Source: Candidatus Omnitrophota bacterium
GTDB lineage: Bacteria > Omnitrophota > Gorgyraeia > VGKN01
Direction of reading: 5' to 3'
DNA length: 64,000 nucleotides
Assembly (NCBI GenBank): GCA_020052955.1
Contig: JAGVOB010000004.1
Coordinates: 12,522 to 76,521 of the forward strand
In this document: positions 1-64,000 of the stretch, one piece after another
Position numbering within the stretch: position 1 is the stretch's first letter
Layout of the letters: the number at the start of each line of letters is the position of its first letter
The notes under the pieces: generated by a model
The model's database searches: none
The model's input: the letters and a program-made list of their open reading frames with translations, nothing else
What the model was told of the DNA's origin: nothing
Translations under genes and position numbers: made by a program

Positions 1-927
1 TATGGTCTAGAGGATATTTTTGAGATTTCATATGATAAACCAAGGCATACTATCACCGTTAGTCTACAAAATGAAAATCCAAAACCTGCTAAAGGCGGCT
101 CGATATTCCTGACGCCAAAGCATCTTCCAAAGGCATTTTTGGAGACCCCAGCAATCTTCCTTATGACATACGGATTGCTGGAGCTCCCGATAGCGGCTAA
201 CCTCTTAGGTATAGCAGGCGTTCCCTATGCGGTTAGTATTGGATACCTAGTTGCTCACGCTATAGGGGTGCTTCTTGACGCGCGCAGGGAAGGCCATAGC
301 GGATGGAAAGAAGCCCTGCAAACACTTAATCCGTTTAACAGGCCGGAGGTGTATATATTAACAATCCTGACAGGTTTTATAGGATATATGGTAGTGGCAT
401 TCGGCTGGGTAAGCCCGATAACATTAAGCGCGATTGCCGTCCTGACAGGTATCCACTGGCTGATTAACAGGTATTTCTACCCCAAAGAGGTGCGCTCATT
501 ATTCGGCAGGCTGGTTGAGATAGAGGCAAGGCTAAAGAATGATATGACTGATGAGGCGCTTAGCCAGATATCCGATATATTTAACGACATAGGCAATGAC
601 AAGGTAAAGACAGAAACGCTGAAGAAACTCCTGATAACGCGTAGCGGCGCCCTAAATGAGACCTTTGAATCAACAAGCAAGATAATGGCATTGGCTTATA
701 TGCTTTATGAAAATAAAACAGATGAAGCTGCTGCATTTGCGCAACAGCACAATTTAGCAGGCCTTGCTGCACAAGATAGTATAAACTCTATAGTAGATGC
801 TATAAGAGATGCATTGAAAGAAAAAACAGGCTTGGCTGCTGTATCATTGCAAGCTACTCCCGATACAACAACGGCTTCCACCACCATAACACTTAAGAAT
901 TTATTGACTGAACTCACCCAGAAGTAA
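1..927 (+). CDS. 3' end of an upstream paralogous giant membrane protein gene (partial, truncated by window start)
   Basis: Reading frame 1 is open from nt 1 through the TAA at 925-927 (the ATG at 139 is internal). Two TM segments are followed by a helical tail ending ...TTITLKNLLTELTQK*, which resembles the C-terminus of the 20,408-aa ORF (...TTIPRTQTLRELLIEFKQL*). The sequence TAACCGTATCATTTTT at and after the stop is identical to that after the giant ORF. Confidence 0.6.
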   Translation, partial: YGLEDIFEISYDKPRHTITVSLQNENPKPAKGGSIFLTPKHLPKAFLETPAIFLMTYGLLELPIAANLLGIAGVPYAVSIGYLVAHAIGVLLDARREGHSGWKEALQTLNPFNRPEVYILTILTGFIGYMVVAFGWVSPITLSAIAVLTGIHWLINRYFYPKEVRSLFGRLVEIEARLKNDMTDEALSQISDIFNDIGNDKVKTETLKKLLITRSGALNETFESTSKIMALAYMLYENKTDEAAAFAQQHNLAGLAAQDSINSIVDAIRDALKEKTGLAAVSLQATPDTTTASTTITLKNLLTELTQK

Positions 928-950
928 CCGTATCATTTTTTGTGTAACTA
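925..950 (+). other. conserved stop-codon context / 3' flank element (copy 1): TAACCGTATCATTTTTTGTGTAAC
   Basis: Near-identical to 62583-62608 (TAACCGTATCATTTTTAATGTAAC) following the giant ORF stop. Conserved across tandem paralogs. Confidence 0.5.
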
Positions 951-1207
951 TTTATAAAATAATATGTTATATAACAAGATGAGTCTAGGGTATCAGATTT
1001 AATTTTTCCTATACTTTTATTTTTAGAAAGGTCTGATTTTGTTTCTAACATTCAGAAAAACGGGGAAATTAATTAACGCTTCCCGGCAGAGCAACCACAT
1101 AATAATGAATGTATTATGCTTACTTGTAAAATCAAACAAAATTTAGATAATTGATCCTTGTATTTTTATGGAGACAGGATATAATTATAGTATGAAAACC
1201 TTAATGG

Positions 1208-1235
1208 TTGTCAATTTTTTTTGGTACTTTATACT
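1208..1235 (+). promoter_or_regulatory. candidate sigma70-type promoter for the giant gene (TTGTCA - 16 nt - TATACT)
   Basis: TTGTCA at 1208-1213 and TATACT at 1230-1235 in an AT-rich intergenic region about 120 nt upstream of the ATG. Sequence-pattern match only. Confidence 0.3.
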
Positions 1236-1314
1236 GATCTTTACAATTAATTTAAAAAGTTTTCGCGATTGCTTTGAAATTATAAAAATGCAAAATGATA
1301 TATAAACCGCAGCA

Positions 1315-1351
1315 ACGAGTAGAATTTTGATATATAAAAACTCGTAAGGGA
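1315..1351 (+). promoter_or_regulatory. 5' leader hairpin (ACGAGT...ACTCGT, 19-nt loop) abutting the RBS AAGGG
   Basis: Inverted repeat 1315-1320 / 1340-1345 immediately upstream of AAGGG (1346-1350). Possible translational control element; weak. Confidence 0.2.
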
Positions 1352-1358
1352 AACCAAA

Positions 1359-4300
1359 ATGGTAGACTGGCAGACAGGCGGTAAAAAAATGTGGATTAGA
1401 CTAATAGCCTTGGTTATAGCCGAGGTTTTTTTATTTACATCGATAGACCTGCCGTTTAGTAATTCTAACGCATATGCGTCTCCCCAGGAAAAACTTGTTC
1501 CCCCCATGCTCACAGGCAAATCCAAGGCCGACTCCCAAAGAGCAAGAGAAAATGAAATTATAGAAGGTCTGCTTCCATATCTTTTGAGAGACTTGAGGCA
1601 GCTTTATCCGGACGAATCTGCCCAGCAGATAATGTTAAGGGTACATAAACAATATAGCGATAGGATTACATGGTTTTCGGTTATGGGAATGACTGAAGAT
1701 AAACTGGGTCAGCCGGGGCATACCTATGCCTTTTCAATAGATAATAAAAAGGAGCCGGCACATTTTATAAGCGTTACCGTAACAGATGGTGCGACAAAAC
1801 TCCAGCCTTTGGATAAGATAAGTTTTGTAGATGATATAAGAAATAACAGAATCCGCCCCATCTCATTCTCTAATTTACCGATAACTGTTGCAGAGGTATT
1901 TGAGGTTCAAGGGGCCGGAGAAGGCGGGGGAAAAGAATTAAATATTGTTAAACTAGACAGTACAGACTTACTGTCTAAGGCAGCGGGGCTTTCGGGCTTG
2001 CTAATTGGTTACAGCGCAGGAGAGGGTAATATTGTATGGCGCATAGTCCTTGGGCTCGATGGTGTTTTCCTGCCAGGCCCGGGCACTATTATAAAACTTT
2101 CTCAGATAAATGACCTGGCTCAGATACTCCAAGCCCTAAAGGGCGGAACTGGACTTCCACAGGCAGATTTAGAGTTAACCCCGGAGAGATTAAAGTTAAT
2201 CCCTGCTATAACAGCTCCAGGCGCTCCTCAATTCCAATTAGTAAGAGCCGCAGCCACTAAAGAGGATGCCTCAATCACAGATAAACCCTTACGGGTATAT
2301 GTCTCAGAAGTTAATGTTGCAAAAGAGCCAGATATAAAGACACATCCGCCTACGGGGCCTCCGACAGGCTCCCTTGGCTTGTCTGCCATTATTCATCAAG
2401 CACCTATCACAGTAACCGTTTCCCAAATAACACCCCCTACCACAAGTAAAGTCCAAGTAGCTAAAGTAGAACAACCTGTAACTCCGCCCGCCGAAGAAGA
2501 AACCGCTCAGACACAAGAATTAGCCGAGACAATAGCAAGCCTTCAAAGACAGCTTGACCTTGCAAACCTCCTTCTTTTTACTCCATATCCTTCCAAAATA
2601 ATTTCTGCGCTTAGTGAAGCAATTAGGGTTGCAGAAGATGCGCTTAATAAACCAACACCTGATTTAGAGTCTCTAAGAGTGGCTGAGCTATACCTTAGTA
2701 GTGCTATAAATGAAGCCGTTATGACAGAGCCGATATCATACGTTTCTAGCTTACCGCAAGCCACAACACCACCCAGCGTAATTCCTCCGCCAACAGCAAC
2801 CTCCGCCTCTGTTACGCCCGAGCTGCTACAGGTAGCAGTAATTGAACCAACCAAAGGTGCGGTTGTAATGCCAAGGGTAGGACAATTGGCTGTTAAATTA
2901 GCGGCACTTGAGCCAGCAGGCGCTGCGGGAGAAGTTATAGTTACGGGAACAACGAGCAGTGTTTCTTCAGCCGCACCATCAACAGCAGCGGTTCAGCCTC
3001 TAAGAGCGGAGAAAGAATTAAGGGTTTCTGCTCCTGCCGTACCGTCTTCTATCAGTCCAGCCACTCAAATATTAGAGATTGTGATAAGGGCGCGGGCGTT
3101 ACTTACCAAAGCCAACAAAGAAAATGTTGTGAGCTTGTTAAAACAAACTGATATCCAAATATTAAAAGCCGCCCAGACAGAACTCGTAGATATAATAGGT
3201 ATCCAACCGACAGAAATTATGGCAACAGATGCTATAAGAATTGTTAAATTTACGGGGGTTCAACTTTATTACCAAAACGGAATGCCATATCTGACAGAGG
3301 TTATTGGAAAACTGCAGATTTATGATGCCCAATTTGAGAAGTTGTTTAGACAGTTAGCGGCCATAAGAGCGAGCGAAACAGTAGAGATAAGAGGCGCGAT
3401 AGAAAAAGTTCAATTGGCAAAATGGCAGTTTATAACAAAGGTTGTGCAGGAAGCGATTATTTTAAGAGAGCCAAGCGCGGCTATATCTACGGCACATATT
3501 TCCCCGGCAGTAACTTCAGCTGGCACTGCTGGGGCTAGTTTACCTTCAGTGCAAGGTCCAAAGGTAGTTGCTCTGGCAGAAAAACAATCTACAAGAGCTG
3601 TTGCAACTACAACAGGACAAGCAATGGCTACTACCGGCGTAACCAAACCTATAGTTGCTTCTGCTTCGCTTCCCACTGCGAGATCGACAACACTCGGACC
3701 GGCTGTGCGAACAGCTAAGGTAGCTAGTACATCTATCGCAATACCTGAAGTTGCGCCAACGATAGCACCTGCAGTCGTTCCGCAAGTTAAACCATCCAAA
3801 ACTACAGCCACCGCTACTGCTGCCGCAGTTCAGCCAACCACCAAAGGTATTTTTATACCCGAGTCCATTAAAAGGATTATAGTTACAGTTTCCCTGCTGG
3901 GAGTTTTGATTTTACTGCAAAATATACTTCCTTTACCCGGATTAGACAAGCTTGGAATGGGTATAGGCAGTATGTTTGGAATGAAGAGTGGGATATTTGG
4001 CCTTGGTCTTCAGCCTTATATCATCGCTTCTTCCTTGGTTCAAGTAGGTGCCGCCTTTATCCCTGCCCTTAAGAAATATGCGGAACTCGGCAAAAGCGGA
4101 CAGGCGAAACTGGCCGGGTACACTATGATACTTACGCCTATTATTGCGCTATTTTTAGGATTCTCTAATTTAGCTTCTATTGGTGGTATGTTTGCAATTG
4201 GTGGACTGACTATTTCAGGCCCGTTATTTTTAATATTAGCAGTTTTGGGTATGTCTCTTGGTTCGTTCTTGATAGCATTTGTCGGGGAAAGGATAACCAA

Positions 4301-7300
4301 GCATGGTTTGGGTCAGGGCACAACACTTATTATATTTACAAGTATATTAACCTCAATCCTTACCTCAGGGGCATCTGTTTTAAGCGGGGTTTCTGCGCTT
4401 CACATTTTCTCCATTTTAGCGCTAGGTGTAGTAGCAATTGTTTTACATGTCGTTACATTTAAGATACCACTTAAATTTGTAAGCAACATTAAAGAGGTAA
4501 AAGGGGAACTTCCTCTTAGAATGAACTACACAGGCACAAATGCCATTATGATAAGCTCTATGTTAGCGTCGCTTTTAGGCGCTGCTATGGGCGGTTGGCA
4601 GGGTATACTTATAAACAGCATAGCCATACTGGCTATGACAATTTTTACCACATACAGCACATTTACTCCTGATAAGTTGAGCAAAAACCTAAGTGCTCTC
4701 GGCGTCCAAGTGCCGGGAGTAGACGAGAGTAAATTAGGAAGTTATATATGGCGAAAAAGACTTTTATGGATAACGATACTGGGCGGCGTGGCTGTGGTGT
4801 TACTCGCTGGCTTACCAGGTCTTATATTAAACGGATTTAATCCCGCGCAGGCAGGTCCTGCAGGAATGGGTGCGATATTCGGAGGAAGTACGTTATTGTT
4901 GTTGGCGAATGCGCTGGTTGAGGTTTGGAATAATATAAGATATGCAGGGGCAAAGGGAGAAGCGCGAGGAGAGATTCAGCTGGCAGCAAAAGTCCAGAAG
5001 AAACCTATTATAAAAGTAGCAGGGTTTACCATTAAACAGATTTTGCCTTTTGGTATAACAGTTGCAAGTTTAGCAGGGATAGTTCTATTAAGTAATTATC
5101 TTGCCACAATAGGCGCTCTTATCGCGTTTATGTCAGGTATCTCTGTATTCGTTGTAATGGCGGCTATAATTAGTGCAATAGGTTATGGCGTGTATCTTAT
5201 AAGAAAGCATCAAATAGATTTTAATAAGTCTGTGGAGTTTTTAGGTGAGCTTACAGCGGGCCCAGCGTTTTTAATAGAAAACAGGGTTAAAGATTTTATG
5301 AATGAAGCGGAGACTGCCGCTAACCTGCCAGAAAATAGCAGATTTATTGAACAGTATGTAGAAGCACATAGAGGCGTTGCCGAAGAGCTTATCTTAAGAG
5401 AGCGCGCCAAGACAGAGATTATGAGACAATATATCGTTAAAAAGACGCACGAACAGTTATTATCTGATAAAACCGCAAGCTATGAAGAGGCTGATGCGCA
5501 TCTAGGGAAAATAAGGATAGATGCCATTGCCTTAGGCATTACCGCAATACAGTTATACAGGAGACGCGTTTCGGGTGAGACCAGGCTAGAGGCAGATAAG
5601 CTTACAGGCGCCAAAAGGATTATAAGGGAAAATCCCGTAGCCGATTTTACAATTCATAGAAATCAGATATTCGGCATATGGTTTTTGACTGAGATTAAAC
5701 ACTTTAGGGGCAGATTTATGACATATTTAGTAAGGATATTGAGTCCGTTCCTTCCTGAGGAGGCAATGGCAAAGATTAAGGGGTATGCCGTACAGGTTCC
5801 CACAGGTGAAGGTAAAAAGGAAATGGTTGGAATTGCCGCATATGTAATGTCAAGGGCGAACAAGGGAGTGCTTTTGGCAACGCATGCGCCGGACCTTGTA
5901 TATGAACAGGCAGTGGATATGGGCGATATATTTGCCTCGTGGCTTGATACGTCAGTTGGCGCAGTAGGCATACCAAACGAACAGGGAGAACAGACGTATT
6001 ATACCTTCAAATATGATTCAGATATGAATGAGGTAGAGGTAAGGCATGAAAAAGAGACGGCCAAATTTATACCTGCATATGCGTGCGGCGCTACATACGG
6101 CACGATGTCAGCATTTAACTTTCATAAACAGTTAGAAAGGATGGGTAGAGAAATTAGAAGAATTTATTCTGCCATACTAGATGAGATAGACGAGATTTTG
6201 CTTATGCAGGGCGTAAACCCTCACATCATATCTAAAGGCGATAAGGATCCGTTTGTAGAATTGGTTAATCAGCATATGGAAGACATTCTTAAGGTTATCT
6301 CCAGATTAGAAGCCGGAGAGCTTATATATGAACAAGGCCGGGTGCAGTTGGTTAATGCAGGACGCATAGAGGAGATTCTTAAGGATAAAGCGCACTCAAG
6401 AGAGGTAGCGGCAATATTTAACGACTATAGAATCGCAAGCTTTATAATAGGACGCCTGGTTAAGGAGTTAGCTGATAATCCGGATAATTACACCGTTGAC
6501 GAAGAAACAAGAAGAGCAACATTAACAGATAATGCAAAGGAATATATCAAAGAGTTTCTCGGAATTCCCGATGATAAGAATCTAAATGAATGTCCGGCGC
6601 TTGCGCATTTTGTGTGGGCTGCAATGAACGTTCAATTTAACTGCAGAAGGACTACGAAAGAATTAAGCGATTTATTTATGGTTATCTCCCAATTAAGAAA
6701 GGGAGATGTTAGATTTGACGCGGCTTCTGGAAAGGCGAGTTTTGCTGATCAGGGAATTATAGAGAAGATACTACGAGACGAGGAGCGCGTAATGGCTGTA
6801 TCCAGCGTACTTAGCGATCCGACACGCCACATAATAGGTTATTTAATAGGAGAGATGCGGAAAGATAAAACCAATTTTGTTCTTAAAGATGGAAAACCAG
6901 CGTTAAGCGATAAAGGAAGTAGATATATAAAAGAATTCCTTGGAATTCCCGAAGAAGCAAATCTTAAAGATTATCCCAGTCTTTCAAGCTTGATAGAAAA
7001 AGCATCTGATTTTAGCGCTAAGCCGAATGTTTCTATAGAATATGGTCTGGTTGAGATTAAGGATGATAAGAGTAATATAATAGGTTATGACGTAGTAGGT
7101 TATAACTCATCAACAGGCCAGTGGATGATAGGCCAGACCTATACCGACATACATCAGGCTATGGTTATTAAGGAGTTGTTTGCTGAGGTAAATAAGGGCG
7201 TAAGAGGCAAGATACGCTTTGTGGCAGAAAATGAGGCTATAAGCCAGCAGATGAACCAGTTATTCCTTAAGGATTGTTATCATGAGGCGGGAACATCGGC

Positions 7301-10300
7301 GACTTTAGAAAGAGAGGCTGTAAGGAGAGAATGGGAGACTTTAGGCCTTTTGGTCAGGAGTCTTTCTAAGGATAGGGCACCTGCCGTTGTAAATTTAGGG
7401 GTTGATGTATATTTGACTCGCGAAGAAAAGGCCCAGCCTATTACTAGGACAATAGCCGATAACGGTCAAAGAATTTCCGGAACCCTCATAGGTGTTTTTA
7501 CGGACCAGGGGGTTAATTGGGCAAGATATACTCTTGCGCGCCAGTTGCGCGAAGAGGGTTTTGAGGTTTATATAATTGACCAGCATACAACACCGGAAGA
7601 GATTAAGATGGCTAAGGGAAAGGCTAAGGATTTAAAACATAATCCAGACCCAAAATGTATTTTCATCATGAACCCAAGAGGAAACCGCGGGGTCAACCTG
7701 GCCGGTACTGTCCCGGATCTGCTATGTATAGCAGCAGAGATACCCGACACTAAAGACGCCCTTATACAGTTACTCGGCCGTATCGGAAGGCAGGGCGTCC
7801 AATGTTTTGTAAAGGAGATATATTCCCTTAGCGATAGTGATTTGTTCAAGGAGCATAACAGAGACCTGTATAATAAATTTGTTAAAAGCGGCATGACAGG
7901 AGAGATTACAGGCAGGAGAAGGGATAGCGTTCTAAAAGGTATAGAGAGTGCGCAGGAGATAATGGCATTAAGGCAGTCCGGCTCGCGTATAGACCTCGGC
8001 AGGTTCTATGGGTTGGTTCATGAGACATCCCAGAGAAGATTCGCCATGGAGGAGGGTATAGGAAGGCGTTCTACAGGGGATTTGAGGAAATATATATTAG
8101 GTTTAATTGAAGAGGATATGAAGCCCGAGGTTAAGCTTAATATTTTAATTCTCTTAAGCCTCCTCAGCGAGGAAACAAAAGGGGCTGTTGTAAGTATTAT
8201 AGATGAAGCGATTATGAACGAGTGGAGTAAATATCTTTCAGGAATCCAAGACCTGATGAAAAAGATTCAACTTGCCCAGTTTAAAGGAAAAGATCCCTTT
8301 GGAGAGTTTGCTCTTGGAGCTGCGAGATTAAGAGATAGTTTTAAAAGAGAGGCTGCCCGCAATATTGTAATGGCTTTAGCAAGCGTACATCCAAAAACCC
8401 TTTTAGAGATAAAACAGAGATTAGATGAAGAAAAGAGGATAGAGAGGGAAGCGGCTGCCTATTTTGGGGAAAGGCAGGTTGCATCTGAAGGAATAACTTT
8501 TGCGCTTGAGCCTGCTATAACAGAGGAAAGAGTATTTAGTGCCGCCGGCATCCTTAAGGATTTAACATCTCTAGCGCTTGATAAATCAAGGGCACCACAG
8601 ACAGGGATGCTCCATATTAAAGTGGGCGATGCAGAATTTATCCAGATAGGAGGGCACCTGCAGCATGGTGCAAATGCACCTGTTGAGGTAGTCTCATATG
8701 GACAAAACGGCGATACAACAAGGCCTGTTATAATAGTAAAGCTGAATCGTCCGGAAGATGTGGATAGAAAATTTTTAGAAGATTTTCTGATTCCCGATTT
8801 ACGTATGAAAATTTCTCCTAATGCAAGGGTTATATTTGTGTATTCCGGAAGCGAGAAGGAATTTAAGGCAAAGAGATATGAGATAGCGAGGGTTTATTCG
8901 CTGGTAAACTCTATCTCCAAAAAACATACAAAACAGGCAATCACCGGTTATATATGGGACAAAACAAATGAATCTCCAGCGCTTGAGCAGATAACGCCTT
9001 ATGTTATTCCTGTTTTCGATAAACTTGCCCACTGGCTGTCAAGGCTTAAGACACGAGCTCCAACGAGAGAACAGCTTAAATATAATTTTGTTCAGGTTTT
9101 AAAGTCTATTAATAGGGAAAACATAAAAGAATTAATTACAAATATCACGACTTTCAGATGGCAGGATATAAATTCTCAGAGTTTATTTAAAGTCTTTGCT
9201 CCCTCCTTAATGGTTTTAGGTGCAGTATTGCTCCCGTTAAAAGTATGGCTCTCGGGAGCTGGTATATCCGGGATAGAGGCCTTAATTACACCCAAACCTG
9301 TCTTGACTCAACAGGCACAATATGCAGGGCAGAGTGCAGGGTTAAGCCCTGATGAAAGAAATGAGATTGCACAGGTTCCCGTAGGGCAGCAGGTTGCTCA
9401 AGAATCCGCAGTACCTCAAGCGGTTGTCAGGGCAGAGCAAGCGCCTGCTGTAGCGCCTCAAGAAACAACCGCTGAACAGGCTAAGCCCAGCATATTCCAG
9501 CAAGCTTGGGCTGGCATAACAGGTCTATTCGCTTTTACAAAGCAACCCACTCAAAGAACTCAAGAAACTCAATATACTCAAATTGGTTTACCCAGCGCGC
9601 CTTATCAAGAGGTTACAGTCGGCTCACCACCTCCACCACCTCCGGAAAAACTAAATCCATTCCAGCAGTTCTGGTCTTTTGTGACAACCTCTTTTAGCAC
9701 TAATACTAATATTGCTTCTGCCTACACAGGCGTACCTCAGGTTGAAACATATACGCGTGATTTGTTACCATGGGTCATATTTTTTGGCATATTTGGTAGC
9801 ATTCTTGGTGTAAGAAAAAGAGATTTAATTGGAAATTTCCTGCGCAATGGATTAACCAATATTCCTGGCTTTATCAAGATAGCAGTCCCTGTCCTTATAG
9901 TTATGTTTTTATTATCAAATTCTACGCCAACACAATCAGTAATTGCACCGCCCCCAGCCAAAGAAACAGTTGTGCCTGTTATTATACCTACTGTAGAGCC
10001 CATAAAAAATATGGCGGAACTGCCCGCTAAGATTGATGAATTTTACACTTCCACTGAGATTTCAAATTTATTACTTCCGCCCGCACTAATATCTCTACAA
10101 AATGTAGGTAATTTCTTAAAAGTGCTCGGAGGTACTTCTCTAAAAACTCCAGAGGAAATAGTTGCCCTTAAGCAGGCGCAATATCAGAGAGCCACAGGAA
10201 AGACAATGAGTGAAAGTAACCGAAGCCTTCTACTTGAGTTTGAAAGTAAGAGGAACGACCCAGCTTCTTCGCCCGAGGAGGTATTTCAGCTATACAGTAG

Positions 10301-13300
10301 AATCGCAGGGAATCCAGAAATTGTATTTGACTATGGAAGCAGTATGGCTATTTGGGTCGAATTTAGAGAGAGTTTAAACTCGCCGGATAGTGCGAAGATA
10401 AAAGTTCTTTTAAATTCAATTTTATCCATTCCTCAGTTAAGGGATTTTATAAATAAGAAAGACCCAGCCCTTATCAAAGATTTAGAGCTTGCCCAGAGGG
10501 TTCTTTCGGGAGAGGTAAAACTTACCCCTGAGGTATGTGAGGTATTAGAGCAACTCGGCGCTAAGCTCACCGATTTAGGGAGAGATAAAGATAATCATGA
10601 AGAATTACTCAGAATTGATAATGAATTAAATCAGGTTATTCTGGATACTTCAAACCAACTGTTAAGCAATATATCTGAGGAAGAGTTGGAGAATTGGTTT
10701 AAGGAGAGAGGAATTACTATTTTGTGGGATGTAAAGGAAGAAGAAAAGCAATTCAGTAAACTTTATTTAGCTACATTAATATCACTTTTCTCCCTGTCAC
10801 AGATTCCGCCAGAGAGATACAGGGACTTGAATATAAGGATTTCTAATGATAGCTTTGCCTACAACTTTAAGACCGATACCATGGAATTTAACTTTCAAGA
10901 TACATTTGAAGGCTGGTATCCGATAAGAAGCGGTTTAATTGATTCAAGGACCACATTAGTTCATGAGATTTCTCATCGCTGGGACCTTAAATATCTGTCT
11001 GAAGACCTAAGAGCCCAGTTTTATAATATCAGCTGGGACTTTGAGCAGGTAAAGCAAAGACAAAGAGAAAGGGATGAAGCAACTGAGAAAGGGGAGAGGG
11101 TTATAATTTTGGACAGCACGAGAGAAGACGCGAATTTAGACAGGGATTTTCTGTGGGGGCACATTGTTCAAGGAGAACTTTCAAGTGGGATGGCAGTTGA
11201 AGACATAGCAAGAACAGTACAGGTCTTATATACAAATCCCTCTTTTGCTGTTAATAATGCTATTGATAACATAACTGAGTATGGAGACCCTGATTTAGCC
11301 CAGAAGATATTTTTCGCTTATGGGTTTTATGGGAGTGTCTCCAACAATGAAATATGGATAATACGCAGTGATGGCGCACCAGTTAATGAGGATGATGGCG
11401 TATATGTTTTTAAGCGAGATGGCAAGGTGTTTGAGGTAAAGATTGAAAATGGCGTAGCTGCAAAACCGCGCGAATTACCCGCTGATTTTAACCCAAATCC
11501 TTTCATACAGAAGTTATTTTCTCAAGCAACACCTCCAAAGCAATTTAGTCTATTGGATGTTATCACGGTCCGTGGCGCCTCTGCGTATACAGGCACAGGG
11601 CAGACAGGAATATTTACGCCTGATGTTCTTGGGTTAGTTGTATTCTTAGGTATATTTGGCGGTATTATTGGCATAAGAAAAAGAGATTTAATTTTTGATT
11701 TTCTACGTCGTGGCTTATCTAATATTCCACGTATCTCGCCACGTCTTGTTATAACTATGCTGGTTCTGTTGCTTGTAGCTACCTCTTGTGCACCGGCACC
11801 AACCGGGGGAAATCCTCGGTCAATAGCAACTTTGGCTCCCCCATATGAAGTAACCGAGACATTAATACCACCTGTTAAAGCTACACCACTTCCAACCGCT
11901 ACACCTTATGCAACAGTAGGGGATTATTTATCCAAAAAAGGTTTACCCGGCACTGTTTCTGAAGCTGAACTATCAAGATTTACGAGCCAGTTATTTGAAA
12001 AGCTTCTTGAGGATATGTATAAGGAAGGAACGCTTCCAAAAGTAGCAGGTTACGAAAAGGTATATACAGAGTTTATTCAGACATTGCGTAAACCCGGCGC
12101 TGTTAAGGTTTCTCCAGATACAAATGTTTTCTATTATATTAACCTTCACTCAGAATTACTTAGTAACGGTGTAATAGCGACAGATATACTTGTAAATAGA
12201 GGTATTATCAGTCCCGATTTTCCGCTTGATTTATTAAAGGATACCTTAAGACATGAATTTGTGCATTTTGTAAATAAAGACCTTACAAGAACCAAACTTG
12301 TGCTTAATGAAAGACTGAGAGAAGCTCTTATAAAGGCATACTCATTGCCGATACCTCAGGATAAAGATAAGGACCCGGACGATAGAGGAATGTATTTATA
12401 TAATAATTTTATTGAGGTACTCAAAAAGGACCAGAATCTGAGAGAAGATATAAAACGCCTGATAGCGGTATTTGTAGAAGACGAATACCTTGCATATGTT
12501 CAGGAGGCAAAATATACGAAAGTGTTGAGTAGTTTGCATCCAGAGTTGCGTATGCACGGTTTCTTTAATCCTGATGGCACAGTAAGGGATGAGATGGGTT
12601 TAAGGCTATGGATACTTGAGAGAACCATCCCGTCTATAAATCCGCACCTTCATCAGTTAGCAAATGAGATAGAAAGAATAGAAGGCAGGGCAGATTACTA
12701 TCCAGTTCCTGCTGGCGAGAAGCCTTACCGAAGATATAGCTTTAGAGCAGCCCATCCCCTAACAGGAAAAGAAGTAATTATTTCTTACCCTCTTATTATA
12801 CCAAAGGTTCTAATCAAGGAAGAAGTAGGCGGTGTTAAAACAGCACTTGGTCTTCCAGAGGAGATATTCGGAGAGGTTGCTCCATATTTTAGAAGAGAAC
12901 AATTAAGAGGAAACTATTTTGAATATCTTAAGAATAAGACTTATAAGGATTACAGAATTCTAGCTCCAAAACCAACCTCTATGTTACCACAGGATACCCT
13001 TATTAGCTTTGCCGGAGATTTAGTTACAGGCTTCCTTACGGCTAATGCCGTCCAGGCCGCAGGCCCAACACTGACCTCGACTAAAGCAGAAGTTGATATT
13101 CCAGGCCTCTTGCTTGTAGGCGGTGCCTCCTTGTTAATAGCCATATTTGCAGTTGCAGTAGCAAGGCCCTTGGGCGGTATGTTTAAGTTTGTATTCAATC
13201 CCCTGCCGTTATTGGTTATCTTAGCAGGAATCCTGCTTGCATATTTAGCGTCTACCGCTACTGTTTATCCTGCAACCCTTACCCCGGAGCAGGCAGATAA

Positions 13301-16300
13301 AGCCGCAACGGTAATTGAAGAAGTATTAAGAGCCCCCACGCCTCCGGGCGCCCCGCAGAAAGACCCGAATAATGAGAAATTCCTCAAATGGCTTGCAGAG
13401 CAGTTAAAGAACTGGGCAGCCCATCCGGAAAGGGGACTTCCGCCTATAGGGGGTGGCCTTATACAGAAACTGGCAAGCCAGAATGAGCAGGCAAGAAAAC
13501 TGCTTGAGGATATTGTGTCCGGAAAGGTAAGGATAATAGTTGATATTAGTTCTGGCGCATCAGTTGAGAAGGCGGGCTTACATCTTAGGTCTATGGCTGA
13601 ATATGCCTTAAGAAATGGTGGTATAGTTGATGGCCAGCGTGTCATATTCTTAGGGATTGAGCCAAAGACAGGCCTGTTTGACGCAGCAGTAAGGCAATTG
13701 GCTAATACTGATAATGTAATCTTAATTCAGAGCGGGCTTGGCAAGCTTCCGCAGGAATTTAAAGGAATAGTATTACCTGACCTTAAATTCTGGAGAGTAA
13801 TTGTTACTGCGCCTGAGCCTGATATGCTGGCAAAGGATTTTGGATTACTTACAGACGCAGCAAGATTAGCGCAGGACAAGGTAATAGTAGTTACCGAATT
13901 TATGCCCACGATGAAAGCGCCTGTGCCAGGAGGGCTTGAAAGCACTCCTTGGTTAGATGCCCTTAAACAGACTTTATCAGCCTGGCAGTATAATCCTGTC
14001 AGAGTAACATCGGATAAAGTGCCTGCATTTATAAATTCAGATACATTTAGATGGTTACAGTTAGGCAAGAGCCAGGTTGAGGGGCTTCGCTGGGGAGGAG
14101 ATTACTGGTATCATGAATTTATGAGAAATGGCGCACCTTCAATTATAATCCTGCCATTTATTCTTGAGAGCCTCAAGGAACAGCCGGTTGTTCCAGCCAC
14201 TCCATCTATTCCTACCCCTGTTTCAGGCATGCCTGGCATATTATCGGGCGTAGGTATGGCATTATCCTTTGCATTATTGGGCGGGGTAATGAGCGTTGTA
14301 TTTATAAAATCTCCGAGGCGTGCAAGAAAGTTTATTATAGCCTTAGCAGGTGCGTTTACGTTAGCTATGCTCTCAGGCGCTCTGATGCCTACCTATGCGG
14401 CAGAAAGACAATTGGGCTTAGGCGTAGTTACTTATAAAGAGAGCGGCCTTGGAGACTATGTTAACAGGTTAAATGCAGATATAGGGGTAAAGGCATTAGA
14501 CCAGGTTGAGATTTTACCCAATACCCTATTTTCTTTTGACTCTTACGTTCAAGGATACATATCTGAGGGCCATCCCCTTAAGGGCGATAAAGAGAAATTT
14601 GGCGCAGGGCTTTGCGATGTAGCAACAGCCCTCAGGCGTTCAATAGAAAACAGTTATGGGCCTCCTGTTATCGTAGAACTTGGAGAAGATGATGTTAGTT
14701 CAGTTGCCTCCATTGAATTCCCTCAAAGGCTGGCTAATGCGACTGTAATCGGTTTTAAACTACCGCGATACGCGGCGATAAATCAGGAACAGGCAAATGC
14801 ATTACTGAGCAGGGTATTAGAAACTTATCCAAATGTAAAGATTGCGTATATATATACCTCTCACGGTGAGGAATTTTATAACGGAGAGGGCGCTTCCGTA
14901 TTTTTCTATGAGAATTTAACAGCGAGTTCACCGCGCCAGGATATCTGGCTCTTAACACAAGAGCCATACCTGATTGATACTAATAGCCCGGATGATACCT
15001 TGCAGGAATTAAACATAAGTTTAATTTCTAAGGCAGCGACAACAACCGAAGACGCGCTTGCCGAGGAAGAGCAATTCACCTTATCAACCCTCCTATCTTA
15101 TCTGACCACCTCGGAGATTAGAGCCCAGGGAGCAGGCGATATAATAACAGCAATTTTAGCCATAATCATTATGGCTGTGTTAGGCAGGGGAAGAATTCCT
15201 AAATTTATTAACGCAATACCCGCACCTTCCGGCAGAGGACGGTTTAATTTACGCTTACCTTCATTGCTAAGGGTTATTGTTTTAGCAGGTTTTGCTCTGG
15301 CATTAGCCGCCTGCGCAACTGCGACGCCACAGCCAACCCCGACACCAATAAGCCAGGCGGATATACCGTCCTATACCGAACGCGTACTTTCCCAGATTGA
15401 TGAGGGAAAATATCCTTTACTGCGGGCAGAGCTTAAGAGAGTAGGCGTAATCAATAACCAGATAGAATATCCGGTAATGGTTGAATATGGCTTAAGCGCT
15501 GACGGCAAAACAGCCACTATTAAGAGCGTTACGATAAATCCCGAGCTTTTCCTTAATATGCCGGCAAATATAAGGGAAAGCTATCTTCTGCACGAGGAAG
15601 AACATTTAAGCCCCGCGAGCCTTGATTTGGCTCGGGCTATTCAAATATTGAATAAACATTTCTTCGGCGGCATAGATTTATCCAAATCAGAAAAGGAAAT
15701 AATGGAGGAATTAAACCGAAGAATCGTAAACGACCCCAAAGAAAGAGAATTATTCAAGCATTACGTTGCCCTGCGCGTCCAATATGAATATCTAGGCAAC
15801 AGGAAGCAGTTTGATTACATACTTAATAATCGGATAGATATAAATAATCTGATAAGCAAAGAACAAAACCCCGGCGTTAAAGCGGTCTTGGGCAATATAA
15901 ATGAATTTATGCAGGTAGCCCAAATTGACAAGCCGCAAGCTCAGATAAACGAGAGAATCTTTAAAATAGCGATACTCAGAAACCCAATATGGAATGACCC
16001 ACGGCTAATTTATGATTTTACCCTGGCTATTGAGCAGATAGAGCATCCCGAGCTTAAGTTAGTACAATCCGGCGGCAGATGGCAGATGAGCCCGGCTTAT
16101 ATAGGCACTGACGGACTTCCCACTCTGCCGATATGGGATTATCTCACCATACCTGATTATTATTCGCCCGATATCATAAATACTCTCCAGCAGTCTGCAG
16201 TTGGCGTGCCCCACCTTGCAAGGCCCGTTTCGCCCGCTCTGACACAGCCCCTGACTGCAGGCCAGACAGGCATATGGGCAGTTATTATAGGTATATTATT

Positions 16301-19300
16301 TAGTATCTTATTTATAAACAATCCTATTACAAGAAGATTCAAATTAACTTGGTTAAAGCGCATTGCTATTTTAGGAGGTCTTCTCATTCTATTGACCGCC
16401 TGCTCAAGGCCACAGGCTTTACCAACTGCAACACCTACTATGACACAAACCGCAACCTATACCCAGACGTCCACAGCCACGTATACTTCAACGCCGACAC
16501 AAACATTCACACCGACATCAACTTCTACACCGACAGAAACGCCGACATCTACGCCGACCGAGACGCCGACCCAAACGCCAACTTTGACGCCTACAGCAAC
16601 ACCTTTACCTCTCCAGAATTTTTTAGCTGGTGGAACTAACATTGGAAGCTGGTTGATATTTTTCATAGGATTTGGCGTATTATCATTTGGCGTTATAGTC
16701 CTATTACATAAAACAATTAACCTCAATAGCATTGGGCTTACATTAGGAGGTTTAATAGTTGTAGCGCTTGGAGCTGTTGGTTTGTATTACAGCTCTCAAG
16801 TACAAAATTTCGCTAAGCCGGCAACTGCTATCCAAAAGGCAATAGACTCTACAACGCTTTTTCTTGTCAGGGCAGGCGTCTTTTTAACAGGAATAGAAAT
16901 AATGTATTTATCAGCTCTGGTTATCTCTTTCATCTTAAGTAAGATTAAAATATTAGGACCATTCGCGAAGGTTTTCAGCTTGATAGGTAAGATATTGAAA
17001 ATACCGCTAAAAGAACTGTTAAAAAAACCGGTACTAGGACTAATAACTCTCGCGATAATTATTCTCCCATTTCTTATGCGCCTTATTCCTTTGCCAACCT
17101 CTTATGCTATTCAGCAAGGAGACTTTCAACTGATAGAAACATTACTTTATCTCAGGCATCCGATAACAGTAACTGACAAAGATGCACTTATACAAATAAT
17201 AGGCAAATTATATGATGAGGGCAACGGCATCACGCGATTTTATGTTGCAGACCCTTCAACAGGAGATTTAAAAAGCGTTGACGCGTACTATCTGCTGGCA
17301 TATCCCGAATCAATTAATTTTACTCTAACCCGTGAAAAGGACAAGGACGGCTATTACATAAAGATACAGGAAAATAAGATACAAGAAATTACTCCTACTC
17401 CTCAAGGTTCTATCCCGGGTGCACCACACCTTGCAAGACCCACTATGCCAGAGAGCCAGGTTGCTGTCTCGGGGGTGAATACCCTGTCCACATTTATTAT
17501 AGGTATATTATCCCTTATCTTATTCACAAACAATCCTATTACAAGAAGATTCAAATTAACTTGGTTAAAGCGCATTGCTATTTTAGGAGGCATTCTCATT
17601 CTGTTGACCGCCTGTGCAACTGTGACTCCAGTGCCTCAGGAGGCGACAATACAGCCCGGAAGCCTTGAAGAACTGCAAGTGAGAATAATAGAAAACAGGC
17701 TGATTAATGAACTCTTATTCAATTATGAAAACCAGGAGGCAATAATACAGGTATCCCGGGAATATGAAGTTGACCCGCGATTGTTAACCTCTGTTGTTAT
17801 GATGGAGATTGCAAGCCGCGATCCAAGTGAAGATTTATGGGATAATTTAAAAGATGAAGCCAGGGAAATATTAAACAGAGACCTTGAGGCTACCTCTTTC
17901 GGTATAGGACAGATACGAATTGACACAGCGCGCGATATGCTCGGCTACCTAAAGGCAGAGAACAAGCTCGGCGATTTGGAACTCGGCTACCTGATACAGG
18001 AATCATTTTCGGATGAGAATATAGAGAAAATCCTTGAAAACGACCATGACAATATCTACATAGCAGGAAGGTATGTAAGATGGATTATAGATACATTAGA
18101 AGGCGCGGGCATAGAGGCAGATATTTACACCGTAGGATTCGGCTATAATGGTATCGGTCGGATAACAAACTTTGATGAATTTGAGCCGGAAGTGCAGCAG
18201 GCGATAAGTGACTACAGGGCCGAACACACAGAAATATTCAAGCTGGTATATAATGCCACATACTACGAGTCATTGCTGAAGATTAACTATCTGCCTTCAT
18301 GGTCGTCATATCTTCTGGGAGCGCCTTCTAGCGCAGGAGAATTTATCAATGGTTTCTATGATGCCGATTCAGTCGGTTTTAAGAGCTACTGGGCGGTTTA
18401 TGACGGCGTATATACAAAACCGCATAACATCCTTCCTGAATTTAGCGGTTTATACAATGCCTCCGTATTCGGCGAGGTGCGCTCAGGAGCCATTAACCTT
18501 CCTGACGGCAGGGTTCTTCAGATGTACGAAAACAGCATCCTTGAGCTTACCTCCAATGGCATAGTCAAGCAGTATCCGTATGCGGCGTATATTTTGCAGG
18601 GGATGCGCTCGGGATTCGACCAGGATTTCATAAATCATCTATCGGCATCGCCCAATGTGCCGGGGAAATTCTCTAATTTTATAGCCTCAAATAATATCGG
18701 GGCACAGCTGGGCTCGCTTCTTACTGACGCATTTGACATGAAAAACTTCCCAATTGACGGCGGTGAAAAATCCGTCAGGATACAATTCTTTGAAGGAGGC
18801 GTGCTCATAGCGGAGAAAAATTTGCTTGGAATTCCCGGGGACGTAAGGCTTGCCACGGTAGATTCGGTAGTCAGATATCTTGAGTCAGTGCACTCCTACG
18901 CATATGATATGCCGCCTTACGATCCTCTCTTAAAACCGCAGCCGGCTCCAACATCAACCCCGCTTCCAACGCCTGAGCTTGGGTCGTATATTGTGCTTTA
19001 TTCGGTTGGCCAGACAATAGAGGTGACTACAAAGCAAGCCATCATTGATGTTATTATGGCCACTAACCAGCGGAGGATAGCTCATCAAGAAGAGTCCATT
19101 CAGTATTTCTATCCCGAGACCCAGTGGACAGGCGAACCCTATGCCCATTATCTCGGGGATGTAACCAGAGAGAGCCTTGTCGAGCTTCTTAAGGATTTCC
19201 CTGACTCGGGATTTATTATGCGCCTTACACTCCAGCAGGGTGACGTCGCCCCGTTTATCAGGATAACCGAGATTGAAACAACAGGTGCTGTTTCGCCCGC

Positions 19301-22300
19301 AAAACAATTCAGCCTGCTTGATTATTTATCAGTAGGCACTGCACAGGCAAGAACGCCTGGTGTCCTACCTACCCTAACATCTACATTTGACTGGCTGGGC
19401 TTGGGATTATTGGGATTATCGTTAGCCCTTGCATTCGGCATAGTAAGACTTGCCCACCTACGCGGTGGGACAGGGCGGCTTAGTCGAAATATTTTATTGT
19501 GGGCGGGAGTTGCTTTGGTAGTTAGTATTGCCTTAGCCAGCGGTATCTTTTGGTATTTTACACAGGATATGTCCTTTAAAGATTGGACAGCGGGCACGGC
19601 TTACTTTCACGAGCAACAAACTAAACTTATAGAGCCTATAATTAATACAGAAGATGTTCCGTTAAGAGACACTGGTTTCAATTTTCAAGAACTTGATTTG
19701 ATATGGCATCGGTCAATAGATAGTTTAATCTTAGATCCTAATAGACCCGAGGAGTCCAATCTTTCGATGCGGAAGCTTAATTTTATCCTGTATGAGAGGT
19801 TTTCCATAGGTTACTACCCAAGTTGGTGGCAAATCTATGAAATTCGCAGGAATTTTGTTGCGCAGAATTTTGATGAAATTATAGCTCTCATTGAAAAACT
19901 TAATCCATCCGATTATTCAGATTTTGCAACTCAGTGGCAAGCAGTACGCTTGAGAAATACCCTGATACGGCTTGTTTGCGATGGAATAGTAAGAGGATTT
20001 CCATCAATTGATTACAATAAATTGGACATAGTAAAACCAATTTTGCTTAATGATGAATTAATTGTTAAATTTGGTTGGAATTATGCGGGAAGCAATTTAA
20101 TGGATTTATTTTTAGATAAGAAAAATGACCTACCTCCTCTGATTCCCCCTGTCATTAATGAAGCACAAGCAGAGAGAACTCTTGATTTATTTACTAAATT
20201 ACTCGAGTCTTATAATAACACCGATTATAGCACGCTAAGCGAAAGTGATTCTAATCTGCTCTATTTCTATGAACGCAACGAGGTAACAGGTATTGCTATG
20301 CAGGAACCACTTAAATTTGAAGCATGGAGAGAATTAGCACAGTCTCTGAAGTACCTTTCTGATTATGCTCCTACTCAGCGTATCCGTGAACGCGCAAACA
20401 ACTTACTTTCTCGTATTCCGTTAGAAATTGTTAATGACCCTCGCATTGAAATAGCAAATAGGGAATATGGAGATGGGACGCACTATCTTACGCGTGAATC
20501 ATATCAAACTGCGGTAACTTACTATGAAAACCAGATGGGTTTGAAGGGAATACGTCAAATCCCGATTTGGGATGTTAACGCGGTAGCCTATGTTAGAAGA
20601 GAAGTAACACCTAAGATGTTAGAATATTTTGCTGAAAGCTCTCAAGCCCACGATGTGCCTGTAGATTTTCCCATAATTATGTGGTTACGAGATGATATGT
20701 TCCAAGCTAGAATGCCGCTATATACAATTGGAACTGGATTAGCTCACATTAAGACATTTTTTAATTATGATGGTGTTGGCGGTCGTATCGCAGATACTCT
20801 ACTTAGAGTACTTCCGGATTGGTTTTTGAATAAAGCTCTAGAGGATAGACCTGCAAAAGCTATTTTAGGGCTTATCTTTAATTCAGCTGGTTCGTTGACA
20901 ATGCAGGTGCGCGTAGATAGACCACAGAATACTGATGATTTAGGTATACGCTCAGATGGTTTATGGGAGCGTTTGGTTAAAAAGGGTTATGTAAGTGACC
21001 CCGCAACCCTTTCTAACAGAGAAGTTACATGGCTTTTGTTAACTGATCAGCGGCTTGCGATTGAAGCGGGAACAGCGATGTTATCAAGAAAATTCCAAGA
21101 CCCAAAAACTGGAGATTCCTTTAGACAAGATTATTATAATTATCAACGCTTGTTACCGGAAGGTTTTGACCGTCGAAGTCTTATAAGAGGGTGGTTTGCC
21201 CCAAATTTTTATAGTATATTTGGACCTAATCTGGGATTTGAACTTTATGGTGGTTATCTTACAAATGGCATTGCTATAGGAGAAGACTACTTTTTCGACC
21301 TTTACCTCGTCCTGTTAGAATCTGGTGTCTTGGATTCACTCTATGGCGAACCTGTCCCTGCGATTATAGTGGGAATCTCAAAGTTAGAAGAGTTAAAACA
21401 GGTGGGCAGATGGGCTAATGGTAGAGATGCAGGGAAGGACCCATATATCCAAGAGGCAGCACTGCGCACTCTTAGGGAAATAGCTCAAGATACAGAACAT
21501 CCAGAGATGGCTATTGAGGCTCAGAGGATACTCGGCATACTTGAACAAAAGAGCGCCCTCGCAGGCATAAAGACACAAGGCGTAAGCAATATCTGGCAGG
21601 GTTTGGCTATGGTATTGAGTTTTGGTTTAATTGGAGGGGTGTTTGGAGGAGTCTTTACGCCCATAAAAAGATTAAGAGACAGGTTGCAGGGAAGGGTTAA
21701 GTCAAGGACACTCGCCAATATATTAACAGGAGTTGTATTGGTTCTCGGGCTAGGCCTGATAATCGGATCCGGTTATGGAATAGCTTTATTGATTAACTAT
21801 CTTACACCATTTAATGTCCAGACACAATATCTCACAATTACCGATGCCTCTTATAAAACTACAGACCAATCGCGTATCGGCGAGGTGCTTGGCTTTTCTA
21901 ACGATATGCCTGTAATCTCGCCTATCCAAGGGCTAGACGTAAATGTTGACCTAAAAAGCAGTGTAATAGACGCCAACATATTAAACTTTACTATCAGCCC
22001 AAGAGAGGGCGAGACCTTAGAAGGTATAGAGGGCTTTGTAATTATAGTTATAAAGGATAACAGAGGCAACGAATGGCATAAGCCAGTAGTTATTCAACCC
22101 AATCAGAGCGAGTACTCAGTAGTTATACCCCCAGATAACAACATAGAATCCATAACATTTAGTTCTCATATATTGGATGATAAAAGGGTAAACATATCCA
22201 ATATAGCGCTTACCAATGGCATGAATGTGCCGGTAATCATGAGCAATGGAACCATTAAAGCAGTGCCCGCCCACATAGACTCAGCCAAGCATAACCTCAT

Positions 22301-25300
22301 AGTTAATAGCGATAATGAAATTATATTCACAGGCGATGATATCCTTACCCTGACATTCGATAAGCCAATTAAGGGAAATACGATGCAGTTTATAGCAAGT
22401 ACGAGGGAAGAAGAAAGCGCTATAAGCGTTGAATTGACATATGGTGAGTGGGGAGAAGTCAAATCATTCTTCATCTCCGGCGAGCCCACCATTTACACAC
22501 TTAATATTGATCCCACAAGAAAGCTTACGCAGGTAAGGATTTACGGTATGCAGGGCACAAGACTGAATTTTATACCCTCTGTGCCAACAGCTGTGCCTAC
22601 GCTACCCCCGCCCTCAGAAATTCCATCTTCCCCAACCGCCGCTATAATACCGTCCGGAACGCCAACTCCTGATTATATGTTTGCAAGGGATTATACGTGG
22701 GATGAGTTATTGAACGACCCAGAAAGGCTTGATGAGTTTGTCAATGAGGTTTTACGCTGGGAGTCAAGATTTCATCAGCCGGGCGTTGGCTACAATGCCC
22801 AAAGCGGTATTACCTATGATGGATATGCGATTAATTATACTACTGGAGAACTATTAGGCACGCCGCGCAATTGGACCGCAGCATCCAAGGAATCATTGCA
22901 GGTCACTATTTTAGCTTTAGCCATCGCCGGGAATGAAAGGGCGCAGTTCTTCCTCTCTCCCGATGATCCCTCCAAGGCAAGAGCTATTGCTATTGACATT
23001 CTTACAAGAAAGATAGCAAGTTATGAGAAATTTAACAAAGAATATCCCGGCTTCGGTGGATTCATACCGTGGGTCATAGTAAGCGATGAAGGCATAAAAC
23101 CAACAAGTGATTGGCAGGACCGCGTGCCAGGCCTTGATAATGGCCAACTTGCATGGTCATTAGTGCTTGCCGATTATGCTTTAGAGAAGCAGGGCTATAG
23201 GGAATTAGCGCAGCATTACCGCGACTACTGGCAGATGCTTGCCAAGAATTCTGTGCCGATGTTCTATGATGTCCAGACAGGAAAAGTGAGAGCCGAAGTA
23301 AAGATTGGTGATACAAAAGGCGAGGTTGTATCCTTAAACTACTCCAATAATGCCCCCGGATATTTCTTGGATGACCCCTACGAGGGTGAGCTCATGGTGA
23401 TGTTTACGAGCCTTTTTGGAGAGTGGGATGATCCTCTTGCAGTAGAGCGCATCTGGGAAGATAAACATATGGAAAGCGATGCGTTCCGCACAGCAGACGG
23501 CCAGACTATTACAGTAAAACAAGGTTACTGGTTCTCATCACATGAGGAATGGGCATGGTTTGTCCTGCCATATCGCGATGACCAGTTGGCATGGCAGATT
23601 TTCTACAATGGACAGGTAGCCAGAACCTGGTATTCCTCAGATAATTCGATACCAGGGCTTCTTGCTTCAGTCAATCCGCCCGTGAGCCCGAGCGGGGAAT
23701 CATTAGATTATCTGCAGTATCTAAGCGCGATTGGAATTCCTAAAATAGGAAGTCAACCAGTACAATACGGAGATGTTATCGCTCCCTATGCAAGTTTCCC
23801 TGTGATTTTGGCAGAGCAATCAGTGGGTAGCGTGTGGCTTCAGACTATGCTCTCGGGATACGGGATGCAGGGGCCCTATGGTTCTACAGAAGCTATTACT
23901 ACAGATGGCCAATATATTGCACCATTGCTTACATGGGATGGGAAAAATACCACGGTTATTGCATTTCTTAGCCAATCCACTGATTTTATGCGTGATGCGC
24001 TAAAAGAACTGGGTGTATATGATGAGTTTCTAAATCGTATTAATACCGAATACACCGAGACATTTGGCAGCAACCTATCAGTGTTAATTCCGCCTGTTAG
24101 TTTTGCAACCCCATCCGTAAGGCTTCCGACAGAGGGTATCCCAGGCTTCGTACCAGTCGCTCCAGGAACAGTTGTAGATGTGTTTAAAGGCTCTGCCTTT
24201 AATGGTGATGGGGAGCTGTTGAAACAGTACAAGTTGGAAAATGGAGTGCTTACCCTGCCCGCGGTAGATGGTTATATATGGAATAGCATAAACCAAACAG
24301 ATGTAACTACCAATCACTATTTGAACTTTACCGTCAATACAACCGGCGGCAGCGTATTTATAGAAATAAAAAACACCGATGACGAACTTATGACCAATGA
24401 TAAGATATTTGTGGAATTTCCCGATACAGGCGGTGAGTTCAAGACATACTCTATTGATGTGGGCCCGCTTTTAACAAACGATAATACTACGTCTGGTATC
24501 TTTGTCTTCTCTAGCCCAAGCGGTTTAATCCAGTTGCAGCAGCCACTACCCTTTACAGATGCAGCCACAGGCGAAATGTTGACATTTGACGGCAGGCAGT
24601 TCGGTTTAGGCCTAACTCCTCAAGCCCCACTTGACACCACAAGAGTTAATTTAATCCAACGGATTAATTTTATTCCAGATGATCCTGATCCGAATATAGG
24701 CCTTAAATATGACCATGAGGAGACACTAAAACTGTATAAATCAGGCGGATGGATATGGGCATATATTCCCGAGCTTTTAATCCCTGACCTTAAGATGCAA
24801 TCTGTCCTTGAGTTAACCGTGACGACAAATGCTCCTGCGACTGTCTGGTTAGAGCTTAAAAATGAAAATGACGAATGGCTGGCAATGACCGAAAAGCATT
24901 TTGATATTCCAAAAATCAGAGTTGATATTCCAAATACGAACGGCGTACCACAGACCATCCCCATTTATTTAGACAAACTCTTAATTAGTGGCATAGATGA
25001 TTATAGGGTTAAGATAATGGCATTCTCAGACCCAACCGCAGATATAGAGATTGCCGAGATGGTATTTACAGAATCGTCCGCTGTATCTGCTGCAGTAACG
25101 CCCGCGTCCGTAACAGAAGGTTTAATATCCTCTTCCAAATTCGGCGCATTTGGGTACTTAACTAGAATAATACCCGGTTCACTTCTTTCAACCTTCTTAG
25201 GCTTAGGTACCCTGGTTGTTGGCGTGGTGTTAGGCGGGATTGAGTTAAACAAGAAGAGCCTGAAATATTTACTTCTTACTATGGTCTTAGTATTGGTACT

Positions 25301-28300
25301 CACTGCCTGTGCGCCTTCTTCAACCGCAACACCGGTTACGCCGACAGTTACATCTACCCCTGCACCAATACAACCTCCTGCTACGCTGCATCTTCCGACG
25401 CCTGCACCCGGTTCTTTTGGTTATGTATTTCAAGGCTATAGGGACGATAAATTATTTGAGGGGTATATGCTTACAGACGATGGTGTGCTTACTTTGCCGG
25501 GCGTTAATGGCAAGATATGGCATAGTATTCCTCAAACCAATGTAAGTGAGAATCATTTCCTGAACTTTACTGTAAAGACGCCTGATGGCAGCCACGGCGT
25601 GTATATAGAAATAAGAGACGCTGGTGGTAACCTTATAACCGGCGATAAGATATGGGTAGAATTCCCTGATACTTCTATAGAAGTATCAGGCGGTTTTGTT
25701 ACATATTCTATTAATCTAGAATCGCTTCTTACAGGCGACAATATGCAAGCCACTTCTTTTGGTTTCTTAAATCCGGATGGCATAATTCAATTAAAAGGAG
25801 AGCCCGCCTTTGGCGATACACCCACAGGTAAAATGCTTGTATATCACGAAGCGCTCTACGGCTTTAACTCAACGCCTATAACCGAAGCGCCTGTGGTCAA
25901 TCTTCTTTCAATATTTGAATTCATAGCGAGCGGTGTTGGGATATGGGCGTCTATTCCCGAGGGCGTTGAGATCGACCTTACAGCGCAGAATTACTTAGAA
26001 CTGACCGCAACAACAAATGACAGAAACACCACAGTCTGGTTAGAACTTGTGAATGAAAAGGGTGAATATCTGGCGACAAATGAGGAGGAACCCCAGGCCG
26101 GTATAGAAAGGATTAAAATCATCATTCCCAATACAGAGGGAGTCCCAAAAACTTTTTATTATGATTTAAGCGAGTGGCTAACAGCGGACTTGGCAGATTA
26201 TAAGGTGAATATAATCCGCATCTCAGATACGGTTACAGGCACAGAAGGCACAGAGATTACCGAATTTAAGTTTGTCTCGGAGCCTGCAGGGGAAGAAGTG
26301 TCTATTGAAATAGTGCCTAAGAAAAAGCCGGTGCCGCTACCTTATGAGTTTATAAACCTTAGTATTATTCCAAATTCTACTACCGGTACAAATTACTACA
26401 TCCAAAAATATGAGACTCCAGTAGCGGGTAATGATGTATATGTTTCTGGTGGTGGAGCCGGACTGAGTTATAACCTAGATGAAACAACAGGTTCATTTAT
26501 GGGCGGAGTGTTTAGCGTTAGGAATCCAGAAACATTTCAAAATTATGATTATCTTATGGTGGAGATCGGCGCTGATCATAATGGAGCCGCGCCTTTTATT
26601 GAAGTTAAACCTAATGATAAAGACACCTATTTTGTACGCGGTAACGTTTTGTATATACCAATGAGCGAGATAGGTGAATTGAAAACAATTACCCTTGGTG
26701 TGAGTTATTATTCAGTAGAAGGCGGAGGATCGGGAATTACATACGGCTCGGGCACTGTTGATTTCAGGATACGCGGAACCAATACACCACCCCCTATCCA
26801 GACCAGCCAGAGTTCTGCGCCCGGCTCAGCCCCCACCTCACAGCTACAACAGCAGCCGCCATACCTTGCCGGATTTTTGGCAACACCCGGCATGCTTGTA
26901 TTCCTAACCAGGATTAGAGACTGGCTAAGAAAGAATAAGAGGAGAGTGATATTAACGCTATCTATATTATCGCCTATTCTATTACTTGCAGGTGCTTATG
27001 CAGGAGCGCGTATCTATGGCAGTGGTTTCTCAATGGAGCATGCCATTCAACTACCAGCACCAATGCCAACGGTTGAGCAAGTCAATAATCAATGGCTGAT
27101 TAATGGCAGGGTTGCCTCTGATAAAACCCTTGAGGCAGTTGATATAAAGGCAATTGATACTGCTATTACAGAAGGCAAAGCCGACAGATTATTCTGGGAA
27201 GGAATATTCTCCAATTACCCAAAAGACGTCCCGGTATCTTATCTTATAACACCAGAGCGTATTAAAACTCTATATGAGACAAAGCAATTAGACCATCTCT
27301 TTAACGGCTTAAGGACACAGCCTGACTTACTCTACCGCTACCTCTCTGAAATCCCAGAAAATCAATTAACAGACTTTGCCAGATACTTTGCTACACTAAA
27401 ACCAGGCACAAGGCAACAGGTATTTGATATATTATACCATCGCCTAAGAAATGACCTTCTAATCTTAGAGAATTTAGGCACTATAAAACCCGGTTACACA
27501 GCTCTATTAAAACAGTCAAATCGTATAGAACTTTTATATGCCACAATGGTTCAGATGCTCAATAGGATAAGGCCTATTGTTGCAGATAGACTTATAAAAG
27601 AAGGGCTTACTGAGGATCAGATTCAGGAGGGTATTAAGGAAAGCCGTATAACAAGCATGCCATTTGAAGATATTATTGTGAATAAAAACTGGATTACAAA
27701 GGAGAAACTAGATGAAATCAGAACCACTACTTTACCAGACGGACCTGTAGCTCCTATGCCAGATATGGGGTTGACAATGAGTGAATCAGAAGTAAGCTTA
27801 TATAAAGTATTTTCTGATGTGATGCAGGAATATAGAAGTAGCGGTTATACAATTATATTGCCTGCTCCAAAAAATGTTAATGTTAACGAAATTAATGGAT
27901 TGATTGAATACTATACTACAAATAGGCCAAGAAGCGGTTATTTCTTGCAAGAAAACAAGTCTGGGTTGCTCTTAGAATGGGTTATGAAACAGACAAATCC
28001 TAACAATCCATTAAGTCATATGGTGAGCGATAGAGAACTCTTAAGAGAAGCTATGCGCTTACATATTGAACCAGACGGGTCAATAGATCTATTCAAGGTT
28101 GTAGCAACTATAGGACATTACTATAAAGCTATGGCGAGAAACCCAAGTCTTATACTTGGTGGTGCTGAGGCTCGTGGACTAGAAGATGGCGCTACATTCA
28201 TTGGCGTACGCCATCTACCCATACTTTTGATAGCAACACTTGATCCAAAAGTCAATTATACAGTTGACGAAAATGGACAGCCTGTTCTATTTTGGCGGCC

Positions 28301-31300
28301 AGTAGACATCGATGGCAATGATCGGATTCCGTTAGGACAGCGTGTTGGCATATCATGGCATTCCATTGAAGATGATCTTTATCATTCTTGGAACTTTTTA
28401 TTAACTGCTTTATATGTTGACGCAAAATCCTTGCCCGAAATAAAAATTGATTTTGAAAACTTTATTCAAAGGTTTCCTGAAAGCTACCGCCATTTAAAAA
28501 ATACTTCATTCGTAGAAGTTTTCACTACTACGATAAAGCTATTATCATATGAAAGGAAAGAAGGCTTTTCTAATGAGACAGGTAGTATGATGATGGGAGA
28601 TCTTCCAATATTGTATAAGTATGTACGAATTTTAAGATTAGATGAGATTGGCATGTTAAATTCTTTTAGTTTTGGCACAGGTGAATTGGGAAAAAGTGAA
28701 GAAAAAACAAAGCTACTGTTTGCTGAGGTTGGGCGGGATATATATCAACAATCTGGAATAATGTTTGTAGATAGAAAAGAATCGTTAATTCCTGAGTCTG
28801 ATGTATTGAAAGATATTAAAACACTAGAAGGTGGCATATCTCTTGAAGAGCATAATGATATATTTGTTATTCAAGAATGGAAGATGTCAGGTGAACCTAC
28901 TATTGAAGAATGGGCTTTCAGCGATCCAAAACATTTTTGGGAAATTGTTGAAAAAATTAGAGTAAACAGCGAACAGGCTACAGAGAAACATGTTAATCTT
29001 GATTTTCCTTTCACTTTAGAAGATGTGCAATTGCGCCTTGAAAATAAAATGCTAAATGTCTCAGATTTTATTACCTATGGGTCGCCATATTTAAAAGAAA
29101 AAATCGCATCTACTACAAAATCAGTGGAGCTACTTGATTTATTAACAGTTGATGCAGATGTTAAATTTGTTGTTATAAACAACCCAAATACTTCACTTGA
29201 GACGTTAATGCGATTATCCTCCGATCCTGATAGAGAAGTGAGAAGATCTATAGCGATCAATACAGCAACTACTCCTGCGATGTTAATAGAGTTGACATCT
29301 GATTCAGAAGCCAATGTTAGGTTTGTCGCTGCTTTTAATGAAAACGCACCGCTTGTTGCCGTTGCTCTCGCAGTTTTTCTGAAATCAGATGAATATATGA
29401 GCCTTAACTATAGCGCCACATATGATAATAGGCCAACAATAGATGAAATGTTTCAAAATCGTTACTTTGGTCTTGGAACTCATATGGTTAAGATATATAA
29501 CCAATGGAATGGAATTTTACCAGGCGAGAGGCTTCCATCTGATCTAATCGAGAAATTAATTCAAGCCGAACCACTCTTTAAACGCGCAGTTGAAGAATTG
29601 CCGGATAAAACCTGGGATGAGGTTCCTATAACAGGAGATATCAATAAGGATGTAACCGCATTAATCAATGCTGTAGAAACAGCACTAAATACCAAAGCAC
29701 AAGCACCCGAACTACCCACCCTAACCTCACAGCTACAACAGCAGCCCCCATACCTTGTAGGCTTTTTGGCAACACCCGGCATGCTTGTATTCCTAACCAG
29801 GATTAGAGACTGGCTAAGAAGGAATAAGAGGAGAGTGATATTAACGCTATCTATATTATCGCCTATTCTATTACTTGCAGGTGCTTATGCAGGAGCGCGT
29901 ATCTATGGAAGTGGCTTCTCTCTTGAACATGCCATTCAACTACCAGCACCAATGCCAACGGTTGAGCAGATAGATGGTAAATGGATTATGAATGGAAGGG
30001 CTGCCTCTGATAAAACCCTTGAGGCAGTTGATATAAAGGCAATTGATACTGCAATTACAGAAGGCAAAGCCGACAGATTATTCTGGGAAGGAATATTCTC
30101 CAATTACCCAAAAGACGTCCCGGTATCTTATCTTATAACACCAGAGCGCATTAAGGCTCTATACGAGACAAAGCAATTAGACCATCTCTTTAACGGCCTA
30201 AGGACACAGCCTGATTTACTATACAGATATTTCTCTGAAATTTCAGAAAGCCAAATGACAGACTTTGCCAGATACTTCGCCACCCTTAAACCCGGTACAA
30301 GACAGCAAGTATTTGACATATTATACCATCGCTTAAGAAACGACCTACTTATCTTAGAGAATTTAGGCACTATAAAACCCGGATATTCTACCTTACTAAC
30401 ACAGTCCAACCGTATGGAAATCCTCTATGCTACAATGACCCAAATGCTAAATAGAATGACTCCATTGCCTGTAGGTGAACTCCCAGACGGCCCTGTTGCT
30501 CCTATGCCTGTTATGGGTCTTACAAGAGAGCGTTCTATAGATAACCTCTACAGAACATTTGAAGAGGTTATCACAGACTATAAAAATCAAGGCTATACCA
30601 TAACACTGCCTACACCTGATAGCGTTAATGTTTCTGAAGTGGTTGGGTTAATTGGATACTACAACAGCCTACCTGATTTTTCTTTGAGAGATAATCAATC
30701 TGCGCAGCTCCTTGAGTGGGTTTTAAAACAGACTGACCCAGAGAATCCATCTGCGCATATGGTAAGTGATAGAGAGCTCTTGATAGAAGCAATGCGATTA
30801 TCCGCTGGGCCAGATAGAACAATAGATTTATTTAAGGTTATAGCGACCATCGGGCATTATTATAAAGCAATGGCTAGAGCCCCATATTTAATCCTCGGTG
30901 GCCCTGAAGCTCGTGCTAATGAAGATGGTCCAACCTTTATAGGCAGACGTCACGACCATATGCTTTTGGTCTACTCTTTAGACCCAAAAGTTGAATATAG
31001 TGTGGATGAAAATGGCCAGCCGGTCTTACGCTGGAGACCAGTGGATGCGGATGGTAATGATTGGATTCCGGAAGGTGAACGTGTTGGAATTAACTGGCAT
31101 GCCATTGATGATAATCTTTATCATTCTTGGAATTTTATTCTCACAAATCTATATATCGAGGCCAAGTCTCTTAAAGAAATCGGTAACGACTGGGAGAGTT
31201 TTTATCAAAGATACCCATCCTCAAATGAATATAAATCTATGAAAAGCACTTCCTTCTTAGATGTTTTTGTTGCGGGTATAAGAATGTTACAAAACCCAGA

Positions 31301-34300
31301 ATCCGCCGGTAAGGTAGGTACTGCAAATGAACAAGATCTCCCATTGTTTAATAAGTATTTACACCTTGCCGGTATAGATGAGTTTTTCTTACGGTACTTT
31401 ACTTTTGGGTTATTTGGATATATAGAACGAGGCGGTAGTGAACCGCTAACTAAAGCAATATTTGCAGAAGTTGGAAGAAGAATCTATCAGAAGACAGCAG
31501 ATGGTGAATCCGACGTAACTTTGGTACAACATCCTGAAATATTAGTTTCTGGCACCTGGAACATTAGAACTATCGGAGGCGGTAGATCGCTTGCAGAGTA
31601 TAACGATAGCATTATAAGAGAATGGAGGGTGTTGGGTAAACCTTCAATTATCAAATGGGCTTCAGATGATCCTGAAAGATTTTGGGAAGTTGTTGCAGCA
31701 ATTGATCAACTTACTCTATTGGCGAAGTTAACAAATGCCAGTATTAACCCTCCTTTTACTGTAGAAAGTGTAATATCGGCTATTGAGGAAGGGACTTTAG
31801 TAAATGAGTATCCCTCATTTAACCATTGGAAGCAAGATATTTTATCTTATCCGCCAGAGGTGCTCGATATATTAGCCTTAGATACTGACCCCGAGGTGCG
31901 AAGAATCGTAGCAGAAGATATAGAAGCTTCACCCAAGGCATTAGGATTTTTAGCCTTGGATTCAGATCGTGAAGTGAGGATATATGTAGCAGCTAATAAG
32001 GGCGGTAATGTTCCGGCTGACGCATTAATGTTGTTGATTAGGGATAAGGATCCTTTGATAAGCGGGCATGCGATATATAATCAAAATACTCCTCTTGCCG
32101 GTCTTGTCCTTGGAATGTCCCTTGTAAGTGATAATAGTCAGATTAAAATTAAAGATATAGAATCCCAATTATCACAAAGATTTAATGGTTTAGGTACTCA
32201 TATATTTATTGTCTATAGCCGGTGGAATGATATTTCGCAGGAACAGGAAATCCCACCAGAAGTAATCAACCAACTTCTTGCGGCCGAACCTCTCTTTAGG
32301 CGCGCAGTTGAAGAATTGCCAGATAAGACCTGGGATGAGGTTCCTATAACGGGGGATATTAATAAGGATGTAACCGCATTAATCAATGCTATTGAAACAG
32401 CATTAAATACCAAAGCACAAATACCTGAGCTACCAGGTTTAGCGCCAACACAGCCCGCTGTACCTGCGCAGTTACCCACCCCCACCTCACAGCTACAACA
32501 GCAGCCCCCATACCTTGCCGGCTTTTTGGCAACACCCGGCATGCTTGTATTCCTTGGCAAAATTAAAGACTGGCTTAGGAGGAATAAAAGGAGAGCGATA
32601 TTAACAGCAACAACCATAGGATTATTACTCTGTTTTGGAGCAGGTGCCACTTATTTTATAGTTAACCGTACGCAACAGCCTGTAGTTACGACAACCTATA
32701 CAATAACAGATCTGGATAGTTTGCTGGTTAAATTAAACAGCACAAACCGCATAGTAAGACAGCAAGCCTCTGAGGAGATAGCGCGGTTAGCATATGATAA
32801 TCCTCAAGAGGCAATAAATATTATTAACAGGCTTGAGAGATGGTCTATAGAGGTTCTAAATACCCCTGATAAAAAATTGAAATGCTATCCTGAACTTTTG
32901 GATGCCATAGTTAAAATCGGAACCCATATATATAGTGATAAGGAACTGGATAGACAAATCACAGAGGCAGCATTCGCAAAGCTCTTAGAGTTCTTTGATA
33001 CTGAGAATGAACAACTTGCAGGGTTTGTCCGTGACGCGATACTCAATTTTGCAAACAGGGTTAATACGCCAGAGGTGTTGAGCAAAACAGTAAAGATTGA
33101 TGTTTTAAGAGGAAATCTTGAGCGTTCAGACAGCGGTCTTAGGGCTATATACAATTTATTGGGGACATCAAAGAATGACAGGGTAAGAGAGATAATTTTA
33201 AAGATGTTAGAAGAACTACCTACAAGAGCACCCATTTTTGACCCGGCACATACAGGAGGTTTGTGGTTTAGGTATCTTTTTGAGGCATTTATGCCCATAA
33301 TTTCAGATGGCAGAAATAAACAGTTAAGCGACCTTGCTGCGAGGGTATTGGTGCAGGTGACAGTATCCCAGATTAAATCTACCGAAACCCATGGTTTTTC
33401 AGAGGGCGATATTTATCTTGTTACAAACGGCTATCTTATAGGAACAGGTCTTCCTGGAGGGATTAGCGATTACAGAAACTTCTTTACACCCATTACAGGT
33501 GAAATTGACCAGGTAAGGGCTAAGGGCGACAAGTTTACAGAACTGAGACTTCTCTGGGTGCTTGAGCAGTTAGGGATAAAAGTTATTATAAGCGGGATAG
33601 AACGAACAGATAATCAGGGAAGGATTATTGCGGAAAACCAGGTTCAGGGATTAGTGGAGTATCTAAATAAAAACTATCCTGCTGATTCAGGTAATTTAAC
33701 CATTACTAAAGTTGTGGCGCATAGAACACTTATTGCAATGACAGGAGGAAGACTTCAGAGATATGTTGAGACAGCGCAGAACCTGCCGGGCGTGTGGGAA
33801 AGAAGAACCGAGTACAACAATCTAACCTCTTCCATTGGAAACTCAATATCAGTGCTTGAACAGGCGTATAATTCCACCGACCCGGTTCTTCATGAATTGG
33901 CAGTGGTATCTATGTTAGATTTGCTTAAGAATGACTTTACCACTCCAAGGGAAGTTTATGAACCGCTGATAAGACTTTTAGTAGAAAAAGCTAATAAGGG
34001 CGATACAGACGCAAGCAAGATATTAATTGCCGTTGTAAGCGATGCAGATATAGGATTTGAAATTGTTGAACCTCTCTTTAGAATCCAGGGCGTAAACATA
34101 GGTGTTAGATCCGGCTTCCAACCTACTGACACATATGTAAGGAGATTTACGAATGAAAGGGTTGATGAAAAGTTGAGAGCCCAGTATGCCCAGATGGCCC
34201 AAGGCGATATTAATTATATAGCGCTGGGCAATTTATTAGAAGTCAAAAATGTGCTTTCAGAACAGGGAGATATTGCCAATGCCTCTGAGAGCTTAACGTT

Positions 34301-37300
34301 GGCATTAGGTATTAGGAATATATTGCTGGTTAATGAAGATAATCCGGATGCTAAAAGATTGCTCCCTCTTATGGATGAGACAATTATTTCCCTGATTAAT
34401 ACAAAGATAGTAACTTCAGATGACAGGGTGGAATTTGCGATGAGCGATGCGCAGGTAAATGAGTTGTTAAATTCGTTGGCTAAAGCGGATAAATTTTACG
34501 ATTTAAGGTTAATTGAAGGAATGCTAAATACCAGAGGTATTTCCTCAATAAATAGCGATACATTAAGAACAATAGATAGTTATGCATTTAAAGCAATATT
34601 AACTGGAAACTATGAAGAGGCAGAGTTTGGAAAAAGAGTATATACAATAATATTTACCAGCAATCCTACAATAAGTGACCATACAAACGAACTCATCAAT
34701 GCCTTAAAGACAGCTGACCTGCTAAGGGCAAGGGTTATATTGGATGCCCTTTATTCAATCAATTTGGTAAAACCATTGACAACGGACCAGACCGGAGAAT
34801 TGTTAAAACCAGAGAGCCTCTGGGCATTATTTGATTCAAGCGATGCCCAATTAAGCCAGCTGGCCGAGAATCTTATCCTTTCCCTGCTTATTTATAATGC
34901 AGATGATAGCCAATATCTATCAGCGCTTAACCATATAACAAGCATATTTAACACTAACTTAAGGGCCAGCGCCTCAACTATTACAAAGGCATACAGGCTG
35001 ACAGATATGGTTACCTATCTTGAGGGTTTACGTCCTATACGGGATGAGCAAACCAGGCAAGCCCTGTATGCGGCGATGAACCCGTATTTACCGCAGGAGG
35101 GAAGGCTTCCTGTTGTAGCGCTTGAGGCACAGGAACTTGAACAGAAGATTGAAACCGCCAGAGCAGATATCAATGCTATCCTAAATAAAACAGGCCTTAG
35201 CGATGAGCAAAAATGGCAGCTGATAGAGCCTATTATGTTCGGCATAGAAGACGATGAAATAAAGGGCATAATAGAAGAAGGAAGGATTTATACCCTGCCA
35301 AGAGAGCGCGAGTTAATCAGGATGACATTGACAGAAATTGCAGTTTCGCCGTCAACATCTCCATATATTACAAGAAAAATGGTTGATAAGTTGATGGCGC
35401 TTGTTGAAGAGGAGCTTAAGAGACCTGTGTTTGAGGATATAGAGCAGGAACCCCTTGCTCCCGGAGAGGCGAGAGATCTTGGTTATGCCTCAATGCTTGT
35501 TAAGACAGCGGGTTCAATAATAGGTTTAAGCCGGCTTGATTATACAGCTGAAATCTCCAGGATGAAGGCGTGGCTGGTTCTTAGCGTTAACGAAGGAAAC
35601 AGCATCACAGAAGAGCATCTTATAGATGCAAGGAAGAGCTCTTTTTCAAGCGATCCGAACAGAGTGCTCAGACTCGCGAACAAAAGGAATTATGTGTGGC
35701 TTACAACAGGCCTGATAGAGGCGCTGGGAGAATCAGGAACCAACATATACGCGGACAGGGATGATATAGTAAATGCCGTATCCCCTTATTTAGGCAAATG
35801 GGATAAATACGTTGATTCCTCTGTCTTTAAGGCGCTTATGAGAATTGGTATGCACCAGGGGACATCAAGCGCTACCTCGCAGCATATCATCAGAAATATC
35901 CTCACGCCTTATATAGAAGATGTGTCAAAACCCCTTGAGCGCAGGGTTATGGCATCCGAGGCAGTTATAAATATTTCCATAGAGTCAAATGTGGATGTGA
36001 CAGATGGACTGCGCAATCTGATGTTTGATATATCCAAGAGGTATATAACGAAACCACTTGCCCAGAGGGACGAGGATATTTCATACAGGTCCATATATGT
36101 GCTGGGCTCGCTCGCTCTTTTAAGAAATACAACGGAAAAGATGAGGACAGATTCAATCAATTTACTGGTTGATTATCTCGGCAATAAGGAGGAATTTGCG
36201 CTTGCGCGCTCTGAGAGCACCCATATGTTAGGCGAGATAGCGTATAACGGATACATGCCGAGAGGGCTTATCCAGCCCATCGCAGATGGACTCTATAATT
36301 ACAGTGCGGATACAGAGGAGGATATTTTTGTAAGGGCTATGGCAACCAGGGCGTGGTTAAGATTTGCTGAAAACGAAAATATAGTTGCTACGGAAGAAGA
36401 CATAGCGCTGATGAACGACAGGGTTGTAGAATTGTATGAAGAACTCGAGCAATTGCTTAAGGTTGCCAGGGGCGGCTATGCGGCGCTTTCAGATGAAGCC
36501 AGAAGAATAGTAAGCGATGTGTATAACTGGTCGGCAAGCCAATATGAAGCGGCTCAGGAATTAAATTCGATTAATGAGAAACTTCAGGAAATGCGACTTC
36601 GCGAGCAAGTGATAGATGGAAAATTAAAGGGATTGACTGTTGCGCTAAACAAAGTCAGGGATATAGGAAAGCCTTTGCCAAAGGTTGAATATGAGGAGGG
36701 GACACTCTATCTTGTGTATCAGCGGAATCTTAATTTTATAATATCCTTAGGCATGGGAGGTTATGATGCTGAAAACTTCGCAAACTATATGACCGATTAC
36801 GGGCTTAGCGAATCCTTTATGAGACTCTACCTTGCTAATCTGAAAGAGTTGTATGGCTTGGGCTATAAAGTAGGAGACGCAGAATACTGGGCTGAGGTTA
36901 TAACTATAGGCAATCTTTCTCCAGACTATGTGCCGAAATTTGAGAAACTTCGCGACGAGTTAATGGAGAGTTTTGACTTAGATGTAGGCGACGCAAGTAA
37001 TTTAGCGCACTTTATGCTGATAAGTGGAGAGAAGGTACATTATGTCAGACTTCTTCTTGATAGCGTCAAGCGCATTATGGACAGCTATCCGGATATGGAT
37101 AAGGGCGATGCCTATTATTGGGCGCACTATCAGATAGTTACTGGCACAAGCGGAGTAGATTTTGTTAAGCTGATGGAGCATAGAGAATTTATAAGGAGTA
37201 TCGGAATATTTACAAATGAAGGCGATATAACCTATTGGGCGCGCTTTATGATGGAAATGGAATATGTAGTGGCGGAGCCTGGCGAGCCTATGAAGCAGTT

Positions 37301-40300
37301 TATGCGAACATATTTTGAGAATATGCGAATCCTTATGGAAATCGGCTTCTCCAATAAGACAGTTCAGGAAAAAGGAAGGCTGGGTTACTGGACATTGTAT
37401 ATGACGCAGACAAACTCTGACAGGGCTCATATGGAAGAGTTGTTTAAGAACAGGGTGATTGTCGAGCAGATGCTCGGGCTAAGAGAATCCGATTATGTAA
37501 CCGCCTCGCGCGATTTGAGGGAGCAGATTTTAAAAATGCAGGATTGGTCTGGTGCGCAGTATGATTTAACGGTTAAAATGAAAGAGTTTGGCTTAAAACT
37601 CAAGGAATTTCAGGGCCAATGGGAACTTCAAGAAGAGGCTCTGCAGGGCCTTAAGCAAGAATTTGTCGCTATAAGGAAACAGCTTAAACAAGCAAGGGAT
37701 GCCCGCTTACAAATCAGGCTTGACCAAAGAAAAGGCCAAGCGCCAATAACGAGAAGCGAGATCAGCAGTATTTTGGCAAAGGCAGGAATGGGTTCTGGAA
37801 CCGGAGATACAACTTACTGGTATGACACAGTATATTCTATGGGCTGGGCAAGGAGGGATTTCGAGGATCTTGTAAATTATATGGGCAAGATTAAAAAATT
37901 ATTGAAAGACTTAGATCCAGAGAGACGGATAGACCCGATCCTCGCAGGCTATTACGCCATGTTAATGGTAAATGAGGGCTATAGTCTTGATGAAATCGGC
38001 ATTATTATAAACTATACATTGGAGATATATAGCGACCCTGGGATGAAAGATTTTATCAGGCTCAACCTCCATCCGGCAGATGCGGATATCGACAAGGCCT
38101 TAAACAATATGATTCACAGCTGGGCAAGATACAGGTACGATAATCAGCTTTCAAGGGATCAGCTTAAATTATTCCTTACAAATTTACCGGAGGTATTTGA
38201 AGTTCTTTATAATAACCCGAGCGAGACAGCGTTCACGAGGGTTTTATTAAAAGAGCCGGCTGTCGAAACTAGAAAAAGAGAGATATCCCTCGCATATTTT
38301 GACGTATTCGGGATTTTGCCGAGATGGGGAGACATAAAAATAGGCGAGGTTGCAGATCAGCAGGCATGGGAATATCTAAACAGCGGTTTATCCGTAGAAG
38401 AGATAAAATCGGAACTTCAGGCTAAAAGGGATAGAGGCGAAACCATCGCAGGAACAGTGCCAGAGGTTGTTAAAAAATATGGCATAAACGACCCGTATAT
38501 CCAACTCTTTAGAGAGTTGCTTTACAGATTTCCCTACAATGAGGCAGAACTCCTTGAGCTGAAAAAATCAAGCTTAAGCGATACCAGAGAGACTATTATG
38601 GCTTCCGAGGAATTCTTTAATATTCACTTGAGACAGATAGAGCCCGATGCGATGTACTGGACACAATTTATGATAGATAATAACATGACGCCTCGGCAAC
38701 TTGAGGAATATTTTAAGTTAAAGGCTACCTTAGGACCCGTTATACCGGAAGCCTTCATGGGACAGGCCGAACCTGAATTAAGAACCGATGATGAAATAAA
38801 GGCTGTAATCTCAGTTATGTTCAGGACCATACTCAAAAGAACATCGGCCAACGAATTAGAGCTGAACTTCTGGCTAAATGTGTATAGAACAGCCGAGGCC
38901 CAGGAGGAAGGGACCGGCTTTACAGAAATAGAGAATGAATTCTATGCTTCGCGAGAATACAGGGAAAAGGTATTGGGCGACCAATGGGATGGAACGAGAT
39001 TTATCTCTGACCGCATGGGAGAATTGAGAAGGCTGTTTATTGAGATATACGGTGAAGAGCCCTCGCGGAACATATTGATATATTACGCTGAAAGCACGGG
39101 CAGACCGCTGCGTTTTACAAGACCAGGCGATGGAAATATTGAAGCAGAATTGAGAGGATTTGAGACGATAGAGGAATTGGAGGAGAGTGCTTCAAACAGG
39201 AAAGATTATATAGAAAGATTCCAAGCCCAGGGGCAACTGCTAAACATACTTATGGAACAGAGCAATCTGTCATACTGGACAAATTTTATGAGAGTGGCAG
39301 GCAAGGACATCGCCTATATGGAGAGATATTTCAAAAACAGGGAATTTATAATAAGTCTAGGTTTATTTACCGATATAGGCGACATCGGTTTCTGGACACA
39401 GTTTATGACTGATATGGAACCTGTATTGATTAAGCAGAGGATAATCTCGGGACCCGGCGAGCCGATGCAGGAATTTATGAGAAAATATTTCGCCAATATG
39501 AACGTCCTTATGAGTATCGGTTTCTCCGATAAGACAGACCAGGAAAAGGGAGAGCTTGGATACTGGACGCTGTATATGACAGTGGCAAATAAAGACGCAT
39601 CATATATGAGAAAACTGTTTAACAACATAAAGACAGCGGAGGAACTGCTCGCAAGCCGGACGGGCCAGCCTCAGCTCACCGGAGAAGAAAAGATAGGCGA
39701 GGTGGGCTATTACGCCTCATTGATTACCGAATTTGATTTATCTCGGGAGGATGCGGAGGTTCTCATAAATACCGGGACAATGCCTCAGCAGCTTCGCGCA
39801 TGGGAGAGCGAGCGCAGGCTTGGGATTATCGAGGAGATATTCGCGAGGACGCTTTACATACCGGGCCTTATTATTACGGTGCAGGATAATTCTACCAATG
39901 AAGATGTAACCGGCACGTTGAAATTTTATATTTCCAATCTTTCCTCTCCGAGCAGATTGTTAGGCAAAAAGGATGCCCTTGTCGCCATAGAATCCATAAG
40001 GGTTATTGCAAGGGATTACGGAATCCCGGCAGAACTGCAGGATGAATTGCTTGGAACCTTATTTAGTATGTTAGACACCGCAACTCACCAGGAGAGAATA
40101 GCGATATACGGAACCATATCAGAGATTATATCGAGCCCGTCTGTTCCAAAGGCAACTTTTACTGCCGCATTTAAACGGATGTTTAATTCTTATACGCTTT
40201 CTCCCGATTTATACACGGAGCCCGAACTTGTGTGGGCGCTTAGGAATACACTTGAGAAAAGGGGAAATGACATCGATTATAGTGAATTTAAGATTTTAGC

Positions 40301-43300
40301 CGATACGGCGTTAAACGACTTAAGGACATCTAGAGATAACGCAAGGCGTGCCTCAGCGGCATCCACGCTTGGCCTGATGGTAGAACTCGGCATACTGCCG
40401 ATGGATTTATATGGGCCCACCTATAACGAGTTGCGCAAAATCATCGAAGACAAAAATCAGAACAGCCGCGTAAGAACAGCAGCCGTCTGGGGCATGTGGC
40501 GCATGGGCGTTCATAATCAAATCCCTGGTGCTGATATTGATATAGTTATAAATGACCTTATTGAAGTGGTTAAGACTGGTTATGATAATGAATATCAGTT
40601 GGCAGTTATAAGCCTTGGGAATCTCGCCGAATTAGGCATTATCCCGTATTACTTAATGGATGATGTAAATACAGCAATGCTAAACAGGCTCTCCACGCTT
40701 AATACTTATAGAGATATAGACGAGACAGTTAAGGCTATAATCAGGGTTAATGGAATCGGTAATGCCTCAGCCACCATAACCGCCAAAAATACATTAAACA
40801 AATTTACTGAAATACTTTCCAATCCTAATACTGATCCATATCTTAGAAAGAACATCGCAAATGCCATTAGCACAATAATAGAAAGAAGGGCAACCCTCGA
40901 GGCAGACCAGATTTTATTCAGGGATGTATCAAGGGTAATTTTAAGTTTAATGCAAACTGCCAAGAGTGATCCGGATGCAGATGTAAGAAGAGCAGCGATT
41001 TTATCCCTAAGCAGAATCTATCGGGCAATGGAAGATACGCTGTCGCTTGGTCCAAACGGTGTTTCTTATATTGAGGAAGGAGTTGCATTTTTACAAGACT
41101 TAAAAGACCCGCAGACTCAACCAGAAGTTATCATTGCCTTAGGTGACATTGCAAAGGTATATCCAGAGCAGACGTTGATGACAGGATTGGTGAATATAAG
41201 GGATTTTGAAATAAAACCCGGCGATACTGGAAGGATATATCAGGCTAAACTTTATACTGTTTGGAGATTAGCCTCAACCCATGTTGCAACAGAACAGGAA
41301 AGAGCCTACGCGATAAGTGTATTAAGAGGTGCTTTAAAGAATAAAGATTTTAGCACCCTAATAGCCATTGACGGGCTTGGCTGGCTGGGCTATACAGGCG
41401 CTATCCCCGCAGAGGATTTAGATGCTATTATAAGAGAAGTTATTGATGCCTCTAACTCAATGCCGCGGCAGATATATCCTGAGGTTCAGGGAGAGCTTGA
41501 GAGGAGATACTTTGAATATTCAATTCCAGCATCCCTAAGGGGTGTGGTAATGCTTGAGGATGCGGTTAGCGCAAATGCCCTTTGGCGTATGGTGGTTAAT
41601 CCTGAAGACAATGTGAATAGAGAAAGCGCGCTAACAACCATTGTTACCTATGGAATACAAAACGAGACCGTTAAACCCTCTTTACACAGGGCACTTACCT
41701 GGGCTGCCTCAGCTATTCTTACAGATGTTGACACAAAACAGACTCAAGCAGGAAATCTCTTACACCTTGTATTGTCGGATTTAAATTCTGGCACAAGTTC
41801 CATAGGCATAAGACGCCAGGAAGCATTGCTTCTTGTTAGCATAGTAAAAGGGAGAGAATTGTCAGGTGATTTACAGGCTTTGGCAATCAATGCGTTGGTG
41901 GATTATTTAGGAGACCCTGTAATAGGCAACGAGGTTGTTGAATCCATAATTGATTTAGCCACAAGGCAGACTACATCTCAACCTGTTTTAGATGGGCTTA
42001 ATACGAGGCTTGATATTCTGTCCCTCACAGCTGATAAAGCCACTCTGGAGCGCATAGAAAGGATTAAAAATGCTATAACTGCTATCACCCAGGATAAGAG
42101 CGCAAGGCCGTTATATTCAAAATTGTTCTTTGGACCCTCTGGGACATTTGCAGAAACCGATGTATGGACACCCTATGGAGTATTAAGGGGCACCTTAGGT
42201 TATAACCTTGCAAAATGGGATGATATTAATATTAATGCAACAAGCGGTTTATTGGTGATAGGTTTGGATACTACCATCTCCCAGAGTTCGGAGTTAGAGG
42301 CATATGCCAATTTAAAGCACCTTGCGGTTATGATTAACCCTCAGGATACTCGCGGAGTATACCTGGATGCAATGCTCTCCGGAAATGATGCCCAGTTAAG
42401 AAAACTTATAACTGTGCTAAAAGGGAGCTCTAATGAGGTAACACTTGTTTTGTCTCCTGACCTTTCAAGGCCCGAGCAGGCAATGGCGTTTATTTCATAT
42501 ATCAACACGATAATTGAAAAAGCAGGCGGCCCTGGTAAAATACGTATTGCCTTGGCTGTCGGCACCGATGTCTCAGAAGGGACACTACAGGCTATGTTTG
42601 ACCAAAAAGACATTTCTCTGGTAAGCGAAGTGTATATCATCGGCACAAGATATGGCCAGGAAAGCCCGAGCGGTTATATAACTCCCTATGAGCTCTTTGG
42701 AGCAACCTACAGGCAGGTCGAAACATTGAAAATTCCTGTATCCATTGTCCTCCCGGCAGGAAGAGAGTTAGAATATGATGCCTCCTGGATTGAGCAGTTA
42801 AAATCAGAGATAGTACCCGGCGGAAGACTATCGAGATATACAAAAGCAGTCTATCATTATGGCTCACCGGATGAACTTTTCTTGCACGAGGAATCTGCTC
42901 AAAAGGCTCTTCAGGATACGATAGCCGCTGTCGGAGAAAGCAAGCTATCTGATCTTGAGAAACTTTATAAAGATACACTAGGCCTCACCGGCCGCGGAAT
43001 TATGGAAGGGAATTTTGAAAAGGTGGCACAGGGGCTATGGGGGAATATGCCATTTTTAGTTAAACTGTTATTTTTTATCCCAGTTTACGCCTTACTCGCT
43101 TTGATATTTAATAGGTTTATTCTGGCAAGGAGAAAAATTTCCATATTATATCTAGATATAACGAAAGAAATCCGAAATAAAATTTCAGCCTCAGCCACCT
43201 ATTCTACTTATAATTTCAAAATGGTTTTGGCTATTTCAATTGCTATTATGGCAACTTCTCTAATATTGGGGGTATCAATGCCATGGGTTTTTGCTCGAGG

Positions 43301-46300
43301 AAATGAGCTTATCACCCTCCGTACTCCAAAGCCAACTATCTCTGATATAGGGAGGATTACCACTTCTGTAACACCGGCTCCTGCAAGCGACACATCTATT
43401 GTGGTGGATATGGCAAGCGCTGACTGGAACGGCCTTACAAGGCTTATCTCAGATAAGGGGCTTGTGTTTGATAAGGGAACTATTGATTTAAATAAGATAA
43501 TCATTGGGAATTTAAACGGCAATATCTCTGCATTCGGCAGTTATCTCGCAGCAATTGTTTCAGCAAGGGATATGGGGATTATCACTGATGAAGAAGCAAA
43601 AATAAGGATAATGCAGACACTAAATGCGCTCCAGACGCTACCTCGTGATAATAACGGTTTCTTATACTCGTGGTATGATGCCCAGACAGGAAGGCCTCAG
43701 CCCATCACGGGTTATGCAATGGTTGATGGAAAACTCCAGCAGGTTACAGGCTATCACGTCTCCTCTCTTGATAATGGCCTTCTGGATTTGGCTTTAGAGG
43801 GAATAAGAGAAGCCTATAGGGATGACGAAGAAATCACTCCAATTATAGATAGCCTGCTTAGCCATAACTACTCTGCATTCTATGATACAGAGAAGCAGAT
43901 GCTTGGAGTGGGCTATTTTGATGTCCTTGGAAACCTCTATTATGAAACCAGTCACTATAGCACCTGGGGTTCTGAGGCAAGGGCAGTTGTGGTATATGCT
44001 GAGGCAAAGGGCGACATACCCTCCGGCACATTTGCAAATCTTTATTCTAATGTAAAAGGCTATACCACTGAGGCAGGAGAGGAGATTTTAACCACCAGTT
44101 TCTTCCAGGGCTCTGGCCATCAGGTCTTTGTGCCGGAGATATTCTTGGGAGAGAGCAGGATGTCGCCTCAGGCAAGGGCAATTCTGTTAAATTATTCAGC
44201 CATAATGCTGGATAAGGGTGTATTTATCAGCGCAGCAGAAAGCCCGATATGGTATATCGCAGATGCAGGAATCAAAGATGTCAGCGAAAATGATGTTAGG
44301 GAAGACCTGCTTGTTCCCTATGCCATATGGCTTGCCGCTTCTGTTAACCCCCAGGAGATGACAAATAGACTCAACCAGCTAAGACAAGATCATCCCGAGA
44401 TGTTCTCTACCCAATTCGGCTTTGCTGACAGTATGGTTACACAGGATGGTGGTTTAGGAGAAGCAGGCACCGTAACCCGAAAGGTTCTTGCCATTGACCA
44501 CGCCTGGTCTATTATGAGCGCTTATTCTGCCATTGACGAAGACGGCGGATTTAGCAAATATGTCAGGCAGTCAGATATAGGAACAAGAATAGCCACTGTA
44601 TATCAGGGCATAGATAATCAGACTCGCGATGCCGTTCGTCCGAGACAGGTTCCTCATGTTCCTGTAGGTATTATAGCAGGAATTACAATTAGTATCGTTG
44701 GCGTTATTGTAGGAATTGTTCTATTAATCTTAGGTATAAGGCGCTCTAAAGAAAAAGCCCGGCCGCAACCCGAAACAGGCGTTACGCCTACTCCGGAAAC
44801 ACTACCTTCTCAGGAAACGCTGTCATCTCAACCTGAAGCAGCCCCGCAAGTGTCTCAAATGGCTATAATTGGCGGACGCGCACCACCTCTAAGAGATTTA
44901 AGTCTTTCGCCTAAAGAAAGGATAACCCGAGCGCTTGTCCAGCTTACCGATGTTAGCGTAGAAGATATAGATTTTGAAAGCATTGAAGTGGAATACGAAA
45001 CACCAACCGGATTTGTATATATAGTAAAAACAAAAATAACTAAGAAAAAATTCTTTGTTGAGATAGTCAGGCGTTATGACAGGGATAAGGCTCCGTTTAA
45101 AGTTACTGTCAATGACAAAGAAATTCCATTTGCAGAAGGCGAGTATATCAAGGTCGCAGATGGTAAGAGAAAGGTATTAGGCTTATATTATAACTTAAGC
45201 GCTATAAAAGGATTTAGCCCGAGTAGCGAAGACGCCACTAGAATTCGAGAAAGAGAAGAAAGGTATTATAATAATGTTTTAGGGTTTGTCCAGGAAATCG
45301 CCTCTAATCCCCAAAGCGTTCCCAGATATATTATAAATCTTGAGGGTATAAATACAGAAAAAAGCGAGTTAAGAAATAAGATAGGCCTTCTTAATCAGAA
45401 TATAGCAACCCTCCCGGAAGGATATAGAGCAGAGATAACCAATACTACTCCTAACGAAGAATTACCAATTCAACTTACTCTTTTACCCACCTCTCAACAA
45501 ACAGCAAGACAGATTTCAGAGGATGAATTAGATGCTATAAGAGTTAAAACCAAAGAGGCAGAATTAGCTGAGGCTGGAAAATTAGTCTCCCAGACAGTTA
45601 CACAAACAAAGCCTGTTCCATCCGAAATAAGAGGGTTCTTTAACAAAATCGGCGCTATCCTAAAAGGTGAGTATTTCTATAATGGCGCGGATTTAACAAA
45701 GGCAACTGCTCCATTTTATTACTTAAAGGTGGTAAAGAAGGTTAATGAAAAGGGTGAAGCAGTAGATGAAACAGAGTTTCAGAAATGGGCTTTAGTAAGG
45801 GATATAGCCCTTGTCTCAATACTCGGAATAATAATTGCATCAGTTTCTATTTTAGGAATATACACAATTCCGACTATACTTGCTGTAGGTTTAGTCACTG
45901 GTTTTGGACTAATTGTTAAAGGAATTCAGGCAAGGTATGAAAAGGGGTTTAAGATAGGCCTTATTGTCAGTGCATTTAGTTTTATATCTTTATTTGTCGC
46001 ACCCCTTTTAGCCCTTTCTATAACAGGCATCATTATAGGTTTTGCAAGTATTTCTGGGTATGGTTTTGGTAAATGGATTTTAAAACAAAAGGCAGAGACT
46101 CCCATAATAGGTATTATAGCTTTGCCAATTTCACTTCTTGGCATAGTTGCTGGTTTGGGAATAATCTCTGTCTTTGCCATTAATGTTGCTGTTGCTTTTG
46201 TAGCTTTTGCCTATGGCATATATAAATGGAGAAAAGAAGAGGATATCTCTGCAGTTGTAAAGCCCTTTGCAATTTCTGTTTTTATGCTCTCCCTTTTACC

Positions 46301-49300
46301 AGAGGGTATAACACCTCTTGTAGCAGGCACAATTACCTCGCTTGTTGGCATTGGCGCAGGCACTGCCATTACGTCAGGAGCCCTTGTAGCGCTTATGGTT
46401 ATAGGATTACTCCTGGGTATTGTTATGTCATTAGTTCCAGCGGTCCTTGGTTCTTCTACCGGAAGAAGATATATAGCAGGTTTTGGCTTAATTTTAACAA
46501 TCTCAGGCTTCCTTAATCTATTAGGAATCTCCCTTCCAGTTTTATCTATTTTACCAGGTATAACAGCAATCTTTGTAGGCATAGCTTTCATAATGCCGCT
46601 TGTCTTAAGTTTAATTGTAAAGGCTATTACAGGAAAAGAGCCTGTTTTATCGTCCGCTTCAAGCAGGTTCGCAGCTTATCTGGGCATTACCCTTTTTGCA
46701 ACCTGTTTAGGCGGACTTGTGTTCTCAAGCGTTCTTAATTGGTCATTTGGGGATGCATTTGCCCTTTCAACCCTTTTGATAGGTTTTATTGGGACCTTCC
46801 ATATACCTCTTAAGGTGTTCTTGGACTGGGTTATTACGCGGCTTATGCCGCAGGAGGATATCGGAAAAGTTGAGGATATAGTCAACAACGGCGTTCCTGA
46901 CGAAGAAAGGACTATGTATTTCTGGACGCTTTATCAGTCTAGCCTTTCTACTATCGTACCTGCCTTCAAAAATATTGAGGAATGTGTAAGAAATAACAGG
47001 GATAAACTCTTTAGGACAATAACTGAAGCTGAAACTCAAGGTCAACAGGTAATTGACCTAACCGTTGACCCAACCTTAGGGCTTGAGGAAACACTCAGGC
47101 AATATTGGATTTCCCACAGGAATGATGCAAATTTCTTTAATAATATTTATGTAAAGATTACTGATGAAAGAGGCGCCGTTCATTACAGAAAGCCAAAGCG
47201 AAACAATATTCTCTTTAGCATTGCCTCTGCCGCAGAATACTGGCGTGGGGTTGAACCTATAGGACTTAAAGATATATTAGCAGAAAGGATATTGAGAGAT
47301 GAAGGTCTAAACATAGATAAAGATGAGCTTGAATTTATTGAATCTATGAAAAAGAAAGGCTTGGATAGATTAAATAAAAAGAGAAAACAAGCAAATCAAA
47401 AAGAACTTGAATGGTCAAAACTTGAACCAAAAGATTGGCGGGAGATATGGGAAGGGATAGTTCTACATTTAGTTACAGATACCACAAAACAACGAAGGAT
47501 ATTAATTCAGGTAGGGAAAATATCAACTTTATCTGAAAGAGTAGATAGAATAATAAAGAAAGGAAGAATCTTACCTGGTAAAATAGCAACTTTATCTTAC
47601 GGAGATGTTTACTATATAGATAATTCCAAAAAAGATGTTAACTTCTCCGAATTATTCTGGAGAGATTATCTGGCTGACTCAGATGGATTTTTTAGAAGGG
47701 TCTATGCAGTAAAACAGAGCGACGGCAAGATTATTTATCTTATGCCTGCAGAATATGCCTTATATCATCATCTCAAAGTCCAGGAGATAAGAGACGAATA
47801 TCCTGAAATTGAATTTTTAATCTTCCACTGGTCGCTTAGGCTCGGCGAATTCAAGTTCCAGAACGTTGAACTAAAAGCGGGCTTGTTTAATGATATATTT
47901 AAGGTGCTTGATGGGAATCTCTATGGCACAGTTGACCCCAACCGCCCCTATCAGCCCTCAGAGAATAAAGGAATGGGCAGGCAGATATTTGAAGTGATAG
48001 CAGGTGCCAATATAATAGATACATTACGCACCGGTGGAGGTAAAATTGGGGCAGGCAAAATTATAGGAACTGGAATTGACACGGATGCATTAGCAAGTAT
48101 TGGTGTTAGCGTGGATGAAAAAAATGGCAGGGTTGCTCTCACTGATGAGCATCTTGCTATCAAAAATACCTTTACAAGCGATGCAGAGATACGAAGCGAC
48201 AAGGATATGATAGCGGAGCTTGTTGCAAGAGCGGCATATCCCTCTCCGCTTAACCAGAGATATGGAACCTTCCAGATGGGGCTATACTTCTATAATCCTG
48301 AACTTTCAGATTTTGCCCGATTGACTGTAGAGGCACAAGAACGGCTCTGGTATACAGTTGAAGCGTCTCAATTGATGGGTGAAGAAGGAGCAGATTTCGG
48401 GAAAAATCTCAAGGTATTTAGAAGATACTGGGAAAAACTTTCTCTGATTCTGGATTTAGATACAGGCATTATCAAACTTAGAAGGACAGGTGAAATAGTT
48501 GGAAAACTTGATGATGAGAGGTTAAATTACTTCAGAGAAGTAATGCGCGCTACTGAATTTGCAAGAACTGCCAACGATTTTCTCCTGGATACCTTAAAAA
48601 TCACCGACCTTAAGAGAAGGGAACAGATTCTAAGAGACTTTGCAGCTGTTGTGGCTAAAAAAGCCATAGTAGGACCAGTGGATTTTGCTAAAGAATTTGA
48701 AGCGATAGTTAAAAAATTAGAGTCTACAATAGGGATAACATTAACCAAGTTACAGGAAATAGAGGAAAAGGTCAGAAGAAAATTTGATATTGCCCAGATG
48801 AAATTTTTCGCCCTTACTCCAAATTCCAAATTCCTAAGCCATGATACCTATGACACTGCCTATGGAGAGGCATTTATTGTTGGTTCGGTTAGGGCAGGTG
48901 ATTCAGCGGTAATCGGGCAGAGCGCAAACGATGCCCGTGCGGCAAGGTGGTGGAAAGGCGATGATAGAGCCCGGGATGCCGCAACACCTACTATGCCCAC
49001 CGAGCTTTATCCCTCAGCCAATGAGCTGACTCCACAGGTTAGAATAAGGAATGTCTTAAGGCCAAAGACAATATGGGAGGTGCGCTTAGTCAGAGTAGGC
49101 GGCTGGGAACTACAGCCATTGTTCCTATTGTGGTTAATAGTTGGAGCAGTTGGTATGATTTCAGGGCTTATCTCTATCTCAAGCGTTGAATTAGGCCTGA
49201 AACTATTTCTTTTTACTATGTTTATGATAATTGTTACCCCAAAGTTTGGCACCTTAAGGCGGATAAGGGACTTTCCAGTTATGATTTGGGAAACAATATC

Positions 49301-52300
49301 CACAACCATTATTTTAAATGCAAACCTTATCACTCTAAGCCTGGTTGTCATTAAGCAGGCAACGCTAAATCTAAAGAGTAAACTTGCCGGCATAAAACAG
49401 GCGTTTGCATGGACGCCTCAGGCAGATGTAGATAAACCAGAAGAATTTATGGAGGCAATCTATGGGCACGTCTCTGTTCTCAAAGCTGGTTTTATAATTT
49501 TATCTTTAATAGCTTTTCTCTCGTTTGGTATGACCCATTCAGCCAGCTGGATGGTTTTAGCGCTTCCGCAGGTTCTTGCATTTACGCTAAGTCCTATCTT
49601 TATGTGGCTTACCTCCCAGAGGCCAAGCACCTCTCTTAAGATTGCCTGGTTCGGTGTTATCCCGAGCATGGTTATGACAGGGCTCATTATGAAGATGATT
49701 AGTATTGGCGCGCCACTGATGCTTACACCCGGGGGTCCGATATGGACGGTGTCGGTAGCGGTCATTATGATAATAGGCGCAGCGCTTGGTGCTATTGCAG
49801 GCTATACCATCAGAAAGGGCCAGCTTATAAAAAGGAAAAAGGAGCAAAATATCCCTGTGCCGCCCATATGGTCTCCTAAAAACTTTAGAGATGTATTATT
49901 TTCAGTATCAAGGGGAAGTGTATTGTTTCCGGTATTAAAAGGTCTTGCCGGAGGGGTTTTAATTACTGCCTCAGCAATATTTACTGGTCCCTATACAGAG
50001 ATTACTACTCTTTATCCATTTGCTGTAGGCGCTATTATGGGAGCGATTATCAGCAGTGTTTTGATAAATGCCGGTTTTAGTCGGCAGAAAGATGAAGAAA
50101 AGAAAAAACTTAAAGTAGGTATTGAAAAATTTTCTGAACTTAATTCAACAGAGCAGAACATTGTCCATATGATTTATATCCTTCGCTGTATTAAGCCCGA
50201 CAGTGAGGCATTAAGGCTTTATGAATACACAGCACAAGGTTATGGTTTGAAGGTCCCAAGACTTGATAACGTATTAGAAGAATTTGACAGAGAATTTGCA
50301 GGATTGGATCCGAGACTGCTTGAAATTGCTAAAAAAGTTTATGAACTCCAGAAGACCTCACCCGATGATAAACCAGCCTTAAAGTATTATACAGAGTTAG
50401 CGAGGCGTAACGGATTATATGAAGAAAAACTTGAAAGAATTCTGGCAAGATTAGAGGGAATAGAAAAAGGTATAACCTCTACGCCTACTCTAACAGCCCA
50501 ACCAGAGCAGGCGATTACGCCAACCACACCAGCAGTTACTATAAAGCAGAGATTATCCTTGCTATTACCTAAATTGTTAAACCGCAAAGCAGTAATTATT
50601 ATGGGTATAGTTTTACTACTTGGCATAGTTACTATTTTAGCAGGTTTGATAATCTTACCAACGATGCAAATACCAACGGCTACGCAAGTGGTTGAAACTA
50701 TAACCAGAACTATTTCACAGATAACCCAGACAGCCACCGAAGTTGTAAATACCCTTACCCCAACTCCTACTACAACTCCAACGCCAGGCGTAACTCCTGC
50801 GCCATCTGCTACGCCCTTACCAGTAAGCCCTGCGCCAACAGTTACAGGAGCACCAGTAGCAGAGGCAACTCAAGCGGTAAATTTGATGATGTGGTTAATA
50901 GGCGGAGGTATTTTAGGTTTTATTGCATTAACCGCTCTCGGTGTTAGATTATATCTTCAAAGAAAAGTTTCGCAAAAACAAGCAATTGTAGCACAGGTTG
51001 CTCCTACCCCTCAACCTGCTTTATTTACTGCACCGCCTTCTGAATTTGAGGAAGCCCTGGAAGAAGCAAGAAATGCCGGCGTTTTGGAAGGAGAGCTTAT
51101 AGCAGTTGCTACAGTTGCGGATGTCAGGGCTCTTATAATTGTGCGCCAAGAGGCTGTAGCGCGTGCCAATAGGGCAGGCGTAATAACAGACCTCACAGGC
51201 ATTACCACAGCCGGTATCAATGGACTCGCTGAGTTTAAGGAAACTATATCCGAAGCGAAAGCCATAGGCGTTACAGAAGGAGAACTTAAGACAGCCAATA
51301 TCTCAGATGAAGTTAGAACCCTTATTACAGCCCGCCAGCAAGCAATTGAACGTGCCCAAAAAGCCAGCTTAACCATAGACTTCACTGGTATGACTGCAGC
51401 CGATATAAATAAACTCGCTGAGTTTGAAGAAGTTAAGGTTGAAGCAAGAACCGCAGGTGTTACTGACGCAGAAATCAATATAGTTGAAACTACACAGGCA
51501 CTTAGGACTCTTATTGCTTCTCGCCAAAACGCTGTTAGCCGTGCTGAAAAAGTGGGGTTAGAAACAGAAGAACTTAAAGAAAAACCTATAGCCGAGGCAA
51601 TAAAATTAGTTGAAAAAGCAGAAACCTTTACTTCGGTAACAGGGCTTTCTGTTCCAAAAGCGGAGTCTTCATACCGTCCGCTTATTAATCTTCCAAAAGA
51701 AGAATTAACAGAAAGGGCTAAAGCGTTAAGAGAGACTAACCTACCTGTTAAAGGATATTTATTAAGGTATAAATCAGAAACTATAAGGAATAAAGAAGCA
51801 ATAACTGAAGATTATGCCCAACCATTTAATTCTAGCACTGTCAGGATGAGCGAAGATAGAATTAAGGAGAGGTTTGAAAATGAGGTATCAAGAATTGCTA
51901 AATGGACTATCCCTCTGTTAAAGATGAAACTGAAAGAGGGCTCTGAGAATCATATGCGCTTGACAAGATACCTTGAGAGGCTTAGAGAATTAAAAGCCGC
52001 CCAGCCTGAATTATTTAAAAATACCTTAACGCAATCAGGATTAGATAATATCTACTTATTAAGAGAAGTTCTCTCTAAGAAATCTACCGCTACAGTCCAA
52101 TCTATGCTTGCCAACTTATTCACCTATGAGTTTGGCGGAAGGTATATGTGGCTAAACTGGATTACGAGGGTAATAGGGCTTCCTGCAATAATAGTTGAGG
52201 AACTTTCTCATTTTATTATGCATATATTTGCAAGACTCGGCATACCAAGAGTAAAAATATCCACTAAACTTTTGGGCATAGAGATAAGCGAAAGAGCACC

Positions 52301-55300
52301 TCCTATTGTTAAACTCATTGGCCCTGCATCTAATATCCTTCTTCTCATTGCCTCCATATTCCTTTATCTTCACACCGACCCCTCCACCCTAACTACAGGT
52401 TTATTTATCTGGTCAATATCTGCCTCAATACTTAGCATACTTACCGCAATATATGATTCTGCTAAATTCCAGACAGGGGATATTTACGAAGCGAGAGTAA
52501 GCTTTTTAATAGAAAGGTTGAAAAATTCTGATCGGGGTGTTTGTGCTAATGCTGCAATAGCTTTGGGTCAAATAGGCGACCCAAGAGCAGTTCCAGCTCT
52601 AATAGAAGCCTTAAAAGATAGAGATTGGTATGTCCGCTCCTGTGCCGCAACAGCCTTAGGCCAGATTGGTGACCCAAGAGTTCTATCAGCACTCAGGAGT
52701 TTACTTTTGCATACAAGCCCAATGGTGACATATACATATGAAGAAATAGAAACGCAATTTAGAGAGGGCTGGTTTGGATACTCTGGAGATTGGATATCGA
52801 TAGAAGTAATAAAAGAAGGAACAAAGTCCAATCCCGAATATACAGCTATTGAACAAGCAATAGCAGCTATTGAAGCTCGGATGGGAGAATTGCCAACCGG
52901 AACAGGTGTGGCAGGAAAGAATGCCCTTGCAGCCGCCGAATCATCCTTAGCCAATATCTTCTCCTATGCCTTTGGCGGAAGGTTTGCAAAGTTAAACTGG
53001 TTGCCACGACTAATATACCTTCCTTTTATGCTACTGCTGGATGAAGTTTTGCATATTAGCACTCATTTAGCCACAGGCTTTGGCATGCCTGAGTTTATAT
53101 GGAATACCAAATTTTTCGGCGTAAAGATAAACCCGAGGGCGCCGCCTATTGTAAAACTGATAAGTCCTATCATTCATATCCTGCTTATACCTGCCTCAAT
53201 CTTCTTATATTCCTTAGTAAAAGACCCAGCCGCTATACATACAGCACTGCTTATCTGGTCGCTCTCATTCTCAATATTAAGCCTATCTGCAAGCATACTC
53301 AGCAATATTAAATACAAGACAGGGGATTTATACTTAACTGCCCCCGCAATTGGCGGTGCCCTTGGCATCTGGAAGGACATTGGCTTAAAAGCCGAAGACC
53401 TAGCTAGTATAGGGTTTATGGAGGGTGCATTCTTTGGAAGCCTGTTGCTTTATAATATGTGGCTAGGCAATGTTTTTAAAATGATTGAGACAGGTTTTGG
53501 CACATTAAATATTACTCAACTCTCCACAGGTTTGTTTGCAGTCCCTGGCTCCCTATTTCTTTTTACAGGTATTATATTTATTGCCTACCTTCTCTTAGGT
53601 ATATTGTTTCCTTCTGAAGGAGTCTCCACAATAAAGAACGCGGGCCTCAAGACACATTTCTTGAGAGCACTAAATGCTACAGGCGTAGCTATGTCAGGCG
53701 TTTCTCTTGCAGGCGTACTCGCTTTATCCTTATCGCTGGCAGGCTTGCCAATTGGCGTCTCAGTTATTGTCGGAGTATTAACAGGGGCAGTTTTACATTC
53801 CTGGCTTAACTGGCAGGCCTACAGCAGAACCATCAAAGACAAGGCAAAGACTTCAGGCATCTTAACAACCCGTTCTATAAGCATTGGAATCTCATCAGGA
53901 CTTCTGATAGTGTTTACCAGCCTGTGTCTTAGCCTATTATCGTCAAAATTTGGATATTTAACCCCAGAATTTTTCACGCTTCCGATACCAGGTTTTTCTT
54001 ATATTATAAACGTTGGCCTTATGCTTTTAGATGTACCCAACAGATTCTTCTGGGTCCTTGGCAGCATGCCATTTCTTATATGGACGTTGGAGTCGTTTTT
54101 TAGAAAAGGGATATATAAAAGCCTTAAAAGAGGTAAATTCCTTCCTTCAACAGGTCGTTCAAGTTATTTTACGTTAAATGTAATACAGGCGCTTCTTTTT
54201 GCATCTTTTTCCGTCCCCTTTATGTATTTTTCATCCGCTGGAGCTATTCCATTGCTCATAGTATTTTTCTTCACAGGGCTTATGTATGGATTTATCTATG
54301 ATAGAGCGGGCATAACAGGTTCAATAAACGCCCATCTTGTCGTCAGTATTTTCGCGCTGCTTGGCACTGATAGTATGCTATCTTTTACAGTGCTCTTCGG
54401 GCTATTATTGGGGGTCAATATAACATTGTGGCTCATCTATTGGTTATTAATGCGGCCCTTGGCTGGACAGTTACCGCGAGAAGGGCATATAAAAACCGCT
54501 GAACCTTATCCGCATTTCTGGCAGGAATTAAACCTGATTATTCCAGAGTTTCATATTTCCCATGAGGCAATAAATGGCTGTGATTTCATACCTGCCGAAG
54601 AGGTCTTTAAGGAACATAATCGATTGATTTGGTATGAACATTCAGCTGAAAAGCCACAATTTGTATTTGATATTGAGGGCTTGGTTGAACCAGTAGAGAG
54701 AATACTCAAGTTAGAGAAGAGGATAATTAGCTTGCATGAATTGCAACTGGTTGATTCAGAAGAGGAGGCCCGCACGCTTTTACCGATAGCTATTCTTATA
54801 CTTGAATTGGAACGGGCGCAACTGCATCGGCTTATCAAGATTCAGCCAAAGGCAGATAATACACCCGTTGTATGTATGGAAATGATTCTCGCATTCTTCG
54901 CGGTTAGGCGTTTTCTGCTCTTCCCAAAATATGTTCGCCAGCAGATGATTGAATTTTATAAAAAGCGCGATGCAAATTTTGCAGATGTTCTTACCACCGC
55001 TGACCGGGCAATAGAGAAAAGTTATAACAAATTAACTCTTGCAGAAGGGCAAGAACTAGCATTGATGCGCGCTACTGGCATAAAGGTTAGCGATGATAAG
55101 GAAACAGTGCCAAACCTTATTGACTATAGCATATGGCTTAGCAGACAGGCGGGTGTTAGTCTATACCAAGATGACATTGAACGTGTAAAAAGTTTTGTTA
55201 GGAAGTTTTTAGCCGACAGGCTCAACACATACGGCTTCTCTGGCATGTCAAGGCAAAAGGTTATAGAGGATATAATCAGGCTTTGGCATGAGGAAGGTAA

Positions 55301-58300
55301 GGTAAGGATAGAAAAGGAGGATGAGCGTTCTCTTGAAGCCTTGATGGACTCTCTCATCCAACCCCACAGAGAAGAATTTAAACCTCTTGTTGAGCAATAC
55401 TGGGCTACTGAGGATAGTAAAAAACGGCAATCTTTGGAAACACGAATAAACGCCATAATGGATACCATAAACGTATACAAAGGCACAGAAGCATCTGAGC
55501 TTGAACTGGCTGATGTTCTGTCTTTGGATGAGTTCTTAGAAACCCCATATGCCCAAAGATACATAGAACTTGCAAAACATGCACTTCTATTTGGGCAGTA
55601 TATCCCGGAGTTTATATTTGCAGGTGCGGCAACAAGGCTTAATAAAAATTTAGAAGATTTAGGCTTACCTTCTACCGGTCCTATGTATCCATTAGATATC
55701 TGGAGTATTGCCGAAGAAGAAAAGATAGGTCTTATACCACCCAGCGGAGCACGCTTAAGACTTGGGATGGGGCCAAGACAGATTATCGCCTATAGGAGAT
55801 ACTTAGAGAACTTAGCCAGAGAGCAGGGTGTTAGTCCAAAGACAGTCCTTAAAAACCAAAGACTCGTCATCCATATAAACGATGAGATATTTGATATGGT
55901 CTTAGATGATTTTATCAAAAACGACTTTTATGGATTTAGTCCAGATAAGGTGTTCTTCATCAATGTAGACCTAAAATCAGGATATCTCCTTACTGAAGAG
56001 GGAAAACTCACCCCATCCAAAGATAGCCCAAAATTGCCCTATGGTCATGGCTATGCAAGTATGCAGATGGTAAAACCAGGCCTTGCCTTTACCATTGATA
56101 TATCGCAGCAATCTACAGATAGAAATAAACAACTCCGTTATCTTAAAGGAGATATGCTTAGTTATCTTATAGACCATGATGCGGCTTTAATTGGCACACA
56201 CAGGTTAAATGACCTAACCAAATTCACTCCAACTCAGGTTGTGGACATAGAAAAACTTGCCTTTGGTATGTATCTCATTGAACAAGGAAATGAGGTGATA
56301 GTGGATTCAGTTGAGAATCCGGAAAACCAGAAAGGCGGCCAGCTATTACAGAATAAGGATACAAGGAAGAAATTTCTTATAGAAGTTTCCAATTTTAGAG
56401 GAAGCCCGGGGCTTGATTCGTTGATTAAAAGAGGCGTAAATGTGCCATACAATGCCTTTAGACTCTTATATGACCTTAAAGCAGCAAAGAGGCTTCTTTT
56501 TCAGGGGATTTCTTATAATGTAAGATTTAAGGATGGTTACTTCTATTTAGAATCTGTAACAGGAGATGTTACCCAGCTTATAGATGCCAAAGTTGCAGGT
56601 ATTAAAAGACAAGGTGAGCTAATCCACGACTTCAAAGAACTCGATAATCTTAACGACGCACTTACATTCTTAGGGCAAAGCGATGAAGAGATTAGGGTTG
56701 GCAAACTGATAGAGTTTTTTGAAGAGGACGCGGTTAAGAAAATAATAAAGCGTCTTGGTGGAATGGAAGGAAGAGCAGTTATTCTTATAGGAGGAACTCC
56801 AGGCGCAGGCCTCAAATATTTTGCAAATGTAATACTTAATGAACTTGGAAAGAGAAATAGGCGCGCTAACATCCTTTCTGCTTATAATTATTATAAAGAC
56901 TGGACAGAGATGCCACACAGGAAAGATGGTACCCTTGATTTTGAATCGCCTCATAGCCTTGATATAGAGTTGTTGAGGTCACACGTTAAAGAACTGCTTA
57001 AAGGTAATACTGTGCAGATTCCTCAATATGACTTTACAGAAGGCAGAAGAACAGATATGACAACCAGCATAAGGCTTGAGGAGGGCGAGGTGTTGATTCT
57101 TGAGGCTATTCATGGTTTAAGCGATGAATTTTTAGCAATGGCAGAAGGTGTGCCTGTGGTTAAAGTGTTTGTTGATTCAGATGAAAACATTCGGCTCCTT
57201 CGCAGGATGGGTGAATATGCAAGTGAAAGAAAAATAGACCCTATAGTAACCATAGAAAGATGGGATCGGGTTAAAGAGGCCGAGGTTTCCTTTGCGAACC
57301 CCACAAGGCAGAAAGCAGAACTTGTTGTTAACACAGGAGATGTTGTGGAATTTAGGAAAAATGAAGTTTCCAAGATGCTTCCTGTTTTAAATAGTGCCTT
57401 GAACAGGGCTTTACAAGAGAACAAACACAGCGTTGCTGATAAGATTAAAGAACTCCAGCGATTCTTAAGCAGTCTGCCTATTGAGTCGATGGATAAATTA
57501 ATTAAGGCTGCAAGGTCAAAACTGGCTATGCACAAGAAACCGGTAGTTATTGCTATAGATGGCATACATGGAGTTGGAAAGACAAGCACTGCAGAATTAC
57601 TCGCAGGAATCATAGACGGAATTTACATATCCCTTGGCGAGATATACCGTGTGGTTACCTGGCTTGGGTTAGAATACGGTTTAGATATCCATAATCCAGA
57701 AGATATCGCAAAACTTAGAGGATTTTTATCGCAGATAACGACTCTTGAAAAAGACTATCACGTTAGGTTCATATGCGTCAAGGACGATGCACCTTTAGAC
57801 ATTACCGAAGAACTGTACACAGAGCGAATCAGCAAAAATGTGTCTGATTTTGCAGAATATATTCATAATGAAGTAATAGAGTTTTCTAGGGAAATTGTGG
57901 GAGCCCTCAAGAAAAGAGGTAAAAACGTGATAATTGAAGGACGGATTGCAGGCACTCACATCGCACCCGACGCCGATGCAAAAGTCTTCCTAAACGCAGA
58001 TTATATTACAACAGCCTCAAGAAGGGTAGAACAATATATACAAGAAGCCGATATCTCTGGGGAACCTATGATTTTCAAGACCTCATGGGAAAGGCTTATT
58101 GCAAAACTTAAGAAAGTATATTTTGAGGTATTTGGTCCTATGAGCGAAGAGGATTTTGAACACAGACTTACATTATATGGCTACGAGGGCCTAAAAAATG
58201 AATTACTGGCTGAAATAAACTTACGACTTAAAGCAAGAGACGAAAGAGACGAAAATCATATCGAACAATATATGCCCCCCGTAGATGCCAAAGTGACCCA

Positions 58301-61300
58301 GGATATAATAAGAGTTGACACAACTGAGCTAAATATAAATCTTGTTGCAGAACTTATACTGGAACTTTTGACAGATGTATTTGCAAAAAGAGTCTCCGGT
58401 CTTAGTCCGCCATTTAAAAAATTTGACAACTTCCTTGAATATTACAATTACCTGGTAGATGAGAGAATGCATTTTGCCCAAGAGCAGGGCTGGATTAAGA
58501 AAATAAATTGGCAGATTGAAGAAGCGGCAATGGATTATACGGGAAGACCGGCTCAGATAGAAGTTACAGGAGAATCAGCAGAAGGCCGTTCACAGGAAGC
58601 AAGAAAGATTTTAAGGTGGATATTCAAAACAAGTCAAACACGCTATGACTTTATAGAATATTTGAGGCATTATCAGGTAGGCCATACCTCGCGCAATAGG
58701 CTTACTCCGTTATATGTAGCAGTGTATAACTATCTTTCCGAAAGGCCGCTTAACGATAGAAGGGTTATGGATGAAAATCCCGGCCTATTTATAGATAATC
58801 TTACAATTAAAAGCCATCCCTGGTATGGAGATTATGATTTGGCTAAAGAAGGTTTTGAGCCTAAAGAAGATATTACTCTTCCTGTTCCTCAAAAAAGGAA
58901 GATAAGAATACTGCTTATTGGACATGCTGAGAAATTCGGACATCCAGAAACATCCTCAAGCACGCTGTTAAGGGAGATACTTAGCAGGCTCCCCGCAGAT
59001 AAATATGAGATTGAGATTGTAGCCAATGACGTTATTTATCAGGAAGTAATCCACGATTTTTCTGGGGATGGTTCTTATCAACGCAGGATAGGCTATCAAT
59101 TTGAGCAGGATGGCGAATTCTACGATACAGAGAAAGGCGTTAAGTTTGTAAAACTTGATATAAATAACCCTCGTCAAAATCTATTAAGCGAGGATTTTCA
59201 GCCAGATGGCAAGTATGATATTGTTATTAACTCAAGGCTCGCCGTTCAATATGGTGAATACGAGGAAAAAGTAAGCCAAATCAGAAAAAATTCTATGCAA
59301 TATTTAGCCGAAGGAGGAATTTTATTTTTTGATACAGAAACCACAGACCGCGCGGAAGTTATCCGGTTACAAGACGGAGTGTTCGTAGTACAAGAAAGGG
59401 TTATACCTTATCTTGATATATGGGCATATACGAAGAAGATAAAGCGGATTGTATTAGATGATAAAGGTACTCAGAGGGTAACAGATAAGCATAGAGATTT
59501 AATAGAAAGAGCATTTAGGCTGGCCGAAAGATATGCTGATATAAATACACCTATGTATGACAAGGCAGTAGTGGCAGACCTCTTGAGAAGGATAGACGAA
59601 GATTATCTTTTTATGCTCGCGGTTTTACTCTCAGGCGTCTCTATAGAAAAGATAAAAAAGCATTTTGACCCTGATATAGTTGAAAGACTTATCGCGATGA
59701 GAAAACATATGAAAGAGATTACGCCTGAGCCAGCTTCCCGTGTCGGGGAGTTTAATATCTTGCGCTCGAAATCCTGGTTTAATATCTCATTGGAAGGGCA
59801 AGCTATAGAAGACCTGAGACTTATCTATTCAGATGGAATATATGAAATTTACTTAGGCAGAATAGACAAAAGAGAGGTATTGTTAATAGATAAAAGATAT
59901 AAAGGTAAGTTTATAAGAAGAGCATTGTCAATTGAAGAACCTCGGTATACAGAAGACGAACAGATATTTAAAAAAGCTGTTGCTTATTATCTAGAATATG
60001 CATATCGGGAAGTTGGCGAGAGTGTTTTATCCAGTGCCCATAGAGCATGGCGCTTATACAATTCTTATAACTTGTCCGATAGAAGGCCAGGCCCATGGTC
60101 TAATACGTGGTTAAGATTTTATGTTGCAGCAGTTATTCTCCATCGTCTTAAAGTAGAATTGTATAATGATATTTTAAATATACTCTCACGGCTTGATAGC
60201 GGTCAGGCCGTAGATATCGCTAAAGAAACAAGAACTCTCTCGCAAAAGCATAAGCTGGCACAAGAAGAAATAGAAGAATTACAGGAGATGATTGTCTACG
60301 CCTTCAATCCCCAAAAAATTATGCATAGGATAAATACTAAAACATCGAGAAGAATGCTTAACAATTTATTTAACCGCATGAGCAAACCCAAAGGAAAATT
60401 TTCTAGTAAACAAAAAGAAGAGATTATGCGGCTTTTCCCTGCGCTTAATCAATTCTCCCCGGAGGCGTTAAATCATGTTATGAGAGTAATAGAATCTATA
60501 AGCAGGCTTGCTAAGGGGGATATCAAATACTTCGAAGATGGTCTTAGCGCTGAAGATAAAGCACTTATGGCAGAGGAAGGTCTTGAGCGCTATAGAGCAC
60601 ACATACAGGAACTTCATATGAGATATCGTAATCTTATGCAGACCAATCCAAGCAATAAGACAATATTATGGCTGGCAGTTATTTTTCATGATATTGGTTA
60701 TACCATATCCGGAAGTCATAGTCATAACCACCAGAGATTAGGAGTAGATATAGCAAGAAAGGCTTTAAGTGAGCTTGGGTATTTTGAAGAAGAAATCGAG
60801 TTAATTACCAAATTGATAGAAAATCATACAGCCACAGGAGAAGTCTCAATCGGAGAAAGGTCAGCGCGTTCGGCGTTAAAGATTCTTGAGGTAGAGGATG
60901 TGGATAGGCAACAAGATTTTGCCAATATGCTGTTAGTCCTTAACTCAATGGATCTGGCAGGATATGAGGAAGCAAGAAATAGGCTTAATCTGTTCTGGGT
61001 TGAAAGATATGTAGGTAACTCAAATATCGGTAGATTGAAAAATAAAGACTCCGATACTGAAAATTATATTGATAGATTAGAAAGGCTTACCTGCAGCCAT
61101 ATTATGGAAAAAGATAACCCGCAAAAACGCCAAATGATACACTCTGCAGTAGATAGTCTTATTGCATCGGATGAAATAGGATTATTCAAACGTCATTTTA
61201 ATAGCACGCTCGAAGTTCTTTTTATACTTCCTATTGTATTTTATTTGGCAGGAAATGACCCAACCTATAGGAGTTCAGTTAAGTTATTCCGCTTCTTGAC

Positions 61301-62585: not shown

Positions 62586-62608
62586 CCGTATCATTTTTAA
62601 TGTAACAT
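62583..62608 (+). other. conserved stop-codon context / 3' flank element (copy 2)
   Basis: TAACCGTATCATTTTTAATGTAAC. See the copy at 925-950. Confidence 0.5.
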
Positions 62609-62689
62609 ATTAAAAAATAAATATTTATGAAATAATAACTAAAGTTGAGTTTTAAGGTTTAGGTTAAGGCAAAATGAAAAAGCCAGAGG

Positions 62690-62870
62690 TCATAGGCGAT
62701 AAGCCATAAGCACAGAATTAGAGGGCAAATGAAGCCTTCCATAACTCCTAGGGCTATTATCCCTCCCTTTGCTCGGGATGGTGAGCGTTAGGTGAACCAA
62801 AGGGTGCGGTTTTCCCCTCGTTTAGCTCGAAACTCTGCTGGCCGCGAATGTTAAATGGGTAATTTATAGT
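62690..62870 (+). other. GC-enriched island inside otherwise AT-rich intergenic DNA (possible small structured RNA or terminator-like element; unassigned)
   Basis: ...gggctattatccctccctttgctcgggatggtgagcgttaggtgaaccaaagggtgcggttttcccctcgtttagctcgaaactctgctggccgcg. Contains the inverted repeat CCCTTTG...CAAAGGG followed by GCGGTTTT. Confidence 0.15.
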
Positions 62871-63081
62871 AAGAATAAACAAAATTTAGATGTTTGGGTA
62901 TTGTAATTTTATTTTTGTTGGGTATACTTTTAGTAGTGGATAGTAGGAAATAAAGGTTATTTTTTTTAGTGACTTAAAAAGGGTGTTTAAAATTATTAAA
63001 AAATGTTTTTAATTAATGATATTTTATATGTACTTTCTAACATATTATAATAACATTTTCCTTAATTAAAGGGTGTAACAA

Positions 63082-64000
63082 ATGATAGACTGGCAGACAG
63101 GTAATCACAAGTTCTGGTTAAAACTTATAACCTTGGTTATAGCCGAGGTGTTTTTATTTACCTCAATAGACCTTCCTTTATCAAAGCCCGATATCGCCCA
63201 CGCCTCTCCAACTGAAAAATTAGCGCCGCCGTTAGTCACAGGCGGTCAATCCGATAAAGCCCCTATTAGAAAAGCAAGGCGAGTTGCCGGAGAAGACACA
63301 TTACAAACTGCCGCACAAGACCTGCCGATAGTTGTTGAGGGAGATAATCTATTTAAAGCAATAGATAAAGCAGTTAAGCACATCTCTCAAGATGACATAG
63401 CGCAGAGTGGAAATAAAGACAATATCCCCGCCCTACTCTTAAATATCAATAACAGGTGGGTCCTTTTGTTGTTAAATACCTTAACAAGAGACAATATACC
63501 GCAAAACGTATTGGATATGTTGGGCTCTGAGATAGTAGAGCGCCTGATAGAAAGCGGTATGGAGCAGCCTGCAAGAGCAGACCTATCTACTGCGGATGCA
63601 CCAGGCATGCAAATAAGCCAGGCTGTTTTAGGCGATGGCCGCTTATCGTTGAAATTAGACGAAAGAGGAGCTATCTTATTATCCGGAGAAGATGATAACA
63701 GATTAACCCTTGTTGATTTACAGGTAGATATGGAGAAGGTGCCTGATTGGCTGAGGCCGCCTCAACAAGGCCCTCCCGTCGCTGTCTCCACGTCTGCCAT
63801 TTCAGTTCAGTTTAGATTTGTAAATCTTAATCTGTCCGCATCTGAAAGCACAGTAGAAACAGCAGAAGTAGCACCAGCTACACCCCTACAAGCAAGGCCA
63901 GCTAGCGCAGCGGAACTCAAGCGCGCCGAAGAAGCCCTCAAGCAAGCCCAAGCAGCAGCTATTCCAGTAACAGTTACAGCACACCCGGCAATACAAATTC
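63082..64000 (+). CDS. 5' end of a downstream paralogous giant-protein gene (partial, runs off the window end)
   Basis: ATG at 63082 is preceded by AAAGGG (63068-63073) with the same 8-nt spacing as the giant ORF. N-terminus MIDWQTGNHKFWLKLITLVIAEVFLFTSIDLPL is nearly identical to MVDWQTGGKKMWIRLIALVIAEVFLFTSIDLPF of the giant ORF. The frame stays open to nt 64000 with no stop (checked codon by codon). Confidence 0.7.
   Translation, partial: MIDWQTGNHKFWLKLITLVIAEVFLFTSIDLPLSKPDIAHASPTEKLAPPLVTGGQSDKAPIRKARRVAGEDTLQTAAQDLPIVVEGDNLFKAIDKAVKHISQDDIAQSGNKDNIPALLLNINNRWVLLLLNTLTRDNIPQNVLDMLGSEIVERLIESGMEQPARADLSTADAPGMQISQAVLGDGRLSLKLDERGAILLSGEDDNRLTLVDLQVDMEKVPDWLRPPQQGPPVAVSTSAISVQFRFVNLNLSASESTVETAEVAPATPLQARPASAAELKRAEEALKQAQAAAIPVTVTAHPAIQI

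Follow-up and report, generated by a model that had tools for sequence, protein, structure and literature searches.

We identified, within one giant open reading frame (ORF) of the window (the whole 64,000-nt stretch of DNA analyzed), a tandem pair of modules, units 1 and 2. The two are very probably old paralogs, with an old duplication and a later conversion tract giving the best explanation overall. Judged from the sequences, only the first ~0.5 kb is young, having been homogenized by gene conversion between units 1 and 2. The split of the two units would be older than the divergence of the window genome from that of MAG contig L004 (CAZDNS010000003.1), our only close comparator, and the ~0.49-kb tract would have been homogenized between the copies after that divergence. 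As an evolutionary process this is ordinary; what is unusual is the gene.

The giant ORF and its repeat units

All repeat copies lie in a giant ORF outside which the window holds almost nothing. The upstream ORF at 139-927 gave no match in a Pfam search, and the strand opposite the repeat carries merely mechanical ORFs of 93-145 aa, with no sizable ORF that would explain the repeat. The landmarks of the giant ORF are as follows.

1359-62585, + strand: giant ORF, 20,408 aa, enclosing all repeat copies
aa 879-1187 of the giant ORF: SecY domain (Pfam)
aa 1471-1650 of the giant ORF: SecA_DEAD domain (Pfam)

The SecA DEAD-like domain is divergent (PF07517, E = 2.4e-9, 37.3 bits against a cutoff of 24.6). 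Also present are HEAT repeats (HEAT_2, E = 4.5e-19; HEAT_PBS, E = 3.5e-12) and further Pfam domains (LRV repeats, DUF3131, PRK/uridine kinase, cytidylate kinase, and HD), and the product, a membrane protein, shows ~90 hydropathy peaks, counted by the Kyte-Doolittle scale only rather than by a dedicated TM predictor. Using the SecY-like region as a query retrieved ordinary SecY proteins only, at 25-27% identity, and no fused relatives.

The units and their parts are laid out below.

26835-29723, + strand: unit 1, aa 8493-9455 (963 aa)
26859-27008, + strand: hairpin of unit 1; helices modeled, with low pLDDT
aa 8501-8516: helix 1 of the unit 1 hairpin, PYLAGFLATPGMLVFL
between helix 1 and helix 2: basic loop of the unit 1 hairpin, TRIRDWLRKNKRR
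aa 8530-8550: helix 2 of the unit 1 hairpin, VILTLSILSPILLLAGAYAGA
27591-27731, + strand: 47-aa segment (aa 8745-8791) exclusive to unit 1 relative to unit 2 and the L004 unit
28395-29564, + strand: fast-diverging C-terminal half of unit 1, including LRV/HEAT-like repeats
29565-29723, + strand: conserved tail of unit 1, beginning AEPLFKRAVEELPDKTWDEVPITGDINKDV
29724-32483, + strand: unit 2, aa 9456-10375 (920 aa), architecture as in unit 1
29748-29897, + strand: equivalent hairpin elements of unit 2
32283-32483, + strand: tail and linker of unit 2
32484-32612, + strand: third copy, start of a unit only, aa 10376-10418 (43 codons)

From N to C terminus, unit 1 comprises a hydrophobic hairpin, a conserved N-terminal core, a variable LRV/HEAT-like C-terminal half, and a tail that is conserved in all family members. 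Unit 2 lacks the 47-aa insert, and the Pro-rich linker at its end is 14 aa longer. We found the motif SQLQQQPPYL at nt 26838, 29727, and 32487; the start-to-start distances of the three copies are 2889 and 2760 nt, and all are in frame in one ORF. Of the unit starts given in the initial annotation, 26838 was exact, and 29726 and 32486 were each off by 1 nt. Its truncated third unit is real over 43 codons, 84% identical to units 1 and 2 at the amino acid level (pS 0.25-0.29), and consists of the first hydrophobic helix and the basic loop only; 3′ of it come a different second helix and then an unrelated module. We counted three U-type heads in the giant ORF and no more. By the positive-inside rule, applied to hydropathy and charge alone, the basic loop of the hairpin may be cytoplasmic; the two flanking modules would then both lie on the outer side.

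A whole-protein self-BLAST of the giant ORF product returned the self match only, and self-similarity was measured by BLASTP of 300-aa chunks. Matches between units 1 and 2 were continuous along the entire unit, with an E value of 2.9e-133 for aa 8493-8700 against aa 9456-9663, far beyond chance. The proposed intragenic tandem duplication of a ~2.8- to 2.9-kb unit in one ORF is upheld. The label "recent" that came with it is contradicted by the divergence of the unit bodies and by the relation of unit 2 to L004.

Divergence along the units and comparison with L004

Identity between the two units is a mosaic. They share 63% of residues overall, ~94% of nucleotides across the first 491 nt, 90-97% of residues at their ends, and 25-55% of residues through the greater part of the body; the C-terminal half by itself stands at 24-50%. 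Ungapped nucleotide identity was 92.3% over the first 300 nt, 94.0% over the first 480 nt, and 89.9% over the first 700 nt, so that an earlier figure of more than 90% across some 700 nt is borderline. The units had also been described as ending in identical 60-aa segments; the tail has ~52 aa, with 48 identical residues and a longest identical run of 30 aa. Synonymous-codon identity was ~0.9 in codons 1-160 and 0.25-0.6 further on, and among same-residue codons, 131 of 144 were identical between the units in the head vs. 224 of 394 in the rest (Fisher p = 2.8e-15).

We calculated dS and dN by the Nei-Gojobori method per segment for unit 1, unit 2, and the L004 unit. In the head (codons 1-160), dS was 0.156 between units 1 and 2, 0.73 between unit 2 and the L004 unit, and 0.80 between unit 1 and the L004 unit. 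Between units 1 and 2, dS reached 1.40 in codons 161-245 and was saturated at 1.4-1.6 over codons 161-920, or ~80% of the unit, where values above 1 are qualitative only. In codons 246-520, dN was 0.13 between unit 2 and the L004 unit, 0.28 between units 1 and 2, and 0.31 between unit 1 and the L004 unit. In the C-terminal half it was 0.56-0.64 in all three pairs, this region being fast even between orthologs (0.56 for unit 2 and the L004 unit). The tail was a further candidate for a conversion tract specific to units 1 and 2; we rejected it because dS there is similar in all three pairs, including those with the L004 unit (0.44-0.55).

Our genome and metagenome scans yielded L004 and a handful of distant comparators. 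L004 is recorded as "uncultured Planctomycetia bacterium," and more distant module homologs occur in Omnitrophota MAGs. In the 21.8 kb covered of its 69 kb, L004 contains one unit, at 9173-11884, and its module order differs from that of the window; the copy number that had been thought likely to vary does differ in the visible part of this related genome. The L004 gene may have a unit 1 ortholog elsewhere or may have lost unit 1 later. The L004 unit has a head at its start and a tail plus linker at its end, the same as the window units, and it has the 47-aa indel in common with unit 2.

These three sequences define the putative conversion tract.

26835-27325, + strand: conversion tract, unit 1 copy; 29 differences in 491 nt, dS 0.156 to unit 2
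29724-30214, + strand: conversion tract, unit 2 copy
27080-27112: 33-nt variable patch within the unit 1 tract, divergent in all three sequences (units 1 and 2 and the L004 unit)

The tract extends over the hairpin and ~115 residues at the start of the core, and within its bounds the paralogs are closer to each other than the orthologs are. In the head, 33 informative amino acid sites group units 1 and 2 against the L004 unit, with 4 sites for each of the other groupings; in columns 246-520, 50 sites group unit 2 with the L004 unit against unit 1, and the other groupings have 16 and 7. Neighbor-joining trees with 11-12 outgroup homologs switch topology between tract and flank, uniting units 1 and 2 in the head (aa 44-160, bootstrap 100/100) and unit 2 with the L004 unit in the middle (aa 300-520, 100/100), where the L004 unit is the ortholog of unit 2 and not of unit 1. 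Since the middle groups unit 2 with the L004 unit and the head groups units 1 and 2, the duplication would predate the genome split and the conversion would have come later. The head of units 1 and 2 would thus look recent because conversion overwrote its first ~0.5 kb. The tract has no sharp downstream end because the three sequences are about equidistant in codons 161-245 (bootstrap 7/42/51).

The 90-97% amino acid identity of the unit ends would also be expected from a recent duplication of the whole unit, the body of which then diverged quickly, through positive or relaxed selection, between conserved ends, and the C-terminal half does evolve fast between orthologs. Such a history is extremely unlikely, however: fast protein evolution would not selectively saturate synonymous sites in the body (dS 1.4-1.6 vs. 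0.156 in the head), and the grouping of unit 2 with the L004 unit over aa 300-520, together with their common indel, speaks against it.

Alternatively, purifying selection on the nucleotides themselves, for instance on an mRNA signal that directs membrane targeting or on a pause in translation at the hairpin, could keep the heads alike; in three independent cases, high synonymous identity coincides precisely with hairpin-coding segments. The L004 head encodes the same element, yet its dS to both copies is 0.73-0.80, no lower than in neighboring segments. The three sequences agree in residue at 111 head codons; units 1 and 2 use the identical codon at 99 of these, but only 75 are identical to L004. 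An Rfam scan of the window found no RNA family. We consider this explanation very improbable.

Equally improbable is an assembly artifact, in which the near-identical heads or the second copy would stem from misjoining or strain chimerism. The window looks metagenome derived, its relatives are MAG contigs, and repeats within giant genes are known to break up assemblies (West-Roberts et al. 2023, bioRxiv 10.1101/2023.11.21.568195). Nevertheless, the 61-kb frame is intact through all junctions, the bodies are so different that neither is a duplicated read pile, and the independently assembled L004 unit has the same head, tail, and linker. With a longest exact repeat of 95 nt and heads that differ at 29 positions, the assembly hazard raised in the initial annotation was overstated; in all probability the assembly is sound and the number of copies stable.

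A rare module with a C-terminal LRV-like part

The unit is a rare module, with ~16 cluster representatives in 1.84 billion proteins. Searched against a protein database, unit 1 had no close relative (36% identity at most), and the other family members retrieved share 29-39% amino acid identity with the units. The module also occurs in multimodule homologs and as stand-alone proteins of 0.9-1.4 kaa, whose gene neighborhoods show nothing remarkable and no conservation.

The C-terminal part of the unit matches LRV proteins (PF01816/PDB 1LRV), with E = 3.5e-8 to 1lrv_A in a PDB profile search and a Foldseek probability of 0.99; in unit 1, Pfam places an LRV match at aa 9267-9291 (26.9 bits against a cutoff of 21.6, in a 4000-aa chunk). 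Unlike in LRV proteins, the LRV portion makes up merely ~100 of the 960 residues of the unit. The ~650-aa core belongs to no family in Pfam or NCBIfam and has no structural match of significance; it is conserved and, in the structure model of the unit, made without the L004 sequence, all-alpha. The 47-aa insert gave a weak MshEN/GSPII-like signal that falls short of a match above the curated cutoff combined with the fold of the MshEN/GSPII c-di-GMP-binding domain, and a similar insert is present in the distant homolog P0021. MshEN is a cytoplasmic domain type in known proteins, and the weak signal in unit 1 would argue for a cytoplasmic location.

Proposed duplication at hairpin joints and the growth of giant genes

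The original duplication would have occurred by unequal homologous recombination between two hairpin-coding copies flanking a single ancestral unit, an event that would yield exactly the order hairpin-unit-hairpin-unit-hairpin (stub)-next module. The hairpins would be in-frame joints between modules and so a homologous substrate for recombination between them. The third-copy stub is what unequal recombination between hairpin-coding repeats should leave behind. The module 3′ of the stub has an ortholog in L004 with a different first helix; a U-type helix 1 before this module is therefore peculiar to the window.

Alternatively, unit 1 could have been inserted by recombination, through the shared hairpin, with a paralogous module located in a different giant gene or at another position. 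The window and L004 differ in module order, a counterpart of unit 1 is not visible in the 21.8 kb covered there, unit 1 keeps the insert also found in P0021, and hairpins of one type recur before unrelated modules. We nevertheless regard an insertion as rather unlikely. Apart from the L004 unit, units 1 and 2 are each other's closest relatives (63% vs. 29-39% amino acid identity), the alternation of hairpins and units is the classic product of unequal crossing-over, and further U-type copies are absent from the 61-kb gene.

A homogenized junction next to a diverged or unrelated body was found in three independent cases. Besides units 1 and 2, these are a second hairpin pair in the giant ORF (aa 4975-5016 and 5379-5420), with pS 0.17 and unrelated modules downstream, and L009/P0008, in which the junction has pS 0.06-0.2 vs. 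0.6-0.9 in the body. It is conceivable, and we suggest it tentatively, that hairpins are kept alike within a gene by repeated conversion and act as joints for duplicating, deleting, and reshuffling ~1-kaa modules, which might be a general growth mechanism of bacterial giant genes. The two related genomes also differ in their module order.

The giant ORF is similar to SecA-bearing giant proteins already described from Omnitrophota, the archaeovorin type (West-Roberts et al. 2023, bioRxiv 10.1101/2023.11.21.568195). Both are single ORFs of tens of kilobases in which many TM helices are predicted and a divergent SecA DEAD-like domain occurs along with HEAT-type repeats and enzyme domains dispersed over the protein. 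The archaeovorin type is also characterized by a neighboring type II secretion-like locus; beside the giant ORF here, the window has almost nothing, and the upstream ORF has no Pfam match. The giant ORF differs in that its 20,408 aa fall below the 30-kaa cutoff of the 2023 set, the genome record closest to the window is labeled Planctomycetia rather than Omnitrophota, and SecY is fused into the giant ORF, whereas the 2023 paper has SecYEG as separate genes. The term "duplication" occurs only once in that paper. A long-protein catalog concluded that internal repeats in such giants go back for the most part to ancient duplications that have lost their nucleotide similarity, and "gene conversion" has 0 occurrences in it (bioRxiv 10.64898/2026.06.07.730766); the unit bodies match its conclusion. 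In concerted evolution, paralogs are more alike than orthologs over a tract (PMC2720389; for bacterial antigens, PMC4534519). Unlike the concerted evolution of short repeats, which homogenizes whole repeats, the tract here is confined to the junction of ~2.9-kb units in one gene.

PKS/NRPS megasynthase genes are likewise very long, with repeated modules and conserved intermodule segments that serve as substrates for duplication, swapping, and conversion. They have no sequence or functional relationship to the present gene, in which the joints are hydrophobic hairpins and not docking or linker domains.

What had been read as domain accretion in progress appears to be old accretion followed by concerted evolution that continues at the junction of the modules, and the "recent" appearance of the repeat reflects a short conversion tract. 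The pair offers a concrete, dated example of bacterial giant-gene construction: a module found elsewhere as a protein in its own right was probably duplicated in frame at a hydrophobic-hairpin joint, and the copies later diverged, with a 47-aa insert kept in one and a fast-evolving repeat region in both. Sequence exchange at the joint continues. If the junction pattern is general in giant genes, it would explain how they grow and reshuffle without breaking frame.

A tandem repeat of uneven divergence

A single ORF (1359–62585, + strand; 20,408 aa) fills nearly the whole window (GC, 41.7%). A motif search of the window placed the motif quoted in the initial annotation at nt 26838, 29727, and 32487, and a direct-repeat search found the repeat copies 2889 and 2760 nt apart. 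When the protein was compared with itself by chunked BLASTP, aa 8493–9455 matched aa 9456–10375 continuously (E down to 2.9e-133), with an additional short match to aa 10359–10430. The repeat is real and far beyond chance:

nt 26835–29723, + strand: unit 1 (U1), 963 aa
nt 29724–32483, + strand: unit 2 (U2), 920 aa
nt 32484–32612, + strand: stub, 43 aa

The initial annotation had thus located a genuine repeat, and three of its details required correction. Identity across the first 700 nt, described as >90%, is 89.9% (94.0% for the first 480 nt); the supposed 60 identical tail residues are 48 of ~52 residues in common, with an identical run of 30 aa; and the truncated third unit, although present, is only 43 codons long.

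Aligned U1 and U2 share 63% amino acid identity overall, distributed very unevenly along the unit. Synonymous sites were used to tell age from constraint.

Amino acid identity and Nei–Gojobori dS between U1 and U2 along the unit
Codons 1–160: identity 82–97% (first ~160 codons, 40-codon windows), dS 0.156
Codons 161–245: identity 85–90%, dS 1.40
Past the 47-aa indel: identity 53–78%
Codons 246–520: dS 1.65
C-terminal half of the unit: identity 24–50%
Codons 521–920: dS 1.49
Last ~55 residues: identity ~90%
Tail (conserved unit end): dS 0.55

Among codons for the same residue, the identical fraction is ~0.9 in codons 1–160, drops sharply to ~0.6, and then lies between 0.25 and 0.6. The head (first ~160 codons) has 131 of 144 codons identical vs. 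224 of 394 in the rest (Fisher p = 2.8e-15). The longest exact run between U1 and U2 is 95 nt, and 12 of the 29 differences in the head tract are bunched at 27080–27112:

nt 26835–27325: head tract (unit 1 copy), 29 differences in 491 nt

Relative timing of duplication and homogenization

Scanning a single genome from each species turned up a related locus, L004 (contig CAZDNS010000003.1; GC, 41.8%), in a MAG labeled "uncultured Planctomycetia bacterium" and bearing a related giant ORF. Certain modules are ~90% identical in amino acid sequence to the window (e.g., window aa 4051–4641) and lie beside differing neighbors, module order and content being different in the two loci. The ORF of L004 changes (frame 3–8717 vs. 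8552–21841) at ~8552–8680, where the sequence is a run of N from masking or a scaffold gap, and the two long open frames there may thus be one gene. The regions compared are as follows:

Window aa 3867–4959: L004 1014–4376
Window aa 10362–11746: L004 15206–19390

Within the 21.8 kb compared, L004 has a single unit (R, 9173–11884) vs. two units and a stub in the window. R begins with a head of this type (SSQLEQQPPYLAG...) and finishes in the tail and linker seen in the window, and an extra lipobox-hairpin module separates it from the next shared module. Across codons 246–520, U2 and R are 72–92% identical in amino acids (dN 0.13) vs. 42–78% for U1–U2 and U1–R (dN 0.28 and 0.31, respectively). 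U2 and R also have in common a 47-aa deletion relative to U1, and the distant homologue P0021, like U1, carries an insert at this position. Informative amino acid sites in columns 246–520 divide 50:16:7 for U2R|U1, and neighbor-joining trees with 11–12 outgroup homologues grouped U2 with R over aa 300–520 (100/100). The head gives the reverse: sites divide 33:4:4 for U1U2|R, the trees grouped U1 with U2 over aa 44–160 (100/100), and dS is 0.156 for U1–U2, 0.73 for U2–R, and 0.80 for U1–R. From these segment-wise rates, the indel, the informative sites, and the trees, we conclude that the duplication most likely predates the split of the window and L004 genomes, itself a deep one (dS about 0.75), and that the head was probably homogenized between the two window copies afterward.

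Nucleotide-level constraint does not account for the head identity, because dS is ordinary in the corresponding head of R. The tail was rejected as a U1/U2-specific event, since its dS is alike in all three pairs (0.44–0.55); its similarity is general conservation.

The 20,408-aa protein contains just three U-type heads. The one in the stub consists of the first hydrophobic helix and basic loop (TSQLQQQPPYLAGFLATPGMLVFLGKIKDWLRRNKRR), followed by a different second helix and then an unrelated module, whose orthologue at L004 15206–19390 has another first helix in front of it. This layout, head–body–head–body–head (stub)–next module, is the expected product of unequal homologous recombination between two heads flanking a single ancestral unit, which would have generated the duplication. 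A live but less likely alternative is that U1 was inserted from a paralogous locus by way of this head homology. Our preferred reading, which we hold with good confidence, is an ancient in-frame module duplication whose hairpin/head was later overwritten along a ~0.49-kb gene-conversion tract. The initial interpretation therefore stands as to tandem duplication but not as to recency, and the assembly hazard that it raised is not serious.

In a 2026 preprint, internal repeats are reported to be the rule in long Omnitrophota proteins and mostly to reflect ancient duplication with dissolved nucleotide similarity rather than recent tandem expansion (bioRxiv 10.64898/2026.06.07.730766). The U1/U2 bodies agree with this conclusion, the conversion tract being a local exception. 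Because tandem paralogues are well known to undergo gene conversion (e.g., PMC2720389), the tract is an instance of an already known process.

Architecture of the unit and the giant protein

Each unit opens with two helices, the first moderately (PYLAGFLATPGMLVFL) and the second strongly (VILTLSILSPILLLAGAYAGA) hydrophobic, joined by a loop containing 6–7 basic residues. The positive-inside rule would put this loop in the cytoplasm and the modules on the external side. Body homologues are stand-alone proteins of 954–1408 aa (32–36% identity over 95% of length), in which a basic stretch and hydrophobic helix likewise precede the body. Only ~16 true core homologues came out of an exhaustive profile search against 1.84 billion cluster representatives; the proteins that contain them measure 414–7449 aa, and one (P0019) has the core twice. 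All other matches, numbering in the thousands, cover LRV/HEAT-like repeats only. In metagenome loci, the module lies at the N terminus of one protein (3832 aa) and also occurs in another of 1435 aa. As a working view, we take the core to be a membrane-tethered module for scaffolding or binding. Aa 251–295 of U1, an insert present in that unit only, gave a subthreshold NCBIfam match to an MshE-related c-di-GMP motif (E = 2.3e-4; 20.9 bits vs. a cutoff of 38), a possible signal that we treat as a lead only and that hints at the topology opposite to that from the positive-inside rule.

The C-terminal half, with its LRV/HEAT-like repeats, is hypervariable (window ~28395–29564 in U1 and ~31150–32280 in U2; L004 ~10700–11700). 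Even the orthologues U2 and R are 14–56% identical there (dN 0.56), whereas their N-terminal halves reach 75–95% and their tails 93%, and our working view is therefore that this half evolves very fast.

The host protein matches the giant "Archaeovorin" proteins of Omnitrophota as described by West-Roberts et al. (2023), sharing with them many transmembrane segments, HEAT repeats, and a divergent SecA DEAD domain. It also contains a full-length SecY domain fused ~280 aa upstream of its SecA DEAD-like domain, and enzyme domains of cytoplasmic-type nucleotide metabolism lie between polytopic membrane segments near its C terminus:

3990–4922 (aa 879–1187): SecY domain, PF00344, E = 3.2e-36, profile positions 2–303 of 306
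5769–6308 (aa 1471–1650): SecA DEAD-like domain, same ORF
11787–11789 (C3477): lipobox-like Cys
15312–15314 (C4652): lipobox-like Cys
16401–16403 (C5015): lipobox-like Cys
17613–17615 (C5419): lipobox-like Cys
25308–25310 (C7984): lipobox-like Cys
56778–57341: uridine kinase/PRK, Pfam E = 6e-18
57549–58046: cytidylate kinase, Pfam E = 3.9e-25
60627–60848: HD domain, Pfam E = 9.5e-7

The fused SecY is just 25–27% identical to ordinary SecY proteins of 425–439 aa. The 2023 giant-gene preprint describes SecA domains on giant proteins and SecYEG as separate genes (bioRxiv 10.1101/2023.11.21.568195), and "SecY" is absent from the text of the 2026 preprint (bioRxiv 10.64898/2026.06.07.730766); a protein with its own translocon channel and motor may be unreported. 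The protein has only 27 Cys among its 20,408 aa, and the contexts of five resemble a lipoprotein lipobox (LAAC, LTAC three times, and ATSC). Each of the five ends an internal hydrophobic helix, with a K/R-rich stretch before and a Pro/Thr-rich linker after, and they look like internal lipoprotein signal peptides. Given such helices, lipidation of the giant polypeptide, or its cleavage into individual lipoproteins by signal peptidase II, is conceivable.

Homogenized joints between diverged modules

The window ORF has a second hairpin pair, lipobox-type (NNPITRRFKLTWLKRIAILGG.LILLTAC), with nearly identical coding segments (pS 0.17, pN 0.07) followed by unrelated modules, a PT-rich/polytopic segment in one and a nonhomologous soluble segment in the other:

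16281–16406 (aa 4975–5016): first hairpin
17493–17618 (aa 5379–5420): second hairpin

An unrelated multimodule protein, P0008 (3832-aa ORF at 9221–20719 of metagenome locus L009), has three copies, 78–85% identical, of a junction segment of ~200–300 aa spanning one module's end and the next hydrophobic hairpin. Its pS is 0.06–0.2 in two copies compared codon by codon, vs. 0.6–0.9 (synonymous sites saturated) in the ~1000-aa module bodies, which are 21–47% identical.

Further, older internal duplications were seen in the window ORF (30–49% amino acid identity; pS 0.62–0.72 where measured):

aa 1637–1752 / 1766–1879
aa 2751–2891 / 3363–3526
aa 7601–7915 / 8016–8320
aa 11913–12042 / 12632–12767
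aa 16561–16737
aa 16858–17043 / 17151–17325

These show module duplication to be a recurrent feature of the giant gene. In all three cases, the U1/U2 repeat, the aa 4975/5379 pair, and P0008, the hydrophobic joint is homogenized and the modules are not, a pattern that supports, without proving, a model of recombination at the joints as the route by which modules are gained, lost, and reshuffled.

What the first reader, a model, noticed from the sequence alone, without database searches (positions are those of the whole stretch)
36765..39640. Novel array of about 38-aa 'GD-x-x-YW-x-x-FM' repeats
At least ten divergent copies with invariant Tyr-Trp and Phe/Tyr-Met positions lie inside the alpha-solenoid region. 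I cannot assign them to a known repeat family. The aromatic pattern suggests a stacking or ligand-binding repeat.
Basis: seen in the sequence. Interest (0 to 1): 0.55.

Follow-up and report, generated by a model that had tools for sequence, protein, structure and literature searches.

The report
Orphan helical repeat in giant protein
A real but very rare family of about 38-residue two-helix repeats, found only in a 20,408-residue membrane protein of an uncultured bacterium and in one related genome, most likely builds a rigid helical scaffold outside the cytoplasm and does not bind a ligand.

Summary
The repeats are real. The window is one 20,408-aa ORF (1359..62585, +), and the finding lies in frame in it. 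An HMM finds 12 units at aa 11797-12812 (nt 36747-39794) and none in the other 19 kaa. Nine units score 18-37 bits when left out of the model. The spacing of units that lie next to each other is 37-57 aa. Tyr-Trp and Phe/Tyr-Met are strongly conserved but not invariant.

The units are not one clean array. They lie in two large modules, each a coiled coil followed by units. The second module also holds at least two units of the phycobilisome-linker/DUF4214 superfamily (profile vs PDB, ApcE E=3e-10).

The GD-YW units match no known family:
- Pfam gave no hit near its cut-offs, and no TPR, Sel1, HEAT or DUF4214 hit at all.
- PDB sequences gave nothing.
- 1.84 billion representative proteins gave only summed weak hits.

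One orthologue exists, in a MAG labelled Planctomycetia. It has three modules, and dN/dS against the window is 0.18.

The conserved aromatic and Met residues follow a helix-core pattern. I read the repeats as a lineage-specific two-helix scaffold or docking module in a probably extracytoplasmic arm of an Archaeovorin-like giant protein. This is a new repeat family of a familiar class and is moderately interesting.

The parts
1359..62585 (+). Giant ORF of 20,408 aa that contains the repeats. It has SecY and SecA_DEAD domains near the N-terminus, about 78 hydrophobic TM-like segments, HEAT repeats, DUF3131, and uridine kinase, cytidylate kinase and HD domains near the C-terminus.
32652..43052 (+). 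Soluble stretch of 3,467 aa (aa 10432-13898) with no TM-like segment. It holds the repeat region and a HEAT_2 hit. The TM helices at both ends have their K/R-rich side facing away from the stretch, so it is inferred to be non-cytoplasmic.
36426..36698 (+). Stretch ahead of module 1 (aa 11690-11780) that I read by eye as a coiled coil. It carries a 'W-S-x-x-Q-Y' motif that recurs in the second such stretch.
   Evidence: sequence; no prediction was run
36747..37475 (+). Tandem six GD-YW units u1-u6 (aa 11797-12039). Unit u5 has a loop insertion. Units u4-u6 form the first conserved three-unit block.
37491..37733 (+). Second coiled-coil-like stretch (aa 12045-12125), opening module 2.
   Evidence: sequence; weak Rootletin match
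37785..38039 (+). Two weak candidate units (aa 12143-12183 'GDTTYW' and aa 12188-12227 'AGYYAMLM'). They are seen by eye but not supported by the leave-one-out HMM (about 1 bit each).
38097..38207 (+). Divergent unit u9 (aa 12247-12283, 'IHSWARYRY'). It scores 6.6 bits when left out and 32 bits in the iterated HMM.
38484..38633 (+). Phycobilisome-linker/DUF4214-like unit a (aa 12376-12425).
38628..38744 (+). GD-YW unit u10 (aa 12424-12462, 'PDAMYWTQFMI'). It scores 23 bits when left out.
38784..38978 (+). Phycobilisome-linker/DUF4214-like unit b (aa 12476-12540). A profile built from three non-orthologous units of the related genome finds it as the only hit in the giant protein.
39246..39794 (+). 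Tandem four GD-YW units u12-u15 (aa 12630-12812). Units u12-u14 form the second conserved three-unit block, and u13 has a loop insertion. The model covering these units has pLDDT 79.8.

Best explanation
The GD-x-x-YW-x-x-FM units are a lineage-specific family of two-helix (helix-turn-helix hairpin) repeats of about 38 residues.

How each unit is built (inferred from the conservation pattern):
- Gly-Asp caps helix A.
- Tyr/Phe-Trp-Ala/Thr-x-Tyr/Phe-Met forms the buried face of helix A.
- Ser/Asp caps helix B.
- Met...Tyr/Leu-Phe-x-Asn...Leu/Val forms the buried face of helix B.

Successive units pack side by side into an elongated all-helical rod. The units arose by old duplication, and they sit with coiled-coil-like stretches and phycobilisome-linker/DUF4214-like units in a higher-order module. 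That module is present twice in this gene and three times in its one known orthologue.

Proposed function (inferred, not shown): a rigid spacer and protein-docking scaffold in a long, probably extracytoplasmic arm of an Archaeovorin-like giant membrane protein. On this reading the aromatic and Met residues are structural.
For: - The repeat is real and confined to aa 11797-12812.
- Both AlphaFold models are entirely helical with two helices per unit. The single-sequence model has pLDDT 59.7. The model built on a window-only paralogue alignment has pLDDT 79.8 and pTM 0.70, and all five models fall at 75-80.
- Conservation over 29 units (12 from the window, 17 from the orthologue) has the spacing of buried helix faces and N-caps.
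- The region is under purifying selection against the orthologue: dN/dS 0.18 at dS 0.91.
- The module number differs between the two genomes, as expected for a modular scaffold.
- The flanking transmembrane helices have their K/R-rich sides facing away from the 3.5-kaa stretch (7/15 against 1/15, and 1/15 against 8/36).
- West-Roberts et al. (bioRxiv 10.1101/2023.11.21.568195) predict extracellular HEAT-repeat regions in this class of protein, and a HEAT_2 hit lies in the same stretch.
- The interleaved units belong to the phycobilisome-linker superfamily, whose characterised members are protein-protein linkers (the role is from my general knowledge of PF00427).
Against: - No function was tested and no partner is known.
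- The better model rests on a shallow alignment of five paralogous segments, so the packing between units is uncertain.
- I could not measure burial of the aromatic residues.
- The topology rests only on the positive-inside rule.
- Met is 4.5% here against 1.8% elsewhere in the protein. That could point to a flexible hydrophobic binding surface and not only to a core.
Confidence: 0.6

Rival explanations
1. The GD-YW units are shortened, strongly diverged phycobilisome-linker/DUF4214 units. They would have kept the 'D/E-x-x-(G/L)-x-x-W' helix and the 'F-x-x-S/N-x-E-F/Y' helix and lost the first 'LGR' helix. The whole region would then be one diversified DUF4214-type array.
For: - Bona fide phycobilisome-linker-like units lie between the GD-YW units.
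- By eye, motifs line up in one register ('FKNREFIISLG...GDIGFW' against '...S-x-E-Y...LGR-x-P...EL..W').
- The unit profile picks a tandem DUF4214 protein (P0005) out of 1.84 billion proteins at E=1.5e-4, and hhalign aligns the two in that register.
- The only local hhalign match between the two profiles of this locus falls on the 'E-L..W' segment.
Against: - The profile-profile comparison is not significant (P=0.096 and 0.24, probability below 1%).
- The P0005 hit is a sum of 2-6-bit matches to near-identical copies, and P0005 was already selected as one of the best of 1.84 billion.
- The 29-unit profile finds no phycobilisome linker in the PDB at E up to 10, whereas the interleaved units reach E=3e-10.
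- The Asp-to-Trp spacing differs: 4 residues in GD-YW units against about 7 in DUF4214 as I recall its consensus.
Confidence: 0.2
2. The units are a divergent member of the TPR-like superfamily (TPR, Sel1 or HAT) and form an ordinary right-handed superhelix that binds peptides or proteins on its concave face.
For: - Each unit is a helix-turn-helix of 37-39 aa with a conserved small residue (Ala/Thr at position 12) and an aromatic pattern.
- The best hit of the exhaustive profile search is a TPR protein, P0001 (E=1.1e-6). Its repeat 'LGNFAxFMT...AEILFNRA' aligns without gaps to 'LGYWTLYMT...MRKLFNN'.
Against: - No Pfam TPR, Sel1 or HAT model matches the region, single units, or the unit and block consensus at E up to 10.
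- Individual P0001 repeats score only -3 to 9 bits, so the E-value is a sum over ten near-identical repeats.
- hhalign probability is 23% on a preselected target.
- There is no Pro at the TPR position 32 equivalent, and the period is 37-39 rather than 34.
Confidence: 0.12
3. The conserved aromatic and Met residues form an exposed ladder or groove that binds a ligand, such as a hydrophobic peptide, a lipid or glycan of a prey envelope, or a soft metal.
For: Met, Tyr and Trp are enriched: Met 4.5% against 1.8%, Tyr 5.5% against 3.6%, Trp 1.7% against 1.2%. The location is probably extracytoplasmic. Giants of this class are proposed to act on prey surfaces.
Against: The conserved positions fit buried helix faces. 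There is no similarity to any known binding repeat. There are no conserved His or Cys residues of the kind expected for metal sites, and the 3,467-aa stretch holds a single Cys.
Confidence: 0.08

Closest known systems
TPR-like helical hairpin repeats (TPR, Sel1/SLR, HAT; Pfam clan CL0020)
   Same: Tandem units of two antiparallel helices with degenerate sequences. The conservation is a pattern of hydrophobic, aromatic and small residues rather than catalytic residues. The unit length of 37-39 aa falls inside the Sel1 range. The best remote sequence hit is a TPR protein.
   Different: No Pfam model of the clan matches. The period is not 34. The signature (G-D N-cap, Y-W-A/T, F/Y-M-T-D, M..L/Y-F-x-N) is distinct. 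The predicted structure has no TPR-like neighbour in the PDB.
Phycobilisome linker domain (PF00427) and DUF4214 (PF13946)
   Same: Units of this superfamily are interleaved with the GD-YW units in the same module. Both unit types are short and helical, and each has a conserved Trp after an acidic turn and an aromatic residue followed by a polar residue in the last helix.
   Different: The GD-YW units have two helices in about 38 aa, against three helices in about 60-70 aa. Profile-profile comparison is not significant. There is no hit to phycobilisome linkers by sequence or by structure.
HEAT-repeat scaffolding of Omnitrophota 'Archaeovorin'-type giant proteins (West-Roberts et al. 2023, bioRxiv 10.1101/2023.11.21.568195)
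   Same: The context matches: a giant ORF with many transmembrane segments, a SecA_DEAD domain and HEAT repeats in long soluble stretches that the authors predict to be extracellular. The likely role as a helical scaffold is the same.
   Different: Pfam HEAT models hit elsewhere in this protein (around aa 13148-13221 and aa 17048-17120) but not in the repeat region. The nearest genome is labelled Planctomycetia, not Omnitrophota. This protein also carries a SecY domain, which that paper does not report inside giant genes.

Membership tests
TPR (PF00515, PF07719, PF13181 and related models) | A significant match to a TPR profile, with a 34-residue unit and the W4-L7-G8-Y11-A20-F24-A27-P32 pattern | tested here: not met
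   No TPR model at E up to 10 for the region, its thirds, the unit consensus or the three-unit consensus. The period is 37-39. There is no conserved Pro.
TPR / Sel1 / HEAT solenoids (structure) | The predicted structure superposes on solved solenoids of these families | tested here: not met
Sel1-like repeat (PF08238) | A significant match to the Sel1 profile (36-44 aa units) | tested here: not met
   No hit at E up to 10.
HEAT (PF02985, PF13646) | A significant match to HEAT profiles | tested here: not met
   HEAT_2 and HEAT hit other parts of the same ORF but nothing in aa 11797-12812.
DUF4214 / phycobilisome linker (PF13946 / PF00427): the GD-YW units | Significant profile similarity to the family or to the locus's own phycobilisome-linker-like units | tested here: not met
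   Pfam gave none. hhalign against the locus's own linker-like units gave P=0.096 and 0.24. There is no phycobilisome linker among PDB sequence hits at E up to 10. A full HHpred run could not be done.
DUF4214 / phycobilisome linker (PF13946 / PF00427): the interleaved units at aa 12376-12425 and 12476-12540 | Significant profile similarity to phycobilisome linker domains | tested here: met
   The six-unit profile A6 against the PDB gave 34 hits, nearly all phycobilisome linkers (ApcE 3.3e-10, 1.1e-9; Glr1262 9e-9). In the orthologue, Pfam PBS_linker_poly scored E=3e-6 and 27.7 bits, just under the 28.7 cut-off. Isolated units gave PBS_linker E=2e-3 and DUF4214 E=1e-2. The window's own units gave no Pfam hit on their own. 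They are tied in through a profile built only from the orthologue's units.
Archaeovorin-type giant proteins (context, West-Roberts 2023) | A giant ORF with a SecA_DEAD domain, many transmembrane segments and HEAT repeats | tested here: met
   20,408 aa; SecA_DEAD E=3.6e-9; HEAT_2 E=5.8e-19; 78 hydrophobic segments.
Archaeovorin-type giant proteins (context, West-Roberts 2023) | Encoded by an Omnitrophota genome | not testable with these tools
   The window has no marker genes. The only related contig is titled 'uncultured Planctomycetia bacterium'.

The most novel reading that the evidence does not exclude
The GD-YW units are a new helical repeat fold with no neighbour among solved structures. 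They would have been born inside this giant-gene lineage, possibly from phycobilisome-linker/DUF4214 units. Their Met- and aromatic-rich surface would form an adaptable hydrophobic groove that holds partner proteins or prey-envelope components on the outer arm of a giant protein carrying its own SecY and SecA domains.
Probability: 0.12. Interest if true: 0.6.

Novelty: new variant of a known kind. Interest (0 to 1): 0.35.

Why it matters
Giant bacterial proteins are largely unannotated, and defining their building blocks is the first step to understanding them. This unit is a clean, testable module:
- It has a clear signature.
- It is under purifying selection.
- It has no relatives in more than 1.8 billion representative proteins and no structural neighbour in the PDB.
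- It sits next to phycobilisome-linker-like units in a bacterium labelled Planctomycetia rather than a cyanobacterium.

If its structure were solved, it would add a new family to the catalogue of helical repeats. It might also show how new repeat types arise from older ones inside fast-evolving giant genes. By itself it does not change any general view, because new orphan helical repeats are found regularly.

Tried and rejected
- Word-indexed homologue searches found nothing with the 1,050-aa region, the 12-unit alignment or the phycobilisome-linker-like unit alignment.
- The exhaustive hmmsearch of the unit profile against 1.84 billion representatives gave 6 hits at E up to 1e-3. P0001 is a TPR protein and P0005 a tandem DUF4214 protein. 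P0002, P0003 and P0006 are near-perfect tandem arrays. P0004 has no Pfam family. Per-repeat scores are 2-9 bits, and 12-16 bits for P0004, which shows no BLAST similarity to the giant protein. I rejected all six as family members.
- Two scans of metagenome contigs with different conserved patterns found no relative. The one scan of genome contigs found a single orthologous locus.
The afdb50 fold library was unavailable.
- The first, single-sequence model (pLDDT 59.7) gave only weak Foldseek matches to designed helical toroids (E=0.026). I did not use these.
- Tandem Repeats Finder found no repeat at the DNA level.
- I considered the minus-strand ORFs inside the region (37002..37430 and 39314..39628) and dismissed them. 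They lie inside a 61-kb open frame that is under purifying selection in the + frame.
Full report
**1. What is at the coordinates**

The whole window is dominated by one open reading frame, 1359..62585 on the + strand, of 20,408 aa. The finding's start (36765) is in frame with it, at aa 11803.

Pfam finds these domains in the ORF:
- SecY at aa 879-1187, E=4.8e-36.
- SecA_DEAD at aa 1471-1650, E=3.6e-9.
- HEAT_2, HEAT and HEAT_PBS around aa 13148-13221 and aa 17048-17120.
- DUF3131 near aa 14059.
- Uridine kinase/PRK, cytidylate kinase and HD near the C-terminus.

A hydropathy scan finds 78 TM-like segments. This is the architecture described for 'Archaeovorin'-type giant proteins of Omnitrophota, which have a SecA_DEAD domain, many transmembrane helices and HEAT scaffolding (bioRxiv 10.1101/2023.11.21.568195; bioRxiv 10.64898/2026.06.07.730766).

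**2. Is the repeat real?**

Yes. By eye the translation shows GDAEYWAEVI, GDAYYWAHYQ, GDITYWARFM, RLGYWTLYMT, PDAMYWTQFM, SNLSYWTNFM, GDIGFWTQFM, ELGYWTLYMT and more divergent forms.

- An HMM built from 15 hand-picked units finds only those units in 20,408 aa.
- To remove circularity I left each unit out, together with its paralogous twin. Nine units then score 18-37 bits and three score 5-7 bits. Three candidates score about 0 or below (aa 12143 and 12188 about 1 bit, aa 12494 -3). The best score anywhere in the other 19.2 kaa is below 0.
- The core motif [YF]W[AT]x[YFW][MQL] occurs 7 times in the 1,019-aa region and once elsewhere. Shuffles of the region give 0.0015.
- Two three-unit blocks, aa 11913-12042 and 12632-12767, are 47% identical (E=1e-38).
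- Spacing of units that lie next to each other is 37-39 aa for plain units and 45-57 aa where a loop is inserted.
- There is no DNA-level tandem repeat, so the copies are old.

In the window, Trp is present in 9 of 12 units and [FY]M in 7 of 12. Over 29 units from the two genomes, Trp is present in 25, Tyr in 20 (Phe in 5), Ala/Thr after Trp in 28, and Met at position 15 in 19. The array runs from nt 36747 to 39794.

**3. Anatomy**

The units are not one uniform array. In order the region contains:
1. A coiled-coil-like stretch, aa 11690-11780.
2. Six tandem units, aa 11797-12039.
3. A second coiled-coil-like stretch, aa 12045-12125, with the same 'W-S-x-x-Q-Y' start.
4. Two doubtful units and one divergent unit, aa 12143-12283.
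5. A stretch of different units, described below, which also holds one good GD-YW unit at aa 12424-12462.
6. Four tandem units, aa 12630-12812.

The consensus of 29 units is FQDEGDAGYWAQYMTDNNLSRAYMEKLFKNRETVME.

Conservation has the spacing of two amphipathic helices. In helix A the conserved positions are 8 (I/A/L/V), 11 (W), 12 (A/T) and 15 (M), together with 10 (Y) and 14 (Y/F). In helix B they are 25 (M/L), 28 (Y/L/F), 29 (F/L), 32, 35 (L/V/I) and 36. G6-D7 and S/D21 sit where N-caps are expected, and Asn at position 31 is conserved.

**4. The interleaved units belong to a known superfamily**

Between the GD-YW units lie segments such as 'DEIKAVISVMFRTILKRTSANELELNFWLNVY...ENEFYASREYREKV'. 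From memory these resembled DUF4214, so I tested the idea.

- In the orthologue, the equivalent segment hits Pfam PBS_linker_poly at E=3e-6 and 27.7 bits, just under the 28.7 cut-off.
- As isolated 61-mers, units of the orthologue hit PBS_linker_poly (E=2e-3) and DUF4214 (E=1e-2).
- A profile of six such units, two from the window and four from the orthologue, finds 34 PDB sequences. Nearly all are phycobilisome linker proteins: ApcE E=3.3e-10 and 1.1e-9, Glr1262 9e-9, ApcH 4e-7, plus CpcC, CpcG and CpcL.
- A profile made only from three non-orthologous units of the orthologue finds window aa 12477-12538 as the sole hit in the giant protein.

These units are therefore members of the phycobilisome-linker/DUF4214 superfamily.

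**5. The GD-YW units themselves match nothing**

- Pfam: no TPR, Sel1, HAT, HEAT or DUF4214 hit at E up to 10 for the region, its thirds, the unit consensus or the three-unit consensus. The only rows are unrelated families far below their cut-offs.
- PDB sequences: nothing at E up to 10 with the region, the 12-unit profile or the 29-unit profile.
- The 5.8-billion-protein word-indexed search found nothing.
- An exhaustive hmmsearch of 1.84 billion representatives gave six hits at E up to 1e-3, the best at 1e-6. These are a TPR protein, a tandem DUF4214 protein, three near-perfect tandem arrays and one unannotated protein. Individual repeat matches are only 2-9 bits, or 12-16 bits for the unannotated protein, which shows no other similarity to the giant. 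The E-values are therefore sums over near-identical copies and are not evidence of membership.
- hhalign of the unit profile gives P=0.096 and 0.24 against the locus's own phycobilisome-linker-like units, about 1e-3 against the preselected DUF4214 repeats and about 9e-4 against the preselected TPR repeats (probabilities 0.3-23%). None of these supports an assignment.

**6. Structure**

A single-sequence AlphaFold2 model of aa 11786-12048 is all-helical with two helices per unit but of low confidence (pLDDT 59.7). Its best Foldseek match is a designed helical toroid at E=0.026.

A second model covers aa 12620-12829 and used an alignment of five paralogous segments from the window. It reaches pLDDT 79.8 and pTM 0.70, with all five models at 75-80, and is again all helical.

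- Foldseek against the PDB gives a best E of 2.7.

The predicted shape has no solved neighbour. The caveat is that packing between units, predicted from a shallow alignment, may be wrong.

**7. Relatives and selection**

One related locus exists among 185,579 species-representative genomes. It is contig CAZDNS010000003.1 of a MAG titled 'uncultured Planctomycetia bacterium'. Its 20.4-kb stored stretch is one open frame, collinear with the window at 59-72% protein identity.

It carries 17 GD-YW units in three modules, against two modules in the window. dN/dS against the window is 0.18 in the repeat region (dS 0.91) and 0.13-0.20 in the flanks. The region is therefore translated and constrained. 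Two scans of JGI metagenome contigs found no further relative.

**8. Location**

No TM-like segment lies between aa 10432 and 13898. The helix before this stretch has 7 K/R in the 15 residues on its far side and 1 on the near side. The helix after it has 1 on the near side and 8 K/R in the 36-residue loop beyond it. By the positive-inside rule the stretch is non-cytoplasmic. This is an inference. It agrees with the predicted extracellular HEAT regions of Archaeovorins.

**9. Interpretation**

Best-supported reading (confidence about 0.6): a lineage-specific two-helix repeat whose aromatic and Met signature is the hydrophobic core. It forms a rigid helical scaffold or docking module in the outer arm of the giant protein. 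It is built together with coiled-coil-like stretches and phycobilisome-linker-like units into a module whose copy number varies.

Rivals:
- Degenerate DUF4214/phycobilisome-linker units (0.2). This is attractive because of the neighbourhood and the shared motif register, but it is not significant in any test.
- A divergent TPR-like repeat (0.12). This failed both the sequence and the structure tests.
- An exposed aromatic/Met ligand-binding ladder (0.08). There is no positive evidence for it.

**10. Verdict**

The claim that the repeat belongs to no known family holds with every tool available here. The ligand-binding suggestion is not supported. This is a new repeat family within the familiar class of helical hairpin repeats, known from two related genomes only. 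Interest is 0.35.

Noticed in passing
window 1359-62585 (+), especially nt ~3993-4919 (SecY) and ~5769-6308 (SecA_DEAD): The whole window is one 20,408-aa ORF. A full-length SecY domain (PF00344, E=4.8e-36, aa 879-1187) lies about 280 aa upstream of a SecA DEAD-like domain in the same polypeptide. West-Roberts 2023 reports SecA-like domains in giant proteins but says SecYEG is encoded elsewhere. The 2026 Omnitrophota preprint has no occurrence of the term SecY. A SecY-SecA fusion inside a giant protein may be the more interesting feature of this window.
   Followed up: partly
window nt ~26900-32600 (aa ~8520-9480 and ~9485-10410): There is a large internal duplication of about 960 aa. It includes an identical hydrophobic segment, 'VILTLSILSPILLLAGAYA', at aa 8530 and aa 9493, preceded each time by the same K/R-rich 'RIRDWLRxNKRR' motif.
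   Followed up: no
window 38484-38633 and 38784-38978; L001 aa 2330-2489, 3078-3242, 3803-3861: Units of the phycobilisome-linker/DUF4214 superfamily occur inside a giant protein whose only known relative is labelled Planctomycetia, not a cyanobacterium. The profile against the PDB gives ApcE E=3e-10.
   Followed up: yes
L001 (CAZDNS010000003.1, 13576-34001) against window 32559-43136: The orthologous giant gene is collinear with the window. It has about 650 aa and about 425 aa of extra sequence, which give it three coiled-coil-plus-repeat modules instead of two. The module shared by both is 72-82% identical, while the flanks are about 60% identical.
   Followed up: partly
window nt ~46920 (aa 15188): A solitary 'MYFWTLYQSS...FKNIEECVRNNRDKLF' segment matches the core motif. 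It lies outside the array, just after a cluster of TM-like segments. The HMM did not report it at 8 bits or above.
   Followed up: no
window 36747-39794: The repeat region is rich in Met (4.5% against 1.8% in the rest of the protein) and acidic (163 D/E against 120 K/R). The whole 3,467-aa soluble stretch contains a single Cys.
   Followed up: partly
window 37002-37430 (-) and 39314-39628 (-): Minus-strand ORFs of 142 and 104 aa lie inside the repeat region. They are embedded in a 61-kb open frame that is under purifying selection in the + frame, so they are most likely spurious.
   Followed up: partly
window 139-927 (+): A 262-aa ORF with a hydrophobic N-terminal half lies immediately upstream of the giant gene. 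I did not analyse it.
   Followed up: no

Follow-up and report, generated by a model that had tools for sequence, protein, structure and literature searches.

A rare membrane domain with site-2 protease-like features in the tail of a giant Omnitrophota protein

We describe a very rare, uncatalogued membrane domain that is present in three paralogous copies, M-A, M-B and the distant M-C, within one giant protein encoded in the window, by which we mean the whole 64,000-nucleotide stretch of DNA that was analysed. It may best be read as a new minimal domain family that belongs to giant proteins and resembles the site-2 proteases (S2P). Overall, we give an even chance to the explanation that we prefer, namely an S2P-like family in which M-C is a possible protease and M-A and M-B are variants. 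The features, with their coordinates in the window, are:

1359..62585, + strand: giant open reading frame (61 kb, 20,408 aa), which encloses all elements of the finding
52071..52508, + strand: M-A module (aa 16905-17050), substituted variant with Glu for the first His
52500..52718, + strand: HEAT repeats between M-A and M-B (aa 17048-17119; Pfam HEAT_2 E 3.4e-19, HEAT_PBS E 3.8e-12)
52911..53348, + strand: M-B module (aa 17185-17330), substituted variant with Asp for the first His
53511..54473, + strand: Domain C, a polytopic membrane region (aa 17385-17705) with about 9-10 helices predicted by hydropathy scan
54045..54353, + strand: CPBP/Rce1-like core within Domain C (aa 17563-17665), a weak in-register similarity
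56778..57341, + strand: uridine kinase/PRK-like P-loop domain (aa 18474-18660; Pfam PRK E 1.4e-17)
57549..58046, + strand: cytidylate kinase-like domain (aa 18731-18895; Pfam Cytidylate_kin E 7.6e-25)
60627..60848, + strand: HD domain (aa 19757-19829; Pfam HD E 1.1e-6), directly upstream of M-C
61596..62108, + strand: M-C module (aa 20080-20250), the sole intact HExxH among the three modules

The protein has the marks of an Omnitrophota-type giant: more than 7,000 residues, numerous transmembrane segments (about 80 hydrophobic segments in a hydropathy scan) and a divergent SecA_DEAD domain (aa 1471-1650, E 3.6e-9), which according to Pfam lies near the N-terminus, as does a SecY domain (aa 879-1187). 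The P-loop domain was also matched by an NCBIfam uridine kinase model at E 9e-34, under the cut-off; this uridine kinase-like domain belongs to a block of cytoplasmic enzymes that has modules on either side. Neither an Rfam scan nor a tRNA scan of the window gave a match. The internal lipobox sites announced in an earlier, sequence-only reading of this DNA are real, as five clean lipoprotein-type signal peptides were found inside the giant, with their Cys at aa 3477, 4652, 5015, 5419 and 7984.

The motifs quoted in that reading were likewise all correctly placed, inside one open reading frame. M-A has GGRYMWLNW at nt 52134 (aa 16926) and EELSH at nt 52197, M-B has GGRFAKLNW at nt 52974 (aa 17206) and DEVLH at nt 53040, and M-C has KGRFAFLNW at nt 61653 (aa 20099) and HEGLH at nt 61716 (aa 20120-20124), so that M-C alone keeps the HExxH, as had been noticed. 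The segments said to be common to the modules are only partly so: GR and LNW occur in all three, but APPIVKLI (nt 52296 and 53139) is confined to M-A and M-B, and M-C reads SPPETKY there. M-A runs from LANLF-GGRYMWLNW-R through a helix with E16947-E16948-x-x-H16951, the segment RAPPIVKLIGPASN and a two-helix transmembrane hairpin to TGD, and M-B is built in the same manner, with D17228-E17229-x-x-H17232. The N-terminal half of M-C comprises KGRFAFLN20106W-x2-R20110, a helix with H20120-E20121-G-L-H20124 and a predicted beta-hairpin; its C-terminal half comprises a 27-aa insert, a transmembrane helix with N20197, another with E20236, and G20241-E20242. Pairwise comparison confirms the proposed homology, with 47% identity over 142 aa between M-A and M-B (E 3e-34) and 26% over 77 aa between M-A and M-C (E 6e-7). 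A profile built from the three modules picked out these three in the giant and no fourth copy. The giant contains four HExxH motifs, against 0.2 expected from its composition; the three besides that of M-C lie far upstream (aa 3202, 3632 and 4745), and a Pfam search of the segments that contain them gave no match.

Relatives of the domain are scarce. HMMER retrieved only seven from 1.84 billion representative proteins, 1,084-5,101 aa in length, all of them long proteins or fragments of such and none a free-standing gene (0/7). The named ones are mostly proteins from Omnitrophota metagenome-assembled genomes (P0001, P0002 and P0005 are so labelled) and otherwise from Elusimicrobiota, and one Omnitrophota assembly has both a HEGLH copy (P0001) and EExxH copies (P0002). 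Scans of genome contigs and of metagenome contigs yielded no relative. A word-indexed protein search with the 3-module or the 13-module profile returned none either; since the relatives are present in that collection, hydrophobic words probably swamped the candidate lists. The order of an HD domain followed by a module is common to M-C and P0001, and BLASTP aligned aa 19685-20244 of the giant with P0001 at 32% identity (E 4e-52). The family build consists of an N-terminal [S]LLANLF-GR-x2-LNW-x2-R, a helix with [H/E/D/Q]-E-x-x-H, a predicted short beta-hairpin and a pair of transmembrane helices, of which the leading one bears a GPxxN-type Asn, and an invariant Gly-Asp/Glu is placed just after the last helix. 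In an alignment of 13 copies, whose counts are not independent because the copies represent a small number of lineages and are in part paralogous, the Asn, the Glu of HExxH, the second His and the Gly are invariant (13/13) and the Arg and the TM2 Asn nearly so, at an overall identity of only 22-30%. The first-His column holds H in eight copies, E in three, D in one and Q in one, and the last column, that of the terminal Gly-Asp/Glu, holds D in 11 and E in two. Conservation of the catalytic residues among paralogs, which had been raised as a check, is thus complete for the Glu and the second His but reaches only 8/13 for the first His.

These columns bear on two ways in which the modules might be something other than proteases. 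The first is that the modules resemble zinc proteases only because a hydrophobic helix happens to contain an HExxH. The motif is indeed short, and the matches of the family are all sub-threshold, but a Glu and a His that stay invariant over 13 copies from different genomes make coincidence a very improbable explanation. The second is that all three modules are non-catalytic two-helix anchors (pseudoproteases) that tether arrays of cytoplasmic enzymes to the inner membrane; the HExxH of M-C would then be intact only as an ancestral feature, retained without proteolytic function. Such a role would suit the surroundings of the module elsewhere, where it lies between cytoplasmic-type enzymes (PPDK_N and 6-phosphogluconolactonase on its two sides in P0005, HD and a methyltransferase in P0001), as well as the missing first His in 5/13 copies and the missing Pro-x4-Asp-Gly hallmark of S2Ps; substituted zincins are, moreover, known as decoys or accessory proteins (PMC3650047). 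However, a mere anchor would not keep the Glu, the second His and the Gly-Asp/Glu in 13/13 copies at such low identity, the full HExxH persists in 8/13, including all four copies of one 5,101-aa protein, and every replacement of the first His (E, D or Q) is itself a potential metal ligand. We regard anchoring as the only function of the modules as rather unlikely.

It is likely that the modules are homologous to the S2P clan (MEROPS clan MM), and the domain appears to be a stripped-down zincin of the S2P type. The sub-threshold Pfam matches of the family were solely to DUF3267, M50B and M50. M-C scored 19.8 bits against DUF3267 (PF11667; E 0.001, gathering cut-off 27.1 bits), the P0001 module (P1), which is ortholog-like to M-C, scored 21.5 bits (3.2e-4, profile positions 5-83/108) and P5 scored 16.4 bits (positions 2-97/108). 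The best match of the family to PF02163, again that of P5 (22.7 bits, E 6.8e-5, gathering cut-off 27.2), covers the HExxH helix only; M-A, M-B and M-C had no match to this model, and no module passed a curated Pfam or NCBIfam threshold. The M50-type relation put forward in the sequence-only reading, with PF02163 as its check, consequently survives as sub-threshold matches to M50, M50B and DUF3267, but at the curated PF02163 score it fails for every module. Among 177,635 PDB sequences, the profile ranked Aquifex RseP (0.016), SpoIVFB (0.027) and MjS2P (0.05) as the top three, in an alignment to site-2 proteases that spans the HExxH and the GPxxN helix. The AF2 model of M-C, of medium confidence (pLDDT 71.8), shows the order helix, beta-hairpin, helix, helix, with three long helices. 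A Foldseek search of the PDB with this model gave a best E of 0.6 and no S2P, hhalign aligned the family profile to E. coli RseP over only 24 columns around HExxH (probability 13%), and the 13-copy alignment contains no conserved instance of Pro-x4-Asp-Gly (N-x2-P-x4-D-G, LDG). Candidates for the third metal ligand are the TM3 Glu, within a helix whose MAFFT register is uncertain, and the terminal Gly-Asp/Glu. The TM3 Glu appears as N-x6-E in P3a-d, P5 and P7 and as LVEF in M-C. In P1, 89 hand-counted residues, in an uncertain alignment register, lead from the His to the TM3 Glu (LIEF), and M-C has the equivalent Glu after its 27-aa insert. A precedent for so small a protease is TmcP of S. aureus, a DUF3267 protein and an experimentally supported minimal member of the S2P clan, which has an HExxH and a distal Asp 90 residues on (H68/D158) and requires a small partner with two transmembrane helices (PMC13252029).

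According to this comparison, M-C may be a putative zinc protease that is catalytically active, a proposal whose chances seem to us evenly balanced. Its zinc site would be made of H20120, E20121 and H20124, with E20236 or E20242 as third ligand. For M-A and M-B, it is more likely that they are non-catalytic or altered-metal partners than active proteases. They are not simply decayed copies, since the Glu or Asp in place of the first His is found in relatives from other genomes as well; the two modules rather seem to represent a conserved sub-type defined by this replacement. The change of the first His to Glu is an over-represented and evolutionarily conserved substitution in zincins, where active paralogs coexist (Lenart et al. 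2013, PMC3650047). Because TmcP needs a two-helix partner, a role for the substituted copies suggests itself, and M-A and M-B could act as substrate holders, gates or anchors. A check of the alignment columns spoke against a joint loss of the first His and the TM3 Glu throughout the substituted copies; M-A, P4 and P6a retain an Asp nearby and P2b a His, in an ambiguous register.

The HExxH helix had been pictured as lying within the membrane, and the charge distribution suggests the cytoplasmic face instead. This helix is only moderately hydrophobic and stays under the hydropathy threshold; K/R counts reveal K/R-rich segments on both sides of it and a K/R-poor TM2-TM3 loop. Because of these flanks, and because cytoplasmic-type enzymes flank the module, we tentatively place the helix at the cytoplasmic face. 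The pattern suggests that it does not span the membrane and that both ends of the module are cytoplasmic. The cytoplasmic nucleotide-enzyme block, made up of the uridine kinase-like, cytidylate kinase-like and HD domains, would be tethered to the membrane by M-B with Domain C at one end and by M-C at the other.

Domain C may be a CPBP/Rce1-like domain that has diverged strongly, with the loss of two or three of the catalytic residues. In a tblastn search of 7.3 Gb of plasmids, its sole long matches were annotated CPBP genes, at a database-level E of 5; the best of them is a genuine PF02517 member, with a domain that has the same limits as the aligned stretch, and Domain C aligns in register with each of its three CPBP motifs (TLESFFRKG with AEEVFFRGY; YGFIYDRAGITGSINAHLVVSI with YGLAYRRAGLIGAIAAHAALNI). 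A home-made profile of 10-11 genuine CPBP domains matched the giant only at aa 17563-17665, with 21.4 bits, whereas 5,000 shuffles reached at most 13.1 bits; when the Xanthomonas sequence was left out, the two values were 16.8 and 13.3 bits. These figures carry some selection bias because the profile family was chosen via Domain C's own best match. The alternative is that Domain C is a polytopic membrane region unrelated to CPBP, with E-S-F-F-R and H-x3-S present by chance. PF02517 gave no match to Domain C even at E <= 10 (gathering 22.4 bits), so the check by HMM that had been suggested came out negative. No match was obtained among PDB sequences, nor any homolog of the core in the word-indexed protein search, and three catalytic positions are not conserved. 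Given the three motifs in register, the exclusively CPBP identity of the long plasmid matches and a profile score above the shuffles, we hold an unrelated region to be somewhat unlikely. The AF2 single-sequence model of Domain C is all-helical and of low confidence (pLDDT 48.7). The motifs that had been read as CPBP (ESFFRKG at nt 54090, TGSINAH at nt 54315) are therefore present as a weak in-register similarity, but with two or three catalytic residues replaced. Motif 1 (E-E-x3-R) is L17577-E17578-S-F-F-R17582, where the first Glu has become Leu but the second Glu persists, as does the Arg; motif 2 (F-x3-H) is F17614-A-S-F-S, where a His is missing from the aligned position and from its surroundings; motif 3 (H-x3-N/D) is H17659-L-V-V-S17663, with the His kept and Asn changed to Ser. 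With these three residues missing (Glu in motif 1, His in motif 2 and Asn in motif 3), Domain C is unlikely to be an active CPBP and is probably inactive. The notion of intramembrane-protease-like equipment thus retains its S2P-related modules and a CPBP-like core, but neither the curated HMMs nor an active Domain C.

The giant may carry a candidate self-cutting protease, because its tail holds S2P-like modules, one of them with an intact motif, together with a degenerate CAAX-protease-like domain. M-C would cut membrane-proximal or transmembrane segments, and its candidate substrates would be the giant itself or the signal-peptide or anchor stubs left after cleavage at the five internal lipoboxes. 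Presence in one polypeptide is the sole link between the modules and the lipobox sites, and self-processing of the giant appears doubtful to us. It is also unlikely that M-C is an active S2P-like protease that works in trans, with the giant not among its substrates, for example in the clearance of free signal peptides, as by RseP, or in the processing of a regulatory or exported membrane protein. Both RseP (PMC9401612) and TmcP (PMC13252029) act in trans on separate membrane substrates, and no cis cleavage site is marked in the sequence of the giant; however, all 7/7 matches of the family lie inside very long multi-domain proteins, and several copies per protein, three in the giant and four in P0003, are ill-suited to a housekeeping trans protease. 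Coming back to processing in cis, one could imagine, although we consider it quite improbable, that the giant is a self-contained export-and-processing polyprotein with an N-terminal SecY/SecA-like translocation unit of its own. The five internal lipoprotein signal peptides would provide the 'site-1' cuts, made by signal peptidase II, and M-C would be the S2P-like 'site-2' protease, with M-A, M-B and the dead CPBP-like domain holding the substrate; cleavage of the leftover membrane stubs by M-C would then free or rearrange the pieces. If true, the giant would mature in a way that parallels viral polyproteins, but in a bacterium and by means of a domain family found only in giant proteins. Whether they work as one chain or as cut pieces is a question for bacterial giants of 20,000 to 150,000 residues. 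It becomes testable here because the module shares its chain with five lipoprotein-type signal peptides, and a giant-specific S2P relative offers a concrete target, with three residues to mutate and a domain of about 170 residues to express.

Two surveys of Omnitrophota giant proteins (bioRxiv 10.1101/2023.11.21.568195 and 10.64898/2026.06.07.730766) both raised the question of proteolytic processing and proposed that C39 and S8 peptidase domains do the cutting; the 2023 paper does not mention lipoboxes and mentions SecY once, and the 2026 survey mentions none of M50, site-2, lipobox and SecY. The protein described here resembles those giants in its open reading frame of more than 20,000 aa, its many transmembrane segments, its divergent SecA_DEAD domain and its combination of several enzymes, kinases and HD among them, with HEAT scaffolding, but differs from them in that no C39 or S8 peptidase domain was detected in its 20,408 aa. 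Compared with known substituted zincins, the variant and intact copies are here domains of one polypeptide. Domain C differs from CPBP (PF02517) proteins by the replacement of three motif residues, the absence of a curated HMM match and its position inside a giant. With the M50 proteases RseP, SpoIVFB and MjS2P the module appears to share an HExxH helix, a predicted beta-hairpin and then a helix with a GPxxN-like Asn, and an active site expected near the cytoplasmic face; unlike them, it lacks Pro-x4-Asp-Gly as well as PDZ and CBS domains and has fewer helices, and its HExxH helix is probably not membrane-spanning. DUF3267 is the Pfam near-match of longest coverage. DUF3267 proteins are free-standing and mostly have four transmembrane helices, whereas the module has three helices, sits in several copies inside chains of thousands of residues, has LANLF-GR-LNW-R and the terminal Gly-Asp/Glu as features of its own, and may use Glu rather than Asp as distal ligand. 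Both nevertheless appear to be small membrane zincins of S2P-clan type, with HExxH near the start, a distal acidic residue (in the module a candidate one) about 90 residues on and none of the gating helices of full S2Ps. The module family would thus extend the S2P clan to a core even smaller than DUF3267 and provide a natural series of zinc-site variants in which His is changed to Glu, Asp or Gln.

The region at 52108-62100, for which the sequence-only reading had proposed intramembrane-protease-like equipment, is the C-terminal sixth of a giant ORF and not a set of separate genes. This ORF (window 1359-62585, + strand, 20,408 codons, ATG start) has an even G+C content of 38-46%, and its end runs M-A, HEAT repeats, M-B, Domain C (a polytopic membrane region, aa 17385-17705), then a block of nucleotide enzymes of cytoplasmic type and, after M-C, a final 160 residues. 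Every motif quoted for the region is real and lies where it had been placed:

nt 52134 and 52197, + strand: M-A, GGRYMWLNW and EELSH
nt 52974 and 53040, + strand: M-B, GGRFAKLNW and DEVLH
nt 61653 and 61716, + strand: M-C, KGRFAFLNW and HEGLH
nt 52296 and 53139, + strand: APPIVKLI
nt 54090, + strand: ESFFRKG, Domain C
nt 54315, + strand: TGSINAH, Domain C
between M-A and M-B, + strand: HEAT repeats (Pfam/NCBIfam)
between Domain C and M-C, + strand: uridine-kinase/PRK-like domain (Pfam/NCBIfam)
between Domain C and M-C, + strand: cytidylate-kinase-like domain (Pfam/NCBIfam)
between Domain C and M-C, + strand: HD domain (Pfam/NCBIfam)

The three membrane modules are indeed paralogous, M-A and M-B sharing 47% identity (E 3e-34) and M-A and M-C 26% over 77 residues (E 6e-7), and a three-module profile retrieved exactly three copies from the whole giant. 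The GR/LNW motif is common to all, whereas APPIVKLI, also read as shared, occurs in M-A and M-B only. HExxH is intact in M-C alone, as had been noticed. Tandem duplication is part of the giant's growth, and M-A/M-B is one such pair.

As a whole, the ORF matches the membrane-anchored, SecA-bearing, multi-enzyme giants of Omnitrophota (bioRxiv 10.1101/2023.11.21.568195; 10.64898/2026.06.07.730766). It contains about 80 hydrophobic segments and, upstream of the modules, the following features:

window 3993-4919, aa 879-1187, + strand: SecY-like channel domain (Pfam SecY E 4.8e-36, profile nearly full-length)
window 5769-6308, aa 1471-1650, + strand: SecA_DEAD domain (Pfam)
window 10962, aa 3202, + strand: HExxH motif, TLVHEISHRW
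window 12252, aa 3632, + strand: HExxH motif, TLRHEFVHFV
window 15591, aa 4745, + strand: HExxH motif, YLLHEEEHLS
about aa 13148-13221, mid-giant, + strand: further HEAT region
window ~43533-43826, aa ~14059-14156, mid-giant, + strand: DUF3131 (E 6.8e-8)

Domain searches found no C39 or S8 peptidase domain in the giant. Fused SecA domains feature in the discussion of the 2023 giant-gene paper, where SecY is named just once (bioRxiv 10.1101/2023.11.21.568195); a SecY fused within a giant appears to be unreported. We also observed an internal segmental duplication of aa 8493-9511 and 9456-10430 (window ~26835-29891 and ~29724-32648; 71% and 45% identical), a second large one of aa 7601-7915 and 8016-8320 (42% identical), and smaller ones (aa 4928-5000 and 5333-5404; 2786-2891 and 3407-3526; 11913-12000 and 12632-12725). 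The sole other sizeable ORF in the window lies upstream (139-927, 262 aa, TTG start) and has a hydrophobic N-terminal part; an exact-match look-up with two alternative starts returned no identical protein for it. In the 1.4 kb 3' of the giant (62586-64000), no ORF exceeds 73 aa, and scans for tRNAs and for Rfam families (gathering threshold) came up empty.

The internal lipoboxes on which the idea of self-processing had drawn were borne out. Five clean lipoprotein-type signal peptides lie inside the giant, at window 11787, 15312, 16401, 17613 and 25308 (Cys at aa 3477, 4652, 5015, 5419 and 7984), each with a K/R-rich n-region, a hydrophobic core and L-[AT]-[AS]-C, followed by a Pro/Thr-rich linker. 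This pattern suggests that internal sites of the giant are cleaved and lipidated by signal peptidase II. Moreover, four HExxH motifs were observed in the giant against 0.2 expected, and two of the three upstream ones lie 155 and 93 residues downstream of an internal lipobox Cys. Pfam at E <= 1 gave zero matches on the three upstream segments, which may be uncatalogued extracytoplasmic zincins.

Domain C had been read as a CPBP core, and this was upheld in part. PF02517 gave no match to it even at E <= 10, PDB sequence and word-indexed protein searches (the latter with the core) returned zero matches, and its single-sequence structure model was unusable. In a tblastn search of 7.3 Gb of plasmids with aa 17540-17705, the long matches were all of one kind, Xanthomonas genes that carry the annotation CPBP endopeptidase (E 5). 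The Xanthomonas protein is itself a genuine member of PF02517, the aligned stretch corresponds to the extent of its PF02517 domain, and the three CPBP motifs are in register. A home-made profile of 11 genuine CPBP domains (10 without the Xanthomonas sequence) had its sole match in the 20,408-aa giant at aa 17563-17665, with 21.4 bits (16.8) against a maximum of 13.1 (13.3) in 5,000 shuffles. The similarity is thus probably real, though very remote. Domain C is unlikely to be an active glutamic protease, having other residues in place of the first Glu of EExxxR, the His of motif 2 and the Asn of motif 3.

Among 1.84 billion representative proteins, a full HMMER search with the profile of the three modules matched only seven (E 4e-34 to 7e-4), of 1,084-5,101 residues, several being fragments ended by contig edges; three of the seven are labelled Candidatus Omnitrophota MAG and one Elusimicrobiota. 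One of the seven, P0001, follows the order of the giant's end: its HD domain precedes a module that shares 68% identity with M-C and retains HEGLH. Another, P0002, carries the EExxH type. Because their accessions are adjacent and carry one MAG label, a second genome probably holds both sub-types. P0003 is a complete 5,101-aa gene (locus L013 6001-21306) with four module copies, on a 52-kb contig with housekeeping neighbours. By eye, P0003 and P0004 apparently share an N-terminal region (aa 1-600; IHIQDSHASLSAQYSI... in P0003, VVLVQDAHGIYSAQKNI... in P0004). Each of the four HExxH-intact modules of P0003 is preceded by a near-identical xSLLANLFxGRLSFLNW, better conserved than its flanks, which could be a recognition or cleavage site.

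In the alignment of 13 module copies, the LNW Asn, the Glu and second His of HExxH, and the Gly of the terminal Gly-Asp/Glu are invariant (13/13). Nearly so are the Arg of LNWxxR and, in the first TM helix, the GPxSN Asn; the acid of the terminal pair is Asp in 11 copies, Glu in the other two. Conservation of the catalytic residues therefore stood for Glu and the second His but not for the first His, kept in 8/13 and replaced by Glu in three (M-A among them), Asp in one (M-B) and Gln in one; the column is therefore always occupied by a residue able to bind metal. In zincin families, first His to Glu is an over-represented substitution (PMC3650047). The last TM helix of HExxH-intact copies also has a Glu, as N-x6-E in P3a-d, P5 and P7 and as LVEF in M-C. 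Co-loss of this Glu with the first His was dropped, since an Asp or His persists nearby in several substituted copies and the alignment register is ambiguous here. According to K/R counts, the K/R-rich (cytoplasmic) side comprises both flanks of the HExxH helix (the preceding segment and the following loop) and the stretch that follows the last helix; the TM2-TM3 loop is on the K/R-poor side. This distribution, together with the ATP-binding PPDK_N and 6-phosphogluconolactonase domains flanking the P0005 module, indicates that both module ends are probably cytoplasmic; the HExxH helix probably sits on the cytoplasmic face without spanning the membrane.

The intramembrane-metalloprotease likeness survived only below curated thresholds: no module passed any in Pfam/NCBIfam, but the sole protease families met among the 13 copies, sub-threshold in Pfam, were DUF3267 (three copies), M50B (three) and M50 (two). 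M-C came closest to DUF3267 (E 0.001) and M50B (0.11), and the 108-position DUF3267 profile was covered at 5-83 by P1 and 2-97 by P5. The top three matches of the family profile in a PDB sequence search were Aquifex RseP, SpoIVFB and MjS2P (E 0.016-0.05), in alignments that take in both HExxH and the GPxxN helix. When M-C was modelled with AlphaFold2 on the 13-copy alignment (pLDDT 71.8), the result had a helix (HExxH), a beta-hairpin and two helices. Three results speak against a link to site-2 proteases: Foldseek found no match for the model, hhalign of the family profile against RseP aligned the HExxH helix only, and the Pro-x4-Asp-Gly motif of these proteases is missing. The sub-threshold evidence, all from sequence, points one way, to the site-2 protease (S2P) clan, and we consider homology with it likely.

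The giant's tail thus contains three homologous S2P-like modules, one with a complete motif set, and a degenerate CPBP-like domain, and module/Domain C membrane elements flank the cytoplasmic enzyme block at both ends. We propose that the modules would anchor this block to the membrane and that M-C is a predicted zinc protease at the cytoplasmic face, with even chances of being catalytically active. On the model of TmcE/TmcP and of substituted zincins, M-A, M-B and perhaps Domain C would act as partners, either non-catalytic or with an altered metal. Candidate substrates of M-C are the giant's own membrane-proximal segments, or signal-peptide stubs left by lipoprotein-type cleavage; putative self-processing of the giant appears improbable.

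The host protein class and the S2P clan are already known. What is new is a module family of 7 clusters in 1.84 billion, without curated model and found only in very long proteins, and its occurrence in several copies, a conserved His-to-Glu/Asp sub-type among them; the family is absent from the literature searched on Omnitrophota giants. As a candidate protease only, it offers a specific handle on the question of giant-protein processing. TmcP (DUF3267; 2026 preprint) is a working minimal S2P-clan protease with HExxH and an Asp 90 residues later, which has no gate helices and requires a two-helix partner (PMC13252029); the His-to-Glu spacing in P0001 is 89 by hand count. The module is outside M50 and DUF3267 as currently defined, and we conclude that it probably represents a new branch of the S2P clan, smaller again than these.

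Follow-up and report, generated by a model that had tools for sequence, protein, structure and literature searches.

The C-terminal part of a 20,408-residue membrane protein encoded in the window, a 64,000-nucleotide stretch of a Candidatus Omnitrophota genome, carries successive modules which we read, at a probability of roughly 0.5, as a cytoplasmic, membrane-tethered array of nucleotide-handling modules with a role in supply, recycling or sensing. The identities of the domains, their order, the state of their catalytic residues and their recurrence in related proteins were established directly. An earlier note had proposed here a UDP-sugar pyrophosphorylase-like (UDPGP-fold), a uridine-kinase-like (Udk-like), a cytidylate-kinase-like (Cmk-like) and an HD phosphohydrolase-like domain, an interpretation that as a whole is partly supported. 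All four types are present in that order, three of them recovered by Pfam and the UDPGP-fold module by AlphaFold2 (AF2) and Foldseek; the note's proposed start at nt 55590 lies in the reading frame, and the sequence contains the motifs that it quoted. The limits then given, nt 55590–60900, are here corrected to about nt 55317–61577, and the list of enzymes was incomplete, having missed module M between the Cmk-like and HD domains. The features are as follows.

nt 1359–62585, + strand: giant ORF, 20,408 aa, a single ORF carrying the whole enzyme block
nt 54453–61931, + strand: soluble stretch free of transmembrane (TM) helices, aa ~17699–20191, holding all modules; predicted cytoplasmic
nt 55317–56696, + strand: UDP-sugar-pyrophosphorylase-fold module, aa 17987–18446 (AF2 and Foldseek)
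nt 56742–57425, + strand: uridine-kinase-like domain, aa 18462–18689 (PF00485), predicted pseudokinase
nt 57513–58391, + strand: cytidylate-kinase-like NMP-kinase domain with insertion, aa 18719–19011 (PF02224)
nt 58386–59870, + strand: module M, aa 19010–19504, with an N-terminal helical part, a CheR-like class-I methyltransferase fold and a helical and beta tail
nt 60378–61577, + strand: HD phosphohydrolase module, aa 19674–20073 (PF01966; Pfam HD core nt 60627–60848)
nt 61716–62063, + strand: C-terminal block boundary, a HEGLH motif (nt 61716–61730) and a TM hairpin (aa 20192–20235), from sequence, hydropathy and charge map

Overall Structure and Topology

The giant ORF contains no in-frame stop over its 20,408 codons, remaining open over 61 kb, and both GC content and skew are even across the block boundaries. 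In the remainder of the protein Pfam detects SecY, SecA_DEAD, HEAT/LRV and DUF3131. In the Kyte-Doolittle profile, 117 window peaks exceed the threshold; many of them overlap, and together they correspond to dozens of candidate TM helices. At E<=0.001, Pfam found NDK, PGM and glycosyltransferase domains nowhere in the giant protein. A full pathway emerges only when relatives are pooled. A NUDIX domain was likewise absent from the Pfam results.

Between aa 17696 and 20192, a stretch of ~2,490 aa, there is no convincing hydrophobic span, and hydrophobic helices bound the stretch on both sides. Upstream, four hydrophobic spans come after a loop (aa 17578–17604) with 7 K/R; downstream, the hairpin at aa 20192–20235 has K/R on both flanks, and the boundary region around it (nt 61716–62063) has no Pfam match. 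The TM helix count immediately upstream of the block is ambiguous, at 3 or 4. Judging from the charged loop, the four spans and the K/R-flanked helices, the soluble region is most likely cytoplasmic, a topology drawn from hydropathy and the positive-inside rule only, and predictions of this kind are called unreliable for these proteins by West-Roberts et al. (10.1101/2023.11.21.568195). The claim that the protein must present both cytoplasmic and extracytoplasmic faces becomes plausible given the dozens of TM helices together with SecY and SecA_DEAD, the cytoplasmic face being read from hydropathy and charge.

Structure and Residue Conservation of the Modules

The UDPGP-fold module is recognised by fold rather than by family model. 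PF01704 (UDPGP) was not recovered in a Pfam scan of the C-terminal 2,861 aa with a reporting limit of E<=0.1, nor in any of 16 family members scanned singly, contrary to what the earlier note expected, while PF00485, PF02224 and PF01966 were all recovered. The AF2 model (pLDDT 92.1, pTM 0.91) matches USP, UGP and UAP structures in all of the top 50 Foldseek PDB results (E 8.5e-18 to 5e-16, TM 0.50–0.59), a whole-domain likeness over 440–510 columns, albeit at 11–16% identity to PF01704 enzymes. A profile of the 16 sequences against the PDB yielded eight matches, all to UDP-GlcNAc pyrophosphorylases and all weak (E 0.017–0.09). Within these HMM alignments the family's P-x-G-H-G pairs with PNGHG of 3oc9, and the start of R-I-N-D, as read in the family member P0026, is placed against G-N-I-D of T. 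brucei UAP. A search returned 26 homologues, mostly labelled Omnitrophota, in which only this segment matched; unlike PF01704 enzymes, the module is embedded in multi-domain proteins, often in two copies. The window copy keeps all 34 invariant columns of the family, among them G18089 and R18093 (AGAATRL), H18230-G (PYGHG), N18284-D18285, K18325-G-G, E18342 and D18424/K18426, and because all are kept the module is probably active or at least ligand-binding. Compared with GGxGTRLG, which we take to be the canonical nucleotide-binding loop, AGAATRL is one residue shorter, and no invariant counterpart of what is presumably the canonical loop lysine was found in the family.

The Udk-like domain matches PF00485 (PRK/uridine kinase) above the gathering cut-off (E 7.1e-18, 65.6 bits) and finds T. 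thermophilus Udk (E 5e-16) and human UCK2 (E 5e-15) in the PDB. Across ~185 residues it aligns in fold and in most core motifs with Udk/UCK2 and with a ~550-aa bacterial "nucleoside kinase" family, the best matches showing 29–34% identity. Against this, the NCBIfam udk equivalog models score 118 and 100 bits, below their cut-offs of 180 and 220, and the catalytic sites have diverged: the P-loop reads GGTPGAGLKY (nt 56790–56819), in which the Walker-A Lys is lost, Tyr takes the place of the catalytic Asp in SAYNYYKD (nt 56877–56900), and the Arg-Asp of the lid RRxxRD is replaced by EY in RRMGEY (nt 57201–57218). On its residues the window copy is a pseudokinase, predicted to be catalytically dead, because these three sites are lost here yet kept in all 21 aligned relatives. 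Nucleoside salvage would thus be unable to begin at this domain, and the first step of the chain would be missing from the giant protein.

The Cmk-like domain matches PF02224 (Cytidylate_kin) above the gathering cut-off (E 4.7e-25, 89 bits) and Cmk structures in the PDB (E 1e-14), but scores 86.6 bits with the NCBIfam cmk equivalog model, below its cut-off of 135.55. Its P-loop (IDGIHGVGKTS) and YR arginine are intact, and these align with solved Cmk structures along with the EGR arginine, RAxRR and the RDxxD lid. It differs from Cmk in further respects. The Asp of the NMP-site EGRD is absent, the motif reading EGRI, with Val, Thr or Ile at this position in 7 of 8 aligned copies from other large proteins and Gln in the eighth; an insertion of ~45–60 aa, common to the subfamily from large proteins, follows RAxRR; and the lid, RDERDENHIEQYMP, lacks the arginine present in most relatives. 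The NMP site is remodelled, and the substrate is probably other than canonical CMP. In the databases searched, the Udk-Cmk segment had no close relatives.

Module M is a conserved unit of ~500 aa in which the window copy keeps every family-invariant residue. No methyltransferase Pfam model is significant for it; the likeness to CheR covers only ~180 of 505 residues at 14–19% identity, the motif-I region has the sequence G[SH]AEK, and additional helical and beta-sheet parts are present. The resemblance of its helical part to the N-terminus of the RelA/SpoT HD domain (E 0.45) is at chance level. The HD module, ~380 aa and common to P0045, P0046, P0051, P0056 and P0068, matches PF01966 (E 1.3e-6, 29.2 bits, cut-off 22). 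It also weakly resembles the HD region of GlnD, and its profile matches the HD hydrolase 2pq7 (E 0.005). Its invariant residues H19706, H19777-D19778, H19791, H19823 and D19865 are all kept.

Recurrence and Relation to Published Giant Proteins

Other large proteins contain these modules again, in a shuffled order (Pfam content was determined for P0045, P0051, P0054 and P0055, and for the further relatives P0047 and P0052):

P0045: Cmk, HD, M
P0046: M, HD, Udk
P0051: Cmk, HD, Udk, NDK, methyltransferase, Udk
P0054: Cmk, Udk
P0055: Gmk, GT20, Cmk, Udk, GT4/GT1
P0056: M, HD
P0068: HD, Cmk, Udk

In such relatives the Udk-like, Cmk-like and HD modules adjoin NDK, guanylate kinase and GT20/GT4/GT1; the UDPGP-fold module occurs with PGM/PMM in 6 of the 26 matches, and also with hexokinase, GT5/GT1 (glycogen-synthase domains) and GT2. 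P0052 joins module M to PAS, histidine-kinase and receiver domains. Ten source labels were looked up, and all five that carried a name were Candidatus Omnitrophota. By this comparison the window's modules are part of a pool that appears to be shuffled among Omnitrophota large and giant proteins.

The giant multi-pass membrane protein is of a type known from Omnitrophota and is "Archaeovorin-like". Its closest counterparts are the Archaeovorin-type proteins (10.1101/2023.11.21.568195) and the "multi-enzyme metabolic cluster" class of a 2026 complete-genome preprint (10.64898/2026.06.07.730766), with which it shares a huge single ORF, many TM helices, a divergent SecA DEAD domain, HEAT repeats, and embedded cytoplasmic-type enzymes, methyltransferase folds and HD domains; for every module, nearly all of the relatives with a source name also bear the label Omnitrophota. 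Between them these papers describe metabolic enzymes of cytoplasmic type, methyltransferases and clusters of NUDIX, HD and kinase domains within such proteins, so embedded metabolic enzymes are already published and are not new here. Uridine kinase, cytidylate kinase and sugar pyrophosphorylase are mentioned in neither. Unlike the published classes, the window protein has no detected glycosyltransferase or NUDIX domain; at 20,408 aa it is "large" rather than "giant" (>=30,000 aa) in the terms of West-Roberts et al., and SecY is embedded here, whereas they mention it only in a separately encoded SecYEG channel.

Alternative Explanations

The strongest competitor, which we consider possible at about half the weight of the preferred reading, is a regulatory or sensory array, in which the (pseudo)enzymes bind cytoplasmic nucleotides or UDP-sugars and, with the CheR-like fold and HD, modulate the giant protein's activity or its export. 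The predicted pseudokinase, the remodelled NMP site, the CheR-like (signalling methyltransferase) fold of module M and the architecture of P0052 all fit, and methyltransferase, HATPase, GNAT, HAD and HD domains have been grouped as a signal-transduction/regulatory module in giant proteins (10.64898/2026.06.07.730766). However, the Udk-like and Cmk-like motifs of relatives are fully catalytic and stand beside NDK and guanylate kinase in what looks like a working phosphorylation chain, and the UDPGP-fold module accompanies PGM and hexokinase.

Evolutionary debris is an unlikely explanation: on this view, shuffling among giant genes would have added the domains, which would now be drifting without a specific function in this protein. 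The three independent catalytic losses in the Udk-like domain, the lack of a close homologue of the Udk-Cmk segment and the poor conservation of giant ORFs noted by Seymour et al. would agree with drift, but the 61-kb frame stays open, the UDPGP-fold, M and HD modules keep every family-invariant residue, the AF2 models are confident and the Cmk P-loop is intact.

More doubtful still is an outward-facing block that would process prey nucleotides or UDP-sugars extracellularly, for example by UDP-sugar pyrophosphorolysis and HD dephosphorylation before uptake. P-loop kinases depend on ATP, a substrate lacking outside the cell, and the flanks of the bounding helices are K/R-rich. The ambiguous upstream helix count leaves some room for this orientation, and Archaeovorin glycolytic and PGM domains are predicted extracellular, with pre-processing of substrates outside the cell discussed, but West-Roberts et al. 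suspect such predictions to be artefacts of missed helices (10.1101/2023.11.21.568195).

Fusion of separate genes into one ORF by misassembly is very improbable, no positive evidence for it having been found, and 20,408 codons without a stop, uniform GC content and skew across the block boundaries and the presence of the same modules in further large proteins that were assembled independently (Omnitrophota wherever named) speak against it.

Proposed Role

For the preferred reading, a membrane-tethered array, we infer the cytoplasmic location, enzymatic activity, substrates and link to glycosyltransfer. A divergent NDP-sugar-pyrophosphorylase-fold module, probably active or ligand-binding, would be followed by a dead Udk-like domain that may act as a scaffold or ligand-binding domain, and by a Cmk-like NMP kinase with an intact P-loop, a remodelled NMP site and probably a non-canonical substrate; the CheR-like methyltransferase-fold module would form the fourth element, and the fifth would be a putative metal-dependent phosphohydrolase of the HD type, its catalytic signature intact. 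A supply of nucleotides or nucleotide sugars, as earlier suggested, is backed by the neighbours of these modules in relatives, while the start of salvage is lost with the Udk-like domain. Feeding on prey-derived pyrimidines remains speculation, and such a dependence is not required, since nucleotide biosynthesis is encoded in the genomes of more than 75% of Omnitrophota species (PMC10066038). Most likely, the membrane-tethered station would make, recycle or sense (d)NMP/NDP/NTP and NDP-sugars, and its output would feed the sugar-polymer chemistry thought to be done by these giant proteins.

The giant protein and its C-terminal block

A single stop-free open reading frame of 20,408 codons fills nearly the whole window (nt 1359-62585, + strand), and a Kyte-Doolittle scan places dozens of hydrophobic spans along its product. 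The nucleotide-enzyme modules form a block towards its C-terminus, each being single-copy within the giant protein (home-made HMMs and BLAST). The last hydrophobic cluster upstream of the block ends at aa ~17696, and beyond it no convincing helix occurs until a hairpin at aa 20192-20235, so that all block domains lie in one transmembrane-free stretch of ~2,490 aa (nt ~54453-61931). GC content runs from 0.38 to 0.46, with neither GC nor skew breaking at the block. The earlier note starts the block at nt 55590, which lies in frame, and the sequence contains the motifs quoted there. Of the four domain types claimed, Pfam recovers three, and fold evidence gives the UDP-sugar pyrophosphorylase (UDPGP) type, which bears out the observation made in that note.

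Modules of the block (+ strand)
aa 17987-18446 (nt 55317-56696): UDPGP-fold module
aa 18462-18689: uridine-kinase-like (Udk-like) domain
aa 18719-19011: cytidylate-kinase-like (Cmk-like) domain
aa 19010-19504 (nt 58386-59870): module M, CheR-like, ~500 aa
aa 19674-20073: HD module

Other features of the giant protein
nt 3993-4919, + strand: embedded SecY domain, aa 879-1187 (Pfam E 4e-36)
nt 5769-6308, + strand: SecA DEAD-like domain downstream of SecY, aa 1471-1650 (Pfam E 3e-9)
nt ~17680-18040, + strand: lytic-transglycosylase-like motifs by eye, aa ~5440-5560 (..MMEIASRD.., ..FGIGQIRIDTA.., ..GFGYNGIG..)
nt ~26900-32700, + strand: large internal repeat, with helix VILTLSILSPILLLAGAYA and long flanks at aa ~8530 and ~9493
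nt 43533-43826, + strand: DUF3131, aa ~14059-14156, between transmembrane helices (Pfam E 7e-8)
nt ~52200-53320 and 61650-62063, + strand: membrane module recognised by its motif, three copies (aa ~16955-17035, ~17230-17315 and ~20100-20240)

The flanks of the internal repeat follow the pattern TSQLQQQPPYL.GFLATPGMLVFL.RI.DWLR.NKRR..., and with a third, more diverged copy at aa ~10413 the spacing points to tandem duplication of a ~960-aa unit. The DUF3131 region may be a glycan-active domain. The lytic-transglycosylase-like segment yields no Pfam report at E<=0.001, and its motifs would fit the "envelope-degrading modules" of the earlier note. The membrane module, in which the pattern ..LNW..R....[ED]E..H....H.. 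is followed by hydrophobic helices, has no Pfam match; its first two copies are separated by HEAT repeats (aa ~17048-17120) and the third contains a true HExxH (HEGLH, nt 61716-61730). The module resembles an intramembrane zinc protease.

The UDPGP-fold module

UDP-sugar pyrophosphorylases catalyse the reaction NTP + sugar-1-P <-> NDP-sugar + PPi, and the active-site motifs of PF01704 are a Gly-rich loop with Arg and Lys, PxG(H/N)G, NxD, KxGG and a C-terminal Lys. PF01704, by which this module was expected to be recognised, has no match in the window protein at E<=0.1 or in any of 16 family members at E<=1; a precomputed match exists only in the distant relative P0026. The UDPGP assignment is therefore based on fold and profile. 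Searching with the whole block retrieved 26 proteins from the database, all aligning solely to aa 17984-18447, and those named by source are nearly all from Omnitrophota/Omnitrophica. The 16-sequence alignment contains 34 invariant columns, and its profile retrieves from the PDB solely UDP-GlcNAc pyrophosphorylases, weakly (E 0.017-0.09). The AlphaFold2 model built from this alignment is confident (pLDDT 92.1, pTM 0.91), and in a Foldseek search of the PDB each of the top 50 matches to it is a UDP-sugar, UDP-glucose or UDP-GlcNAc pyrophosphorylase (USP, UGP or UAP; E 8.5e-18 to 5e-16, probability 1.00), with TM scores of 0.50-0.59 across 440-510 columns. Model and matches display the three-part fold, namely an N-terminal helical part, a Rossmann-like nucleotidyltransferase core and a C-terminal part. 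As a prediction of fold the assignment holds; it does not hold for the Pfam model.

The window's module keeps every family-invariant residue, including AGAATRL, PYGHG, RLNDL, QKGG and HDFK. HMM alignment to PDB sequences pairs PxGHG only, with NxD being reached at its first residues via P0026; as a link to PDB UAP sequences, P0026 was set aside, offering a single short alignment at E 0.11. Compared with GGxGTRLG, presumably the canonical form, the AGAATRL loop is short by one residue, and a lead is that the family displays no invariant counterpart of the Lys that we take to belong to the canonical loop. In relatives the module is often doubled, with phosphoglucomutase (PGM) beside it in 6 of the 26 matches, and further companions are hexokinase, glycogen-synthase-type GT5/GT1 and GT2.

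The kinase-like domains

Both kinase families anticipated in the earlier note are recovered by Pfam in the C-terminal 2,861 aa: PF00485 at E 7.1e-18 (65.6 bits versus a cut-off of 22) and PF02224 at E 4.7e-25 (89 bits versus 26). The corresponding equivalogs fall under their cut-offs (117.9 versus 180 and 99.8 versus 220.3 for the NCBIfam udk models TIGR00235 and NF004018; 86.6 versus 135.55 for TIGR00017), and active-site conservation differs between the two domains.

In the Udk-like domain, HMMER alignment to Thermus thermophilus Udk and human UCK2 and MAFFT alignment with 21 relatives (15 embedded in larger multi-domain proteins of 452-7,252 aa, 6 standalone) agree. The Walker A motif GxxxxGK[ST] is lost, the window reading GGTPGAGLKY where T. 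thermophilus Udk reads GGTASGKTT, with Lys replaced by Leu and Thr by Lys. The catalytic-Asp site reads AYNYY in place of QDSFY in UCK2 and MDHYY in T. thermophilus Udk, and the lid reads RRMGEY in place of RRxxRD; the Asp lost is presumably the catalytic base, Asp62 of UCK2. GxxxxGK[ST], the Asp of D.YY and RRxxRD are kept by all 21 relatives; only the window copy departs from them. With three independent losses at catalytic positions, the domain is best described as a pseudokinase, making "uridine kinase" a Pfam name that is misleading here when taken by itself.

Active-site conservation in the Cmk-like domain is divided. The P-loop and the Arg residues of YR, EGR and RAxRR are retained, with IDGIHGVGKTS, GEIYRV, EGR and TASRR aligning with solved Cmk structures. 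The Asp of the GRD motif is absent (the window reads EGRI), as is the lid Arg after RDxxD, where the window has RDERDENHIEQYMP and most relatives carry R.HMP. Replacement of the GRD Asp by a hydrophobic residue or Thr, together with a 45-60-aa insertion, is common to most of the large-protein Cmk subfamily. In E. coli Cmk structures the GRD Asp and lid Arg act in cytosine/CMP binding. Judged by these residues the domain may still be a kinase, and it is probably not a canonical CMP kinase.

Module M and the HD module

Between the Cmk-like domain and the HD module lies module M, unnoticed in the earlier reading and found when 1.84 billion representatives were searched exhaustively with HMMER. 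A query running from the Udk-like domain to just before the HD module obtained its best matches (E 1e-97 to 1e-30) at aa ~19006-19510 rather than at the kinase-like domains, and proteins matching this region are 574-7,768 aa long. The module has a class-I methyltransferase fold (CheR-like). No Pfam family matches the window copy, and other members reach methyltransferase models at E 0.06-0.2 only; the motif-I region reads IGHAEK, which is not a recognisable SAM-binding motif. A RelA/SpoT-like pseudo-HD identity for its helical part reached only E 0.45-0.55 and is not claimed. In single-sequence PDB searches, tetracycline halogenase for the Cmk-HD interval (E 0.02) and Ap4A hydrolase for the HD region (E 0.08) were likewise discarded as chance-level, and a word-indexed homologue search with the M and HD region gave no matches.

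The HD phosphohydrolase-like assignment is borne out, with PF01966 recovered at E 1.3e-6 (29.2 bits versus 22, C-terminal 2,861 aa) and an intact H..HD..H..H..D signature. H19706, H19777-D19778, H19791, H19823 and D19865 are invariant over six module copies, and the HD profile aligns HD..H..H with the solved HD hydrolase 2pq7.

Membrane topology

The loop at aa 17578-17604 contains seven K/R and is followed by four hydrophobic spans up to the block, the helix count upstream of the block being ambiguous (3 or 4). Net positive residues RPLAGQLPREGHIK stand behind the last of these spans, and the post-block hairpin is K/R-flanked on both sides. By the positive-inside rule, these flanking K/R would place the block and the C-terminal tail in the cytoplasm, which fits the ATP need of P-loop kinases. 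Topology predictions for such proteins carry a warning of unreliability (West-Roberts et al. 2023, 10.1101/2023.11.21.568195). An outward-facing block, a rival weighed here, would have to accommodate both the charge pattern and the ATP need.

Recurrence in other large proteins

Mapping by BLAST and home-made HMMs shows that other large proteins contain these modules too, with their order shuffled; Pfam content was taken for P0045, P0051, P0054, P0055 and the further relatives P0047 and P0052.

Module content of database relatives
P0045, 3,827 aa: Cmk, HD, M
P0046, 7,252 aa: M, HD, Udk
P0051, 4,741 aa: Cmk, HD, Udk, NDK, methyltransferase, Udk, PEP-utilising domain
P0054, 2,097 aa: Cmk, Udk
P0055, 3,447 aa: guanylate kinase, GT20, Cmk, Udk, GT4/GT1
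P0056, 7,768 aa: M, HD
P0068, 4,775 aa: HD, Cmk, Udk

The GT20 of P0055 is of the trehalose-6-P-synthase type. P0047, a JGI protein, joins module M to a region labelled NTP pyrophosphatase. Together, the domain content of P0051, P0055 and P0047 suggests that nucleotide metabolism is a broader theme among the large proteins of Omnitrophota. Of ten relatives whose names were looked up, five had one; four of these name an organism, every time Candidatus Omnitrophota, and the fifth, P0047, is named only as an NTP pyrophosphatase. Named module relatives overall are nearly all Candidatus Omnitrophota/Omnitrophica, with one labelled Endomicrobia. Neither a word-indexed protein search nor genome and metagenome contig collections yielded a close homologue of the Udk-Cmk segment: the former returned solely standalone nucleoside kinases (25-33% identical), the latter solely ordinary uridine kinases (23-35% identity).

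Relation to described giant proteins

Large and giant Omnitrophota proteins with many transmembrane helices, divergent SecA and embedded cytoplasmic-type enzymes have already been described, the enzymes including glycolytic ones, PGM, PPDK, NUDIX, methyltransferases, HD and "kinase/phosphotransferase clusters" (10.1101/2023.11.21.568195; 10.64898/2026.06.07.730766). Uridine kinase, cytidylate kinase and sugar pyrophosphorylase go unmentioned in both main texts, and a full-text search found no paper tying these to Omnitrophota giant proteins. The numerous transmembrane helices and divergent SecA DEAD domain of the Archaeovorin type (West-Roberts et al. 2023, 10.1101/2023.11.21.568195) are present here. 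By that definition "giant" begins at 30,000 aa or more, whereas the window protein, at 20,408 aa, counts as "large". Archaeovorins contain glycosyltransferases, methyltransferases, glycosyl hydrolases, peptidases and NUDIX; the window protein offers the methyltransferase fold of module M, DUF3131 and HExxH, with no GT or NUDIX Pfam match found. SecA-like domains are reported in Archaeovorins, whereas the text refers to SecY solely as a channel with genes of its own (10.1101/2023.11.21.568195). What the block usefully adds to the known kind of embedded-enzyme giant protein is a recurrent set of pyrimidine/NDP-sugar modules, two module families that lack annotation, and the pseudokinase.

A second ORF (nt 63082-64000, + strand) follows a ~500-nt AT-rich spacer and exits the right edge of the window. 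Its start, MIDWQTGNHKFWLKLITLVIAEVFLFTSIDLPLSKPDIAHASPTEKLAPP, is by sequence clearly paralogous to the N-terminus of the giant ORF, MVDWQTGGKKMWIRLIALVIAEVFLFTSIDLPFSNSNAYASPQEKLVPP, and it is probably a tandem second large/giant gene with the same signal-anchor. Upstream lies an ORF at nt 1-927 (+ strand; listed as 139-927) that continues past the left edge; its product is small and hydrophobic, and an exact-product look-up gave no match for it.

Interpretation

The block is best read as an array tethered to the membrane on its cytoplasmic side and made up of modules for nucleotides and NDP-sugars, which would come from a pool shuffled among Omnitrophota large proteins. The pool in the relatives looks like a line from nucleoside through NMP, NDP, NTP and NDP-sugar to glycosyltransferase, and to this extent the "nucleotide-sugar supply" of the earlier note finds support; against it, the first kinase is dead and downstream partners are absent, with no NDK, PGM or GT domain detected by Pfam in the giant protein. 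For the same two reasons the block may pair with separately encoded enzymes or partly sense or scaffold, which touches on the first rival, a regulatory array. Evolutionary debris, the second rival, is to be read with the losses in the Udk-like domain and with the invariant residues kept by the UDPGP-fold and HD modules. An assembly artefact would have to leave a stop-free frame and an even GC profile across the block. Feeding on prey pyrimidines, also proposed, is without direct support, and is unneeded because most Omnitrophota encode nucleotide biosynthesis (PMC10066038).

A bolder version of the membrane-tethered array, which we consider unlikely, is that Omnitrophota giant membrane proteins bear a complete pyrimidine line on one tethered polypeptide, with a gating or scaffolding pseudokinase and two new enzyme families. 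The line would run from nucleoside kinase through NMP kinase, NDP kinase and NDP-sugar pyrophosphorylase to glycosyltransferase, the HD hydrolase and CheR-like module acting as controls, and nucleosides and sugars from prey or environment would be channelled straight into surface polymers or out of them. Here the nucleoside kinase of the line would have turned into a pseudokinase, and both new families (UDPGP-fold and M) would be particular to this lifestyle.

Little is known of what giant Omnitrophota proteins do, and the greater part of their sequence is unannotated; the block supplies a concrete theme open to biochemical test, the handling of pyrimidine nucleotides and NDP-sugars, which returns in several giant or large proteins. 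It also defines two widespread unannotated modules, a divergent UDP-sugar-pyrophosphorylase fold missed by Pfam and the CheR-like ~500-aa module, and profiles of both could annotate many more large proteins.
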